Made by a program: the position numbers and the translations under genes. A DNA stretch of 64,000 nt from Promethearchaeota archaeon (GTDB lineage: Archaea; Asgardarchaeota; Lokiarchaeia; Sigyniarchaeales; SOKP01), in contig JAHPZI010000021.1 in the NCBI GenBank assembly GCA_019058295.1, positions 160,001 to 224,000 of the forward strand, read 5' to 3'. Below, piece after piece: positions 1 through 64,000 of this stretch. The notes below the pieces were generated by a model. The model was not told where the DNA came from. It saw only the letters and a program-made list of their open reading frames with translations, and searched no databases. Position 1 is the stretch's first letter. Each line of letters starts with the position of its first letter.

Positions 1-1
1 A

Positions 2-1144
2 GGGTTACCTGTAATAGGACATCATTTTGCATGGCCAACAGAAATATTTTATTGCTTCGATTTTGTCCCCGTTGTATTTGAAGGAATTCCATACATACTG
101 AGTGCATTATTACCCGAAGGTTCTGAAAGGTTCTATGATATCGCAGATAGCTTTGGTCATCCTTATCATTCTTGTACCTCTCAAAAAGGAACTTTGGGCA
201 TGGTCTTGGACGGTTTATTTGAATTTGATGTAATATCAACGCCAACGAGTCCATGTGATAATACTTTTGCAACTTATCCTGTTATAAAACAATTATATGA
301 TAAAATCAAAAAGCAAAAAACACCATTTATAATTGCTGATATGCCATATTATCGTGATGATCGCTCTTATAATTACTACGGAAAAGAATTAAATAGAGTA
401 GTTTCAGAAATAGGTCAAATTATCGGTCAAGAACCTGATTATGAGAAGTTAAGAAAAGCTATTGATGTAAATAATAAAGCAATTGAAATTATTGCAGAAA
501 TAAACGAATTTAAAAAACTTACACCATGTCCAATTGAATCCATGTTTTGTCCTTTAATGACTGCAGTTTTGGCATTCATCCCAGGCCAACCTGAAAGAAT
601 AGGTTTTTTTAAAGATGTATTAGAAATCGCAAAAAAGCGAGCTAATAAAGGTGAGAGAGCACATGAAGGAGAAGAAAAAATACGAACCGTCTGGCCATAT
701 ATGTCTATCTTTTTTGACATTGGATTCTGTGAATGGTTGGATCGGGAAATTGGAGCGACAATACTATTAGATATATTCAATTATTTATTTTTTGATGTTA
801 TTGATACCTCAAAAAGCGAAGAACATATTTTTAAAGGATTAGCAAAACAATCGATGAATTATCCTATGGTAAGACAATCCGCAACTTTTTGTGATGACCT
901 TATCACAGATTTTATCTATTTATCAAAAGAATATAAAGCAGATTGTGCAATCTTCACAGCTCACTTAGGTTGTAAACAAAGCGTTAGCGTTATCCAATTA
1001 TTAAGAGAGGCATTCCGAGATGAGATTGGAATCCCAATGCTTTCAATTGATCTTGATATAGGAGATGCCCGATTTACTTCTATAGCAACTGTAAAAAGAG
1101 AAATAGAAAATTTTACTAAAATTCATGATTTTTCGAAAAAATAA
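2..1144 (+). CDS. 2-hydroxyacyl-CoA dehydratase / benzoyl-CoA reductase-like subunit (HAD family), 5'-truncated by window edge
   Basis: Frame is open from base 2 (GLPVIGHHFAWPTEIF...HSCTSQKG). Conserved Cys motifs SPCD and HLGCK, C-terminal GIPMLSIDLD..D.R; adjacent to two CoA-activase genes. Confidence 0.85.
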   Translation, partial: GLPVIGHHFAWPTEIFYCFDFVPVVFEGIPYILSALLPEGSERFYDIADSFGHPYHSCTSQKGTLGMVLDGLFEFDVISTPTSPCDNTFATYPVIKQLYDKIKKQKTPFIIADMPYYRDDRSYNYYGKELNRVVSEIGQIIGQEPDYEKLRKAIDVNNKAIEIIAEINEFKKLTPCPIESMFCPLMTAVLAFIPGQPERIGFFKDVLEIAKKRANKGERAHEGEEKIRTVWPYMSIFFDIGFCEWLDREIGATILLDIFNYLFFDVIDTSKSEEHIFKGLAKQSMNYPMVRQSATFCDDLITDFIYLSKEYKADCAIFTAHLGCKQSVSVIQLLREAFRDEIGIPMLSIDLDIGDARFTSIATVKREIENFTKIHDFSKK

Positions 1145-1221
1145 TGTTCAATCTTTAATCTTTTATTATTAATTAATCACATAATCGTTTATAGAATCAT
1201 TAGCATCAGTGGGATTTCGAT

Positions 1222-2022
1222 TTGAAGGATTATAATTTTTATATTGGGGTGGATGCGGGAGCATCTTTTTGTAAAGCAATTGCTTTAAATTCGAAGAATA
1301 ACGAAATTAAAGCAAATTCAATCACTTTTGTCCTTGGAAATCCTGAAAAAGCAGCAAATAAGTGTTTAGATGAAATAGGAAAGAAATTAAATGTGAAATT
1401 AAAAATTTTAAAAAAAAATGTAATTACTACAGGACAAAATGGGGATAAGATTAGAATTGGACAAAATAAATCCGAAATAATATGCATTGGGAGAGGAGCC
1501 TATGCACTCGATCCTAATATAAGAATTATGGTGGATGTTGGGAGCTTTAGCATGAAAGTATTAAAAATAGATGAATCTGGAATAATCAAAGATTATCTTA
1601 TGAACAATAAATGCGCTGCAGGATCAGGAGTCCTATTAGAACTCGTTGCTGAAGGCTTAGAAATGAGAATTGACGAATTAAATAATAAAGCATTTCAAGC
1701 AAAAAAGCCAATTCAGATTTCAAGCCAATGTAGCATTTTTGCTGAATCTGAGGTAATTTCTTATAAGAATGAAGGAGCAAATATTCCTGATTTAGTTGCA
1801 GGGGTGTGTAATTCTGTAGCAGGTAGAATTTATCCCTTAATTCGGATGATTGATAAAGAAACAAATAAAGTAGCTTTTAGTGGAGGGGTCGCTAAAAACA
1901 AATATATAGCTGAAAATCTTGAGGAACGATTAGGATTTAAATTGGTCAAATTATCACTTGAACCAGAATATATAGCTGCATATGGAGCTGCAATTATAGC
2001 AAAAGAGGGAGGGGGAACATAA
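1222..2022 (+). CDS. ASKHA-fold acyl-CoA dehydratase/reductase activase, BcrD/BzdP-like
   Basis: IGVDAGASFCK, MNNKCAAGSG, SSQCSIFAESE, SGGVAKN, AYGAA motifs; second nucleotide motif atypical (DVGSFSMK). TTG start. Confidence 0.85.
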   Translation: MKDYNFYIGVDAGASFCKAIALNSKNNEIKANSITFVLGNPEKAANKCLDEIGKKLNVKLKILKKNVITTGQNGDKIRIGQNKSEIICIGRGAYALDPNIRIMVDVGSFSMKVLKIDESGIIKDYLMNNKCAAGSGVLLELVAEGLEMRIDELNNKAFQAKKPIQISSQCSIFAESEVISYKNEGANIPDLVAGVCNSVAGRIYPLIRMIDKETNKVAFSGGVAKNKYIAENLEERLGFKLVKLSLEPEYIAAYGAAIIAKEGGGT

Positions 2023-2023
2023 A

Positions 2024-2806
2024 ATAGTATTTGCGGGAATTGATATAGGGTCTCTCACAGGTAAAGCATTATTGTTAGAAGATAGTGAGATCCGTGGATT
2101 TAAAATAATTAGGGTAAAAAAAACTCCCGTTGAAACTGCTGAAAGTGTTTTTGAAATGGTTTTATCCGAGACGGGGATAAATAGGGATAATGTAAAATTT
2201 GTGGTTAGTACAGGTTACGGGAGAGATAATATTCCCTTTTCTAATAAAAGTATGACAGAAATCACATGCCATGGGTTAGGTGCCCATTTTCTAATACCAA
2301 GCATTCGGACGATAATTGATATAGGGGGTCAGGATTGTAAAGTAATCGCCGTAGATCGAACGGGTAAATTAGTTGAATTTGCAATGAATGAGAAATGCTC
2401 CGCAGGCACGGGAAGATATCTCGAAATAATGGCCAATTTACTCCATATTTCACTCGATGATCTTGGGACTTTATCATTGAAGAGTAAAACTCCTGTTCAA
2501 TTGAAAAGTACTTGTAGTATTTATGCTCAAGCCGAGGTATTGCAATGTATCAATTCTGGATTTAAGAAGTCTAATATAGCTGCGGGAATTAATAAAGCTA
2601 TGGCTGAGCGCGTTTATTCCATGTCAAAAAAAGTTAAGATGAGACCAGATGTGGTTATTTCTGGAGGTGTAGCTAAAAATGCTGGTGTTGTCGGTTATCT
2701 GGAAGAAATGATAGGAATCGAATTCTTAAAATTACCAATTGATCCTCAAATTATTGGTGCTCTTGGAGCTGCTGTAATTGCTCAAGAGAGGTATAAAAGA
2801 AAGTGA
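2024..2806 (+). CDS. ASKHA-fold acyl-CoA dehydratase/reductase activase, HgdC/BzdQ-like
   Basis: STGYGR, EITCHGLG, DIGGQDCK, MNEKCSAGTG, TCSIYAQ, GGVAKN, GALGAA. The essential N-terminal FAGIDIGSLTGK lies upstream of the track start (2072), so the start is extended to ATA 2024. Confidence 0.85.
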   Translation: MVFAGIDIGSLTGKALLLEDSEIRGFKIIRVKKTPVETAESVFEMVLSETGINRDNVKFVVSTGYGRDNIPFSNKSMTEITCHGLGAHFLIPSIRTIIDIGGQDCKVIAVDRTGKLVEFAMNEKCSAGTGRYLEIMANLLHISLDDLGTLSLKSKTPVQLKSTCSIYAQAEVLQCINSGFKKSNIAAGINKAMAERVYSMSKKVKMRPDVVISGGVAKNAGVVGYLEEMIGIEFLKLPIDPQIIGALGAAVIAQERYKRK

Positions 2807-2952
2807 AAAATAACTTATAGAAATTACATGGTTAATTTTTTTTTTCTTATAAAATAAAGACATAATATTTTTTAAAAAACTGTAACTAAATAGCAATAGT
2901 TAATATTTAGGAATCTTAGTGTTAGTCTGATTTAGATTCTTTATAAATATAA

Positions 2953-5223
<2,271 letters not shown>

Positions 5224-5413
5224 TGGTTTAATAGGCTCCCTGGTATCAGCAGCATCCCCAGACTTGGTAATATTGATATAAATAAAACTACAGGCGTATA
5301 GAAAAAAAAGTAGATAATTCCATTTTAAAATTACATTTTTTTTTATTAACTAGGAAGAAAATATAAATTGTAAGCAATTCAATTTATTAGGAACACTAAA
5401 GTAGTGAAATATT

Positions 5414-5905
5414 ATATATCAATCCGAGAAAAACTCTGATCTCCCAGAAGAAGGATCTAGTAACTCTGAACTAGAAAATAATGAGCCTGAAAATTTAAAT
5501 AAGGAGGATGAGAAAGAGCGCAATAAATATGTCAGAGGATTATATTTTACTGGGGGTATCATTTGTTTAAGTTTAGGAATTATAGGAATACTTTTACCTA
5601 TTTTACCTACTACCCCTTTTCTTTTACTTGCCGCAGGATGCTTTTCTAGAAGTTCTAAAAGATTTTATAATTGGTTATTAAACAACAGGATTCTTGGCTC
5701 ATATATTAGAAACTTTAGAGAAGGAAAAGGAATGCCTATAAAAGTTAAAATTTTTACAATTTCTATGTTATGGATAACAATTCTTTTAACATCGTTCATT
5801 TTTATTCAAATTATATGGATTAGATATGTACTAATCATCATTGCTATTGCTGTGACAATTCATATTATTTTAATTCGCCCAAAAAAAAAAAAGAGTAAAA
5901 GTTAG
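5414..5905 (+). CDS. YbaN/DUF454 family inner-membrane protein (absent from ORF track)
   Basis: Manual translation gives LGIIGILLPILPTTPFLLLAAGCFSRSSKRFYNWLLNNRILGSYIRNFREGKGMP. In-frame TGA at 5405 and no ATG/GTG/TTG before the conserved core; likely ATA start 6 nt after AGTGA; stop TAG 5903-5905. Confidence 0.88.
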   Translation: MYQSEKNSDLPEEGSSNSELENNEPENLNKEDEKERNKYVRGLYFTGGIICLSLGIIGILLPILPTTPFLLLAAGCFSRSSKRFYNWLLNNRILGSYIRNFREGKGMPIKVKIFTISMLWITILLTSFIFIQIIWIRYVLIIIAIAVTIHIILIRPKKKKSKS

Positions 5906-6092
5906 ATTAAAATCTTAATTAAAAGTAAAAATTCTTAAAAAAAGAAATTCTTATTTTACTCTTTTTTCTTATAAAGTTTATTTTTAAGAAATAATTTATC
6001 GTAATACTAGTGTTTAAAAATTTGTAGCCTATTTATATCATCGGAGTGAATTTGTAATAAAATTGATTTATATTTAAAAATGGATATTTTTT

Positions 6093-6713
6093 ATGGATAA
6101 TAGAAAAAATAGCGAAGGTGATATTTTAAATCAAGCCTTCGAATTAATGGGAAAAGGTACTGATTTAGCAAAAGTAAAAGAATACGATGAGGCATTAAGA
6201 TTATATAATGAAGCTGTAGAATTACTAAGAGAAATTAATTGGGTTGACCAAATTCAAACAATCCAAAAAACAATTGATCAGTTGGAAATAGAAAGAATAC
6301 ATCATAATCAAGCTTTAGAAAAACAAAAAGCTCGTGATGAAAAACAACGCAAATTAAAAGCTGAAGAGGCAATCTTAGAAGAGAAACAAGCTAAAGAAGA
6401 AAAAGAAAGAATAGAAAGTGAAAGAGCAAGGAAAATAGAGAAGTCTGAAAAAGAGAAGGATTTTAAACAGCAAATTGTTGATATGGAGGAATATACTGAT
6501 AAAATGATAAGAGAATACGAATCTCAGATTAAGAAAGGAAATTTTAACTCAGATCCTCCATACGAAAAAGTAATTAGAATATATTTGAATATGAGAAGTT
6601 TGTTAACAGAAAAAGGTTGGAAGGCCCAAATTGATAACGTTAATGAACAAATTAAATTTTTCATAGAGAAAATAGAAAAAGATAAAAAATTACGAGAAAT
6701 TTATTCGGCATAA
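6093..6713 (+). CDS. Hypothetical helical protein (TPR-like hairpins plus charged coiled coil)
   Basis: YDEALRLYNEAVELLREINW and YEKVIRIYLNMRSLLTEKGW hairpin-like repeats flank an E/K/R-rich helix. Confidence 0.7.
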   Translation: MDNRKNSEGDILNQAFELMGKGTDLAKVKEYDEALRLYNEAVELLREINWVDQIQTIQKTIDQLEIERIHHNQALEKQKARDEKQRKLKAEEAILEEKQAKEEKERIESERARKIEKSEKEKDFKQQIVDMEEYTDKMIREYESQIKKGNFNSDPPYEKVIRIYLNMRSLLTEKGWKAQIDNVNEQIKFFIEKIEKDKKLREIYSA

Positions 6714-6736
6714 AATAAATAATTGGTAATTAATCT

Positions 6737-8065
6737 TCACTCATCTTCAATTTCATCTTTACCTTTCAGCATTTTTTGTATGGAATCTTGCCATTTATCA
6801 CCTAATTTTTTTATACCATCCCCTAATTTTTTTCCCATTGCTTGAATCCCTAACTCAAAAGGAGATGGGCCATTTTCTGGTCTTTTAAATAAACTTCCAA
6901 TATATTTAATCACTTGCGTAAGTGTGAATTTGTCAATCATAAATTCTTTGAACCTTTTAGACATTTTAAACACAAGACAAGCAATTAGAGTTATCATAAA
7001 AGAAGTAATTAAGAAAATTCTATGATATAAATCACTTATCTTCAAGTTAGGGGTAATTTTAGTTAAAATAGGCAGATCTGTGATGAAAAATGAATCTAAA
7101 TAAACCATATGATATCCAACGGCAATGCCAAGAATAATCAAAACCACTCCTTTTTCTCCAAATGCTTTTTTAATTCTATCTGTAAAATAAAGTCTAGATT
7201 GAAACCTAACCTCTAGTCGCTCAGGCGATTCAGGCGATTCTGAGATTCTCATTGTTAAAATTTGAACAATATATAATACTCCTATTAAGAGCATAAAAAT
7301 TTCAAAAACTAATGAAACAACAGATTCGCTCGTAAGGGTAATACTCATATATAAATGATAAGTCATAAACATGTTAAAAAATCCAATTGCAGTTGCAAAA
7401 TTTACAATTCCTGGATTTGATTCAACTCTTTTGGGTGCCCTCCAAATCAGTATAAGTACAATCAATGCATTTATTATCCCAAAAATTCCAAAAATCACAC
7501 TAAGCAAATCCATTTGAAAAATGATATAAATGTAAAATACTATGGAGATGTAAATGATTATTTTTACTATAAATCCGAAAAAAATATGAGTTTTTGGCAT
7601 TCCAAGCGTCATAACCTTTTTAGGAAATGAAGTAAAAAAATATAATATTAAAAAGAACATACTAATTGATAAAATTAGTATCCAACACATAAGATATATC
7701 AGTTTTGCAAATTGGAAAAATAGGTGGTTATAATCCCATTTGAAATAGAAAAAAGCGAAAATAAAGAGAGTAATGACTATAAATGAAAATATATAATATA
7801 ACCATAATTTTTTAATCCTTCCAATTAAAATTCCAGATGATACAATACCAAAAGAAAGAAATAATTCTAAAATCAGCATAAAGCGAATAAATTCCAGAGA
7901 AATTAAAAATTTAAAGTGATAAAGTAGCGCAAGAATTGTATTAGCTGTCATAATGATTAAAATTATTAGAGCAAATGGCAGATATTGCTTTTGTGTTAAC
8001 TTCTTAATTCCCCCAAATATCCGGTTTTTTAAAAACCAATATAGAGTTCTCTCTAAATATGACAT
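6737..8065 (-). CDS. Hypothetical polytopic membrane protein
   Basis: 442-aa ORF with about 10-11 hydrophobic segments; no recognised motif. Confidence 0.75.
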   Translation of the reverse strand: MSYLERTLYWFLKNRIFGGIKKLTQKQYLPFALIILIIMTANTILALLYHFKFLISLEFIRFMLILELFLSFGIVSSGILIGRIKKLWLYYIFSFIVITLFIFAFFYFKWDYNHLFFQFAKLIYLMCWILILSISMFFLILYFFTSFPKKVMTLGMPKTHIFFGFIVKIIIYISIVFYIYIIFQMDLLSVIFGIFGIINALIVLILIWRAPKRVESNPGIVNFATAIGFFNMFMTYHLYMSITLTSESVVSLVFEIFMLLIGVLYIVQILTMRISESPESPERLEVRFQSRLYFTDRIKKAFGEKGVVLIILGIAVGYHMVYLDSFFITDLPILTKITPNLKISDLYHRIFLITSFMITLIACLVFKMSKRFKEFMIDKFTLTQVIKYIGSLFKRPENGPSPFELGIQAMGKKLGDGIKKLGDKWQDSIQKMLKGKDEIEDE

Positions 8066-8160
8066 AATTGAATTAAGGAAAAATTAGTTTAAAATTATTA
8101 GATATCAATAATTTACGACTTTTTAACTTTGTTTTTAAAAATATAAATAGTGATTTATTT

Positions 8161-8700
8161 ATGTTGAAAGATTCGTATGCAAATTCAGATATAAGTGAAA
8201 TTGATATTTCACATGAAGTTAAGATTGTAAATGTTATATGTCCTCTTTGTAAATCCAAAAAAGAAATTACTGTTCCAGTAACAATTATCAACCAAACAGG
8301 TCTAACAACAGTATCTATACCTAAAGATTTAGTTTGCAGCCATCATTTTCAAGTTTTCATTGATAAGCAATTTAAGGTTCGGGGTTATCAAAAAGTAGAC
8401 CTTGATTTGGCTCTTAATAAAAATAAGGAGTCTAATATTGATAATTTCAATAAAAAAGATGACGAGCTTTTCGAAAATCTAATTCTAGAAGGCAATTACC
8501 TTGAATATAATCCAAAGAAGGTAAAAAAGATACATATAAATAGTGAACCTGAAAAAATTGTATCCAATGAGGAAAAGGTAATGACTCTTAAAGAAATATA
8601 CGAAGAATTTTGGGAATTCATAGATGATGATAATCCTGAATTTAAAGAGTATATCATAAAAGATAAAAAGAGAAGACAAGGAGTAAAAAGAAGGAATTAA
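8161..8700 (+). CDS. Zn-finger hypothetical protein (CPxC...CxH.F...D...RGY family)
   Basis: CPLC...VCSHHFQVFIDKQFKVRGYQKVD; clearly paralogous to the N-terminus of 55044..55862. Confidence 0.75.
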   Translation: MLKDSYANSDISEIDISHEVKIVNVICPLCKSKKEITVPVTIINQTGLTTVSIPKDLVCSHHFQVFIDKQFKVRGYQKVDLDLALNKNKESNIDNFNKKDDELFENLILEGNYLEYNPKKVKKIHINSEPEKIVSNEEKVMTLKEIYEEFWEFIDDDNPEFKEYIIKDKKRRQGVKRRN

Positions 8701-8901
8701 AAAAAATTACTATTGATTGGAAATAACCTGGCTATAGCCATCCCAAAAACATCTAATCATATCAAAATAAATCTCTAAATTTCCATTCTATACATTCAAG
8801 ATATATCTGAATTTTATTTTAAAAAATTAATATGAAAAGTTGTATTATAATACAAAATAAGAGTTTACAATGCGGAATATTTACTTTTTATAGCATTATT
8901 T

Positions 8902-10068
8902 ATGTATTTAAGCGGTCTAATAAGGAAAGAATTTAGTAGAATTAAAGCCGATAAAAGAACGTTAATTTTAATATTTACAATCCCAGTCATATTAATCGTG
9001 ATATTCGGTCTAACTAGTGGAGGAGGCCCCACTGAATTCTATAACGCTGCAATTATTTCTCGTGATAAAATACCATACGAAACTCCTGAATTCCCTGTCG
9101 AATCAAATTCTACCCTTAATTATGACGATATATTTATTGATGTTGTGGAGGATGATTGTTCAGCATGGGGCCTTATTGAATCGTACTCATGTGATAATGA
9201 GGAAGAGTATGATGATGCATTTGAAGAGTGCTTTGAGCTCCTAAGGAATGAAATCATAGATGTATTTATTATTTTAGAGGAAGATTTCTCTGAAACAATA
9301 GAGAACGAAACTGATACAACTCTTACTTATTACATCGATGGATCAGATTTAGAGGCGGTTGATGCAATTGATGTGGCGATTCAGGAACCGATTGGTTTGT
9401 TTAAAATTAAGGCGCGAAAGACGGCTAATTTTGTAATAATGGTTCCTTATCTGGAGTATGAAGTTCCTTTTTGGGAGACTCAGGTACTCAACTATGCCCT
9501 ATCCATAGTTTTATCAATGCTTATTCTAGGATTGTTAATGAATCTTACTTCTTTATCAATTGTGTCTGAAGGACCGCTCCCACGTATGATGCTTACTCCA
9601 ACAGCAAAAAAAGAAATAATCTTAAGTAAACTGATTGCAAATTCTATAATAATGTTATTACAGGTAACAATTATATTTGCTATGTCAGCGATATTTGGGA
9701 TGTTTTCTTTAGGATCATTGTTTAGTCTCTATTTGATTTTAATTGCAATAGGTTTTTGTGGGATTTGCATTGGATTATTCATTTCCTCAATAAGTAAGAC
9801 GGAACAACAAGCAAACCAAATTTATATAATGCTTTTTATCGCTTTATTGATGTTTTCAGGCTCATTCTTAAGAATGGATACATTACCACTCGCAATGCAA
9901 GTCATAATCAATGCGTTGCCATTAAGTCATGCCGTTCCATTAATAAATGAAGTTACTAAAAAAGGCTTACCTATTGATTTATTCCACTTTTTTAGTTTAA
10001 ATTTGATTTCTTTGGGGTTCATAATAGGAGCATATATTGCGTATAGATTTAAAAAAGTGGAGGTCTGA
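8902..10068 (+). CDS. ABC-2 (type V) transporter permease
   Basis: IRKEFSRIKADKR elbow helix, TM1, acidic extracellular domain, RMMLTP..K.EIILSK coupling helix, GLFISSISKTEQQA, FSG.F, LPLSHA. Confidence 0.92.
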   Translation: MYLSGLIRKEFSRIKADKRTLILIFTIPVILIVIFGLTSGGGPTEFYNAAIISRDKIPYETPEFPVESNSTLNYDDIFIDVVEDDCSAWGLIESYSCDNEEEYDDAFEECFELLRNEIIDVFIILEEDFSETIENETDTTLTYYIDGSDLEAVDAIDVAIQEPIGLFKIKARKTANFVIMVPYLEYEVPFWETQVLNYALSIVLSMLILGLLMNLTSLSIVSEGPLPRMMLTPTAKKEIILSKLIANSIIMLLQVTIIFAMSAIFGMFSLGSLFSLYLILIAIGFCGICIGLFISSISKTEQQANQIYIMLFIALLMFSGSFLRMDTLPLAMQVIINALPLSHAVPLINEVTKKGLPIDLFHFFSLNLISLGFIIGAYIAYRFKKVEV

Positions 10069-10074
10069 TAAATA

Positions 10075-11307
10075 TTGGATGAGAATAATCATAATACGAG
10101 TAGCATCGACACGTATGAAGGTGGTTTTTTAAAATTAAAAATTCGATTATTTCGATTGGTAAAACAGATAAAAAAAGAATTCCAGCTTTTAAAAACCGAT
10201 AAAGTAAATCTATTTATTGCCCTCGCACTACCACCACTAATAATATGGATGTTCGCTTCCATGTCTTCTGCTGGTGCCTCAGAGATCATTCCAGTTAAAT
10301 GTACTGTTGTTAGCTACGATTCCGAAGTATATGTCAATCAAGATAACTATACTATTACAACTTTTTGGGATAATTTTACTGAAAGATATTTAGACGCGGT
10401 CGAAAAATCTAAATATTTGGACCTTGTTGATTTCTACGATGCAAGTGAAGAAAAATATGCTATGGAAACGGCAAGAGATGATTTACGTGATAGTAAAATT
10501 GGAATTATAATTGAGATTCCTGTAGAGTTCTCAGAGTTTTTATCTACAGGTTTACCTGGTATAATCGAATGTATACCAGATTCCTCAGAAATATTCTATA
10601 TTCAAGAAAAACTCAATGCCGTTGAGGATTCAATTGATCTTTTTGTGGAAGATAACAATTTAGACCCTCAATTCGTCCGTATGGAATACGACGAGTACTC
10701 AGTGCCATCTGATTATAATTTCAGATTCAATTATAGCATGATTATATTATTTTCATTTATGATTTTTGGTATTAGCACTGTACTTACTATTTTAGTAGTT
10801 GTACAAGAAAAACCTATACCTCGTCTTTTGCTAACCCCAGCTAAAAAACATGAAATTCTCTTGTCCAAATATATTACATATTTAATTATTTTAGCGCTCC
10901 AAGTATTTCTAATTCTTTCAACTGCACTTCTTAATGGTCTCTATGTGGCTGGCTCGTTGTTTGATATATTTTTAGCCTTATTCATTTTAGGCTTAACGGG
11001 CGTCTCTTTAGGAATGTTTATCAGCACTGTTAGCAAAACTAAGACAGAAGCTAATCAATTATTCTTCGCCGCGTTCATTGTCATTGTCCTTTTGAGTGGG
11101 ATTTTTGTTCCCATAGAATCTATGCCTGAATATTTACAAATAGTGGCGTTTATCTTACCATTATCTCATGGAAAACCAATGATAAATGGAATCTTATCAA
11201 AAGGGAAATCAGTCTTTTGCTTCGACTTTTTTGCTTTGCTTATTTTAAGTATTGCATTTATATTACTTTCATTTTTGGTAATTAAAAGAAAAAGATATGA
11301 GGTGTAA
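10075..11307 (+). CDS. ABC-2 (type V) transporter permease (paralogue)
   Basis: KKEFQLLKTDK, RLLLTPAKKHEILLSK, GMFISTVSKTKTEA, LSGIFVPIESMPEYLQ, LPLSHG; TTG start after GGAGGT. Confidence 0.92.
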   Translation: MDENNHNTSSIDTYEGGFLKLKIRLFRLVKQIKKEFQLLKTDKVNLFIALALPPLIIWMFASMSSAGASEIIPVKCTVVSYDSEVYVNQDNYTITTFWDNFTERYLDAVEKSKYLDLVDFYDASEEKYAMETARDDLRDSKIGIIIEIPVEFSEFLSTGLPGIIECIPDSSEIFYIQEKLNAVEDSIDLFVEDNNLDPQFVRMEYDEYSVPSDYNFRFNYSMIILFSFMIFGISTVLTILVVVQEKPIPRLLLTPAKKHEILLSKYITYLIILALQVFLILSTALLNGLYVAGSLFDIFLALFILGLTGVSLGMFISTVSKTKTEANQLFFAAFIVIVLLSGIFVPIESMPEYLQIVAFILPLSHGKPMINGILSKGKSVFCFDFFALLILSIAFILLSFLVIKRKRYEV

Positions 11308-12333
11308 ATGATCGAAAAATCTGCTGAAATAATGGTAAATGTTGAAAATTTAAATGTTAAATTCGGAGACAAACAAGTTGTTCATAATGTATCTTTTCAA
11401 GTGAAATCCGGAGAAATAATCGGTTTATTTGGTATCAGCGGTGCTGGTAAAACAACAATTATACGAGTACTTACGTGCCAGCTCAATAAAAAGAACTGGA
11501 ATGGTAACGTAAAAGTCACGGATTTAAATCCCGCACAAAGTAAAAATCATCCGAAAATCTTAAGCAATATTGGATATGTTCCTCAACTTGAAGGACTCAA
11601 TCTTTACTATGAGTTGTCACCTATGACGAATGTAGAAATATTTGCATCAACATATGGATTGAAAAAAAAAAATGCGAAAGAAATAGCAAAAGAACTATTT
11701 TCGATACTTGACATTCCAGAAGATACTTGGAAAAAACGGCTAAAAAAATTAAGCGGAGGAGAAAAAAAGAGAGTTTCCGTAGCGATTGGTTTAATCCATC
11801 AGCCTAAAATTCTATTTCTTGACGAGCCTACGACTGGTGTTGATGCCGCAAAAAGATATGAAGTTCTTTCATATTTAAAAAAGTTAAATCGAAAATTAGG
11901 GACGACAATGTTTCTTATTACACACGATATGGAGGCAGCTTTAATATGTGATAAAAGCGCGATTTTGAGAGATGGAAAATTATTAGAATTCGATTCTAAT
12001 GATAATCTCATAGCATCACTCCCGAGTGGTGGCTTATTAACTAGATTAACTATTGAAGATCTTACTGAGAATAAAATAAAAATTATTAAAAATTTTACAC
12101 CCGTACAAAAAACTATACGTGTAGGAAATGAAATAATTGAAGTGTTTATTGAGGATTTTGAAGAAAACCTTCAAAAATTAATTGAATATACGATAAAAAA
12201 CAATTTAAAAGTTACGTCCATGAGTAAGGATAATGCTACTTTTAGAAGGTATTTCCAGATTAGAATCCAAGAAGAAGAGGAGAAAGAAAGGACATTAAGA
12301 GAAAGCGTACAGATAATGGAAGGTGAGGCATAA
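11308..12333 (+). CDS. ABC transporter ATP-binding protein (ABC-2 type)
   Basis: Walker A GISGAGKTT, Q-loop YVPQ, signature LSGGE, Walker B LFLDEPT, H-loop ITH, C-terminal accessory domain. Confidence 0.95.
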   Translation: MIEKSAEIMVNVENLNVKFGDKQVVHNVSFQVKSGEIIGLFGISGAGKTTIIRVLTCQLNKKNWNGNVKVTDLNPAQSKNHPKILSNIGYVPQLEGLNLYYELSPMTNVEIFASTYGLKKKNAKEIAKELFSILDIPEDTWKKRLKKLSGGEKKRVSVAIGLIHQPKILFLDEPTTGVDAAKRYEVLSYLKKLNRKLGTTMFLITHDMEAALICDKSAILRDGKLLEFDSNDNLIASLPSGGLLTRLTIEDLTENKIKIIKNFTPVQKTIRVGNEIIEVFIEDFEENLQKLIEYTIKNNLKVTSMSKDNATFRRYFQIRIQEEEEKERTLRESVQIMEGEA

Positions 12334-15300
12334 TAGAGAATAAAGCAAAACGAAAATTAAAAATATTATTATTATTATCAGCATTATTCGCTTTACAAAT
12401 TACCATTTTAGCTGTAATAAACTATCCTTGGATAAAATATTATGATGATGATGAACTTCAAGATTTGAAAGAAGATATGATGGAATTTTCATATTCACAC
12501 AAAAATTCTGATTCTGATCTTTTTATTGAACCTGAAATCGACGCAAACTTCCGTGCAATTGATTCAATTGATTTTTCTCAGGTTAATCCATATTTAACCG
12601 ATTTAATTTCTCCTAGGTCAATTAGTTATATTAAGGATTATGATGAGTTCTTTTTTGATTATTTATTTGAAAAACAGAACAATAATGGTTCATTTTCTGA
12701 TATTGGTGGGTTAGGCAACATGTTTTCAACTTATGAGGTAATAGAAATTATAGATTTATTAAATCCTACTTATTTTTATTTAAAATCCGATGAAATTGGG
12801 AAAATTTTAACTTATATCCAAAATTGTCTTGTAGAGAATGGATGGGGTTTTAAATATAATGAATACGCCCCTTTACCCGATATTATATCTACATATTGTG
12901 CAATTCATATGGCTAATATATTTAACGCCAAATCCATTCTTAGTAATCCAAATATTACTAATTATGTAGAACTAAGCACTTGGGCTGGTGAACCTGTTGA
13001 GCAATTGTATTATAGAATTAAAGCTTATTTAGAATTAGGGCAAAAATTCAATCAATTTCAAAATGATACTATTGCAAATTATCTTAAGAGTCTTAGAAAC
13101 ATCGATGGTGGATACTCTAACGTTGGAGGAGCCAACGTTCAATCTACTTTTTATGCATTATCATCAATGTATAGTTTAAATATTATGCCAGATGAAGCTA
13201 ATGAAACACTTCAGTTTGTCCTTAATTGTGGGAAGTTAGATGGAGGTTTTGGATCAGATCCTTATTTGAACAGTAGTTCAGATTTTACATCTGGATGGGC
13301 TGCCATGAAATCAATAGATTTACTCAAAGATAAGGTTAATTTACCAGGTGTGAATATCGAAACCTATATTCAAAATTATTATAACTGGTTATACACCCAT
13401 CAAGCAAAGAACGGATTATTTGGGCAAACTTCACTTGAAGCAAATTATTTAGGAGCATTATCGATATATCTCGTCGAGCCTGATAATTTTACTGATTATG
13501 TTGATATAGATAATATGTGGGACTATGTTGAAGATTGTTATAATAAAGGAGATGGAGGGTTTAGCTCTCAACCTGGTGGAAGTACAAGTTTATTAGCAAC
13601 TTATCATGCAATTAATCTTTATGAAATATTACTTATTTATTCAGATATTTCTCTTCCTGATAGAAAAGATATCATTGATTATTTAGTTGATCTTCAAGAT
13701 GATGATGGAGGATTTGAATTAGGGATTGATATAAATGAAATTATGTCACTTTTTGGACCATTAAGTCAAATGTTTACAGATCTAATTGAACCAGATGCAC
13801 CAACTATTGAAAGTACATATTGGGGTGTAGTATCGCTAAAAATTTTAGATGCTTTGGATAAGATAGATGAGGAAAATTTAATTCATTGGATTTCAGCAGC
13901 CCAAAGCGCTGATGGGGGTTTTCCAATAGTTTTAGGGTTTCATAGCGACACTATTTCAACTTATTTTGGATTAAAAACTTTAAAAATTTTAAAAATAGAA
14001 CCTATGTCAACAATTGCGGCAATAGAATTTTTGAAAAAAGCCCAAGATGAAGATGGAAGCTTTGTTCCGATCCCTGTAATCTCAGATCTTTTTGAGTTTC
14101 CATCGACATTTTTCGTATCATATTTCGCAGCAATGGGACTATACGAATATGATTTTCAACCAGAAAATATTGAAGATTTAATTGATTGGTACGAAGATTG
14201 TCTCAGTTCTAACACAGGAGGAATTGGAGACTTTCCTATGTTTGGTGGAGATTTAAGAAATACTCCATATGGTATAATGCTCATTGAAGAATTAAGTTAT
14301 GACCAAAGTTTTAACCCAAAACCTTGGAACGATTTAATTACTTCAATCTTTATTATAGAAATTTTAATATTACTTTTATTTGGCATGCTAAAGATTATTT
14401 CCTTATTAAATGTAACAGTTTCCAAAAAATTGAAAGAAAGATTTGGAGTCGGTGAAAAATATAATATATCATATTTGGAAAAGTTCCCAGCCATTTTATG
14501 CGATAGTGTAAATATTTTTGCTGGTAGAAAGTTAATAGTTGAGTCTGTGTCGATGAAATTAAAGCATGGAGAAATTTTAGGAGTCTTAGGAGAGAGTGGT
14601 GCTGGTAAGTCAACATTTGTAAAATCACTTTTAGGAATGCGAAAATATAATGGAAAAATTCAGATTTATGGTATGAATGTCAAGAAGAAACATAAGAAGA
14701 TGCGACCAATTTATGGTTATGTCCCCCAAGATCTTGGTAAAATTTACCTAAATTTCACGACTTTGCAAAATATAATGTATTTCGGAAAGCAATACGATAT
14801 GACAGAGAAATTGATTATGCAAAAAACAAAGCGGATATTAACCGCTTTAGAAATTGAAGATAAAATGCATGAAAAGGTTAAAAATTTATCTGGTGGTCAA
14901 AAAAGACGTGTATCCATTGCTATGGCATTAATTCATGATCCTATTATCATTTGGATGGATGAACCGACTAGTGGATTGGATCCAGTTGTGAGGGAAAATC
15001 TTTGGCTAGCATTGACTAAAATTAATGAACAATTTAATTCAACCTTAATAGTTGTAACTCATTATCCTGAAGAATCTCAATTTTGCCACCGCGTTGCCAT
15101 ATTTGGGAGAATGAGAGGGATGATAGATTATGGCCGTCCTAAAGATTTATTAGCTCAATTACCAGGTAAAGGAAGAACTGTAGACTTATATTTTAATGAG
15201 GTAAATGAAAATGCGATTGAAAGGCTCGAATCCATTGAAGGTATTGATAAAGCTCTTGAAAATAAAGCGGGAACTGATTTTTCTTTACTTTCCGATTTGA

Positions 15301-15431
15301 ATATAAACTCGATAGAAGAAAAAATTAAATTAAATTTTGGTAATGATTCTATTAAAGATATAAATCAGAACGATACAAAGATGGAACAATATTTTAGATA
15401 TAAAGCGATGGAGGTTCCAAAATTAGAATGA
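12333..15431 (+). CDS. Membrane-anchored prenyltransferase/squalene-cyclase-repeat ectodomain fused to ABC ATPase
   Basis: N-terminal basic+hydrophobic signal/anchor (KAKRKLKILLLLSALFALQITILAVI) upstream of the track start; about 11 repeats of (Y/W/F)L...Q..DGGF....STY.A; one TM; intact NBD (GESGAGKST, YVPQ, LSGGQ, WMDEPTSGLD, VVTH). ATA 12333 overlaps the upstream TAA, 6 nt after AGGTGA. Confidence 0.85.
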   Translation: MENKAKRKLKILLLLSALFALQITILAVINYPWIKYYDDDELQDLKEDMMEFSYSHKNSDSDLFIEPEIDANFRAIDSIDFSQVNPYLTDLISPRSISYIKDYDEFFFDYLFEKQNNNGSFSDIGGLGNMFSTYEVIEIIDLLNPTYFYLKSDEIGKILTYIQNCLVENGWGFKYNEYAPLPDIISTYCAIHMANIFNAKSILSNPNITNYVELSTWAGEPVEQLYYRIKAYLELGQKFNQFQNDTIANYLKSLRNIDGGYSNVGGANVQSTFYALSSMYSLNIMPDEANETLQFVLNCGKLDGGFGSDPYLNSSSDFTSGWAAMKSIDLLKDKVNLPGVNIETYIQNYYNWLYTHQAKNGLFGQTSLEANYLGALSIYLVEPDNFTDYVDIDNMWDYVEDCYNKGDGGFSSQPGGSTSLLATYHAINLYEILLIYSDISLPDRKDIIDYLVDLQDDDGGFELGIDINEIMSLFGPLSQMFTDLIEPDAPTIESTYWGVVSLKILDALDKIDEENLIHWISAAQSADGGFPIVLGFHSDTISTYFGLKTLKILKIEPMSTIAAIEFLKKAQDEDGSFVPIPVISDLFEFPSTFFVSYFAAMGLYEYDFQPENIEDLIDWYEDCLSSNTGGIGDFPMFGGDLRNTPYGIMLIEELSYDQSFNPKPWNDLITSIFIIEILILLLFGMLKIISLLNVTVSKKLKERFGVGEKYNISYLEKFPAILCDSVNIFAGRKLIVESVSMKLKHGEILGVLGESGAGKSTFVKSLLGMRKYNGKIQIYGMNVKKKHKKMRPIYGYVPQDLGKIYLNFTTLQNIMYFGKQYDMTEKLIMQKTKRILTALEIEDKMHEKVKNLSGGQKRRVSIAMALIHDPIIIWMDEPTSGLDPVVRENLWLALTKINEQFNSTLIVVTHYPEESQFCHRVAIFGRMRGMIDYGRPKDLLAQLPGKGRTVDLYFNEVNENAIERLESIEGIDKALENKAGTDFSLLSDLNINSIEEKIKLNFGNDSIKDINQNDTKMEQYFRYKAMEVPKLE

Positions 15432-17179
15432 GTCTTACTCGAGTGCCACAATTAGAGGTTCTAAGATTAAAAATTGTTGATGCAATTCGATTTTCGGAAA
15501 AATATTGGATGATTTATAGAGAAAGAACCTTTGGAATTGCTACTATTTTAGATTTAATTTATAAAAGATTATATATTGAAATCTTATTTTTCACCAATGA
15601 GGATGTAAAGAAACGCGGTGTTCCCCTCATAAAAATATATACCCCAACAGAGACTGAATTTGATTTTATTGAAATTATAGTGGATCCAGATATTGATAAA
15701 GATGGACTTGTTAGCCCTAAAAAAATAATAGAAAGAGTTAATAAGCTGATTAAAAAAGAGTTAGAATATCATTTAAACATATTGGATAATGAAATTCAAT
15801 TAATTGATGAGCATTTTGAAAACAGTCCAGTTTATGGGAATCCTTACTTCAGAAAGATAAGAATTTATCTTCCGGATCTAATTATTAAATTCAAGATTAA
15901 TTTAGAAAAATACCCTCTTGAACCAAAATTAATGGAAAAAAATCAAATTATAATTGAAAAATATATAAAAACATATATAGATCGTTTTAAAGAGATATTA
16001 AGAGAGAAAATTACAGGTGTAGGCAGGCAAAAAGTAAAAAAGATGAAATCCTTTATGGAAGATCTTTCTATAAACACAGATGTAATTAAAGGTTGGGATG
16101 CTGAGAACCCGCCTCATGTCTTCCAAATAATTAGATCATTATTTAACTTAAAGGAGGGTACACAGAGTCTCGTACTTAATAATATATCTTCTGGAGACGA
16201 TATTAAAGATATAATATTTAGGATTCATAGAGGTCAATCAATTGGAATCTTTTACGATTTAGAATCATCAAGTGAATTGAGATCAACTTCACCAATCATG
16301 AAATTATTTAATATGATAGCGGGATCTCAATTAATAGATTCAGGAGATATCAAATTATTTGGAAAACATATACAGTTGGCTACGAATGATGAGTTGAAAA
16401 AAATTGTTATAACTTCGCATTTAATTGATGAGAGAATATTAAATATGTCTATTAAGAAAGCAGTACAGTACAATATTAAAATAAAACCAAAATGGAAAAT
16501 CAGAAAGAGAGCTTTTAGCACTAAAGTAAAATATGCTGGAATTTTTAGTAAAATTGACGAGATTATATCGTTGCCTCCAAAATACAAGACTAAAAAGAGC
16601 TTTATAAACTCCGCATTAGAAGTAACAGGACTATTAAACAGAAAAAAAGAAAAAGTGTCTAAACTTTCTAATATAGATCGTTTATTATTATCAATCTCAA
16701 GAGAACTTCTAAAATCACCTGATATAATTATGTTCTCTGTACCTCCACGCAAGTTAGAACGGATTCAAGGTGAAAATTTTAACGATTTTATGAATAAAAT
16801 AAAAAAGAAGTTTCACGTTATCTTAATAATTCATGGTCGTAAAAATATTGTTTCAAACTGCGATAAAATCCTTATGGTTTCTGGAAAAATTGCTGAACTT
16901 GGCACTGTCAATGATTTTATTTCTAAGATTCCCAATTTTGGTGAAATCATCACGATTGAATTAAATAACCCTGATATTGACGCATTGAAAAAAATGCTAG
17001 AAATTAAATCAGCAACCTTTATTACAGAACGTGTTAACGAAAAATACAAAATCTTTTCAAGAAAGAATCCAGATCAATTGATAATTAAATTAATGGAAAT
17101 CGTTGGCCCGTATATTTATAATTATAAAAAATATAAAGCATCAATGCTTGAATATTTAGAATTTTTTAATTTAAATTAA
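15428..17179 (+). CDS. RWD/UBC-like domain(s) fused to degenerate ABC ATPase
   Basis: FKINLEKYPLEPKL...GWDAENPPHVFQII resembles an E2/RWD fold. The C-terminal half has ABC fold landmarks (RGQSIGI, IDSGDIKLFGK, ALEVTGL, KVSKLS, LLKSPDII, CDKILMV) but no Walker A lysine, LSGGQ or DE. Confidence 0.7.
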   Translation: MSLTRVPQLEVLRLKIVDAIRFSEKYWMIYRERTFGIATILDLIYKRLYIEILFFTNEDVKKRGVPLIKIYTPTETEFDFIEIIVDPDIDKDGLVSPKKIIERVNKLIKKELEYHLNILDNEIQLIDEHFENSPVYGNPYFRKIRIYLPDLIIKFKINLEKYPLEPKLMEKNQIIIEKYIKTYIDRFKEILREKITGVGRQKVKKMKSFMEDLSINTDVIKGWDAENPPHVFQIIRSLFNLKEGTQSLVLNNISSGDDIKDIIFRIHRGQSIGIFYDLESSSELRSTSPIMKLFNMIAGSQLIDSGDIKLFGKHIQLATNDELKKIVITSHLIDERILNMSIKKAVQYNIKIKPKWKIRKRAFSTKVKYAGIFSKIDEIISLPPKYKTKKSFINSALEVTGLLNRKKEKVSKLSNIDRLLLSISRELLKSPDIIMFSVPPRKLERIQGENFNDFMNKIKKKFHVILIIHGRKNIVSNCDKILMVSGKIAELGTVNDFISKIPNFGEIITIELNNPDIDALKKMLEIKSATFITERVNEKYKIFSRKNPDQLIIKLMEIVGPYIYNYKKYKASMLEYLEFFNLN

Positions 17180-17191
17180 ACATAAAAAAAT

Positions 17192-18016
17192 GTGAGTAAA
17201 AAAATGATAAAAAGTTTTTACATAATGAAACAAAATGGATTGTTGATATATTCAAAGAATTACACGAAAGAAGACTTTGAAGATAATATCATGATTGGTT
17301 TTTTTGCTTCAATCGCAAATTTTAGCAGAGAGGCCTTACGGAGTGTGATAAAATATATCGATTTGGGTCAAGATAATAAATTAATATTAGCTGAACAACA
17401 AGATGAAAAATTAGTGGCTGCAGCAATAGTTAATTCTTCAGACGATAATGACCTTATTACTAAAGTTCTTAATAACATCATGCACGAAATTATCATTATG
17501 TTTTCACCAGATTATGAATCTGACAAAATAGATATAAACGAAATGGAAAAAATAATAGATGGAAATATAAAAAATAAAACTAGCTTATCTACAATAAAAA
17601 GACTTGTTCTCTCGTGGATTATTTTAGTACCTATTACCATCTTAATTGCCATCTTAAATCTAATGGCAACTTCGTATTATTTTCAATACATTTTTTTTGA
17701 AGAGCGCACATATTCTCAAGAAGAATTAATTACTGAAGTAATTCCTGAAGTAATGGTTATATCAATGGTAATTGTAGTAATTGTTTTTGTACTTCCAAAT
17801 CTTATCTCCGGCTATATTACTTTAAATCGGAATTTAGCATTTTTAAATTCGGGGTTATATCTTGTAGTAATACTCATTGCCTATTTATATTCAGTAGATC
17901 CGCTATTTTTCTTTGTTATTCTTTTCTATTTACCTGCTGCTATTTTCACATCAAATGTTTTTGCATATATTGGTTTTAGATTAGGAATTAAAAAAAAAAT
18001 TGTAAAAAAAAAATAA
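17192..18016 (+). CDS. Longin-like domain protein with about 4 C-terminal TM helices
   Basis: IKSFYIMKQNGLLIYSKNY...MIGFFASIANFSRE...IKYIDLG...LVAAAIV longin pattern followed by hydrophobic segments. Confidence 0.75.
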   Translation: MSKKMIKSFYIMKQNGLLIYSKNYTKEDFEDNIMIGFFASIANFSREALRSVIKYIDLGQDNKLILAEQQDEKLVAAAIVNSSDDNDLITKVLNNIMHEIIIMFSPDYESDKIDINEMEKIIDGNIKNKTSLSTIKRLVLSWIILVPITILIAILNLMATSYYFQYIFFEERTYSQEELITEVIPEVMVISMVIVVIVFVLPNLISGYITLNRNLAFLNSGLYLVVILIAYLYSVDPLFFFVILFYLPAAIFTSNVFAYIGFRLGIKKKIVKKK

Positions 18017-18033
18017 GGCAAAAAAAAAAGAAT

Positions 18034-19398
18034 TTACTTTTCTTCTGATACTTTTACAAATTTAAGGACCAATAGTCCCAGTAGCATAATAATCCCCATA
18101 GCAAGTAAACCTAAACCCCACGCGTATTTACCAATCACATCAGCACTCAGTAAAATAGCTCCAAAAATTATAGGCCCTAAGGATGCCGATGCCTTTCCAC
18201 TTATGCTTGTAAAGCCAAAATACTCCCCAAATTTTTCTTTAGGTGAGATCCTTGTCACCATGATTCTGTTTGCGGTCCAAGTGCCCCCAAGTGCGGGTCC
18301 AGCGACGACCCCCATTATAATACTAAGCATGAAAGGATAATTTAAGCCAATATCGATATAACGAAAGGCAAAAATTAAATAAATACCTAATATCAGAGAG
18401 ATTGCCCATAAAAAGCATACTAAATAAAAGCAAATTTTTGGACCATGTTTTTCTCCAAACTTTCCAACGAAATAAGTAAAGATTACAGCTGAAAATGTTG
18501 CTATTATTATGAAAAGCACACCAAATATATCAGAAGCTTTACCTCCTGTTCCAATAATAAGACCATCAGTTATAAGAGGCATCATAAAGATAACTAAAGT
18601 CTGTGCGATATTACCAATTAAAAAATACGCAAATATATAGATGACCATTGGTTTATGTTGTTTTATATCCTTAAGTGTGGCTTTTAATTGTCTGAAGGAA
18701 TCACCAATTCTTTTACCAACGGGAGGAATTTGTCCTGTTTTTTGTTTTTCACGAACTATGAAAAATGGAATCATCAGAACGAGAAAAAGAACCATGGGTA
18801 AAACAAATGTTATCCAATAACCAGCGTAACCGTATGAAAGATCTCCTTGAGTTGGATCACTTACGACATCACCCCACATAATCATTAATGGTAGCAGAAC
18901 AATTAAAGAGATAATAGTACCAAAATATCCCCATGCAATCCCAAACCCAGAGACTTTTCCTATATCTTCTTTTTTAGCAATAAAAGGAATCATGGCATCG
19001 TAGAAAATCAGACTTAATTGATAAGAAACATTCGCAAGGACGTAAAAGATTAGTACAACGATTAGACTATGGAAAAAACCGAGTAGACTCGCAAAAAGAA
19101 TGCAAAGTCCGCCCAAACTTATAACATACGGTTTCCGTTTCCCACTTTGATCACCAAAGGCGCCAACGATAGGAACTGTAATCGCTAATCCTGCTTGCAT
19201 AAGACCTTGAACAAGCCCAAAAATAAAGCTTGCTTGACCATAAGTTATTCCATCTTCCAGCTGAGCAATGACCATTATATATCGAAAAATGATTAAGCTT
19301 ACAATTACCATTGAATAAATCGTATTTGCCAAATCATACATAGCCCAGAAAAATACATTTTTTTTATCAGTTTTAGTTTCTACTTCCACTTCATTCAT
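18034..19398 (-). CDS. MFS transporter (UMF1/Atg22-like)
   Basis: WAMYDLANT, GAFGDQSGKRK (motif A), FYDAMIP, VSGFGIAWGYFG, GEYFGF; 12 TM. Confidence 0.9.
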   Translation of the reverse strand: MNEVEVETKTDKKNVFFWAMYDLANTIYSMVIVSLIIFRYIMVIAQLEDGITYGQASFIFGLVQGLMQAGLAITVPIVGAFGDQSGKRKPYVISLGGLCILFASLLGFFHSLIVVLIFYVLANVSYQLSLIFYDAMIPFIAKKEDIGKVSGFGIAWGYFGTIISLIVLLPLMIMWGDVVSDPTQGDLSYGYAGYWITFVLPMVLFLVLMIPFFIVREKQKTGQIPPVGKRIGDSFRQLKATLKDIKQHKPMVIYIFAYFLIGNIAQTLVIFMMPLITDGLIIGTGGKASDIFGVLFIIIATFSAVIFTYFVGKFGEKHGPKICFYLVCFLWAISLILGIYLIFAFRYIDIGLNYPFMLSIIMGVVAGPALGGTWTANRIMVTRISPKEKFGEYFGFTSISGKASASLGPIIFGAILLSADVIGKYAWGLGLLAMGIIMLLGLLVLKFVKVSEEK

Positions 19399-19502
19399 AT
19401 TGAATCATCTTACGGTATTTCTAATTTAAAAATATGGTTTAATTTATTTAAAGATGATAATAAAAAAAAGAAATTAAATAATGAGAAAACTATAATTATT
19501 TA

Positions 19503-20654
19503 ATGGAGTATAATCTAAGAGATTTTTTTCTTCCACCATTATTCATATCGTTGGGGCTTGGTTATCAAATTTTCATATATTTTTTATATCAATATTATAA
19601 GGCTAAAAAAGAGAAATTAGAATTTACTGAAATTTTACTAGCTTATGGATTAATATTTGGATTAACTCTAACAGGATTTTTCATTCGTATAATAAATCTT
19701 TATTATACAAGAGAAATTAATATTGAAATCTTTCATTTCTTAACGAAAATAACTTTTCTTATCCTTTATTCAGCTTTAATGTTGTTTTTCATTATAATAT
19801 CAACCAAATCCTTCCAAAAAATCATAAACTCAATTTTTACAAAAATTTTAGCAATTTTATTAATTATACCAATGATTACAGTCTTTTTATTTCAACCTGA
19901 AAACCTTTTATTTGGTCTCATTTCTGGAATAACTCTCGGGATATCATATTCATATATCTTTTATTTTCATACTAGACTGATTAAAATTTCTACAGGTGAT
20001 ATAAAAAAAAGATTAAACCTCATACTTTTAGGATTAACATTATGTGCGATACAACATTTTATTGGAGGATATTTCCCCAGTTATGTATTATTTAAAGGTT
20101 ATAGTGAGCACCTTCAATTAATTTCTGCTCCAATATTTGTTTGTGGATTAATTATTGTTTTTTTAGGCGTTTTTAGATTTCCCGCCTTTCTTGAATTTGG
20201 ATGGAAAGAATCTCTACTATATGTTTTTATTATAAATCAAAGTAATTTAAAAGTAATTTACACATTTGATTTCAAAGAAATCATAAATCAACGTGGAAAA
20301 CCAATAAATAAACTTTCGGATATCAATGAAATTAAGCAGTTTTTTTCAAGCGGGATTATTGGAATCAATAAGATTATATCAGGTATAACAAACTCAAAAT
20401 CTGAATTTATTGAATCAATTAGACAAAAAGATTTCATAATTCTTTTGAATCGTGGAGATGAGCCTCAATCTTATATAATTTATTGTATATTAGTTAGTAA
20501 AGATATGAACAGCCTTAGATATTTTTTAAAAACAATTAAAAAGGAATTTGAACAGATCTATAAAAATATACTCATTAATATGAATGATCTAGAAGGCAAA
20601 GAAGAAAAAATATTCTCAAATTTTGATGCGATTATGAAAAAATTAATTGAATAA
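19503..20654 (+). CDS. 7TM membrane protein with C-terminal longin-like domain
   Basis: Seven hydrophobic segments, linker PAFLEFGW, then LLYVFIINQ...FFSSGIIGINKII...IESIRQKDFIILL...YCILV...LRYFLKTIKKEF. Confidence 0.78.
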   Translation: MEYNLRDFFLPPLFISLGLGYQIFIYFLYQYYKAKKEKLEFTEILLAYGLIFGLTLTGFFIRIINLYYTREINIEIFHFLTKITFLILYSALMLFFIIISTKSFQKIINSIFTKILAILLIIPMITVFLFQPENLLFGLISGITLGISYSYIFYFHTRLIKISTGDIKKRLNLILLGLTLCAIQHFIGGYFPSYVLFKGYSEHLQLISAPIFVCGLIIVFLGVFRFPAFLEFGWKESLLYVFIINQSNLKVIYTFDFKEIINQRGKPINKLSDINEIKQFFSSGIIGINKIISGITNSKSEFIESIRQKDFIILLNRGDEPQSYIIYCILVSKDMNSLRYFLKTIKKEFEQIYKNILINMNDLEGKEEKIFSNFDAIMKKLIE

Positions 20655-20663
20655 GAAAAATTT

Positions 20664-21752
20664 ATGGGTATTAAATTGATTTTAAATGAATTCCCTATAA
20701 AAGGACCCTTAAAAGAACCATTATTAGTATTAGAATCATTAATAGTTTTTTCTTTTATAGAACTGGCAGTTATATTTTGGATGAGAATTAGAAAAAGTGA
20801 ATTAAAAAAATCACTGGAAAAAGGATATATCTGGTTATTTCTTGGTTATTCTCTTTTGAGGTTTTTTACAATAGTTGGGGATTATTATGTTGATGGTTTT
20901 CATTTTAGAACTTTATTTTTAAATGTAGGCTATTTAATTCAAATGGCATTTTTAATTAATTTTGTAAGAATTATGGAAAATTACAAAGTTTTTATTAGAA
21001 AATACTTATTTACTAAGATTTGTTTGGTTTTAATTTTTATTTATTTCATAGTTTTATTCATTGATAGTAATTATGTGATCTTTTTTTTAATTTCATTTTG
21101 GATATTTTTTTTAGTATTCTTTATAATTTATTTGAAGGATTTAGGATCAAAATTTAATAATAAAATAGATTTAAGAAGTTTTAAACTAAATTTGCTTAAA
21201 TTTTATATAGGAATGATTTTAATAGTTGTAGGATCTGCTACAACTATGGACTTTGTGATCGAGATTTTTGGATTTGGTATCCGCCTTATAGGAAATATCC
21301 TTCAACTAATTGGGGTAATTTTTATTTCATTTTTCTTTTTTTCTATTCCTTCTTATAGTGAATATGATTGGCAAGATAAAATTATTAGCGTTTTTATAAT
21401 GCATAAATCTGGTCTTTTTATCTATAAAAAGTCTTTTAGAGAAAAAGCCTCTCCAATTGATGAATCAGTCATTACAGGTGCATTGACAACTATAGAAATG
21501 ATGTTAGAAAAAGTAAGCCACATTGATAGTATTTCTATAATTAAAAAGAAAGAAAAAATTCTAATTTTTCAACCAGGGAGATTTATTTATGGGGTTTTAA
21601 TATGTGAGGAAGAGTTAGAATCCCTTAAAATTTTATTGAGTAAATTTATTAGTAAAATTGAAACAATTTATTCTAATGTTCTTGAGGATTGGGATAGAAA
21701 TTTAAATGTTTTTACGCCAATTGAAGGCATCGCGAAGGAAATTTTTTATTAA
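20664..21752 (+). CDS. 7TM membrane protein with C-terminal longin-like domain (paralogue)
   Basis: Seven hydrophobic segments, linker PSYSEYDW, then ISVFIMHKSGLFIY...VITGALTTIEMML...FIYGVLIC...LKILLSKFISKIE. Confidence 0.8.
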   Translation: MGIKLILNEFPIKGPLKEPLLVLESLIVFSFIELAVIFWMRIRKSELKKSLEKGYIWLFLGYSLLRFFTIVGDYYVDGFHFRTLFLNVGYLIQMAFLINFVRIMENYKVFIRKYLFTKICLVLIFIYFIVLFIDSNYVIFFLISFWIFFLVFFIIYLKDLGSKFNNKIDLRSFKLNLLKFYIGMILIVVGSATTMDFVIEIFGFGIRLIGNILQLIGVIFISFFFFSIPSYSEYDWQDKIISVFIMHKSGLFIYKKSFREKASPIDESVITGALTTIEMMLEKVSHIDSISIIKKKEKILIFQPGRFIYGVLICEEELESLKILLSKFISKIETIYSNVLEDWDRNLNVFTPIEGIAKEIFY

Positions 21753-21914
21753 TAGCAAAATTTTCAATCAGAAATATTATTTCAGTTATAAGAATTATGG
21801 ACTTTAAAATATGGTTAATAAAAACAAGTATTACTTATCAATAAATATTAAATTTTTAAATAAAAATCAATATTAGAAATATGAGTACAATTTAAGAGTT
21901 CTTGGAGGATAACT

Positions 21915-22454
21915 ATTTCATCGGATTATTCTTTTAAAATCTGTATATTTGGAGATACGGGAGTTGGGAAAACCTCTTTAATTTCTAGATATCTAGGTGA
22001 ACAGTTCGAAAAAGATATTGGAAAAGATATGGAAAGATCAATGGGAGTGGATATTAATCATAAAAATATAGTAGTAGATGATATAAAGGTTTCATTGCAG
22101 ATATGGGATTTAGTAGGTGAGGAACGATTTAGAACTATGTTACCTTTTTATTTACGTGGATCATCTGGTGGTATTTTCATGTATGACACTACTCGGGAGG
22201 AAAGTTTGAACAAGATAGATGAATTGCTTAATATATTTAAGGAAAGTAATGCTGGAATGCAGGTTCCAATTATAATGGTTGGAGGAAAATCAGATCTTCA
22301 GGAAATGAGAACTGTTTCTATTAAAAAAGCGGATAGTATCTCAAAATCCCATGATTTTTATGATTATATTGAATGCTCTTCTAAAACGGGGGAAAATGTT
22401 GAGTTCTTATTCAATACACTAACTAGACTAATTTTAAAGAAGATTGGTTTGTAA
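21915..22454 (+). CDS. Rab/Ras-like small GTPase
   Basis: P-loop FKICIFGDTGVGKTSL lies upstream of the track start (22029); G3 WDLVGEERF, G4 GGKSD, G5 ECSSKTGENV. ATT 21915 is 6 nt after GGAGG; in-frame TGA at 21882. Confidence 0.92.
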   Translation: MSSDYSFKICIFGDTGVGKTSLISRYLGEQFEKDIGKDMERSMGVDINHKNIVVDDIKVSLQIWDLVGEERFRTMLPFYLRGSSGGIFMYDTTREESLNKIDELLNIFKESNAGMQVPIIMVGGKSDLQEMRTVSIKKADSISKSHDFYDYIECSSKTGENVEFLFNTLTRLILKKIGL

Positions 22455-22670
22455 AATTTAAAATTAGCAATAAATTTATCTAAGTTTGAATAATATTTTT
22501 GTCTTTTAGGTTAATTATTTTTAAAAATTGAACAATAATTTTATAAAAAAAAGTCTTCTTTTTTATGAAAAGCTTTTAAGAAAAATTAAAATTCAGTATT
22601 TAATTTACCAAGATAATAAAAATTTTATTATAATTCATAAAAAACAAATAAAATATAGGTATGAATAATT

Positions 22671-24155
22671 ATGTCGTATAAGGCACCCGATGAGAAAGAT
22701 TTAGAAGCAATGATTGGGATTGTGGGAAAGAATTATGCCACCAACAATAAAGCAATCACCGCTTCTTATCTGGCTAAATCGGTAATGGGTCTAGAAAGTC
22801 AAATCCCAGATATTGTAGTACGACCAAAATACACGGAAGAAATACGCAAAATATTAATCTATTGTACAGCAGAAAAAATCGCAGTAAGTCCTATTTCTGG
22901 AGGACTCTCTGGTGGGTTCGCGTGCCCAACAATTAAACCAGCAGGCGTTGTATTAGATTTAGGTAGAATGGATAGAATAATAGAAATCGATGAGGCGAAT
23001 CGATACGCAATCATTGAGCCTGGTGTCACTAATGGAGGTCTATGGGCTTATATGGAGAAATATCATCCTGATTGGGCTCCTCCTATAGCTGATGGTGCTC
23101 CTCCCGCTGCAACTGTAATGGGTGATGCTATTGATAGAGGATTCTCGCTTTATACATCAAGTGTAGGACCTCAAGGAGATAATTTTATGTGTGGAGAAGT
23201 CGTATTTCCTAACGGAGATGTTGTAAGAACAGGTTCTTGGGCGCTTCCTTTTGCAAAACCTTTCTACAAATTTGGTATCGGTCCAGACATGTGGTCGTTT
23301 TTAATGGGAAGCCAAGGATCTTTAGGTGTAGTAACTAAAGCTGCTGTTAAGATTTATCCTCACCCTAAGCATAAAACGGTTGTAGCATGGGGAATGTCTA
23401 ATCCATACGATATGCAAGATTTAACTCTCGAGGTAGGACACCAAGAATTCGGAATCAGCCATAACACCGTAATGGTCCAAGGTGGGAATTATCCACTCGT
23501 CATGGCACGCTGGCCAAAAGATAAAGTTCCACATGAATACGCTGCCTTCCAAAAGATGGGGATTCCAGAATGGTGGATGAATTGGGAATGCTGGGCTCAA
23601 ACTCAAGAGGAATTGGATTACGTTGTCAAACGGATAAATTCGATGGCAGAAGATTTCAAAAAGAATCGTGCTAAGGATGGGGCTGCTATGAAACCTTGGG
23701 AATTGCATCCTAAACAAATAGCCAGTAGGATGAAAAAGCCAAATAAAATCGCAGTACCTTATAGTTTTTGGGACGCAGGTTTCTTATTTATTACTTGGTA
23801 TACTCCTTGGAATGAATGTGCTGAATTTGCTGAGATGTATAATGCAGAAATGGAGAAACGCGATATTCCTCCAGTAATGTGGATTGCGAGCATTGAACGA
23901 TGTAGACAAGCAATTTGTATGCCAATTATTTGTTTCGATTCTACTAAAGATGAAGATTTTGAAAAAGTACAAGATCTAAACGCTGTGACAACTGAATATT
24001 CATTGAAGAGAGGATGGCTTAATTACAGGCCTGATCCATTTATCCACATTCAAGCGTATTACCAAGCAGGTATGTATTGGAAATATTTAAGAGCGTTTAA
24101 AAAGTTAGTAGATCCTAATATGATAATGCATCCAGGAAGACTTGCTCTTCCATAA
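22671..24155 (+). CDS. FAD-binding oxidoreductase (VAO/PCMH superfamily)
   Basis: PDIVVRP, LDLGRMDRIIEID, IEPGVT, GSQGSLGVVTK, KKLVDPNMIMHPG. Confidence 0.9.
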   Translation: MSYKAPDEKDLEAMIGIVGKNYATNNKAITASYLAKSVMGLESQIPDIVVRPKYTEEIRKILIYCTAEKIAVSPISGGLSGGFACPTIKPAGVVLDLGRMDRIIEIDEANRYAIIEPGVTNGGLWAYMEKYHPDWAPPIADGAPPAATVMGDAIDRGFSLYTSSVGPQGDNFMCGEVVFPNGDVVRTGSWALPFAKPFYKFGIGPDMWSFLMGSQGSLGVVTKAAVKIYPHPKHKTVVAWGMSNPYDMQDLTLEVGHQEFGISHNTVMVQGGNYPLVMARWPKDKVPHEYAAFQKMGIPEWWMNWECWAQTQEELDYVVKRINSMAEDFKKNRAKDGAAMKPWELHPKQIASRMKKPNKIAVPYSFWDAGFLFITWYTPWNECAEFAEMYNAEMEKRDIPPVMWIASIERCRQAICMPIICFDSTKDEDFEKVQDLNAVTTEYSLKRGWLNYRPDPFIHIQAYYQAGMYWKYLRAFKKLVDPNMIMHPGRLALP

Positions 24156-24173
24156 AAAAAGAGGTGAAAAAAA

Positions 24174-25562
24174 ATGGCTAAAACTGGAATGGATAGATTA
24201 AATGAATTAAAAAAAGAGATATTTAAATGTATACACTGTAAAGCATGCAGATTTGCTTATTCTGGAGAACCTAGTAGAAAAGGTATTGGTGAACATAAAG
24301 GTAAACAAGGTACTGTATTATATGAAGGGATGGTAGATTCCTGTCCTGCGGGTATAGAATATGGATGGGAAGCTTTTTGGAATGCAGGGAAAATCTGGAT
24401 TGCTCGCTCAATTTTATCTGGCGATTTAGAATTTTCTGAAGAAGTAAGAGATGTGATTTTACCATGTATCACATGCGGTCAATGTTCTGCGCAATGTGAA
24501 AATAAGATCCCTACAGTAGATATAATTGAATCCTTACGGGCTGCTTGTGTAGAATCAGGAGTTCCTTTAATAGAGAAGCACGCTTTAGTAGATAGACTAG
24601 TGAAAGAAAGAAACAATCCTTATGGTGGTCAAGCAGCTGAACGCTTTAAATGGGCTAAAGATGCGGGCCTAGGTAAGTTTGTTAATAATAAAGACGCAAA
24701 AATTGCATATTACGTCGGTTGTACCGCAAGTTATAGACAAGTAGAAGTCGCTATCGCAACAGCAAAACTATTTGAACAACTAGGGATGAATTTTACATTA
24801 GTAGAAGATGAGGTTTGCTGTGGAAGCCCATTCTTTAGAATTGGTGAAGTTAATACAGCTCAAGAATTAATGAAAAAGAACCTTGAAGCTTTTAAAAATG
24901 TCAAAAAAGTATATTTCTCTTGTGCAGGTTGTTATAGGACCTTTACAATTGATTATCCTAAATGGATGGCTGAAGGAGAAAAGCTTCCCTTCACAACGCA
25001 ACATGCCTTTGAGTTAGTTGCTAAATTAATTCAAGATGGGAAGATTAAATTCAAACCAAATGCTGATCTTAAGGGTAAAGTGGTAACTTATCATGATCCA
25101 TGCCACACAGGAAGACATTTCGCCGTAGATATGGAACAAGAAATGATTAAAGAATCTAAAAATCTTATGTTCGACAGCAGGAAAATTAAACAAAGAATCG
25201 ATGAATGGTTTGAAATCCCGAGAATTATTCTCAAACAACTTGAAAAAGATGTCGGAATCGTATTTAAAGAGATGTATCGTATTAAACTTAACTCAATGTG
25301 TTGTGGAGCCGGTGGAGGAGTACGGGCAGGATATCCCGATTTCTCAATAAGGACTGCAAGTCTAAGATGTGACGAAGCTAATGCGGTAGGTGCCGATATC
25401 TTAACAACCGAATGCCCCTTTTGCTGGAGAAATTTGACAGACGCAAATGAACTTTACAATCATGGTATGACGGTAATGGGCGTACTTCAAATGATAACTG
25501 AATATGATCTTTTAGATATTCAGCAAAAACCAACTGAAGCAGATTTATTAGGTAAGAAATAG
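24174..25562 (+). CDS. HdrD/GlcF-like Fe-S protein (4Fe-4S dicluster plus two CCG domains)
   Basis: CIHCKAC, CITCGQCSAQC, YYVGC, CCGSP, CAGC, YHDPCH, CCGAGGG, ECPFC. Confidence 0.92.
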   Translation: MAKTGMDRLNELKKEIFKCIHCKACRFAYSGEPSRKGIGEHKGKQGTVLYEGMVDSCPAGIEYGWEAFWNAGKIWIARSILSGDLEFSEEVRDVILPCITCGQCSAQCENKIPTVDIIESLRAACVESGVPLIEKHALVDRLVKERNNPYGGQAAERFKWAKDAGLGKFVNNKDAKIAYYVGCTASYRQVEVAIATAKLFEQLGMNFTLVEDEVCCGSPFFRIGEVNTAQELMKKNLEAFKNVKKVYFSCAGCYRTFTIDYPKWMAEGEKLPFTTQHAFELVAKLIQDGKIKFKPNADLKGKVVTYHDPCHTGRHFAVDMEQEMIKESKNLMFDSRKIKQRIDEWFEIPRIILKQLEKDVGIVFKEMYRIKLNSMCCGAGGGVRAGYPDFSIRTASLRCDEANAVGADILTTECPFCWRNLTDANELYNHGMTVMGVLQMITEYDLLDIQQKPTEADLLGKK

Positions 25563-25565
25563 TAT

Positions 25566-25618
25566 ACGAGCCTTTTGCTCGTTAAATTTTATTTTATTTT
25601 TTTTTATATCTTTTTTTA
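25566..25618. terminator. Hairpin plus T-tract between convergent genes
   Basis: ACGAGC-CTTTT-GCTCGT (25566-25582) followed by long T runs. Confidence 0.5.
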
Positions 25619-25632
25619 GAAATTTAAAGGTC

Positions 25633-26817
25633 TTATTTTAAAAAGTCTTCAAGGAGATTGTAGACTGTTTCCAAAATTTTTAAATCCGGTAAAAATGTAA
25701 GCCTTATATGGTCTTTACCATAAGTGCCAAAACCAGATCCATAGACGCCACAGATTCCTGTTTTTCTAACTAGATCTATAACAAATTCCTTATCATTCTT
25801 CCATTGAGTGTATTCATTGAAATCTATTTTCGGAAATAAATAAAAAGCTCCTTCTGGTTTTATGCATGAGATGCCTTCGATTTGTCGTAGTCTCTTATAG
25901 GAATAATCACGTCTTTCTTTTAATTTCTTGACCATATCTTCAGTATGAGTGTCTGGTTTTTTTAATGCTTCTATAGCTGCGAATTGTGCTAGAGAATTTG
26001 CGCATAATCTTGCTCGTGCCATCTTTTCTAAGCCTTCTTTCAACTCATTAAGTTTTCCTTCAGGGTCGTGATAATAAAGATAACCAATTCTCCATCCAGT
26101 AGCAAGATGAGCTTTTGAAAAGCCATTCATTCCTATAATAGGAACATCTTTACTAAGGGATGCGGGACATGTATATTCTTTCTCATAGATAATCTGATCG
26201 TATATTTCATCTGATACAATTGGTAAGTCAAATTCTCCGGCAATATCTATTATTTCTTTTATCTTTTTACTGCTATAAACTACTCCAGTTGGATTATTTG
26301 GGGAGGCTAATAAGATAGCTTGGGTTTTATCCGTTATTTTCTTTCTTAAATCATCGATATTAGGGTCCCAATCGTTACTTTCGTCAAGTTCATATTCAAC
26401 GGGGATACCGTCAAAAAACTTAGCATAATTAATATAAACTGGATATGATGGTCCAGGAATTAATATTTCTTTATTTTTCTCAATTAAACCTGCAAAAACG
26501 AAAAATATCCCCTCAGTGACACCAGAAGTAATTAATACATCATCAGCTGTAATTGTTATATTGTTTTTATGATTTTCAAATTTGCTAATTTCTTCGCGAA
26601 GCGCGTATACGCCCAAAGAATCAACATAAAAATTTTGGCCCTTAAATGTTGCACTGGCTAAAGCTTGTGAAATATAATTAGGGGTCTTAAAATCGTATTT
26701 TACAGGATCCCCGATATTTAGGTGGTAAACTTTTCTGCCACTCTTTGCAACTTCATTAGCAACAACGGCAACATCCCTTATCGCATATTCTAAATCGGTA
26801 ATTCTCCTTGAAACCAT
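25633..26817 (-). CDS. PLP-dependent aminotransferase class I/II (alanine aminotransferase-like)
   Basis: YAIRD, LNIGDP, PNNPTG, SDEIYD, GFSK..LATGWRIG, PEGAFYLFP. Confidence 0.93.
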   Translation of the reverse strand: MVSRRITDLEYAIRDVAVVANEVAKSGRKVYHLNIGDPVKYDFKTPNYISQALASATFKGQNFYVDSLGVYALREEISKFENHKNNITITADDVLITSGVTEGIFFVFAGLIEKNKEILIPGPSYPVYINYAKFFDGIPVEYELDESNDWDPNIDDLRKKITDKTQAILLASPNNPTGVVYSSKKIKEIIDIAGEFDLPIVSDEIYDQIIYEKEYTCPASLSKDVPIIGMNGFSKAHLATGWRIGYLYYHDPEGKLNELKEGLEKMARARLCANSLAQFAAIEALKKPDTHTEDMVKKLKERRDYSYKRLRQIEGISCIKPEGAFYLFPKIDFNEYTQWKNDKEFVIDLVRKTGICGVYGSGFGTYGKDHIRLTFLPDLKILETVYNLLEDFLK

Positions 26818-27026
26818 TTAAATTCACTGGAGGAATATAAAAAATTATAACAATCTGAAATTATTACTTTATTTTAATAATTGTTATTTTGCAGTAAAGT
26901 AATTGGTATTAAAATAATGTTATTATTTACATAAGATTAAGTGGGGGAAACATAAAAATAAAAGACCGTATCATCATTAATATTTAGAAGAATTTTAATA
27001 AAATTTTTCCGAGGTTTTTTAGATAA

Positions 27027-30000
27027 GTGATAAAAGAGAGTTTTATTTTTAAGGAAGACTTGGTTGAAGGGAAATCATTATATCCTTATGTCACGATATT
27101 TAAGAAGGAACCGTTTAAATCCTTTTTTTCAGTGAAAAGGAGAGAGATTGGACGATTTTATATTAGTAATTATGATGAGGTCATAAAATATTATCAATTT
27201 TTTAAGAAAAAGATACTAAATGAAAGAATTTTTAACATCGAAAATGTTTACTATTTCCTCTTATTAAGAAAGTATTTGAAAGAGGATAAGAAAGAAAATA
27301 AGAAAGAATTATATGATTATATTAAAAAATGTATATTTACAAAAGGGAATGATAAATTAGGATTTAAATTTTCTCCCTATTCAGATCAAAAAGAACCGGA
27401 TATTTGGTCCACTTATTTTGCTTTAGCAAGCATGAAATTATTAGGAGTTTTGAAGGAATTTCTTGCTTCAAAGGGACAAAAACATGTCGCCCGAGAAATT
27501 AAAAACTTTGTCCTCCCTCACAATAAAGGTGATAGATTCTTACACTGTTTTGATGAAAATTGCGAAATTTGCAAAAAGACATCCTCTGCAAGAACACTAT
27601 ATTTCGCATTGGAGATTTTAAGGCTTTTAGGAATAGATACAAGATTAAGTAAAGACTCGTTTCGCTCCCATTTAACTGATAAAAAGCGAGATCCATCGTT
27701 GGTTTTCAAGTTGTTATGTTTTAAGCTTTTGGATCTTGATTCTAATGTTAATGATAAAGCTCTTCAATATCTTCATCAATTTCAAAAAGAAAATGGCGGT
27801 TTTAGTTTTAAAAAAATAGATGGAAGAATAAATACAACATTTTGGGTAGTTTATGCTCTCGATATATATTCTTGGTTAATAGATTATAATCCTATTGCAA
27901 TCTATTCTTTTATAAACTCTAAACTAAATGAAATATTAAGGGAGGATTCTCATCGAAACTTTATTAAAATGATGGAACTCTCCAAATTGATTATATTATT
28001 ATCAATAATTTGGAAAAAATTCATTTCCGAAATTGAAAGAGTTATATTCAAGAAACTAGAACAAGATAAATATATTGATTTTAATCAAATTCAAGCTCCC
28101 TTAGGCTTAACTCATGGAATTAATGAGGTTATTTCTTATATCAATCACAATTATACGTTTAATTTGAAATTACAAGATAATACTAAAGAATTTCTCAATT
28201 TTACTCGTAATCTTACTCAGGGCCAAAGGATGATAGTTGAAGATTTTTATGAGCAACTTAGCAACAATAGAGACGTTTCTCTTTCTAAAATCATGAAAAA
28301 ATATAAAGTTTCTAACGCTTTTGAACATCTAAAATTAAAGGAAGACATTTTTCCTTTAATAAATAAAATGATAGAGAAGAATTTTTTTAAAGGTAAAATT
28401 ACAAAAAAAGGCATCCGTAAAAAATATTACTTTCATCTCGACGTATTATTAAAAAAAATAATTATTTCTGACACTAATATAATTTTGGCTCAACTACTTA
28501 ATGAAAAAGAGAAATTGAAGGAAATTAAAAACAATATTTTTAACATGATTTTAAAATTGAAGAATGTATCCTCTCAAATAAAAGAAGAAATCGAATCTTA
28601 TTTAATTCTAAATGAAATTGATCTCGCTAAAGAAAGGTTAAAATACATTATAAGAGACGCTTTAATGGAAGCCGATTTCTTAAACGAAAATATTGAAAAT
28701 TCATTTAATGAAGATTTATATTATACTAATATTCAAACTGTTTTTAATTCAGAGATAACCCGCTGGAACGAATTATATTCCATTTTAAGTAAAGAACTGA
28801 AGGCCACAGAATTGTTTCTGTTGAAGAAAATTACAGAAAAGGAAGATATAAGAAAGTTTAATAATACAATTGAGAATTTAGAAAATAAAATTTTCATATT
28901 TAAAGAATCAATCAATAGAAATATAGATGAATTTAGAAATAATTTAAGAGAAGTCAGTGAAAAATATTCAGATACAGAATTATCTGTTGTTATTCAAGAT
29001 TTTGAAAAGATTAGAATGAATGTAAGCGAATTTGATAAAAAATTTTATGAAATTTCTCAAAAAATAATCACAGAAGAACCTGAGATTATACAAAATCGAA
29101 AGAAAATAATAAATCAGTGGATTGAAATAAAGAAGGAATTAGATGACATCTTTAACTATTATTCTAATGGCTTTACCTTCTTCAAAGAGAATGAGACAAA
29201 AATTAATGATCTGAAAAATACAATTATTCAAGATATTGAACTTATAAGTGAAAAAACCAAGCTTAAAACAAAAGAAAGTCAATTTAAAGAAGCATTTGAT
29301 TTTATTAAAAAGGAAGCAGATAATTTATTAAAAACTAAAACAAGTGAAATTAAAGAGCTCCAAAAGATCATTAATAAAGCAATAATACCTAAACAGAGAT
29401 TATATTTGTTATATAAAGAATTACATAATAGGCTAGAGGATTTAGAGGAAAATCTACTTACAGAAATAGGACAACATGTTAAATCCCTAAAAAATAAAGT
29501 TGTAGAAGAAAGAAATAGAACAAAAATAGAGGATTTTGATAATTTTGTTTCACAAGAGATCTTTAATTTCAAAGAGATCTTCAATAATTATAAAAAAAAC
29601 ATAGGTCAGTTAAGTGATAAAGGAGTTAAAGATATAATTAATGGATTTAATGATATTCAAAATAAGTTTAATGATGTAGATCGATTATATTTAAAAAAAT
29701 TAAAAAAATGTAATGAATTAATTGAAAATTTTAACGAAAAATCCAATTTGACCATTATTCAATGGGATAATTTTAAAAAATATTTTAATCACGAAATAGA
29801 TATCTTAAAAGAAGAATACATCAATGAGATTATTACACGAAAAATTAATTCTATCTCAAACGAGAGAAAAACGAATACAATAAAAGTTATCGAATTAAAA
29901 AAGGAACTTGGCTTAAAATGTAATGATCTAATGTCTAGGATAAAAGAGATGATTGAGATTTCTAAATTAAATGCAAAACTTTATGATGCCGAAAAATGTG

Positions 30001-31469
30001 TTTTATTATATACAGATCATTATTATAAAAACAAGGAATTAAAGAATTATATTGACAATAAATTATTAAAATTAGTACGAGAGAGAATAGGGAAAATACT
30101 TGCCTTGTATGACTCCAGCATAAGAAAAAGAACATTAAGCGTAAATATATTAGAACTTCAAAATCGAATTAACGAGTTGAATTTTGAAGAAATTGTTCGA
30201 GAGCAATTTAAGCAAAAAGTCACGGAACTCCAAATCGATCAAACGCGAATGGAATTTATTGAGACTAAAAACTATTTTGAAGGTGTTTTAGAAAATAACA
30301 TATTTGCAATAAATAAAATAAGAAGCAACCTTGAATTGTTTATTAATAAGCAAAATTTTATAACACAGGAATTTAATGATTTGGAAACAGAGTTGAAGGC
30401 ACAAAATTCAAAGATTTTCAAAGATATTGAGAAATCACATGGAGAATCGTATATTAAAATTAAGGAAAGCTTTGAAAATGAATGGAGAAAACTAGGAAAT
30501 AAATTTGATCAAACTCAGCAAAGAATTGAAGAAGACTTAAAATCATCGTTAAGCAATATTAACGATTCAAATAAAATGGGACTTGAACTTAGTGAATATT
30601 TTGTTAAGAAAAAAAGTGAGTTTTTAAAAGATTATAAAGATAAAAAAGAAAAAATTAGCACCGAAATAATTATTTTAAAAGATGAGGCTTTCCTTGGAAA
30701 ATTACTCAACTTCATTAACGAACGAAAGGTGCGTATAAGCCAAATGCTAGGAACACTCCAAATTAGAGTTGAAGAGGACATAGATGCACGAGAATTTAAG
30801 AGGGCCTCCTATAAGATAAATAAACGAGCAGACAATATCTATAAACATATAAAATTAATTAAAAAGAATATAAAGAATTTAACGAAAGAATTTAATAAAT
30901 ATTCCAAAGATTTTGAAACAAAAAGCAAATATATTTTAAAAGACTTTGAGAGGTTTCTCATCGAATATTATGAAGCTTTAACTGAAAAAATTAAAAGTTT
31001 AGAGCAATTAATAATTAAATCATATATATCAATGGCCATAAAAGCTGTGACTAATGAGTTTCTCACGCTTAGTTTTTTAGCCAATGAGCTCAAAATAAAA
31101 AAGCATAATCTGCAAGAACATTTGATTTTCCTAATAAGCAGTGGCGAGTTAAAAGGCAAATATGATCCGCGCTTGGGATTATATTATGAAAATCCTGATG
31201 TTTTAGATAAATTAGATGAGGACGAGTTAGAAGTTTTTAAGAAAATGAATTTCCGAGTTTATATGTTTTGGAAACGATTTAAAAGCTTTACTAGTTTATA
31301 CGGTCCAATTATTGGTTTTTTTGCGTCTTTATTAGCAATAACTTATTATATTTTTATATTTTCTGGTGGGAATCCCGTCACCTTTGCAATTCCTATTTTG
31401 TTTGTCTTAGTAATCGTTTTTTATTTCTTTTTCAAAAGGGGCAAAGAAGAAAAAGTTAAGCTTGAATGA
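27027..31469 (+). CDS. Large prenyltransferase-repeat / coiled-coil / PCI-like winged-helix protein with C-terminal TM anchor
   Basis: PDIWSTYFALASMKLLG and YLHQFQKENGGF..INTTFWVVYAL repeats; long heptad-rich region; LSFLANELKI...LIFLISSGELKGKYD winged helix; two C-terminal TM helices. Confidence 0.75.
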   Translation: MIKESFIFKEDLVEGKSLYPYVTIFKKEPFKSFFSVKRREIGRFYISNYDEVIKYYQFFKKKILNERIFNIENVYYFLLLRKYLKEDKKENKKELYDYIKKCIFTKGNDKLGFKFSPYSDQKEPDIWSTYFALASMKLLGVLKEFLASKGQKHVAREIKNFVLPHNKGDRFLHCFDENCEICKKTSSARTLYFALEILRLLGIDTRLSKDSFRSHLTDKKRDPSLVFKLLCFKLLDLDSNVNDKALQYLHQFQKENGGFSFKKIDGRINTTFWVVYALDIYSWLIDYNPIAIYSFINSKLNEILREDSHRNFIKMMELSKLIILLSIIWKKFISEIERVIFKKLEQDKYIDFNQIQAPLGLTHGINEVISYINHNYTFNLKLQDNTKEFLNFTRNLTQGQRMIVEDFYEQLSNNRDVSLSKIMKKYKVSNAFEHLKLKEDIFPLINKMIEKNFFKGKITKKGIRKKYYFHLDVLLKKIIISDTNIILAQLLNEKEKLKEIKNNIFNMILKLKNVSSQIKEEIESYLILNEIDLAKERLKYIIRDALMEADFLNENIENSFNEDLYYTNIQTVFNSEITRWNELYSILSKELKATELFLLKKITEKEDIRKFNNTIENLENKIFIFKESINRNIDEFRNNLREVSEKYSDTELSVVIQDFEKIRMNVSEFDKKFYEISQKIITEEPEIIQNRKKIINQWIEIKKELDDIFNYYSNGFTFFKENETKINDLKNTIIQDIELISEKTKLKTKESQFKEAFDFIKKEADNLLKTKTSEIKELQKIINKAIIPKQRLYLLYKELHNRLEDLEENLLTEIGQHVKSLKNKVVEERNRTKIEDFDNFVSQEIFNFKEIFNNYKKNIGQLSDKGVKDIINGFNDIQNKFNDVDRLYLKKLKKCNELIENFNEKSNLTIIQWDNFKKYFNHEIDILKEEYINEIITRKINSISNERKTNTIKVIELKKELGLKCNDLMSRIKEMIEISKLNAKLYDAEKCVLLYTDHYYKNKELKNYIDNKLLKLVRERIGKILALYDSSIRKRTLSVNILELQNRINELNFEEIVREQFKQKVTELQIDQTRMEFIETKNYFEGVLENNIFAINKIRSNLELFINKQNFITQEFNDLETELKAQNSKIFKDIEKSHGESYIKIKESFENEWRKLGNKFDQTQQRIEEDLKSSLSNINDSNKMGLELSEYFVKKKSEFLKDYKDKKEKISTEIIILKDEAFLGKLLNFINERKVRISQMLGTLQIRVEEDIDAREFKRASYKINKRADNIYKHIKLIKKNIKNLTKEFNKYSKDFETKSKYILKDFERFLIEYYEALTEKIKSLEQLIIKSYISMAIKAVTNEFLTLSFLANELKIKKHNLQEHLIFLISSGELKGKYDPRLGLYYENPDVLDKLDEDELEVFKKMNFRVYMFWKRFKSFTSLYGPIIGFFASLLAITYYIFIFSGGNPVTFAIPILFVLVIVFYFFFKRGKEEKVKLE

Positions 31470-31470
31470 A

Positions 31471-33621
31471 TCAATCGTAATCTTTAATAAATTGAATATA
31501 TTTAGGATGTTTCTTCAAATATCCTAAATGACAGGCTTGATTTAAGTGAGTATGAAATTTATTATCTTGTATATCTTCCTCTCGAGCGAGATCTTGGAAC
31601 TCTGAAAATTTCATTTTGCCATTTTCACTTAATTTAGCAATATTAATTAAAGTCTTAATATTCCTATTTAAATAACATTTTCTTTCTCTTGAAGTTAGTG
31701 TTTTTTTCCCTTTTAACTTTAAAATGTTTTTTCTTAATTTTGACTCATCTATTCTAATCAAATCTGCAACGAAGGATAATCCATAATTTTTAAGTTTCTT
31801 ATATTCTGAACTTTTTGCAAAGTTATCAATCTCTATAATAATTTCTTCAATTGAACGATCTGCCAAGACTTCTTTTTCCTTTTCTCGGCGTTCTTTAAAA
31901 TTGTTGATAATATCTAACTCTGAATAATTACTAACCTTAGGAGAAAACTTGATTTTTTCTCGCTTTAAGTTTTTATTTAATTCTAATTGTGTAGGTTGCA
32001 ATAAGATCGAGTTCATGTTATTTTCTTTTCTCTTAGCAACTATATGAAACGGAATGTCAACTGTATTTTCTGTTAAAAGGATATAACACCTTCCCGACGC
32101 AAATCTACCGGTTCTTCCCCGTCTCTGAATTAATCTAATTTCTGAGGGGACTGGTTCGTAAAAGATTATTGCGTCAACATTCGGAATATCTAATCCTTCT
32201 TCTGCAACGCTCGTTGCGATTAATATATTTATTTTATCTTCTCTAAATTCTTGTAAAATTTCAATTTGTTTGAGTTGAGGGAAGCCAAAATCGTCTATTT
32301 TCGTCGTCTGACCAATAAATTTCTCAATGACAAGATGATTTTTATATTCCTCTCTCAATTTATTTTTTAGAAACTCTGCCATTTCTCTATATTGTGTAAA
32401 TATAATGATTTTTTTATTTTGAAATTCCTCTAATTCCTCTCTAATAATTGAAAACAATTTATTTATTTTAGGATGTGATAAATTTGAAAGTCCTACTTTT
32501 TCAATTATGGAATTTATGAATTTATAATTCTCAGAATTTATAATTCTTTTAGCAGATAATATATCTTGATCTGCTTTATATTTCAGTTTCTCCAAAAAAG
32601 ATTTAAAAAGCGAAATGTCCTGAGTCTCTAATAAATCTTTAGCGTGAAGCATAGATATGCAACTTGAGCAATAAGAAAATATGGATTGGATGTTTAATTT
32701 TTTTACTTTTATAATATCTATTATTTTAGGATCATGATAATATAGATGTTTTAAGAGATCATCATCAGATATTTTAGAATCACGATAATTCCCGTATTTT
32801 AAGGAATAGGTTAAATCATGGCTTATTCTCAAAAAATCTAATTTTGAATAATATTTCTTATATGGATTTATCAGGTCGCGCTCTATAAAAAATCTTAAAA
32901 ATTTCTTAAATAGGTGATCCCAAACCGTACTTAATTCAATCAATTTGATGGATAATTCTATTCTTTCTAAAAATGTATCGATCTCATAAATGTAATCTTT
33001 GACATCATTATCTTCATAATACTTAAAGACTACATTTTCTATGTATAAATTATCGCATATCTGTTGGATATGTTCATAATCCTTTCCAGGGGATGCGGTT
33101 AATCCTAATATTAAAGGATCAGTGCAACTATTAATATATTCACCAGAAATAAAATAATATGCATAATTTCCTTTACAGCGATGAGCCTCGTCAAAGATTA
33201 TCAATGCTGTTTCTTTTAAATTATATCTTCCTCGTTCTATATCATTCTTAATAATCTGGGGAGTTGAAACGATAATTCGAGATTCTTTAAATAAAAGAAT
33301 ACGCTTTTCAGGGCTTATTTTTCCAGTTAAAGATACTATTTCTTCTTCATTAATTGCTAAAAATTTCTTACAAGAGCTCTTATGCTGTGAAACCAAAGGC
33401 CTAGTTGGAGCAAGTATTATCACCTTTCCCTTAGAATACCTTCTAAGTGTATTTGCCACTAACAGGATTCCAATTATCGTTTTTCCTAACCCTGTAGGCA
33501 AAATTACTAACGAATTCTTGTTCTTACATGCATGAAAAATATTATTTTGATAATGTCGGTAAAAAATCTTATTCTGCTTTAAAAAAGTACCATTAAAATA
33601 TTCGGGAAAATCAGTATGCAT
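31471..33621 (-). CDS. Hef/FANCM/Mph1-like SF2 DEAH helicase
   Basis: RHYQ, LPTGLGKT, APTRPLVSQH, DEAHR, GLTASPG, ATSVAEEGLDIP, IQRRGRTGR; no ERCC4 nuclease motif in the C-terminus. Confidence 0.92.
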   Translation of the reverse strand: MHTDFPEYFNGTFLKQNKIFYRHYQNNIFHACKNKNSLVILPTGLGKTIIGILLVANTLRRYSKGKVIILAPTRPLVSQHKSSCKKFLAINEEEIVSLTGKISPEKRILLFKESRIIVSTPQIIKNDIERGRYNLKETALIIFDEAHRCKGNYAYYFISGEYINSCTDPLILGLTASPGKDYEHIQQICDNLYIENVVFKYYEDNDVKDYIYEIDTFLERIELSIKLIELSTVWDHLFKKFLRFFIERDLINPYKKYYSKLDFLRISHDLTYSLKYGNYRDSKISDDDLLKHLYYHDPKIIDIIKVKKLNIQSIFSYCSSCISMLHAKDLLETQDISLFKSFLEKLKYKADQDILSAKRIINSENYKFINSIIEKVGLSNLSHPKINKLFSIIREELEEFQNKKIIIFTQYREMAEFLKNKLREEYKNHLVIEKFIGQTTKIDDFGFPQLKQIEILQEFREDKINILIATSVAEEGLDIPNVDAIIFYEPVPSEIRLIQRRGRTGRFASGRCYILLTENTVDIPFHIVAKRKENNMNSILLQPTQLELNKNLKREKIKFSPKVSNYSELDIINNFKERREKEKEVLADRSIEEIIIEIDNFAKSSEYKKLKNYGLSFVADLIRIDESKLRKNILKLKGKKTLTSRERKCYLNRNIKTLINIAKLSENGKMKFSEFQDLAREEDIQDNKFHTHLNQACHLGYLKKHPKYIQFIKDYD

Positions 33622-33780
33622 CTTAACTTTAATTCTTATTCAGTACTTTTAAACCCCCCTACAGTTATGAATTTTCGAAACATAATGAGAATAAAAAAAA
33701 AACATTATATGAAAATTATGAAAAAATGTGGAAATTTATGACTTCAAACACCAATTTTTTTATGAGATAGAATAAAATAA

Positions 33781-34794
33781 TTAGAAATGAAATTCTGTCC
33801 CAACAAAGCCTGATGTATGAGAAGGATGAGAGCCCATGATTTTATTAAATCCAAATCCCGTACAATGCATACCACATATTACCTCTGGATTTAGTTTTTC
33901 AAAATATTTTACCTTTTCCTCAATAACCTCAACAGGGTTCCATTCTTCGTGGAATCCACCTATTAAGGCGTAAACTTTATCCGTCCCAGTTAATTTTTGT
34001 CCATGTTTAATAGTATTTATAATGCCTGTATGCCCACAACCTGTTATCACAACTAAACCTTTATCTTTCACATTAATGTAAATTGCAGTTTCATCCCGAA
34101 AGTAATTTTTTTCAAACTCTTTTCTGCTTTTCTGGATGTAAAATCCTTTTGTTACCTCGTCTTTATCAAATAATTCAATTTCTCCGCTCGTCACGATGCC
34201 ATTGTACAATTTAACGGGTTCATTAGTTTCAATTATTTTTATATTATGCTGGTTTGCTAAATTGTGAATTAAAGTTTTATTTAACTGTGGTATCTTTCCT
34301 GATAATTTAATTTTTCCTTCGTTTTTTAATTCCTTTACTGAAGTTAACAGCTCTTCAGGTGGAAGTTCCTCCCCTGAATTAGTTATAGCCCAAAAGTTTT
34401 GCAAATAGCAATTTGGATTTAAATACATTTCACATCCTTCTTTCAATTCTGGAATTACTTTATTTAAACCACCAAAATGATCTAAATGCCCATGACTTAG
34501 GATTAATTTTTCAACATCGTTTAAATTTATATTTAACATTTGACTATTATCTATTATAGTTTGTGGTAAACCTCCAGTATCTAATAAAAAAAGATGACTT
34601 GAATCATCATCTTTTATTTCAATACTCAATGCAAATCCATGTTCCGCCTTAAATCTACTGGCTGCCGTCCCTGGTTGAATAACTTTGCCTTTAAATTTAT
34701 CTTCTGTCAAAACTGTTAAACTAACTTCATTAGTAGTTAAAACTTTCATTGTAACCTTCCCACTTTCTATCCCTTCAGAAATATCATTACTCAT
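33781..34794 (-). CDS. MBL-fold metallo-hydrolase
   Basis: AEHGF, LLDTG, LSHGHLDHFGG, GCGHTG, GGFH, MHCTG. Confidence 0.9.
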   Translation of the reverse strand: MSNDISEGIESGKVTMKVLTTNEVSLTVLTEDKFKGKVIQPGTAASRFKAEHGFALSIEIKDDDSSHLFLLDTGGLPQTIIDNSQMLNINLNDVEKLILSHGHLDHFGGLNKVIPELKEGCEMYLNPNCYLQNFWAITNSGEELPPEELLTSVKELKNEGKIKLSGKIPQLNKTLIHNLANQHNIKIIETNEPVKLYNGIVTSGEIELFDKDEVTKGFYIQKSRKEFEKNYFRDETAIYINVKDKGLVVITGCGHTGIINTIKHGQKLTGTDKVYALIGGFHEEWNPVEVIEEKVKYFEKLNPEVICGMHCTGFGFNKIMGSHPSHTSGFVGTEFHF

Positions 34795-34882
34795 TTGATC
34801 TATTCCTCATTTTAGATTTTGAATGAATATTCATTATATTAAATAAAAGTAATATTGTAAAAAAAATTTCATAAAAAGTGAT

Positions 34883-36958
34883 CTATTTTTCACGCTTTGC
34901 GAATGCATAGCTATCGTAACTTTTACCCTTCCCGAGAACTACATTTAGATTATGTCGAGCAGAAGCATTATAGGGATCTATTTCAAAAACTTTTTCAAAG
35001 CATCCGACAGCCTTATCAACTTCTTTTTTATAACCATACATAATTCCCATATTTATCAATGCGATAATGTCATTTGGAGTTTTTTCTAACAATTTTTCAT
35101 AACTCTCAAATATCATATCTAGATCTATATCAAATATCATATCTGGATTTATTTCAATTAATTTTTGAAAACTCCTCGCAGCTTTTTCGTAATTCTCTTG
35201 AATATAATAGATTTGCCCTTTATTTTTAATAGCTTCAATATATTTAGGATCCAACTTCAATGCTACGTCATAAAAAGCTATGGCTTTTTCGAATTGTTTT
35301 TGTTTAGAATTTGCATTAGCTAGCCCCACCCAGGGCTCTACTATATCTGCATTTACTTTTATTATTTCTTCGTAGCATTCAATTATTTTATCGAAATTTT
35401 GAGTTTTTTCGAAATATTTTATAGCTTTTTCGTATTCTTTTTTAGAAAAAAACGTGTCGCCTAAGCCGTTCCATGCTTCTTGATATTCTGGTTCCAGATT
35501 TATCGCTTCTTCATAGCACATAATCGCTTCATCATATTTACGTTTATGTTGCCGTATTTTACCCATGTTGACCCATATTGATGGAATATTAGGATTTAGA
35601 TTGGTGGCTCCTTCAAAATAGGAAAATGCTTTATCGTATTTTTTCTTTTTAAGATAGAGAGCCCCCCTATTATTTAAGGCATCAACATAATTTGGATTTA
35701 GCTTTAAAGCTTTATCATAAGCTTGATTTGCATTACTATAGTCTTCTTTAGCCATAAATGCATTTCCTAAGCTATTCCATGCAATTGGTTCCTTTTTGTC
35801 TAGAGTAAGTGCTTTATTATAACATTCAATCGCCTTATCATATGAATTTTTAGCAGCATATACGTTTCCCTTATGAGTCCAAATGAGTGCGCTGCTCTCT
35901 AGTTCAAGGGCTTTATCATAAGATTCGATGGCTTTATCAAAATTATTAATGGCGACATACGCAGAGCCCATGTTATTTAATGCCTTAATATTAGAAGGAT
36001 CCAATTCTATTACTTTTTCATAACAAACAATTGATTTATAGTGAAATTTTAGATAATCGTAAATAGAAGCTAAGAGCATCCAAGCTTCTTTATTTTTTTT
36101 ATCCAATTCAATGGCTTTTTGATAGAAATCAATAGATTTATCAAATTCTTCCTTCGATTGATAATAATTTCCCATATCGCACCATTCTCTTGGAGATTTT
36201 AAAGTTGATTTTCTTAATTCGAGAAAGTCTTCTAAATTCTTTCTTGCTTGGTCATTATTTGGATCTAATTCTAAGATAAATTCAATGCATTCGATTGCTT
36301 TATTATACTCTTTCTTGGCAGCAAATGTAGCAGCCATATTGTTCCAGGAATTAATATCAGTTGGTTTTAATTTAAGTATTTCCGCATAACATTTGATGAT
36401 ATTATCATAATCTTTTATTTTCTCAAAATTTTTAATGGCCTCATCATAATTTTTCTTATTTTTTTCTAAATGTCCTAAATTTTTCCATGCTTCATTAGAG
36501 TTTGGATCAATCTCTAGTGCTTTTTGAAAGCAATTAATTGCTTTACGATAAGATTTTTTATCATTCGTTTTGGAACCATATACTTTGCCCATATTGTTCC
36601 ATATATCGGGAACTTTTGGATTTAAGCTAATAGCTTTTTCAAAATATTTAATTGCTTTTACATAATGATTTTTACTGGCATAGAGATTCCCAAGAGAACT
36701 CCAAGCATGTGGATCATTATTGTCTAATTCAACTGCCCTCTCATAGTGTTTTTTTGCTAAATCAAAAATTTTTAAATGAGCGTAAGCATGTCCTAAATTT
36801 AGAATCGCAATGTAATGATTAGGATCAATCTTTAGCGCTTCTTCATAACAATCAATTGCCTTATGATATATCCCCTTTGCGGCAAAGGAAACTCCTTTAT
36901 TAGTCCATTCTTTAGCAGTGTTCAACTCGGAATTAGTAGTATTTATCATTGGAATCAT
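34883..36958 (-). CDS. Tetratricopeptide-repeat protein
   Basis: Many 34-aa repeats of the AW.NLG..Y...K.Y.KAI..YEKAIELDP type along the whole protein. Confidence 0.95.
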   Translation of the reverse strand: MIPMINTTNSELNTAKEWTNKGVSFAAKGIYHKAIDCYEEALKIDPNHYIAILNLGHAYAHLKIFDLAKKHYERAVELDNNDPHAWSSLGNLYASKNHYVKAIKYFEKAISLNPKVPDIWNNMGKVYGSKTNDKKSYRKAINCFQKALEIDPNSNEAWKNLGHLEKNKKNYDEAIKNFEKIKDYDNIIKCYAEILKLKPTDINSWNNMAATFAAKKEYNKAIECIEFILELDPNNDQARKNLEDFLELRKSTLKSPREWCDMGNYYQSKEEFDKSIDFYQKAIELDKKNKEAWMLLASIYDYLKFHYKSIVCYEKVIELDPSNIKALNNMGSAYVAINNFDKAIESYDKALELESSALIWTHKGNVYAAKNSYDKAIECYNKALTLDKKEPIAWNSLGNAFMAKEDYSNANQAYDKALKLNPNYVDALNNRGALYLKKKKYDKAFSYFEGATNLNPNIPSIWVNMGKIRQHKRKYDEAIMCYEEAINLEPEYQEAWNGLGDTFFSKKEYEKAIKYFEKTQNFDKIIECYEEIIKVNADIVEPWVGLANANSKQKQFEKAIAFYDVALKLDPKYIEAIKNKGQIYYIQENYEKAARSFQKLIEINPDMIFDIDLDMIFESYEKLLEKTPNDIIALINMGIMYGYKKEVDKAVGCFEKVFEIDPYNASARHNLNVVLGKGKSYDSYAFAKREK

Positions 36959-37159
36959 TATAATTTTAATTATTCAATAATAAACTATAAATCTATATTA
37001 AATTATGAAAATTGAAATTTAAAAGATTTTAGTTTATTAAATTAAATCCTCGATCATTTATTAGGTTAAGAAAGATGGTCTTTGAGTTAAATTGTGTTCC
37101 ACATATTTTATTATATAATTTTTGAAATGAAAGGAAATAAAATGGAATTAAAATATTAA

Positions 37160-37990
37160 TTAAGTAAGATCTACTAATTCATCTATTCTTTTTATTGAAT
37201 TTTTTATGAAATTATCGTCATTTAATATTAGTTCAATTGCTTTTTGAGGGCATATATCTACACATCGACCACATCCTCGGCATTCTTCGTTAATAACCGC
37301 TCTTTTATCAATAATTTGAATTGCATTAGCGAAACAAACGCCTTTCGTACAAGTACCACATCCTATACATTTATCAGTTACTTTTATTTCTACTCCTGGC
37401 ATCTTTTTAAGAGCATTACCTACAAATTTTACCTTTGGGGCATATCTAGTTATACAGCAACAAGGGCAACAATTGCATATTGTAAGTAGTTTACTACCTG
37501 GTCCAATTCCGAGCCATTTTGCGTCTAGTTCATTTCGACCTATTACATGTACTAATCCGGCCTCGCGACATTTTTTAAGATGCTCTAAAGCTTCTTCCTT
37601 AGTAACCAATCTCCCAAATGCAGGATTAATTCCTACTACAGGTTCACCCATAAATAGGCACCCTAATTTTCTAGGATAATCTTCACATTTCAATGATTCT
37701 CTACAGATACAAAAATTCATTATCCAATGATATTTTGCTTTATTAACGAAATATTTTACAACTTCTGAAGGTAAAACCATATCTGTTGGTTTTCCAACTT
37801 CTTGATTTATGGCGATTACTTTATCTTTTGTTAGATAAATCATCTCATCGTTCACTGTTGATTTATCAATACGCTTTTGGATAAAGGAAATTTTAGTTAA
37901 TTTTGTTAAAAAATCAGCATGGCGATAAAGTCTTTTGAGCATATTTACATATCTTACAGATCTACCAGTTTTTTTCTTACTTTTTCCCAT
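37160..37990 (-). CDS. 4Fe-4S dicluster domain protein
   Basis: CICR, ICNCCPCCC, CIGCGTC....C, CRGCGRCVDICP. Confidence 0.88.
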   Translation of the reverse strand: MGKSKKKTGRSVRYVNMLKRLYRHADFLTKLTKISFIQKRIDKSTVNDEMIYLTKDKVIAINQEVGKPTDMVLPSEVVKYFVNKAKYHWIMNFCICRESLKCEDYPRKLGCLFMGEPVVGINPAFGRLVTKEEALEHLKKCREAGLVHVIGRNELDAKWLGIGPGSKLLTICNCCPCCCITRYAPKVKFVGNALKKMPGVEIKVTDKCIGCGTCTKGVCFANAIQIIDKRAVINEECRGCGRCVDICPQKAIELILNDDNFIKNSIKRIDELVDLT

Positions 37991-38048
37991 TTTTAATCAA
38001 TATTTTATTATTATGTACTTAAAATATTATTTTATGATTAGCAAGAAT

Positions 38049-38804
38049 TTAGGTTTGATTTGAAATTTCAGAGGATTTCCATCCGCTAGATCGTCTAAAA
38101 ACAATCATTCCAACCGCAAAAGCTAATACTACTCCAGCAATCTCGTCAATTATGTAGTGCTGCTTCACAAATAATGTTGATAGCACAACTCCGACTGCTA
38201 TGATAAAAGCAATAATTGCTATAATTTTTCTCTTAAAAGTTGGATTTATTTTATAATACTGATACCAAGTGAAGAATAAAATAGTCGACATTCCAGCATG
38301 CATACTTGGTACGCAATTGAAACTTGTCTCGTGCGTATAATATAAGTACATTACATCTGCGAAAAAATTGCCTTGAATTTTATTAGACAAAAGCTCTTGT
38401 CTCCACCAGTAAGTTGATACGGGAAAAATGATATAGATAATGGTTGCGATAGCATTCATTATAACTACAGACCATCCTACACCGTAACCTTTCTCTTCAT
38501 CAAGTAAACCGAAATAGAATAAAGTTATAATTACCATTGGATAAAATAAAAAAACATAGAAAATGACCATTTCTGGAACAAATGGAATAAAATTTTCACC
38601 AAGAAAATCTAATCTATACCCTGTACCTTCAGGATATAAACTACCCGTCCAAGAGTACAAAATAAGCATTATGATAATTCCATATAAAAAAGCCATTAAA
38701 AATAAATTTCCTAAAATAAAGGTAAGTTTTCGGCTTCTTTTTGTAGATTTTCCCTTAAAAAAAACGGTTTCTACACCCTTTTGAAATTTGTCATGAATTT
38801 TTAT
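38049..38804 (-). CDS. PAP2-family membrane phosphatase/phosphotransferase
   Basis: FNCVPSMHAG and STLFVKQHYIIDEIAG motifs. Frame is open 36 codons above ATG 38696 to ATA 38804, 6 nt after AGGTGA. Confidence 0.85.
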   Translation of the reverse strand: MKIHDKFQKGVETVFFKGKSTKRSRKLTFILGNLFLMAFLYGIIIMLILYSWTGSLYPEGTGYRLDFLGENFIPFVPEMVIFYVFLFYPMVIITLFYFGLLDEEKGYGVGWSVVIMNAIATIIYIIFPVSTYWWRQELLSNKIQGNFFADVMYLYYTHETSFNCVPSMHAGMSTILFFTWYQYYKINPTFKRKIIAIIAFIIAVGVVLSTLFVKQHYIIDEIAGVVLAFAVGMIVFRRSSGWKSSEISNQT

Positions 38805-38842
38805 TGTTAATCACCTTTTATTTTTTATCTCCTAATAAACTG

Positions 38843-40561
38843 TTAAATGATTTTTTGGTATTGGAATGTTTGGTGTCCCTTTAATATTACAAATATCATA
38901 AAAATAAGAATAGTTACCGCTCCGATAAAAAATAGAATAACTAATCCTATAATAATAGTACTAAGATAAATTGGCGCATACAACAAACCAACTATGCCAT
39001 ATATAAGACAAATTACAAACATTCCGATTAAATTAAAAATTAAGATCAACCAATACAAGATACTCTTTCTTCCATCATACTCTCTTATTAACATTAAAAG
39101 ACGTATAACAGCATATATTATTAATCCTATAGTTAAAAATGATATACTTGTCTGAAAAATTAGGAGAAACAATATTTCAAGGCCATATATTAATAGAGTT
39201 AAAACAAATATTATTAACTCAATTATGAGAAAAATTATAGCCGCTGCGATAGAGATAACAAAGAGAGCAATTGTAAGCCCATCATAGAGTTTTTTAGGAA
39301 TTGGTGATAAAGTAATTGGTGGTGAATTGAATTGTCCTATATTAAATCCACAATTCATACAAAAGCGGGCATTAATCGTAACTGGCTGACCACAATTAGT
39401 GCAAAATTTAGCAGGCTTTTGTTGTGAAAATTGGGTATATTCAGAATGGTAACTATCATTAAACGATGTACATATAATATCTTCATTAACAACTATAATA
39501 CCTGTTTCGGGGCAACGATAAGTTCTTTTTGCAATTTTATTTGCTCGCCTTAAAAAGCCTAGCAGTAAAGCAAAAGACAAAGAACTTAATACTACATATA
39601 CAATAATTTGAAGGATTAGATCTAAATCTGTGCCTTGGGCGTTAATTGTATAAACGTAAAGTAGAATCCAGACGGAAGAAGTATTCCATAGAAAGTGTAT
39701 AGAAACGGGGATGAGCCAAAGAGGGATGAATCGCTTTAAAAATTTTATGAATTGACTTCCCATTGGGTGGTTCTCTTCTCCTCGCTCAAATCGAAGTCTT
39801 TCTGCTCTTCCTGCCGCAAATCCTCCAATTGAACCACCTAATATGTGGATTGGAGCCCAGTTCCTAATAGTTACCTGAAGATAAATATCAAAATAAAGAT
39901 CAAAGGCATTTCCACCATATAAAATAGTATATCCAAGATATGATATAAGTTCTATTATCTCAAATGTTATTCCTATTATCATACCGAAAAGAAATCCATT
40001 TAATTCGTTTCCAAGCATACCCTTTCCTTTTTGTTCAGAATTTCTGTTCCTCTGTAATACAATGAAAAATGCTAAGATACTGGGAAGAGATTTCAAAAAT
40101 TCTTCCCCAAGTGCGGGTGTAATCCCAATAGCACCAACATTATAGAATACTACAGCTAAAATTTCGTCTCTTGTAAAGTAATAAATACCATTTGCTGCAA
40201 GAAACCAAAGCTCCCCGATTCCCGAATTCCAATATGCTGCGAAATTAACTACACAAATCCCCATAAGGAAAAGCATTAATAAGTATTTATTACGACCACT
40301 GATTAATTTTTCACTTGGAGGATATTTTTTTGTTTTCCAAATATAAAATAATATCCATAATAGGTAGATGGTTAATGGTCCGATTATCATGTAGCTAATG
40401 ATCGTAATTAATTTTGCAGATGTAGGTATTTGATTGGATAATAAGACTAAAATCACAGTTATAGCGTAAATACCACATCCGATCATTGAAATTAACCAAA
40501 TTAATTTCTTGTGGAGGGCAAGTTTGATTTTTTCGGGTTTATAAGGATTATCACTACTCAT
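38843..40561 (-). CDS. PrsW-family glutamic intramembrane protease with internal Zn ribbon
   Basis: PALGEEFLK, GITFEIIE, PIH, IHFLWN; FCTNCG...FCMNCG ribbon; extra C-terminal TMs. Confidence 0.82.
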   Translation of the reverse strand: MSSDNPYKPEKIKLALHKKLIWLISMIGCGIYAITVILVLLSNQIPTSAKLITIISYMIIGPLTIYLLWILFYIWKTKKYPPSEKLISGRNKYLLMLFLMGICVVNFAAYWNSGIGELWFLAANGIYYFTRDEILAVVFYNVGAIGITPALGEEFLKSLPSILAFFIVLQRNRNSEQKGKGMLGNELNGFLFGMIIGITFEIIELISYLGYTILYGGNAFDLYFDIYLQVTIRNWAPIHILGGSIGGFAAGRAERLRFERGEENHPMGSQFIKFLKRFIPLWLIPVSIHFLWNTSSVWILLYVYTINAQGTDLDLILQIIVYVVLSSLSFALLLGFLRRANKIAKRTYRCPETGIIVVNEDIICTSFNDSYHSEYTQFSQQKPAKFCTNCGQPVTINARFCMNCGFNIGQFNSPPITLSPIPKKLYDGLTIALFVISIAAAIIFLIIELIIFVLTLLIYGLEILFLLIFQTSISFLTIGLIIYAVIRLLMLIREYDGRKSILYWLILIFNLIGMFVICLIYGIVGLLYAPIYLSTIIIGLVILFFIGAVTILIFMIFVILKGHQTFQYQKII

Positions 40562-40728
40562 AGATAAAATCCAATTAATGAAATAATTTTCTTTTAATTT
40601 ATTTTTTATATCTTAAATTAGTTATTAGGTTTTTTTATAATAAATATATCTTTTCTTATAGGTAAATATGAATTCTAAAAAAAAGTTATTCAATATACTA
40701 CTAAAACGAGTTGGTATTAAGAATAAGG

Positions 40729-40782
40729 AAAAAAAAAAAAATTATATTATATGTTTGTTGCTTGATCTTTTAGATCAAAAGC
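40729..40782 (-). terminator. Hairpin plus poly-T downstream of histone gene
   Basis: Minus strand reads TTGATCT-AAA-AGATCAA (40778-40762) just after the stop, then a T run of about 12 (plus-strand A run 40729-40741). Confidence 0.5.
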
Positions 40783-40998
40783 TTAGAAGTATTTAATTGC
40801 TAAAAGTATGTCATCTCTTGTGACTTTTTTCCTCTTAGCGTGTTTGGTTAATGAAAGGGCTGTTTTTGTTATTTTCTCAGCTGAGGATCCCATCCAATCA
40901 ACTAATTCGTCTACTGCATCTCGAGCAACAATAATAGCTCCATTGTGTTTCATAAGGCGTCTAATTGGACTCCAGCTGATATAATCTCTACCTGCCAT
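40783..40998 (-). CDS. Archaeal histone
   Basis: 71 aa; SPIRRLMK..GA..V..DA, HAKRKKVTRDDI histone-fold signature; GGAGG SD upstream. Confidence 0.95.
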   Translation of the reverse strand: MAGRDYISWSPIRRLMKHNGAIIVARDAVDELVDWMGSSAEKITKTALSLTKHAKRKKVTRDDILLAIKYF

Positions 40999-41546
40999 AC
41001 TAATTCATTCCTCCACTTTTTATTTTTTTTTTATTTTAGGTTTAATTTTTATTTTAATTGTTACATAAATGAAGATCAAATATGTATTTAAAGATTTTGA
41101 TATTATCATAAATTTATGAAGAAAAAAATGAAAATGATTAAAAAATTTTGTCGGAAGATATATCAATGATCAATCTGGTGTAAGTTCGTGAGTTTCTGCC
41201 AGATTTTTAAATTTGTGAAAAAATGAATCCAGATTGCTATGATTGTTCAGAATTGTATATTAATTCACCAATTTGGCTTTAAATCAGAAAATAGAATTAA
41301 AAATAATTAAATTCCGATACGCTGATTCATGAATTTTTATAGTATCTATGAGTTAATAAAAATGATTTTGTTATAGAAAAAATATAATTCTCGAAATATT
41401 TCTATTATAGTTTACAGAAATAACTGAAATTGAAGCTAATTAAATTTTATAGATAAACAAATAGAAAACGGGTAAGCTTAATTATAAATTACAATTAATT
41501 AAAGTATTATAATTTCATATTGCTGAGCGAAAGGTGTAAAATAAAT

Positions 41547-42794
41547 TTGAATGATCAAGAAGATAAAATATTAGATCAAAAGGACAGAAAAAAGTTCGAT
41601 TTTTTAGGAGATAATCCTGTTGAACGGATTGAAGCGACAACGGAAATACCTATAATGTATTATGCATTGAACACTACTCCGAGAAAAGAGCATCCGTTTA
41701 ATGTTTATAATGATATAAAATCTGAACCAACCGCAGTAGGAAAGACCCTTGAGGTTGTTGTTGATTCAGTAAATAAAGTTGCAGATGAATTCATAAGACG
41801 AGATATAAGTCATATAGTCGGAATAGGAATGGGAACTAGTCAGTTTGTTATGCAATCGTCTGGTCCTGCATTTTGGGAATGGGCACACATTACATCAGAG
41901 GATAGAGATTCTGTAGAATGTCTTACCGTCGATAAACCCTATGATTTTCAACATACTGCTCTGTTTGCTTACAGTGGTAGTGGGAGCACAGCGGACACAA
42001 TCGCAGCAACAAAAAAGATCCATGAGAAGGGAGCATATTGTATTGCCTTAACATCAGTAGCAGAAAGCCCGATCACTAAGGAGTGTGATGATACAATTGC
42101 CTGCGCAGGGGGCTTTGATACTGGGGGATCTGATACATTTCATTATGCAACTAGATTAGCGGCAAGCTTATTATTAGCTATAGTTCTTGGAGAAAAGAAA
42201 GGGATAAGCGATATTAATTTCACAGATCTGAGAAAGAAATTATATGAAATACCGAAATTTATGGCAGAAAGATGGGAGTATAATGAAGAACGATGTAAAA
42301 GTGTAGCAAAATATTATTCTCATGTAAGAAGTATAATTATTGTCGGGGCAGGTCCTAATTTTGGTACTGCTGAAGAAATGGAACTTAAGTTCGAAGAAAT
42401 GGCACATATCCCTGCAAAATCTATGGTTCCAACGAGGCATCTTCACGGTGCTATAGGATTAACTGATGAAAAAATACTGACAATTCTGCTCTATCCCAAA
42501 AATAATTCAGAAAAATGGTTTGACCAAATTGCTAAATTTACGCAGATGATTAAAAGTCCATGCATTGCAATTTTACCGGATGATGAAGATAAAATCGCAC
42601 CATTGATGGATTGGGTATGGAGAACACCCGTTGATACCGAGCATCTTTTTGCTCTGTATGTAGTTCCAATCATTCAATTATATCCATACATGTGTGCTGT
42701 AGAACAAGGTGATATTAATCCCGACTGCCAAAAATCGAATATTCCTAAACACGCAAGAGCCTGGTCCATGATATTAAAACCAGGTGGTCATTGA
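41547..42794 (+). CDS. SIS-domain protein (GlmS C-terminal/FrlB-like sugar isomerase or deglycase)
   Basis: GMGTS, YSGSGSTADT, GAGPNFGTAEEMELKFEE, HGAI; no glutaminase domain. Start uncertain (41520, 41541 or 41547). Confidence 0.88.
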   Translation: MNDQEDKILDQKDRKKFDFLGDNPVERIEATTEIPIMYYALNTTPRKEHPFNVYNDIKSEPTAVGKTLEVVVDSVNKVADEFIRRDISHIVGIGMGTSQFVMQSSGPAFWEWAHITSEDRDSVECLTVDKPYDFQHTALFAYSGSGSTADTIAATKKIHEKGAYCIALTSVAESPITKECDDTIACAGGFDTGGSDTFHYATRLAASLLLAIVLGEKKGISDINFTDLRKKLYEIPKFMAERWEYNEERCKSVAKYYSHVRSIIIVGAGPNFGTAEEMELKFEEMAHIPAKSMVPTRHLHGAIGLTDEKILTILLYPKNNSEKWFDQIAKFTQMIKSPCIAILPDDEDKIAPLMDWVWRTPVDTEHLFALYVVPIIQLYPYMCAVEQGDINPDCQKSNIPKHARAWSMILKPGGH

Positions 42795-43739
42795 CTGGGG
42801 TTTAAAATCGGCATTGTAGGTCCTTTAAATGTGGACTTAATAATGCGTGGGAGCGCTCCAACTGATATTAACGAATTGAACAACTGGGCGGGACCTTCTG
42901 ATGTACATTGCCTTACTGCTGGGGCTGCTGGATACATATCACAAAATCTTAAGAAATTGGGTAATGACATTCATATAGTATCCTGCCTTGGTGATGACCC
43001 GTTTGGTGTCATGATACTGAACTCGCTAGAGAAAATTGGGATCAATCCTCAGTTTATTCAAATTGAAAAAGGAAAACTTGGAGCAATCGGGATTTTTATA
43101 TTGCTATTTGAAAATAAAAAAAGACCGTTCACCTTCAGGTTGCCTACTCATCATGGATGGCCTCCTAAATTCGATAAAAAGACTAAAAAGCATTTATTAG
43201 ATGTTGATTTATTCCATTCTGCAGGATATCTTCATTTTTCTGATTTATGGAATACTGAAATCCTTGATCTCTTCAAAGAGGCTAAAAAGAGAGGCATTAA
43301 GACGTCTATCGATCCCCAATTCCCTTTAATCGATCTGAAACCTCCTTGGATTAAAATGATGGAATCGTTAATTCAATATATTGATATTATAATGGTTGAC
43401 GAAAATGAGGCTCTAAATTTAACAGGAAAAAATAATGTAGAAGATGCGGCGGAAGAACTTTTTGCTGCCGGATTTAAAATAATAGCAATAAAGCAAGGAG
43501 CCAATGGTGTCTTGGTAAAAAATTCCACCGAAAAACAACAAATTCCTGCAATCCCTCCTAAAAAGTTTATCGATAGCATCGGAGCAGGTGATTCTTTTGA
43601 TGCGGGATTCCTTCAAGGGTTATTGGAAGAAAAAGATTTAATCACTGCAACAAAAATGGGTGTTACAGCAGCAACCATGAGTATTGAAGGGACAGGAGGC
43701 ACTGAAACGTTTCCTGAAAGGAAAGATTTGAAATTTTAA
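42795..43739 (+). CDS. PfkB-family carbohydrate kinase
   Basis: First strand IGIVGPLNVDL precedes the track start; LGDDPFG, KQGANG, DSIGAGDSFDAGF. CTG 42795 follows AGGTGG. Confidence 0.92.
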   Translation: MGFKIGIVGPLNVDLIMRGSAPTDINELNNWAGPSDVHCLTAGAAGYISQNLKKLGNDIHIVSCLGDDPFGVMILNSLEKIGINPQFIQIEKGKLGAIGIFILLFENKKRPFTFRLPTHHGWPPKFDKKTKKHLLDVDLFHSAGYLHFSDLWNTEILDLFKEAKKRGIKTSIDPQFPLIDLKPPWIKMMESLIQYIDIIMVDENEALNLTGKNNVEDAAEELFAAGFKIIAIKQGANGVLVKNSTEKQQIPAIPPKKFIDSIGAGDSFDAGFLQGLLEEKDLITATKMGVTAATMSIEGTGGTETFPERKDLKF

Positions 43740-43885
43740 ATTTTTTCTTTATAAATTTCCAAGGAATTTATTTATAAATTCTTCCACATAATGCGATAAA
43801 TCTGAAAAAGAAATAATAATTGTTACATTTTTTAATTTTCCTTGTTTGTTATAACTTAGAATAAAGAAAAACGATTTTGTTAGTA

Positions 43886-44566
43886 ATGTCTAAAATCCTT
43901 GAAGAACTAGAAGAGCTATTTAAAAGTGAAACAATAAAACCCTCCTTTGAGATTGTTCACGTAATTTTAGCAATATTTATATTTGGAGAAAATCGAGATG
44001 GAATTGGTAGATATCGTCTTGAGAAGGAATTATTAATCGGTTCGGGAACCTCTAAATCTCTCATTAAGAGATTGAATAAAAATATTAATTTTATTTCGGT
44101 TTTGGATGAAAATATAAGGAAGGGCCATGTTTTAACTAAGGAGGGGTTAGACTTCATGGAAAAGATAAAACAGATAATCCCTTTTATCAGAGAGGGTGAT
44201 CTTTCAATTTTACAGGAAACGATTATCGATATGGAAAATAATAAAGTATGCTTCTGTCAAGTCAAGAACTATGGTGATAAATTGACTAACGGTATAGAGC
44301 AGAGAGATGCTGCTATAAAGGTTGGTGGTCTTGGGGCAACATGTCTTGTTTATGATGGAAAACAATTAGTTTTTCCATCTGGTTATAATGTCAATACAGA
44401 ACGGGCAGATTCGATCGTTAACGAAAGTGTTTATGAATATTTTAAAAGAGAAATCAATAAATTAGATTCAAAATTAGAACCTAACGATGTATTAATTATT
44501 GGATTAGGAGAAAATTTTGAAAGTGCAAGGTTAGCAACAGTTAATGCTGCACTAACATTATTTTAA
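43886..44566 (+). CDS. Archaeal winged-HTH protein (DUF4443-like)
   Basis: GIGRYRLEKELLIG..SLIKRL, GHVLTKEG, GIEQRDAAIKVGGLGAT. Confidence 0.7.
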   Translation: MSKILEELEELFKSETIKPSFEIVHVILAIFIFGENRDGIGRYRLEKELLIGSGTSKSLIKRLNKNINFISVLDENIRKGHVLTKEGLDFMEKIKQIIPFIREGDLSILQETIIDMENNKVCFCQVKNYGDKLTNGIEQRDAAIKVGGLGATCLVYDGKQLVFPSGYNVNTERADSIVNESVYEYFKREINKLDSKLEPNDVLIIGLGENFESARLATVNAALTLF

Positions 44567-44588
44567 TATAAATTAATTAGGGAATAAT

Positions 44589-45065
44589 ATGAAATTATTG
44601 GAAGATATTAAATTCATCATAGATGATAAGATTTTAAAGAAACTAACTAAATGTGTGAAAAATGCCAGTCCTTACGAAGCATGTGGGCTAATTTTTGGTG
44701 AAATTAATGAAAAAAAAGTAGAAGATGGATTTCAATATCATTATTTAGGGCAAAGATTTGAATGTATTAAATCGACCAATAAGTCTACTGTAGCCTTCTT
44801 AATAGATAATATAGAAGAATTGAATGAACTATATAAAACGGCTGCTGAAAAATATAATAAACGGCTAATTAGCATTTTTCATTCCCATCCGGCTGGTTCC
44901 TCTCCAAGTGGCGTAGATACGGATAACATGAAACATTTAAATGAATTTAAGCTTTTTAAAAACTTAATTTGGACAATTATGAGTGCTGGAAATTACGATC
45001 TAAATGGATTTATTTACCTTAATGAAGAATTTTTCCAAATTCTCGTAGAAATAAATAAAGAGTAA
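44589..45065 (+). CDS. MPN+/JAMM (Mov34) metalloprotease
   Basis: PYEACGLIFG and IFHSHP...SPSGVD give the E..HxH-x7-S-x2-D JAMM motif. Confidence 0.93.
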   Translation: MKLLEDIKFIIDDKILKKLTKCVKNASPYEACGLIFGEINEKKVEDGFQYHYLGQRFECIKSTNKSTVAFLIDNIEELNELYKTAAEKYNKRLISIFHSHPAGSSPSGVDTDNMKHLNEFKLFKNLIWTIMSAGNYDLNGFIYLNEEFFQILVEINKE

Positions 45066-45111
45066 AATTTGGGCGGATAAAAAATTCAGTGATGCCAAAC
45101 CGATTTAAAAA

Positions 45112-46335
45112 TCATTTTTTTCGAAATTTCTCGCTGTCTCTTCCTTTTTTTGGAATGACCTCTTCACCTATTACTTCTTGTTCTCCTTCTTTTCTAAAAG
45201 GTTTTACGGGTTTAGACTCATCGAGCGCCATGTCACATGCCCAACACGCATTCTCCAGATTCACTAAGGCATTATAACATTTTTGGCAGTAAAATATTTC
45301 ACATCCTCGGCATATAAAATTCATTCCTAGAATATTTCCCTTACATACCACACAAATTTTCTTTTCCTTAGATATTGATACTTCTTCTTCAGTGAGTTTT
45401 TGAGATTTAACGAACATAGCTAAGATGTCTGGGGCATCTTTATCTAATTCGTGTGATTGTTGGTGTTTTGCAAGTTTTACAATTTGATAGATAGAATAAG
45501 AAGTAAACAGGAGGAGCATGGTTTCGAAACCTAAAAGCATAAGGAGAAACTCAAATGGTAAATGTTTGGTTATAGCAATGCTTATAAACCATACAAATGT
45601 AGAGATAAAGTAGCCAGAGATCATTGTCCAGTAAAGTATAGACCGTCTAAAGTATTGCGGGCTAATCCTTGTAGGGGCGATAAACACGAGAGATCCTATA
45701 ATGTAAAAGATAGGGGCCAGTTCTATAGGAGTGATTTCAAGTTCTTTGACTACTTTAGAGTCGAAACCCTGACCTATTATGACGAGCAAAAGTCCAAACA
45801 CCATTATCATTGAGATGGCTTGATATTCAGCTCGAGATCTTTTAGCGAATATGAATAACATGAATGCAAGCATAGTAACATTTAGAAAAATTGCCACATA
45901 CTCAACGTTTATAGCTAAATCAATGGGTAAAAAGAGGATTAAGAAGATTAACACAAAATTTATTAGTATTAGCAGATATCTCATTCGCTTAAGCAAGCTT
46001 TCAGCAAAAAAATACATAAAAGTAATACCAATTATATATGATATATGGGCCATTTTAACTAACATGAGATATGTTTGATTATTTGTATTATAAGTTCCAT
46101 AAAAAGTAGTGCCAATAAAATTTCCGGGCACATATAAATCACTTATAAAGAAGAAAATCCTCATAAAAGCAATGCCTAAGAATGTAAATGAGATTCCTAA
46201 AAAAATCTTTTTTTCTTCACTTTTTTCTTTTTTTTGAGCTAGAACTATGAAGTAAATAGTTATGAGAAATAATATTGAAATTGACACTCCCCATAACGCA
46301 CGTTCTATAGGATTATATATTGGAAAATTAGTCAT
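45112..46335 (-). CDS. Polytopic membrane protein with C-terminal C4C4 RING-like Zn finger
   Basis: About 9 TM segments, then CVVC...CRGC-x4-CQKC...CWAC. Confidence 0.78.
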   Translation of the reverse strand: MTNFPIYNPIERALWGVSISILFLITIYFIVLAQKKEKSEEKKIFLGISFTFLGIAFMRIFFFISDLYVPGNFIGTTFYGTYNTNNQTYLMLVKMAHISYIIGITFMYFFAESLLKRMRYLLILINFVLIFLILFLPIDLAINVEYVAIFLNVTMLAFMLFIFAKRSRAEYQAISMIMVFGLLLVIIGQGFDSKVVKELEITPIELAPIFYIIGSLVFIAPTRISPQYFRRSILYWTMISGYFISTFVWFISIAITKHLPFEFLLMLLGFETMLLLFTSYSIYQIVKLAKHQQSHELDKDAPDILAMFVKSQKLTEEEVSISKEKKICVVCKGNILGMNFICRGCEIFYCQKCYNALVNLENACWACDMALDESKPVKPFRKEGEQEVIGEEVIPKKGRDSEKFRKK

Positions 46336-46555
46336 TTTTTTTTATTTTTTAATTTAATTTCATTAATTATTAGGGTTTTATTCCACTATGATTTTTAGGT
46401 TAAGTTAAATTTAACAGTATTGTATTTAATAATTATTATTACAATGCTGTATAAAAATCCTTTCGAAAAAAGTTACCGGATTTTCTGTAAAATCTCAATT
46501 TTTTTGAATTATTACTGGATTATATAACGCCCTAAAATTTTATAATCCAAATTAT

Positions 46556-47188
46556 TTATTGAATTTGATTATAACCATCTTTATCTATGGAACATATTTG
46601 TATCTTAAATCCTGAAGCAGCATCTCTTTCCCTTGACGCTGAAATGGCGGTCTTTATTAAATCTATCCCTTCAGTTATAGACATTTCTTTCTTCCAATCT
46701 GCTTCTAATACGCCCAAAGAAAAAGGAGAACCGGAGCCAAAAGAGATATATTTATCTTCTTCAAAAAGTGTGCCTAATAAATCTATTCCATAAAGCACAC
46801 CCTTCTTCTCTTCAAGAGAATACCCGCCTACAATCATCAGTGAGAGAAAATAAGACCGTCCTGAAAAGAGTATGTTTCTTGTTGTATTTGCTATATATTT
46901 AGGTTCGGGTACTTGGCCCTCCTCTACTTGTTTCAATCTGGATAATGCTTGTATTTGATTAATTACATATTGGCAATCAGCAACACCACCAGATATAGTA
47001 GCGGCAGTATATTTATTGATTTCAAATAATTTGCGCGCCTGCTTCGTTGCTACCATATAACCAGCTGTTGCTTGAGACTCGGTGCCAATTACGACTCCTT
47101 CTTTTACAATTAAACCTACGGTTGTAGTGCCTGATATAACTTTTTTTAAGTTATCTTCATCTAAATTGGTAGAATTATTTTCCATCAT
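46556..47188 (-). CDS. psmB: 20S proteasome beta subunit
   Basis: Propeptide then G|TTTVG, SGGVAD, GSGSPFSLGVLE, ERDAASG. Confidence 0.96.
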   Translation of the reverse strand: MMENNSTNLDEDNLKKVISGTTTVGLIVKEGVVIGTESQATAGYMVATKQARKLFEINKYTAATISGGVADCQYVINQIQALSRLKQVEEGQVPEPKYIANTTRNILFSGRSYFLSLMIVGGYSLEEKKGVLYGIDLLGTLFEEDKYISFGSGSPFSLGVLEADWKKEMSITEGIDLIKTAISASRERDAASGFKIQICSIDKDGYNQIQ

Positions 47189-47257
47189 ATCATTTTATTT
47201 AAAAGAACAGAACTAAATATATTTTTCTTTTAATATTTTAAACCTAAAATTTTTGAT

Positions 47258-47737
47258 TCATTTCTCCTCTCGTGTCTGAGTGTTATCCACTTGATCCATT
47301 CGTTTAATGTCAATAAAGATCATAAGGCCGCTTCCAATGGCTCCACCTAGGGCTCCAAATAATGTTCCAAATAACAAGATTATTATAAAAAGAATCCATC
47401 CGTACCCTAACTCACCAAAAATTAAGCCCGCAAATTGATCTAAATTAGCGTAAGCATTTCGAGTAATAATAGCAAAGGTCATATAAATTAACCAGACTAT
47501 TGTAACTCCTAAAGCACCACTATATATTCCACGTTTCATCTTTTTATTAAAAATTCCAGCAACCAACCCTGGAATTATAATTAACTGCCATATTTCTACA
47601 AATGTAAGAAAAAATGTAATAATAACCGCAAAAAAAGTCCCAATTAAAAAATTTATTCGAGCTAGTTTGATTTCTGGATTAATCTCTTTGTTTTCAGAAC
47701 CAATATTAAGTTTTCTTCTTATTTTCTTGAGAGCTAT
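47258..47737 (-). CDS. Small membrane protein (about 4 TM)
   Basis: Frame is open above the track start and adds TM segment FLIGTFFAVIITFFLTFVEIWQLIIIPG; ATA 47737 lies 6 nt after AGGTGA; GxxxG-rich last helix. Confidence 0.7.
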   Translation of the reverse strand: MALKKIRRKLNIGSENKEINPEIKLARINFLIGTFFAVIITFFLTFVEIWQLIIIPGLVAGIFNKKMKRGIYSGALGVTIVWLIYMTFAIITRNAYANLDQFAGLIFGELGYGWILFIIILLFGTLFGALGGAIGSGLMIFIDIKRMDQVDNTQTREEK

Positions 47738-47743
47738 TTTTAT

Positions 47744-50587
47744 TCACCTTTTTTTGATCCATTGAACCAATGAATGATTCCACTCTTTAATTTTTGAAAT
47801 CTTCTCTTTCTTTTTGATCCATTGAATTAATATATTTCTCTCCTCTTTAATTTTTGAAATCATCTCGTTCTTTTTGATCCATTGAACTAATACATTTCTC
47901 TTTTCATTGATTTTTGGAATTATAGCATTCTTTCTTATCCAGCGAATCTCTATGATGCTAATAATCCCAATAATTAAGAAAATTATTGTAAAAGCTATCC
48001 ATTTGAGAGCTTTTTCAGCCGGAATAAAATGAAGTTGAGATTCAATTTTACTTTCAGGAAAATCTTCAATATCATCATAAAAATATTGAGGATGATATTC
48101 TCCTTCTAAAAATAATTTTAATTGGTCGTCGTAATGTTTGGAGTTTGAGTAACCACGTTGTCCAGAGGGAATTACACTTAAACAATTTTCAAGATCGCTA
48201 AAGTCGATAATCATTCTCTCTGAAGCTCCTCCTCTTGCGCTTCCTTCCCCATCGCTTATATCTACCCAAGAAGGAGTAATAGTATATCCTTCTCCATCCA
48301 ATTCATAAGGCCCTTTACTAAAAGTTTCTATTTCTAAAAGATGTTCAAAATACCCTTTATGTAGTTTTCCCCACTCCCAATCATCTACGTCATCTGAATC
48401 GTAGAAATCTTCAAGCCAATCAACCGTATCTAATAATGCTCTTAGAATAATATCATCTCTCTTTTCAACTTTGAGGGTAAAAATATCGTCAAACCATATT
48501 GAATTTGGATCTTCCCTGGTTAATTTTTCTAACACATTTAATTGAACATACTGATAAGCATCTAACGCATCAAATTCGTCTTCAAATGTATACTCCATAT
48601 AGAAATCGCGCCATTTGCGGTATATTGTAGGAGCAGATTTATCTTTATCCATGTCAAATTGCCAAGATTTAAGATGTGTATAAATTTGATTTATAATGGG
48701 AGCTTTTTCAAAAAACCCACTATTTTCAATTACATTGATTAAATAGGGTGTAAAAGATTCTGCGGCAGTGGATGTTATATCTAGTTGGATTTGTTTCATC
48801 GTTTCTACGCTTACACTCCCATCTTCAGAACCATTAAGTAATTCATTAATTCGTCTCGCTCGATAGCCTGCAGCATATTCTTGTTGAAGGAAATACTTTT
48901 TATATTCAGGACCTACAGCTATTTGGTTTGCAGAAGCCAGATAATGCTGGTCTGGATTTTCTGTATGGGGTAATTCTTCAAAAGGAATGTATCCAATCCA
49001 TTCGCCTTCGCTGCTCGATCCATCGTATGGGAAGGTTCCATTTTCATTTCCAGCTCTTATAGGCACTACTCCAGTTGGTCTAATTCCGATATTACCGTAT
49101 ATATCGCCATAGATCATATTCTGAGCGGGATTGACAAACCATTTTGAAGCTTCGTCAAATTCTGCTCTATTTGTCGCAAAAAAGAATTCATAAAATGCTA
49201 GAGCTTCGTATGTTATAGCATTAGCAGTCCATCTGGGGGCTATTACTATATTTTCATAATCAAGAGAGTCTGGAACCGCATCATCTAAGAAATCGTTTAA
49301 GACAGGACCATGCACGGTTTCTTTCACTTTAAATTCCACTGGATCTTTATCTTTTACGGGAATCTCATATTCTCTTGTTGTATATTTTTTTACCTGGCCA
49401 TTATGAATATAATGATTAGAATCTATCTCATTGTAATAGTACCAGTCTAAAACATCATATCCCGTGTTGGTGAAGCCCCAAGCGATATGTTCGTTATGTC
49501 CAACAATAACGAGTGGCACTCCTGGAAGTGTGAATCCATAGATATTTATCTCCGGATCTTCACACACGCCGTGGAATTCGTACCAAATACCTGGCATTGT
49601 CCAAGCCAAATGCATATCATTGCAGAGAATCGGAAAGCCTGTATCACTTTTTATGCCGTCGACTGCCCAGTTGTTCGATCCTAGGATATTCTGTTTTTTT
49701 AGATTTATTAATTGGTTTTCTGATTCAATATTTTCAACATTGGTTAGAAAACGTGATATAGCATTTAACGCTGAAGAACTTGGGTTTGGTTCATTATGTA
49801 GATTTAATGTATCTTCGTAAGATCCATAATTAGGGCAGATTGGTATTTGATATGGCTGAAAAGGACTATATAATTCATTATATCTCTGTTGTCCTAATGC
49901 CTCAAAATTGATCAATCTATACAAGTCATTGTAATCCCAAGTAAGCATATACGCCATGTACTTTGCGAAACATAATGAATCTGTCATTGTCCATTCAGTT
50001 GGCTTAAAACCCAATATTGCAAATTCGATGGGGAGCTCATTTTGGTGGGTATCTATATAGTAATTAATTCCATCGACATATCGTTTAAAAGAATCTAAAA
50101 AATCAATTTCCCCTCTTTCGTCTTTTTCTTCTAACATTTCAAGTGTTTTTTTCGCCCAATATTCCATTCCTAATGCTAGATTGTATTTATCGGATTCTAA
50201 CATCATCTCACCCGCAATTTCAGATAATCTTCCTCTGATAAGCCTTCTAACCATCTCCATTTGAAATAATCTATCTTGGGCATGGACATACCCCGCCGCA
50301 AACATTAAATCCTCTTCGTCTGACCCGTAAATGTGAGGTATGCCCCAGACATCACGATAAACCGTGATTTCATCATTTAGATCCTCAACATATAATGTAT
50401 CGTGCTCTGGAACCTCTCCTGGGACATTCCATACACCATTACCCGGAAAAAGGATATTTCCAAGAGGAGCAACAGGAGATCCAGTAAGCATTGCAATTAA
50501 TGGAAGGGAAAAAACTGAGTAGGTTAATCCAGTAATAAATCCAACGATAATTAGTTTTTTAACAATTACTTTTTCTTGCTTTTTCAT
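47744..50587 (-). CDS. Penicillin acylase family Ntn-hydrolase, membrane-anchored at both ends
   Basis: RDVWGIPHIY, GYVHAQDRLFQME, G|SNNW nucleophile, NDMHL, TVHGPV, SANQ, PSGQRG...HYDDQ; N- and C-terminal TM helices. Confidence 0.95.
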   Translation of the reverse strand: MKKQEKVIVKKLIIVGFITGLTYSVFSLPLIAMLTGSPVAPLGNILFPGNGVWNVPGEVPEHDTLYVEDLNDEITVYRDVWGIPHIYGSDEEDLMFAAGYVHAQDRLFQMEMVRRLIRGRLSEIAGEMMLESDKYNLALGMEYWAKKTLEMLEEKDERGEIDFLDSFKRYVDGINYYIDTHQNELPIEFAILGFKPTEWTMTDSLCFAKYMAYMLTWDYNDLYRLINFEALGQQRYNELYSPFQPYQIPICPNYGSYEDTLNLHNEPNPSSSALNAISRFLTNVENIESENQLINLKKQNILGSNNWAVDGIKSDTGFPILCNDMHLAWTMPGIWYEFHGVCEDPEINIYGFTLPGVPLVIVGHNEHIAWGFTNTGYDVLDWYYYNEIDSNHYIHNGQVKKYTTREYEIPVKDKDPVEFKVKETVHGPVLNDFLDDAVPDSLDYENIVIAPRWTANAITYEALAFYEFFFATNRAEFDEASKWFVNPAQNMIYGDIYGNIGIRPTGVVPIRAGNENGTFPYDGSSSEGEWIGYIPFEELPHTENPDQHYLASANQIAVGPEYKKYFLQQEYAAGYRARRINELLNGSEDGSVSVETMKQIQLDITSTAAESFTPYLINVIENSGFFEKAPIINQIYTHLKSWQFDMDKDKSAPTIYRKWRDFYMEYTFEDEFDALDAYQYVQLNVLEKLTREDPNSIWFDDIFTLKVEKRDDIILRALLDTVDWLEDFYDSDDVDDWEWGKLHKGYFEHLLEIETFSKGPYELDGEGYTITPSWVDISDGEGSARGGASERMIIDFSDLENCLSVIPSGQRGYSNSKHYDDQLKLFLEGEYHPQYFYDDIEDFPESKIESQLHFIPAEKALKWIAFTIIFLIIGIISIIEIRWIRKNAIIPKINEKRNVLVQWIKKNEMISKIKEERNILIQWIKKKEKISKIKEWNHSLVQWIKKR
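47751..47941. repeat. 60-bp tandem repeat (about 3.2 copies) encoding 20-aa basic amphipathic repeats
   Basis: TTTTTGATCCATTGAA recurs at 47751, 47811 and 47871; protein reads KINEKRNVLVQWIKKNEMIS/KIKEERNILIQWIKKKEKIS/KIKEWNHSLVQWIKKR. Confidence 0.9.
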
Positions 50588-50783
50588 TTTAAAGATTAAA
50601 AAAATCTATTTGTTTTATTTATAACTCTAATTTTTATACCACTATTATAATTACATTTAAAAATATTTTAAATTAAATTTTTTGGCTTAAAATTAATTTA
50701 TTGAATATTGAATATGAAAAAACTTTAAAGATATTGTTTATTAGCAATAATATTGAATTAGAATTAGAACGGTTTAATTCCTA

Positions 50784-51161
50784 ATGGCAAGAAGTCAGTG
50801 GAGAAGCAGAAGAAAATTTACGGGAAAGAAATATAGACATTCACGTAAAAAAAGAAAAAGAGAATTAGAAAGACCTCCAATTAACACAGTAATTGGGACA
50901 GATCGAAAGAAAGAGCAACGAGTAATGGGAGGTAATAGTAAGCTAAAGTTGTTTTCTTCTGTTTTTGTAAATGTGACTGACCTTAATACCAATAAAACTT
51001 CGAAAGTGAAAATATTAAAATTTGAAAGCAACGAGGCATCTTTAGATTTGAATCGAAGACACATTCTTACACGGGGAGCTGTGGTTGAGACTGAACTTGG
51101 TAAAGCAAAGATTACTAGCCGTCCAGGTCAACACGGAGTTTTAAACGCAGTTTTAATATAA
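50784..51161 (+). CDS. rps8e: 30S ribosomal protein S8e
   Basis: SRRKFTG, KKRKRELER, RVMGGN.K, ILTRGAVVETELG.A.ITSRPGQHGVLNAVL. Confidence 0.97.
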   Translation: MARSQWRSRRKFTGKKYRHSRKKRKRELERPPINTVIGTDRKKEQRVMGGNSKLKLFSSVFVNVTDLNTNKTSKVKILKFESNEASLDLNRRHILTRGAVVETELGKAKITSRPGQHGVLNAVLI

Positions 51162-51387
51162 ATCCTTCTTAAAGAAGTTCTTATTTTACCAGTATCATAA
51201 TCATTCTTTTTTTAGGCATTACTATGCCAAGATCATTCAATAATATGATGAAATTTAAGTTATGAGGATTTGTAAATACAATTCTAATTGAAAATTTTCT
51301 TGTCAAAAATCAATCCTTATGATTTTAAATAAGACACGAATCTTATTTAATATGTAAAATTTATAATTTTTCTAATAATGAGGAGGG

Positions 51388-51816
51388 GTGTTTTTGTTAA
51401 TAGAAGAGATAGGTATAGTTTCCAGGGGTTTCGTTCTTTATAGAAAAAATTTTCAGGAAGAAATAAATGATATACAAGATTTTAAAAAAGGTGCTTTTTA
51501 TTCTGCGATAATTTCTTTCAGTAAAAGTTTATTTTCAGAAGAATTATCCTATATTGAAGCGACAAAACACATTACGTTCTTTAGTAGCACTCAGATCGAA
51601 TCCTTTGAAGAGGATTATTATGAGAATCTTATTGCATACGCCATATTCAATATTAAAAATAGAAAGAAAACTGAAAAAACCATTACTAAGAAAATCAAAC
51701 CAATAGTAGATGAAGTTTTAAATAGATTCAAAGAGAAATATAATAAAACGAGTTTGGTATATCTAGATCAGTTTGAAGATTTTAATCCAATACTCGAAAT
51801 AGCATTAAAAAACTGA
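51388..51816 (+). CDS. Stand-alone longin-like domain protein
   Basis: IEEIGIVSRGFVLY...GAFYSAIISFSKSLF..LSYIE...IAYAIF...VLNRFKEKY pattern. Confidence 0.6.
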   Translation: MFLLIEEIGIVSRGFVLYRKNFQEEINDIQDFKKGAFYSAIISFSKSLFSEELSYIEATKHITFFSSTQIESFEEDYYENLIAYAIFNIKNRKKTEKTITKKIKPIVDEVLNRFKEKYNKTSLVYLDQFEDFNPILEIALKN

Positions 51817-51821
51817 AAAAA

Positions 51822-52193
51822 TTATTCCTGAATCTTTATATTTTTCACATTTGCTTTTTTCCCTTCAATTATTTCGGTATTTTTACTTTCACAATGTTGA
51901 CATTGAAATAATTGAAGACCCGTCAGATATGATTCTTGACTTAAGCTTACAGTTGAAATCTCCCCACATTCTCGACATTTAATTTTTCCGGGAACAATCT
52001 CAATTATTAACTCTGCTCCTTCAGCAATTGAGCCATGTGTAGCCATTTTAAATGATTGCTTAAGTAACTCTGGCACAATTAATGTCAGCTCCCCGATTTC
52101 TAAATATACTTCGGAAATCTTTTTGGCATTATATTTAATCGCTGTAGCTTCAGCAACCTTGAATATCTGCATTGCAAAACCAAATTCATGCAT
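51822..52193 (-). CDS. hypA: Hydrogenase maturation nickel metallochaperone HypA
   Basis: MHE, IGELTLI, CREC and CQHC Zn site, IIEGK. Confidence 0.93.
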   Translation of the reverse strand: MHEFGFAMQIFKVAEATAIKYNAKKISEVYLEIGELTLIVPELLKQSFKMATHGSIAEGAELIIEIVPGKIKCRECGEISTVSLSQESYLTGLQLFQCQHCESKNTEIIEGKKANVKNIKIQE

Positions 52194-52205
52194 GAATAGT
52201 TATCT

Positions 52206-52496
52206 TTAGCCTCGCATTTTTCTTATTTCTCTTGCTACTTCTAATATTACTTTAGATTTTTTCTTTCCTTTTGTATTAATGAGAACCCTTCCAGGATTTT
52301 CCCACCACGTTTTAGGATACTTATAATTTCCTTCTATTTCGACTTGATATCCCAATCTTTTTGCTGCTGCTGCGATTTCTTTATGAGTAACTTTATCAAT
52401 TGCAAGTTTGGTAGGAAGTCGTCTTCCATCACTTCTACTTCGCTTTGCATCAAAGTACTGAGGCCAAAAAATAAGAAATGGTTTCCTTGATCTCAT
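52206..52496 (-). CDS. srp19: Signal recognition particle protein Srp19
   Basis: IFWPQYFDAKRSRSDGRR, KYPKTWW..GRV. Confidence 0.95.
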   Translation of the reverse strand: MRSRKPFLIFWPQYFDAKRSRSDGRRLPTKLAIDKVTHKEIAAAAKRLGYQVEIEGNYKYPKTWWENPGRVLINTKGKKKSKVILEVAREIRKMRG

Positions 52497-52583
52497 AAAA
52501 TATTGTGCTAAATTTTACTATTAAAATAAAAAACTCTCTAAAAAATTTAAAAATTATTAGTCTGAAAAATAAGATAAGATTGT

Positions 52584-53162
52584 TTATTTCTTTCCTTTAC
52601 TATCGTTCGAGACCGATGCAACTTTAGATGCTTCCAGAGAGAATGCAATTCGCCGTTTATAAGGGTTGAGCTTATTGATTTCCTTACTAGCTTTGAGCGC
52701 AAGAGCTTTAATGTTTTTGGTCCGGGTTTGATATGCCTCATCTGAAAGTTCTATAAAATTAAGACATCCATAGAAGCAAAAATCGACACATTTTGGAGAA
52801 CCTCCACATAAATCGCATTTGATCGCTTTCAGCTCATTGTTAAAGTCAAGGGCTCCAAATGGGCAGGCATCAACACAAGCACCGCAATCAGTACACTTTT
52901 CTTGGTCTACAGCAACAAGTGTGTCTCCTTGCTGAGTTTTAGTCTTGAAAATAGCTCCTGTCGGGCATGCAGCCAAACACATTGCATCTTCACATTGTAA
53001 GCAGACAGTTGGTCTAGACCATCCTTCCAATCCATTGGTAGCGACCCTTATGCGTGAATGGCTAGGAATAAACTCTCCTTCTTTGACACTAGAGCATGCC
53101 AATTCACACATATGGCATCCTGTGCATTTTTCCGATTGAATAGTCAATACTCTATTGCCCAT
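52584..53162 (-). CDS. 4Fe-4S dicluster electron-transfer subunit (AOR partner)
   Basis: CTGCHMCELAC, CLQC...C..ACP, CTDCGACVDACP, KCDLC...C..FC. Confidence 0.9.
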   Translation of the reverse strand: MGNRVLTIQSEKCTGCHMCELACSSVKEGEFIPSHSRIRVATNGLEGWSRPTVCLQCEDAMCLAACPTGAIFKTKTQQGDTLVAVDQEKCTDCGACVDACPFGALDFNNELKAIKCDLCGGSPKCVDFCFYGCLNFIELSDEAYQTRTKNIKALALKASKEINKLNPYKRRIAFSLEASKVASVSNDSKGKK

Positions 53163-53164
53163 AG

Positions 53165-54982
53165 TTAAATCCTCATGATTGGCTCAGTGTTGAATCCATA
53201 TTTATCAATTATTTCTTGAGTTGGTATGCCCTCGCTATCCCATCCTCGGCATAAATAGTATTCCGTTCTCATTTTCAAAAAATTATCATTTCCAATAATT
53301 TTCCCTGCCGCTGGACCATCGGGAAGACTTTCTTCTATTATACGTTTGGGCAACATATCATCTTTAAAGTTAAAACCCTCCCGAATATTGATACGTCTGA
53401 TCATTGTCTCAACAATCTCTGCGTGGTTTTTGAGGTCATTTCCAGAGTAATTAAAGCCAGTCACAACATTAAAATATTTAGCCCAATCGTTAGCAGTAAG
53501 TTGCATTCTTGTTCCGATCATGTCGCAAACTAAAAGCGAATGCATTATACACCTTTGAGTCATCAATCCTCTTACGATTTCTGCCTTTCCTTCAATGATG
53601 AAAGGATTTGCACCAGTCATAATTTCTACTGCAGGAGGCCAAGCCCTACGATGGCAAGCGCCTCTAGGTGTCACTGAATATGTAATGGTTGTTCCCCAAC
53701 CCGCACGTGGATCATAGGCCGGAAATTCCAAACCTTTGCATTGTATAGCAAATTCTTCTGTATTATGCCCTAGTAATCGAGCCATCTCTTTCACTCCCTT
53801 AGCACAAAAAGCACCGAAACCTTTTTTATGAGCAATTAATTCCAGTAATTCAACTACAGCCATATAATTGCCGAAATTTAATTCCAAGCCCCCTGTATCC
53901 TCTTTAGTCAAAATACCTCGTTCATAACATTCCATAGCAAATCCAATTACACCCCCCGCAGATATTGTGTCCATACCTAAATCATCACAGAGATAATTTG
54001 CTTTCATAATTGCCGGTAAATAATCTATTTCTAGATTAGCACCTAGCAAAGCGAGAGTTTCATACTCTGGTCCTTCAATTTTGAGATCTTTAAAAATACC
54101 TTCCTTAACTTGCGTTATACTAGCACATCCTCCGAAGCAGGCATAACATGCTCGATCCCTTACTGTGAAATCGATGACACGGTCCTTGTCGATGTTTCCA
54201 ATAGCTTTCTTGAATTGACCTCTGGAAAAATTTCGAGTAGGAAGCATGCCCGCTGTGTTAGTAAGACTTAAAGTCATTGGAGTGATAATTTTAAATTTAC
54301 ATCTCTTTTGATGTTTAAATATGAGTTTATAGAGTCCTTCCATATCAGCACAATTAATACCTCCAGTCCCTTTAACGGCAATGTATTTAAGGTTCTTAGA
54401 CCCCATTACCGCACCAGCACCACCACGGCCAGCTTTTCGAAAAAAGTCACTCCCAACACAAGCAAATGGGATAAGATTCTCTCCAGCAGGACCAATTGAA
54501 AGACATCCACATTCCGGATGGAAGTTTTTCCTAACGTAAGTTTCTGTTTCAAAAGAACCTTTCCCCCATAGATGAGTAGCATCTAGGAACTCCACTTTAT
54601 CATCTTTAATAACCAGTGAACTTGGAGATTTAGCTTTACCAGTAATTATTAGTCCGTCATATCCAGCAAATTTAATCTCTGGAGTCATTCTGCCGCTGGA
54701 ATAAGATTCCAGCCAACCTCCACTTGCAGGAGATTTGGTAATAATTAGATGTTTGCCAGAACCTGGTGCCATTGTACCTCCCAATGGACCAGTAAGGACC
54801 ATAAAGACATTTTCAGGATCTAATGGATCAGTTTCTGACGGAATAAGATCCCAATAGAGTTTTGCCCCTAAGCCACGACCTCCGATATACTTTGTTAATA
54901 TTTCCTCAGGAATAGGAACAGTTTTATGCGTTTGTTGGCTAAGATCAATATGTAAGAGTTTTCCTTTATAACCTTGAAGCAT
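53165..54982 (-). CDS. Aldehyde:ferredoxin oxidoreductase family (W/Mo-pterin)
   Basis: GGRGLGA, IGPAGEN, GRGGAGAVMGSKNLK, LPTRNF, GPEYET, DDLGMDTIS, YDPR, RGACH, RGWD..GIP. Confidence 0.95.
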   Translation of the reverse strand: MLQGYKGKLLHIDLSQQTHKTVPIPEEILTKYIGGRGLGAKLYWDLIPSETDPLDPENVFMVLTGPLGGTMAPGSGKHLIITKSPASGGWLESYSSGRMTPEIKFAGYDGLIITGKAKSPSSLVIKDDKVEFLDATHLWGKGSFETETYVRKNFHPECGCLSIGPAGENLIPFACVGSDFFRKAGRGGAGAVMGSKNLKYIAVKGTGGINCADMEGLYKLIFKHQKRCKFKIITPMTLSLTNTAGMLPTRNFSRGQFKKAIGNIDKDRVIDFTVRDRACYACFGGCASITQVKEGIFKDLKIEGPEYETLALLGANLEIDYLPAIMKANYLCDDLGMDTISAGGVIGFAMECYERGILTKEDTGGLELNFGNYMAVVELLELIAHKKGFGAFCAKGVKEMARLLGHNTEEFAIQCKGLEFPAYDPRAGWGTTITYSVTPRGACHRRAWPPAVEIMTGANPFIIEGKAEIVRGLMTQRCIMHSLLVCDMIGTRMQLTANDWAKYFNVVTGFNYSGNDLKNHAEIVETMIRRINIREGFNFKDDMLPKRIIEESLPDGPAAGKIIGNDNFLKMRTEYYLCRGWDSEGIPTQEIIDKYGFNTEPIMRI

Positions 54983-55043
54983 TTATTTCATCTTTTTTTT
55001 AATATTAGATGTTATATTATCGAAAAATTTAATTTTTCTTTGA

Positions 55044-55862
55044 TTATCTAATCTTTTCTGTGAATTTAGGGGAAAATCTCTGGTTAATAAACTCTACTAT
55101 TAGATTAAAACGATAGCTATTAATTTTTGGTTTAAATAATCTCTTTGAAATTTCTTTTATTAAGTCTTTTTTCGAAATATCATCTATGTCTTCAAGGATG
55201 TCTAAAGCACATTCCGCTTCTTTAGTAAAATCTGAAACTATTTGTTGGAACACAAATGTTTGTTCTTGTTCATCAATGATTTCTAATGCTTTATTTACAA
55301 TATTTTCTTCGAATTTTAATTTCTGTTCCCACGGAATCTGTAAAATCTGTTTATTTACATCTAATAATAATCCATCCTTTGTAGTAATCTCAATGCTATC
55401 ATAATCGGTTTCTTTATATATATGTATTGTTCTCCCACCCGTATATCTCTCTGGTAATATGGAATTGGCAATTTTATTTAAGAAATTAGAACTATATTTA
55501 AAATCTTCGCCTATTACAATAAAGATAGGATAATTAAATATTTTTGCGTGTATTAAACTATAGAATTCATATGTACCAAATATGTTCATCATTTTTTTTA
55601 GAGTTAATTCTTCCATAATTTGTCTCTCATCCTTTTTCTTGGGCATCGTCATACTAATGTCAATTTTCTCGTAGCCTCGAACTTTGCCCTCGGAGTCAAA
55701 AAAAATTATGAATTGATGATCAGGACACACTACTCCTTTAGGTATTTGAATTTTAATGGTCCCAATTTTCTTTTGAGAAAATACAATACTTGGAATATCA
55801 AGATTATTAGATTTTTTACAAATAGGACAAGTAACATTTACTTTTTTGTATCGTTCACTCAT
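55044..55862 (-). CDS. Zn-finger hypothetical protein (CPxC...CxxH.F...D...RGY family)
   Basis: CPIC...VCPDHQFIIFFDSEGKVRGYEKID; paralogue of 8161..8700 with a different C-terminal domain. Confidence 0.75.
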   Translation of the reverse strand: MSERYKKVNVTCPICKKSNNLDIPSIVFSQKKIGTIKIQIPKGVVCPDHQFIIFFDSEGKVRGYEKIDISMTMPKKKDERQIMEELTLKKMMNIFGTYEFYSLIHAKIFNYPIFIVIGEDFKYSSNFLNKIANSILPERYTGGRTIHIYKETDYDSIEITTKDGLLLDVNKQILQIPWEQKLKFEENIVNKALEIIDEQEQTFVFQQIVSDFTKEAECALDILEDIDDISKKDLIKEISKRLFKPKINSYRFNLIVEFINQRFSPKFTEKIR

Positions 55863-55945
55863 ACAATAATTAATCTATTCACACTAATTTAAATTTTAGT
55901 GTTTAAGCCTTTAAAAATTTTAAAAATTATTGGTTTAAAAAAATT

Positions 55946-56042
55946 GAGATGGTTAAAAATAAATTTTTACGAAGATTTTTAATAATGTCCTACATAACTT
56001 TCAAATCCATCGTCTTTAAGGGAGGGTGGTCTAGATTGATAT
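55946..56042 (+). repeat. Degenerate copy of tRNA-Pro upstream region and 5' end
   Basis: Aligns to 56687-56783 (GAGAT.GTTAAAAATAAATTT...CCTACAT...GGGAGGGTGGTCTAG.TTG.TAT) with the same 74-nt spacing; 15-nt exact match at 56020-56034. Confidence 0.85.
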
Positions 56043-56117
56043 ATAAGAATTTAAATATTATTCATGAGAAAAATAAATTAAGCTAGTTATTTTTGTTTAT
56101 TAAAAAGAAAACGCAAG

Positions 56118-56687
56118 GTGATGAAAATTAACGATAAAATAAAGATATTAATTGATAAATTTAGAAATGATTTCGAATTTTCTTCGCAAATTACTTCTAT
56201 CTTGGAAGATATTTCAGACAATGTTAACGTTATAGAAGACGAAAATTTATTAATCCAAACAATAAAGAATATGATAGATCAGACTAATTATTCTCTTATT
56301 TTATATACACCTGTTGCTAATCAAGAGATCTTAACTCTTACAGCAGAGACTGCTTTCCAAAGAAAAAAAGTGAGATTTTTACTCGTATGCAATTGGGATT
56401 TACAAGTATATGGCAAAATCATTAAAAAAATGCGAATGTTAGGAAATATTCAATTTCGAAATATAGAGGGGTTATTTAATTATTATTTATGTTCTCGAGA
56501 TGCTAGTGAATGGTTGTTTGGTAAAAATGAAGATGAATTAATATCAATTCATAGTGAAGATAAAAATAAATGTAAGGTCTTTAATGAAATATTAACTCAT
56601 TTTGTTGGATTAACAAATCCGATAGGAGCTAGAGAAACGAGGAAGAAAGCTAAAAAGGAAAAAAAGAAGAAAAAAATGTCTAAATAG
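56118..56687 (+). CDS. Hypothetical protein (possible TrmB/PLD-like alpha-beta domain, basic tail)
   Basis: IKNMI....SLILYTP...RFLLV..W...GNIQFR...SRD pattern; K-rich C-terminus; lies between the duplicated tRNA segments. Confidence 0.6.
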   Translation: MMKINDKIKILIDKFRNDFEFSSQITSILEDISDNVNVIEDENLLIQTIKNMIDQTNYSLILYTPVANQEILTLTAETAFQRKKVRFLLVCNWDLQVYGKIIKKMRMLGNIQFRNIEGLFNYYLCSRDASEWLFGKNEDELISIHSEDKNKCKVFNEILTHFVGLTNPIGARETRKKAKKEKKKKKMSK

Positions 56688-56704
56688 AGATAGTTAAAAA
56701 TAAA

Positions 56705-56712
56705 TTTAAATA
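56705..56712 (+). promoter_or_regulatory. Putative TATA box of tRNA-Pro
   Basis: TTTAAATA preceded by an A-rich BRE-like tract, about 50 nt upstream of the mature 5' end. Confidence 0.45.
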
Positions 56713-56760
56713 TGAATTCAAAATATTGCCTACATGCTTTTTAAAATCCTCTCTTCACAT

Positions 56761-56864
56761 GGGAGGGTGGTCTAGCTTGGTATGATACTCGGCTGGGGCA
56801 AATTATTGCTTTTGCATAATTTACAGATGCCGAGTGGTCGGGGGTTCAAATCCCCCCTCTCCCA
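56761..56864 (+). tRNA. tRNA-Pro(GGG) with 30-nt intron at position 37/38 (56799-56828)
   Basis: Acceptor GGGAGGG/CTCTCCC-A, anticodon stem CTCGG/CCGAG, loop CT-GGG-G, T arm GGGGG-TTCAAAT-CCCCC; intron folds into an AAATTA..TAATTT hairpin; CCA not encoded. Confidence 0.93.
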
Positions 56865-57016
56865 TATTTTATACTGTACATCATGGAGATATTTATGAAT
56901 ATTTGCGAAATTGTAAAATTAGTTATGTTATAAAATATAGAACAAAAATTTATTAGATCATTAAAAAATACTTAAGTAGATAAATTCTTTAAAAAGGTTT
57001 GCTAAGAGGGATTTTC

Positions 57017-57826
57017 ATGGATTTAGATCTTCATACTAAAGTGAAATTAAATAGTGGAATAGAAATGCCAATTCTTGGATTAGGGACATGGGCACTCACG
57101 GGAAAGTCCGCATATCAAGCAGTTATATGGGCATTAGAGGTGGGATATCGGTTGATTGATACTGCTACGCTTTATGGAAATGAACGAGAGATTGGAAAAG
57201 CTTTAAAAGACACAGATATCCCCCGAGATGAAATATTTATTACAACTAAGGTTTGGCAAACAGATTTGGGGTATGAAAAAACTCTTTCAGCACTAGAAAC
57301 GAGTCTTAGAAAATTAGGTCTTTCTTACGTTGATTTATATCTAATTCATTGGCCAGCATCGGAATTGATACACGAATCCTGGGAAGCATTGCAAAAATCG
57401 TTAAAAGATGAAAAAACTCGTTCTATAGGAGTGAGTAACTACGAAATACAACATCTAGCTGAACTTTTTGACAGATCTGATGTAATACCAAGTGTAAATC
57501 AAGTGGAATTCTCACCATTTCTTTTCAAAAAAGAGCTATTAAAGTATTGTCAATCTAATGATATATCTCTTGAAGCATATTGTCCATTAACCCGAGGAAG
57601 AAAGCTAGATCATCCAAAATTGATAAAAGTTGCAAAAAAATACAATAAAACAACTGCTCAAATTCTTATTCGTTGGGGGTTACAGCATAGAGTCATTGAA
57701 ATACCCAAATCTGAAAATCAAAATCACATTATTGAAAACGCAGATGTGTTTGATTTTAAAATAGACAAAATAGATATGAAAACTCTCGATAATTTGAATG
57801 AAGATTATTCAGTTGTATATCTATAA
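57017..57826 (+). CDS. Aldo/keto reductase
   Basis: MPILGLGTW, IDTATLYGNE, ITTKVW, DLYLIHWP, IGVSNY, NQVEFSP, IPKS. Confidence 0.96.
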   Translation: MDLDLHTKVKLNSGIEMPILGLGTWALTGKSAYQAVIWALEVGYRLIDTATLYGNEREIGKALKDTDIPRDEIFITTKVWQTDLGYEKTLSALETSLRKLGLSYVDLYLIHWPASELIHESWEALQKSLKDEKTRSIGVSNYEIQHLAELFDRSDVIPSVNQVEFSPFLFKKELLKYCQSNDISLEAYCPLTRGRKLDHPKLIKVAKKYNKTTAQILIRWGLQHRVIEIPKSENQNHIIENADVFDFKIDKIDMKTLDNLNEDYSVVYL

Positions 57827-57856
57827 AAAATTCTATCTTTTTAATATCAAGGATAT

Positions 57857-58717
57857 TTAATATCCTAAAGCAGACGCTATTATTAATGCTCCATATATTT
57901 CTGTTGGTTTTCCTACTCTGGATGTATCTATTATTACTTTATCTAAACCCATATAAATTGCCCCGTAAGCCTTACCACCCCCCAAATGAACTAAGGTGCG
58001 ATATATTAGATTTCCAGAGATTCCCTCCGGAGCTATAATAACATTTGATTTATTATAAATAGCATTTTCAATTAGAATTTCATCGTGGTTTATTTCTAAA
58101 TTTGGATGTTGTTTTTTAAGCAGATCAACTACTTCCTTAGCATTATTAATTGATTTATCTACTCGGGAATCACGTCCAAGATCTCCTAACCTACCACCAC
58201 TTAAGATGCTAATTTTAGGAATAATATTTAAAGCTTCTAATTCTTCAATAGCTTTATTGACAAATAATACTTTACTTTCAATATTCTTACATTCATCTAT
58301 TCCAACTGGACCATAAAAGAACTGAAATCCATCATGTGTTTCCATTAATGCTAATCGAAATATCTCAGAAATATTAAATTTCTTTTTTAAATTAGCTAAA
58401 AATTTACTTGAGCTCATATTACCTCTCACGATTGCATGAATCTGGTTTTTATTTAAAGAATTAAAAATAGTCTCTTCTGGTTCATTAGATTTAATAAATT
58501 CGATTTTTTTATTATGGATCTCATAAACACTGCTACGTTTAATATCCTGAATTGCCTTTTCATTGCCAAAAAGAACTATTATGGATTGATACTTTTTTAA
58601 AAACTGTAAAGAAGCCTCATAAATCTTTTTATTATGATTTTCTAAATCTCCTAAACAAATTCCAATAGCAACTTCATGATTTTTTGCTATTGATTTAATT
58701 ATCTCTAGAATTTGCAT
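57857..58717 (-). CDS. MtxX-family putative methyltransferase (methanogenesis marker 4-like)
   Basis: VRG..S, PVGIDE, LSGGR..DLGR, ILIENA, IIAPEGISGNLIYRTL..LG.G...GA, IDTSR. Confidence 0.8.
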   Translation of the reverse strand: MQILEIIKSIAKNHEVAIGICLGDLENHNKKIYEASLQFLKKYQSIIVLFGNEKAIQDIKRSSVYEIHNKKIEFIKSNEPEETIFNSLNKNQIHAIVRGNMSSSKFLANLKKKFNISEIFRLALMETHDGFQFFYGPVGIDECKNIESKVLFVNKAIEELEALNIIPKISILSGGRLGDLGRDSRVDKSINNAKEVVDLLKKQHPNLEINHDEILIENAIYNKSNVIIAPEGISGNLIYRTLVHLGGGKAYGAIYMGLDKVIIDTSRVGKPTEIYGALIIASALGY

Positions 58718-58752
58718 AAAAAATCAAAAAATTATTTATAGGCTAAATATAA

Positions 58753-59874
58753 TTAATAAAAAATCATATATAAAAAAGCAATAATGAGAGTTAAACTATT
58801 ATAAACCCCATGAGTTACGGATACTGCAATTAGATTTTCTTCACGCCACCGATACATCCCTCCAATCATAAGACTTATGGCGAGATATGGGGGAAATAAT
58901 AAAAGAAATGATATAAATAAATCTCCGAGGTTCTCTGAGATAAGAAAGATGCTAATCAGGTGTATTCCCGCAAAAATTAATGCGGTAATAATATATCCCC
59001 AGTTTTTACTTAGAACTCTTGAAAGCCCTCGTTGCATAAAACCTCTGAATGCAATTTCTTCACATGGACCTACGACTAAGATCATCATCAAAATCATAAG
59101 AATTAAAACAATTAAGTCATATATTGTAATAGTTCCATATGATTCGGCCTCAGGAGTTACTCGTACTCCAAATAATTCTAATATAATTTGAATAAGTAAA
59201 CTAACCCCTACAACTACAACCACTCCAACAAAAGCAAATCCTATACCGATTCCTACTTCTTTTGCAATTTCTTTTCCATCATAACCTCTTGTAGTGAAGC
59301 CCAACACAGTTAAACGATTTTTAAAAGTAGGATTCTGTATATATCTACCTGCCCACCAAATAGGGAATAAGATTAGGATTAATTCTACTAGAGTTATGAT
59401 AACTAGAAAAAAGGGATTGAGAACGATATTGATTACGGTATTGACATCATTAACGATTAATACCATTAAAATAATAATTCCAAAGAGAATTCCCTGCATC
59501 GCAATAAAACCGAGTATAGGTATTGATATAGACGCCCACCCGGTCCATAATCTTCTCTCCTTGGTATCAAGAAGTTTATCATCTGCGACGAGTCCATATG
59601 GGGCATCATAATGAACCAGAGAGTTATCCTTGGTGTCAAGAATTGCCTGGTTAGACATAACTTTATCTGGTTTGTAATAAGCAGTGGGAGAAGGGTAAAC
59701 TTTAGGCTGTACATATGGATTTGCTTCTTGACGTGAAGGTAATGTCTTATGCTGTTTTATATAATATAAGTCTACACCACATTTAATACAATATCTTAAT
59801 CTTTCGATACTTGGAAGCTCATAGCCGCAGCTTGGACAATACTTCCATTCAATTTTTTGATCGTTATCTGTCAT
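58753..59874 (-). CDS. CPBP (Abi/Rce1-like) intramembrane glutamic endopeptidase with N-terminal Zn ribbon
   Basis: YCPSCG...YCIKCG; GPCEEIAFRG, IFAGIH, THGVYN. Confidence 0.88.
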   Translation of the reverse strand: MTDNDQKIEWKYCPSCGYELPSIERLRYCIKCGVDLYYIKQHKTLPSRQEANPYVQPKVYPSPTAYYKPDKVMSNQAILDTKDNSLVHYDAPYGLVADDKLLDTKERRLWTGWASISIPILGFIAMQGILFGIIILMVLIVNDVNTVINIVLNPFFLVIITLVELILILFPIWWAGRYIQNPTFKNRLTVLGFTTRGYDGKEIAKEVGIGIGFAFVGVVVVVGVSLLIQIILELFGVRVTPEAESYGTITIYDLIVLILMILMMILVVGPCEEIAFRGFMQRGLSRVLSKNWGYIITALIFAGIHLISIFLISENLGDLFISFLLLFPPYLAISLMIGGMYRWREENLIAVSVTHGVYNSLTLIIAFLYMIFY

Positions 59875-59971
59875 TATTAAATTAAAAGAATAAATTAAAA
59901 TTCAAATATATTTACTTTTCAAATTATAAAATAATTCAATATTTAATGTTTAAAAAATAAAGTGTAGACCG

Positions 59972-61735
59972 TTATTTGTGTGAGTAATAACAAAATAATT
60001 CTCTATGTTCTAACTTGACTGGATTGACAAACGCGTACCGTTCCAGTTGTATAGTCTTATTCATTGGAATTTTGAGTAAGTTTATTTCGCCATAACCATT
60101 AGAAATTGAACCATCCGGCTTAAGAATTTGCACATTTATTTTTTCATCTTCGGGAACCCAATGAATAATGGAATAATCTCGATTTAATTCTAAACTATGG
60201 TAATAGGCTTTGATGTTTTTATTTTTTAAATCCACAGAGAGAATCTGAATATTTACACAATCTTTTAGGCGAATAATTTCTCCCGCTTTTAACTTCTTTG
60301 CATCTGATGAAGCAATAAAAATCTTTAATTGTTTATCCTTAGATTTTCCTTTAATTATTCTTTTTCCCTTTTCAGGACTGGAGGGTAATAGGAAGGGTTC
60401 TGCTATATATTCCTCAAATGGGACCTCATCGATCTCAATTAAAATTGGATCTTCAACGAAAAAATATCTATCTGAAATCTCATCAATTATATCCTTATTT
60501 TTTGAATAGAGCCAATTAACTGAAAATGTTATTCCTGTCATTGACATGCCAAGGTCTAATAATGCTTCTTTTAGAGCTTCAGGACGTATCCCCCGCTTTT
60601 TTAGAGATTGTAAACTCCATGTTCTTGGATCATCCCAACCTTTATATAGACCATTTTGGATATTATTTCTCGCGGAAGTTTTGCTTAATTTTATATCTGG
60701 GAAATTTATTCTGCCATAATGAAGAAATTCCGCTTTTTTCCATTTAAAATGTTCCCAAATAAAGTCTTCTATAAAATCTTCCTTTATTAAATCTGCTCCA
60801 CGTAAAATATGTGTGACCCCGATAAGATGATCATCGATTGCCCAGGAAAACTCTAACATAGGCCACACGATATATTTATTTCCGACTTTTGGATGTTCTG
60901 CCTCAGATATTCTCATAATAATTTGGTCTCTTAATGCGGGATCTTTTTGATCCATTCCCGTTTTTAATCTAACAACAGCATCTTGTTCATGATACTTCCC
61001 ATTAAGCATTTTATTCCATTCTTTCAAATTAATTTCTATCGATTGTTCTCTATGCGGGCAATTCTCTTTTTTATTTTTATATTTTTCTTTAAATTTTTTG
61101 GCAGAACAGAAGCAAACATATGCTACATCATCTTTTATTAGTTTCTCGGTATACTCGTAGAAAATGTCTATCCTATCGCTTTTATAATATACTTTTGAAT
61201 ATTTAACACCAAGCCATTCTAATCCTTCTTTTATTAAATCGTAAGCTTCAGGAAGTACATATTTTGCCTTAGGACTGTCTCTTAATGATTTTGGACTTCC
61301 TATGGTATCGTCATAGAATAGAATTAGTTCACCACCATGTCTCTTAACATATTCATTATTTAAAACAATCATTCTTGCATTACCAATATGTAATGCCCCG
61401 CTAGGATAAGGAGCTAAACGCATTATAACTTTATCATAATTATCTACATTAGGTAATGTAGGAAGCTCTTTTTTTTCTTCAATTTTTTCCTTTTTTTCTA
61501 AGGCTTTCGGGTCTAATTGTAATAATTTTCCTTTTTGTTCTTCAAGGCTTAATTTGGAAATTTCCTCAATAATTTGATCTAATACAGGAATAACAGTTTT
61601 GGCTTTAGATCTTAAATCTTTTCTTTTCGCCATTAACTTTCCCATAATAGCCTTTTTATTAGGCTTTCCACCAAATTCTATAGCATTTTTTAAACCGCTA
61701 ATCCAAAGAATCTTTTTTATCTCTTCATCATCCAT
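59972..61735 (-). CDS. gltX: Glutamyl-tRNA synthetase (archaeal/eukaryotic type)
   Basis: MRLAPYPSGALHIGNAR, DDHLIGVTHILRG, KLSKT, GWDDPR, IQLERYAF. Confidence 0.96.
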   Translation of the reverse strand: MDDEEIKKILWISGLKNAIEFGGKPNKKAIMGKLMAKRKDLRSKAKTVIPVLDQIIEEISKLSLEEQKGKLLQLDPKALEKKEKIEEKKELPTLPNVDNYDKVIMRLAPYPSGALHIGNARMIVLNNEYVKRHGGELILFYDDTIGSPKSLRDSPKAKYVLPEAYDLIKEGLEWLGVKYSKVYYKSDRIDIFYEYTEKLIKDDVAYVCFCSAKKFKEKYKNKKENCPHREQSIEINLKEWNKMLNGKYHEQDAVVRLKTGMDQKDPALRDQIIMRISEAEHPKVGNKYIVWPMLEFSWAIDDHLIGVTHILRGADLIKEDFIEDFIWEHFKWKKAEFLHYGRINFPDIKLSKTSARNNIQNGLYKGWDDPRTWSLQSLKKRGIRPEALKEALLDLGMSMTGITFSVNWLYSKNKDIIDEISDRYFFVEDPILIEIDEVPFEEYIAEPFLLPSSPEKGKRIIKGKSKDKQLKIFIASSDAKKLKAGEIIRLKDCVNIQILSVDLKNKNIKAYYHSLELNRDYSIIHWVPEDEKINVQILKPDGSISNGYGEINLLKIPMNKTIQLERYAFVNPVKLEHRELFCYYSHK

Positions 61736-61897
61736 TAATGTTACTCATCTTATTAGATATTTTAATGAAATTATTAACCAAATTTTAAACAATATATAAT
61801 TAATATTATCTATCAAAAAATTATTAAGAATTTTTAAATATGAATAAAAAAACACAAATATAATAAAAGAAGATATAATAAAAATAGGTGTTTTAAA

Positions 61898-62182
61898 ATT
61901 TATTATCGAGGATATATTCTAGTCCGTCTAAAAATCATTGGTACTGAATGGAAAGTAGTGGAAAAATTGAAAGGTTTAAAATCCACCGACCCTGGTGAAA
62001 ATTGGATGGTAACATATTCTACACCAGTCTATGGTGGATGGGATCTGATTATCGAATGCTCATTTAGTAATCTTCAAGATTTAGATAAAATTGTTACTTT
62101 TTGTAGAGTTGATGATGAACTTGGTCAATGGATAGAAGAAACAACTACATTAGTTTCATCGCGTCCTGATTGGACAAAATAA
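61898..62182 (+). CDS. Stand-alone Lrp/AsnC ligand-binding (RAM)-like domain protein
   Basis: With the N-extension GYILVRLKIIGTEWKVVEKL...PVYGGWDLIIE...DLDKIV...IEETTTLV it fits the RAM pattern; ATT 61898 lies 6 nt after AGGTGT. Confidence 0.7.
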   Translation: MYYRGYILVRLKIIGTEWKVVEKLKGLKSTDPGENWMVTYSTPVYGGWDLIIECSFSNLQDLDKIVTFCRVDDELGQWIEETTTLVSSRPDWTK

Positions 62183-62335
62183 ATTTTACAATTTTTTTAA
62201 CTATTTTTAATTTATGTAAAGTATATATAATAAATTAAAGAGAATAGATTACTATAGGAATGTCTTAGTATTCAAACTCGTTTTCCCAAAAGATTAGGCG
62301 GGATATAAATTAAAATTCTTTTATTTTTGATTATT

Positions 62336-63859
62336 ATGAGCGAAAAAATGAATGTTTTGTTTATAGTATGCGACGCAAATCGATCAGATCATTTAGGCTG
62401 TTATGGAAATCAAATTTTAAAAACACCAAATCTGGACAAATTAGCGGATGAGGGTATACGATTCACAAACTGCTTTTGTACAAATCCAATATGCATGCCA
62501 AATCGTGCGACGATGATAACAGGTTTATATCCAAATGTCCACGGTGTGCGGAGTAATGGAATTAATTTACGAGAGGATATCCCAACCATAATAAAGACTT
62601 TACAAAAGCGTGGATGGCATACAGCAGCTATGGGAAAAATTCATCATCAATTTTGGATGGCTCCATTTAAGCTTAAATATAAGTCTGCAGAAAGTCTTGT
62701 TAGTTGGGTGGAAAATACTGGAAAAGATCCAGTAAGGAACAATTTTCCTCTTCCTTATTATGGATATGAAGAGGTAGAAGTGATTTCAGGCAATGGCTCA
62801 GTTTGCGCCGGTCATTATACTGAATGGTTAGAAGAACGAGCTCCAGATATCGCTGAGGATATGAAAAAAAGGGTTAAAAATTATGATAATCTTTTCAGTC
62901 TTTTCTGTAAAGAGATACCTGAAGAATTTTATAATACTACATGGGTTAAAGAACGAACACTAGCATTTCTTGAAAGATATGCTCGAGGAGACTATGGAAA
63001 TAAACCATTTTATTTGCATTGTTCATTCCCCGATCCTCATTATCCTTTATATCCACCAAAGAGATTCCAAGATATGTATAACCCAGAGGATATTCCACTT
63101 CCGACCAATTTCGATGATATCACTAATTTATACAACCATGAATATTTAGGACAGCATCTAAAAAAGCCACCATTTAAAAAAGCCTTTATACGCGAGTCGA
63201 CAGAAGATGAGGTAAGGAAGATTACAGCTTTAACTTACGCTTCAATTGGATATGTAGATGCTTGTATAGGCCAAATTTTAGCGTCTTTAGACAACTTAGG
63301 CTATGCAGATAACACTATAGTAATCTATACGAGCGACCATGGAGATTTAATGGGAGATCACGGGTTATTATTCAAGGGTCCTTGCCCTTTTAATGGTGTA
63401 TTGCAATTACCAATGATATGGAAAGTGCCTGGTCTAATAAAACCTGGAAGTGTTTCAGACTCATTAGTGAGTTCAATTGATTATCCAAAGACAATTCTAA
63501 ATCTCTTAAAGATTCCAGAACATCACCATCCTCCAGATATGCAAGGTTTTGATATGACACCAATTTTAAAAAACTCTAATGAAAGAATAAGAGATTATTG
63601 TTTAATAGAGAATGATGAAGAAATTGGACCTCTCATCTCCAGATTAAGACACCTGATTACTGAAAACTACAAGTTAACAATATATGAAGGAATGGAGAAT
63701 TTTGGAGATATTTATGATCGTAAAAAGGATCCTGAAGAATTACATAACTTATGGTATGATAAGGATTTTAAAGAAAAGCGATTCGAATTGGTTAATAAAT
63801 TACTTCAAGAAAACCTTAAAGCACAGAGTAAATATCCAAAACGGATTGCTGGAACTTAA
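62336..63859 (+). CDS. Sulfatase (Cys-type, formylglycine-dependent)
   Basis: NVLFIVCD, TPNLD, CMPNRA (CxPxR), GKIH, SFPDPH, SDHGD..GDHG. Confidence 0.95.
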   Translation: MSEKMNVLFIVCDANRSDHLGCYGNQILKTPNLDKLADEGIRFTNCFCTNPICMPNRATMITGLYPNVHGVRSNGINLREDIPTIIKTLQKRGWHTAAMGKIHHQFWMAPFKLKYKSAESLVSWVENTGKDPVRNNFPLPYYGYEEVEVISGNGSVCAGHYTEWLEERAPDIAEDMKKRVKNYDNLFSLFCKEIPEEFYNTTWVKERTLAFLERYARGDYGNKPFYLHCSFPDPHYPLYPPKRFQDMYNPEDIPLPTNFDDITNLYNHEYLGQHLKKPPFKKAFIRESTEDEVRKITALTYASIGYVDACIGQILASLDNLGYADNTIVIYTSDHGDLMGDHGLLFKGPCPFNGVLQLPMIWKVPGLIKPGSVSDSLVSSIDYPKTILNLLKIPEHHHPPDMQGFDMTPILKNSNERIRDYCLIENDEEIGPLISRLRHLITENYKLTIYEGMENFGDIYDRKKDPEELHNLWYDKDFKEKRFELVNKLLQENLKAQSKYPKRIAGT

Positions 63860-63865
63860 TTAAAT

Positions 63866-64000
63866 TTATCGCATCTCTCGCTTTAACTTTTTTACCAATT
63901 CTTTCAGTTCTTTGGCACCATTAAGGTAACTATTCTTTGCGATAAAGGAAGGTTCTTCTTTTGCTTGTCTTTTAAAGATATTTGCTTTTAGAGCATAGGT
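63866..64000 (-). CDS. 3' end of a CDS extending beyond the window
   Basis: 45-codon open frame ...TYALKANIFKRQAKEEPSFIAKNSYLNGAKELKELVKKLKREMR*, convergent with the sulfatase. Confidence 0.55.
   Translation of the reverse strand, partial: TYALKANIFKRQAKEEPSFIAKNSYLNGAKELKELVKKLKREMR

What the first reader, a model, noticed from the sequence alone, without database searches (positions are those of the whole stretch)
12333..15431. Receptor-like ABC ATPase with an extracellular prenyltransferase/terpene-cyclase-type barrel
Seen: signal/anchor, then about 600 aa of acidic sequence with about 11 Q..DGGF/STY repeats and several N-x-S/T sequons (NGS, NIT, NDT, NET, NSS, NFT), one TM, then an NBD with all catalytic motifs intact. 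Known: these repeats form (alpha/alpha)6 barrels in protein prenyltransferase beta subunits and squalene-hopene cyclases, and ABC NBDs are not normally attached to single-pass ectodomains. The DxC Zn ligand motif of GGTase/FTase is not evident. Inference: a double-barrel isoprenoid or lipid acceptor/sensor physically coupled to the ATPase across the membrane.
Basis: partly seen in the sequence, partly recalled or inferred. Interest (0 to 1): 0.8.

Follow-up and report, generated by a model that had tools for sequence, protein, structure and literature searches.

The report
ABC ATPase tethered to outside double barrel
An Asgard archaeon makes one of the two motor (ATPase) subunits of a membrane exporter as a single protein. 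Its front two-thirds is a large, apparently non-enzymatic, prenyltransferase/terpene-cyclase-shaped double barrel displayed outside the cell. The design is conserved and unstudied, and its cargo is unknown.

Summary
Window 12333-15431 (+) encodes a 1032-aa protein with this order of parts:
- a K/R-rich N-terminus
- TM1
- an acidic ectodomain of about 630 aa (pI 4.05)
- TM2
- a DrrA-type ABC ATPase with every catalytic motif intact
- a C-terminal regulatory domain

The ectodomain model is confident (pLDDT 90.6, pTM 0.90). It consists of two alpha/alpha toroids. Protein prenyltransferase beta subunits are the closest solved folds (Z about 27). Squalene-hopene cyclase is the only solved chain listed that aligns across both barrels (Z 19.3, 456 residues).

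Neither enzyme's catalytic signature is conserved: there is no D-x-C...H zinc site and no DxDD.

The fusion is a single-copy family. It has more than 110 sequence clusters and occurs in about 85 of 400 Asgard genomes, mostly Loki-type. It always lies in a conserved six-gene cassette: two ABC-2 permeases, a soluble ATPase, this protein, a dead ATPase and a small membrane protein. Its nearest non-fused relatives are archaeal surface proteins with a C-terminal anchor.

Best reading: it is the second ATPase of a type V exporter, and its outside barrel receives or holds a hydrophobic, possibly isoprenoid, cargo. The cargo is inferred, not shown.

The sequon argument fails for this protein. The gene starts at a non-canonical ATA.

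This scan has reported the same system in at least nine other genomes. I found no paper on it.

The parts
12322..12328 (+). Shine-Dalgarno-like GGTGAGG ahead of the non-canonical start
   Evidence: Read directly. The same GGTGA-type motif lies 5-8 nt before an ATA or ATT in many orthologous loci.
12333..12335 (+). ATA start codon, overlapping the TAA stop (12331-12333) of the upstream ATPase gene
   Evidence: No canonical start occurs before TM1. ATG-started homologues align at this point. At least 12 of 21 orthologous loci also lack a canonical start before TM1.
12333..15431 (+). Whole gene: 1032-aa TM1 / double-toroid ectodomain / TM2 / ABC ATPase fusion (stop codon included)
   Evidence: Translation. 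Pfam PF00432 plus PF00005. Full-length model pLDDT 88.
12360..12428 (+). TM1 (residues 10-32), an N-in signal anchor preceded by a K/R-rich cytoplasmic stub
   Evidence: Kyte-Doolittle peak 2.74. 5 K/R in the first 10 residues. Helix 3-29 in the model.
12447..12632 (+). Helix 39-54 plus conserved segment 55-100 (H56, N58, E66, P67 nearly invariant). The helix appears to be the first helix of barrel B.
   Evidence: for conservation. The prenyltransferase-beta alignments begin at this helix and end near residue 657.
12633..13352 (+). Barrel A (about residues 101-340), the membrane-distal alpha/alpha toroid inserted into barrel B
   Evidence: Helix pattern. Repeat loops at 115, 168, 258 and 303. 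Squalene-hopene cyclase aligns over 456 residues spanning both barrels. The boundaries are approximate and are inferred from alignment ranges.
13353..14312 (+). Barrel B (about residues 341-660), the membrane-proximal (alpha/alpha)6 toroid and the best-conserved part of the ectodomain
   Evidence: Foldseek hit 3dss_B: TM 0.70, rmsd 3.0, 299 columns. VIA Z 27 to GGTase-I, GGTase-III and FTase beta. Column identity 0.63 against 0.58 for barrel A.
14316..14423 (+). TM2 (residues 662-697), with a conserved Glu676 inside the hydrophobic stretch
   Evidence: Kyte-Doolittle peak 2.73. One helix 662-704 in the model. E676 present in 44 of 50 homologues.
14424..14489 (+). Basic juxtamembrane linker (698-719). 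The model is low-confidence at 700-709, but residues 709-724 are well conserved.
   Evidence: pLDDT below 50 at 700-709. K709, Y714, L715, A720, C723 and E724 are at least 90% conserved.
14490..15182 (+). ABC nucleotide-binding domain (720-950): Walker A 14589-14615, Q-loop 14718-14732, LSGGQ 14886-14900, Walker B 14943-14963, D-loop 14970-14981, H-loop 15051-15065
   Evidence: Pfam ABC_tran 3.5e-27. drrA subfamily 1.1e-46. Motif coordinates. Invariance. VIA Z 29 to 1vpl and 4yer.
15183..15428 (+). C-terminal regulatory-type domain (951-1032), as in DrrA-like, NosF and ABCA ATPases
   Evidence: Beta-alpha-beta elements at 948-1026 in the model. 4yer and NosF align to about residue 1027. ABCA3 NBD2 plus R domain aligns to query 734-1018.
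8902..11307 (+). Context: two ABC2_membrane_3 permease genes (388 and 410 aa). Each has TM1, an acidic outside domain of about 155 aa, and then five more TM helices.
   Evidence: Pfam PF12698 7e-27 and 6e-26. Hydropathy. Syntenic in 9 of 10 loci examined; the tenth ends at a contig edge.
11308..12333 (+). Context: soluble DrrA-type ATPase NBD1 (341 aa, motifs intact), the likely dimer partner of the fusion's ATPase
   Evidence: drrA 2.2e-57. Sequence. NBD1 is the closest relative of the fusion ATPase (161-183 bits) and lies on the same side of a 95% SH-aLRT branch.
15428..18016 (+). Context: a 583-aa protein with a degenerate ABC ATPase domain, and a 274-aa protein with about 4 C-terminal TM helices. 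These close the cassette.
   Evidence: Only weak NBD-family hits over residues about 290-550. Hydropathy. Synteny. Co-occurrence with the fusion in about 80 genomes.

Best explanation
The gene encodes the second ATPase subunit of a heteromeric ABC-2 (type V) exporter. The likely composition is permease 1, permease 2, soluble ATPase NBD1 and this protein.

Its N-terminus and ATPase are cytoplasmic. Two TM helices bracket an acidic domain of about 630 aa that lies outside the cell. That domain is a non-catalytic double alpha/alpha toroid. The membrane-proximal barrel is built like a protein prenyltransferase beta subunit. A second barrel appears to be inserted after its first helix, as in squalene-hopene cyclase.

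Because the ATPase is covalently tied to this domain, exactly one copy would be held next to the outside domains of the permeases.

Inferred mechanism: ATP binding and hydrolysis by the NBD1/fusion dimer drive the permeases to expel a hydrophobic, probably isoprenoid-type, molecule from the membrane. The barrel receives it, shields it or passes it on at the cell surface.

Shown here: architecture, topology, fold, loss of the enzyme motifs, intact ATPase, conserved operon and restriction to Asgard archaea. Inferred: subunit stoichiometry, the acceptor role and the nature of the cargo.
For: - Topology: two TM helices, positive-inside on both sides, ectodomain pI 4.05 against 9.1 for the cytoplasmic part.
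- Fold: Pfam Prenyltrans 1.4e-38. A profile search of solved structures gives RabGGTase beta 3e-24, FTase beta 1e-17 and SHC 0.01. The ectodomain model has pLDDT 90.6 and pTM 0.90. Foldseek finds RabGGTase beta at TM 0.70 and rmsd 3.0. VIA gives Z 27 for three prenyltransferase betas, against 19.3 for SHC over 456 residues and 15-18 for generic barrels.
- Non-catalytic: no conserved DxDD, no D-x-C and only one conserved His. The RabGGTase beta zinc ligands align to T, E and S.
- ATPase: all motifs are invariant in 50 homologues and this is the best-conserved region, 0.81 column identity.
- Exporter context: two ABC2_membrane_3 permeases and a DrrA-type ATPase lie directly upstream. The nearest solved permease is the ceramide-binding insect ABCH-9C.
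- Cassette order is kept in 8 of 10 loci, down to 32-34% identity.
- The fusion ATPase and NBD1 are each other's closest relatives. In the quick tree, in both clades the class- and phylum-level genomes branch outside the same-family genomes.
- Family size: more than 110 fused clusters, about 85 of 400 Asgard genomes, single copy. Every full-length relative at 50% clustering carries the ATPase.
Against: - No ligand, pocket or complex was examined.
- The (alpha/alpha)6 fold also serves as a protein binder or thioester domain (complement TED, Z 15-17) and as a glycan enzyme (Z 15-18).
- The TM2-to-ATPase linker is low-confidence at 700-709, so its geometry is unknown.
- The cassette has a third, dead ATPase that could instead be the partner of the fusion's ATPase.
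- The diphosphate substrates of the enzyme relatives are cytoplasmic, so the fold does not point to a specific outside ligand.
Confidence: 0.5

Rival explanations
1. Force-transmitting machine. Nothing crosses the membrane through this subunit. Instead, ATP-driven closing and opening of the ATPase dimer moves TM2 and reshapes the outside barrel. The barrel then acts on an extracellular target, for example by loading, releasing or remodelling a surface component. MacB, LolCDE, FtsEX and NosDFY use ATP in this way to do work outside the membrane.
For: The ATPase and ectodomain are linked through a single helix, 662-704 in the model. The ATPase plus regulatory domain matches NosF of NosDFY, an ABC-2 complex that serves a periplasmic partner. 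The conserved Glu676 in TM2 suggests a specific helix-helix contact.
Against: The permeases are six-helix ABC-2 proteins, not four-helix MacB/FtsX types. The linker at 700-709 is low-confidence and may be flexible. No target is encoded in the cassette.
Confidence: 0.2
2. Outside-in sensor. The barrel binds an environmental or partner-derived ligand, and occupancy tunes the ATPase, and so the exporter, from outside the cell. It may signal onward through the dead ATPase and the small membrane protein.
For: The layout is receptor-like: ectodomain, one TM helix, cytoplasmic nucleotide-binding domain. Two conserved accessory proteins of unknown role lie in the cassette.
Against: The ATPase is a normal, fully competent transporter ATPase and sits beside its permeases. 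The neighbouring GTPase and 7TM genes of this window are not syntenic with the cassette in other genomes. No kinase, transcription factor or other output domain is present.
Confidence: 0.15
3. Extracellular enzyme. The toroids catalyse a reaction on the exported substrate outside the cell, for example cyclisation, transfer or hydrolysis, using residues unlike those of the known enzymes.
For: Every close fold relative is an enzyme acting on isoprenoids. Several acidic and polar residues are nearly invariant: H56, E66, D123, D183, D466, D539, D633, D640, R642 and N643.
Against: No DxDD and no D-x-C...H triad. Most of the conserved Asp residues sit in the repeat's own DGG and SD-x-x-STY structural positions. 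Activated diphosphate substrates are not expected outside the cell; this rests on established knowledge, not on a test here.
Confidence: 0.08

Closest known systems
Protein prenyltransferase beta subunits (RabGGTase/GGTase-III beta, FTase beta, GGTase-I beta; Pfam PF00432)
   Same: Both have the (alpha/alpha)6 toroid built from DGGF-type repeats. This is the best sequence match (3e-24) and the best fold match (Z 27, rmsd 2.9, about 285 residues; TM 0.70).
   Different: Here there are two barrels, not one. The domain is outside the cell. It has no zinc ligands and no alpha-subunit partner in the cassette. It is bracketed by TM helices and fused to an ABC ATPase.
Squalene-hopene cyclase / oxidosqualene cyclase (class II terpene cyclases, beta-gamma didomain)
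   Same: Two alpha/alpha barrels lie in one chain, with one apparently inserted after the first helix of the other. SHC aligns over 456 residues (Z 19.3) and OSC over 452 (Z 17.6).
   Different: The rmsd of 7.5 A means the two barrels are oriented differently. There is no DxDD acid. Sequence similarity is marginal (E 0.01). SHC is a monotopic cytoplasmic-face enzyme, not an ectodomain.
Prokaryotic ABC-2 / type V exporters with DrrA-like ATPases (DrrAB, T. maritima TM_1403 4yer, NosDFY, RbbA/YbhFSR group)
   Same: The ATPase plus C-terminal domain match: drrA 1e-46, and 4yer and NosF by fold. The partner permeases are ABC2_membrane_3. Prokaryotic DrrA-like ATPases score higher against the family profile (90-148 bits) than ABCA (76-107).
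   Different: No listed member has its ATPase tethered through a TM helix to a large outside domain. This cassette also carries a dead third ATPase and an extra membrane protein.
Eukaryotic ABCA and insect ABCH lipid exporters
   Same: They share the type V fold, a large outside domain between TM1 and TM2 of each permease half, and a regulatory domain after each ATPase. They are the top solved sequence matches for the ATPases and for permease 2 (ABCH-9C).
   Different: There is no special kinship. In a quick tree ABCA groups with bacterial DrrA-like ATPases, apart from the Asgard cassette ATPases. The outside domains of ABCA are unrelated to a prenyltransferase toroid.
LptB2FGC and MlaFEDB (works-like analogy only)
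   Same: From established knowledge: an ABC motor extracts a lipid from the membrane and hands it to an outside lipid-holding domain that is anchored by a single TM helix beside the permeases (LptC, MlaD).
   Different: There is no sequence or fold relationship. In those systems the anchored domain is a separate protein and is not fused to the ATPase. The analogy was not tested here.
Archaeal surface proteins made of prenyltransferase-type repeats with a C-terminal TM anchor (e.g. Woesearchaeota MBR9675433.1, annotated 'terpene cyclase/mutase family protein')
   Same: These are the next-best relatives of the ectodomain in 1.8 billion representatives (about 230 bits and below). They have an N-terminal signal or anchor, repeats, and one TM helix at the very end.
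   Different: They have no ATPase after the anchor. They match in 5-8 separate stretches rather than end to end. They are uncharacterised themselves.

Membership tests
Protein prenyltransferase beta subunit (enzyme) | (alpha/alpha)6 barrel of PFTB repeats | tested here: met
   PF00432 1.4e-38. Z 27 to GGTase-I, GGTase-III and FTase beta.
Protein prenyltransferase beta subunit (enzyme) | Zinc site Asp-x-Cys ... His (RabGGTase beta D238, C240, H290) | tested here: not met
   These ligands align to T, E and S in the HMMER alignment. No column pair in 50 homologues has D-x-C, and the ectodomain has only one conserved His, H56. The test is by sequence only; no residue-level structural superposition was available.
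Protein prenyltransferase beta subunit (enzyme) | Cytoplasmic heterodimer with a PPTA-repeat alpha subunit | tested here: not met
   The domain lies between two TM helices opposite the cytoplasmic ATPase. No alpha-subunit gene lies in the conserved cassette.
Class II terpene cyclase (SHC/OSC) | Two alpha/alpha barrels, gamma inserted in beta | tested here: inconclusive
   SHC aligns over 456 residues at Z 19.3 but with rmsd 7.5. Single-barrel matches span residues 8-628 of the ectodomain model with about 285 aligned. The insertion topology is inferred from ranges, not from coordinates.
Class II terpene cyclase (SHC/OSC) | Catalytic DxDD motif | tested here: not met
   D.DD is absent from this protein and present, at non-equivalent places, in only 3 of 50 homologues.
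ABC ATPase, DrrA-like (ABC-2) subfamily | Walker A, Q-loop, LSGGQ, Walker B with catalytic Glu, D-loop, H-loop | tested here: met
   All are present at residues 753-911 and invariant in 50 homologues. drrA TIGR01188 scores 1.1e-46, which is below its full-length cut-off because it is a subfamily model.
ABC ATPase, DrrA-like (ABC-2) subfamily | Encoded with ABC-2 permeases | tested here: met
   Two PF12698 permease genes and a second ATPase gene lie directly upstream. Both permease genes sit beside the fusion in 9 of 10 loci; the tenth is cut at a contig end. The window's gene order is kept in 8.
Type VII mechanotransmission ABC (MacB/FtsX/LolCE) | Four-TM permease with a large outside domain between TM1 and TM2 | tested here: not met
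   The permeases have six hydrophobic segments and match ABC2_membrane families, not FtsX.
Thioester domain of alpha-2-macroglobulin/complement | CGEQ thioester motif in an alpha/alpha toroid | tested here: not met
   The fold similarity is only generic (Z 15-17). The conserved Cys residues sit in ..C-x-x-x-DGGF repeat positions (C299, C402, C623), and there is no CGEQ.
Transcobalamin/intrinsic factor-like binder | alpha6/alpha6 barrel plus a small beta domain that clasp cobalamin | tested here: inconclusive
   Not among the 50 best rows of either fold search, which does not exclude it. The model shows no beta domain.

The most novel reading that the evidence does not exclude
The outside double barrel is a dedicated acceptor for isoprenoid membrane lipids or polyprenyl carriers. 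That would make this cassette the first archaeal lipid-extraction machine, a functional counterpart of Lpt, Mla or ABCA1. It could move ether lipids or polyprenyl-linked material out of the Asgard cell membrane, for example to surface structures, protrusions, vesicles or syntrophic partners.
Probability: 0.2. Interest if true: 0.85.

Novelty: new variant of a known kind. Interest (0 to 1): 0.62.

Why it matters
ABC ATPases are normally soluble subunits, or are fused to their own permease. One that is tied through a single helix to a 630-residue outside domain is a layout I found in no paper and in none of the solved ABC structures returned by the fold and sequence searches.

The layout fixes one copy of a prenyltransferase/cyclase-shaped barrel on the outer face of a lipid-exporter-type pump. 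It occurs in the archaeal group closest to eukaryotes, whose membranes are made of isoprenoid lipids and whose cell surfaces and protrusions are poorly understood.

If the barrel holds isoprenoid lipid, it would give a first handle on how archaea move lipids out of the membrane. If it does not, it is still a defined, conserved surface module with an intact motor, suitable for structure determination.

It also shows that annotation pipelines truncate this gene, because it starts at ATA or ATT in many genomes.

Tried and rejected
Gene neighbourhoods were taken from the genome search and the fetch from genomes instead.

Searches that did not help
- The search for related loci on genome contigs chose ATPase motifs as patterns. 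It returned generic ABC ATPases and only one true relative. I reused those loci as the prokaryotic comparison set.
- Foldseek with the full-length model returned only ATPase matches. The ectodomain had to be folded alone.
- Paper searches found nothing on this fusion or cassette. only notes that archaeal homologues of prenyltransferase subunits are common.

Ideas considered and rejected
- A special link to eukaryotic ABCA. ABCA tops the solved-structure lists. Against the family profile, however, it scores below bacterial DrrA-like ATPases, and it does not group with the Asgard ATPases in the tree. The ABCA rows are an artefact of that tool's length window.
- A functional link to the 7TM-longin and Rab-like genes a few kb downstream. 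They are absent next to the cassette in the ten other loci examined.
- N-glycosylation sequons as evidence for an outside location in this protein.
- A thioester domain (no CGEQ).

Could not be done
- Cavity analysis. Model coordinates are not exposed to the script box.
- Prediction of the multi-subunit complex. Only single chains can be folded.

Full report
**The gene and its start.** The window is about 30% G+C. Its homologues are named as Promethearchaeota/Lokiarchaeota and other Asgard MAGs. The reading frame of the finding is open from 12327 to the stop at 15429-15431. It holds no ATG, GTG or TTG until 12465, and a start there would remove the first hydrophobic helix. Homologues that do start with ATG begin M-E/D-x-K-T-K-R-K-L-K followed by a TM helix, in exact register with the two ATA codons at 12330 and 12333. 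A GGTGAGG motif lies at 12322-12328. In 21 orthologous loci, at least 12 likewise have no canonical start before TM1. Instead they have a GGTGA-type motif followed 5-8 nt later by ATA or ATT; four have ATG and one has TTG.

**Topology.** Only two segments are hydrophobic enough to span a membrane, residues 10-32 and 666-697. Five of the first ten residues are K/R, and TM2 is followed by a K/R-rich stretch. The part between the helices has pI 4.05 and the part after TM2 has pI 9.1. The C-terminal part is an ABC ATPase and must be cytoplasmic. With two spanning helices, the 630-residue middle part is therefore outside the cell.

The sequon argument does not hold for this protein. It has 6 sites in the 635-aa ectodomain and also 6 in the 333-aa cytoplasmic part. 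Across 50 homologues, sequons are about twice as dense outside (2.1 against 1.0 per 100 aa), and seven positions are conserved. This protein has lost several of those positions.

**The ectodomain fold.**
- Pfam finds Prenyltrans (PF00432) at 1.4e-38 in three stretches.
- A profile of 20 orthologous ectodomains matches solved RabGGTase beta (3e-24), FTase beta (1e-17), GGTase-I beta (2e-13), a drimenyl-diphosphate synthase (2e-10) and squalene-hopene cyclase (0.01).
- AlphaFold2 models are confident: full length pLDDT 88, ectodomain alone pLDDT 90.6 and pTM 0.90.
- Foldseek ranks RabGGTase beta first, with TM 0.70 and rmsd 3.0 over 299 columns for 3dss_B.
- An all-against-representatives structural search puts three prenyltransferase beta subunits at Z 27 (rmsd 2.9, about 285 residues). 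They stand clearly above SHC-type cyclases (Z 19-20) and generic (alpha/alpha)6 barrels such as epimerases, glycosidases and complement thioester domains (Z 15-18).

The single-barrel alignments run from the first ectodomain helix (39-54) to about residue 657 yet align only about 285 residues. SHC and oxidosqualene cyclase align over about 455 residues. I read this as follows. A membrane-proximal barrel B is made of helix 39-54 plus about 341-660. A distal barrel A, about 101-340, is inserted after its first helix. That is the beta-gamma topology of class II cyclases, but with a different inter-barrel angle (rmsd 7.5). This rests on alignment ranges only, because I had no coordinates.

**The ectodomain is not one of the known enzymes.**
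- The zinc ligands of RabGGTase beta align to T, E and S.
- No D-x-C is conserved anywhere in the ectodomain, and only one His (H56) is conserved.
- The conserved Cys residues (C299, C402, C623) sit in the repeat position just before the DGGF loop.
- D.DD is absent from this protein and is not conserved in the family.
- There is no CGEQ thioester motif.

**The ATPase.** Residues 720-950 carry Walker A, Q-loop, LSGGQ, Walker B with the catalytic Glu, D-loop and H-loop. All are invariant in 50 homologues. This is the most conserved region of the protein, with 0.81 mean column identity against about 0.6 for the barrels. The best family model is drrA (1.1e-46). The best folds are T. maritima TM0544 (1vpl) and TM_1403 (4yer), both at Z 29, and NosF. 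A C-terminal domain (951-1032) matches the regulatory domains of 4yer, NosF and ABCA3.

**Context.** Directly upstream lie two ABC2_membrane_3 permease genes. Each encodes TM1, an acidic outside domain of about 155 aa and then five more TM helices. A soluble DrrA-type ATPase gene with intact motifs follows. Downstream lie a 583-aa protein with a degenerate ATPase domain and a 274-aa protein with about four TM helices.

In ten loci taken from other Asgard genomes, the order permease-permease-ATPase-fusion is kept in eight. These include genomes whose fusion protein is only 32-34% identical. The 583-aa gene follows in all eight and the 274-aa gene in seven of them. One further locus is rearranged and one is cut by a contig end. 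Strong matches to the 583-aa protein occur in essentially the same genomes as the fusion. The solved protein nearest to permease 2 is the insect ceramide transporter ABCH-9C.

**Distribution and origin.**
- A word-indexed search found more than 110 clusters (at 90% identity) of about 1000-1070 aa carrying both Pfam domains. All that bear a name are Asgard: Loki, Thor, Hermod, Hod and Hel.
- Among 400 Asgard species genomes, about 85 have a strong, single-copy match inside an open frame of about 1050 aa. That is 75 of 134 in the window's own family, most other families of its class, and one genome of another class. Some complete genomes of the same family lack it.
- A filter-free profile search of 1.84 billion representatives with the ectodomain found 4694 proteins with related repeats. 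Only about a dozen full-length 50%-identity clusters match end to end, and every one of them carries the ATPase.
- The next tier, at about 230 bits and below, consists of proteins with an N-terminal signal or anchor, repeats and a single TM helix at the extreme C-terminus, or a multi-TM tail. None of these has an ATPase. Two that carry names are a Woesearchaeota protein and other archaeal 'prenyltransferase/squalene oxidase repeat' proteins.
- The simplest history is that a C-terminally anchored surface protein became fused to the ATPase gene that followed it.

**Relationship of the ATPases.** Against a profile of the fusion's ATPase core, the scores were:
- the cassette's own NBD1: 161-183 bits
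- the best bacterial and archaeal DrrA-like ATPases: 90-148 bits
- eukaryotic ABCA: 76-107 bits
- ABCB: about 58 bits

In a quick maximum-likelihood tree of 114 rows with SH-aLRT support only, the fusion ATPases form one clade (100) and the NBD1s another (97). Together with two dead ATPases of the cassette, they are separated from all other rows by a branch with 95% support. ABCA groups with bacterial sequences. In both clades the class- and phylum-level genomes branch outside the same-family genomes. The careful search did not finish, several branches are long and the tree is unrooted. I therefore take this as support for duplication within the cassette and against a special ABCA link, not as proof.

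**Mechanism.** What is shown fits one subunit of a heteromeric type V exporter whose ATPase is permanently tied to an outside, non-catalytic double toroid. I think it most likely (about 0.5) that the fusion's ATPase pairs with NBD1 on the two permeases, and that the barrel sits beside their outside domains and receives or holds the hydrophobic cargo they expel.

An isoprenoid cargo is suggested only by two facts. All close fold relatives bind isoprenoids, and archaeal membranes are isoprenoid-based. This is inference.

The rivals are force transmission to an outside target (0.2), an outside-in sensor (0.15) and a new extracellular enzyme (0.08). Two details deserve follow-up. One is a Glu conserved inside TM2 (E676, 44 of 50). 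The other is a strongly conserved juxtamembrane segment at 709-724, which lies next to a stretch the model cannot place.

**Novelty.** I found no paper on the fusion or the cassette. Public annotations call it only 'ATP-binding cassette domain-containing protein' or 'prenyltransferase/squalene oxidase repeat-containing protein'. This scan has reported the same system in at least nine other genomes, with similar conclusions. I rate it a new variant of a known kind: an ABC-2 exporter with an accessory outside domain, but with an unprecedented covalent link between ATPase and ectodomain.

Noticed in passing
window 12322-12335, and loci L082-L104 at the orthologous gene starts: This gene family habitually lacks a canonical start codon. 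At least 12 of 21 orthologues have the conserved K/R-rich N-terminus and TM1 upstream of any ATG, GTG or TTG. A GGTGA-type ribosome-binding motif is followed 5-8 nt later by ATA or ATT. Many database entries for the family are N-terminally truncated for this reason.
   Followed up: partly
window 14358-14360 (Glu676 in TM2): An acidic residue inside the second TM helix is conserved in 44 of 50 homologues. This suggests a specific polar contact with another membrane subunit. No partner residue was identified.
   Followed up: no
window 8161-8700 (+): A 179-aa soluble protein with a CPLC...C-x-HH zinc-ribbon-like motif lies next to the cassette in 5 of the 11 loci compared (the window plus 4 of 10 others). 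It sits sometimes upstream of permease 1 and sometimes after the last gene. It may be a seventh associated gene.
   Followed up: partly
window 18034-22454: The MFS transporter, two 7TM proteins and a Rab-like GTPase lie between the cassette and the FAD-binding/CCG oxidoreductase genes (22671-25562). They are absent at this position in five related genomes, where the FAD gene (79-88% identical) lies 0.3-2.5 kb beyond the cassette with none of these four genes in between. This block therefore looks like an insertion in this lineage.
   Followed up: partly
window 27027-31469 (+): A 1480-aa ORF with a weak Prenyltrans match near its N-terminus (4.6e-9) and a PCI-domain match near residue 1318-1381. 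It has no N-terminal signal, and its hydrophobic helices occur only at about 1424-1470, so it is probably a tail-anchored cytoplasmic protein. It is unrelated in layout to the fusion.
   Followed up: partly
window 3007-5223 (+): A catalase-peroxidase (KatG-type peroxidase domain, 1.8e-71) sits in a local G+C peak: 0.39-0.41 against about 0.30 for the rest of the window.
   Followed up: no
The genome search handles G135 and G138 (same order as the window's genome): Two single-contig genomes of about 4.4 and 6.0 Mb in the same order gave no match to the ectodomain and only a weak generic match to the dead ATPase. The cassette is therefore an accessory system and is not universal in Loki-type archaea. 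The identity of these genomes is not given by the tool.
   Followed up: no
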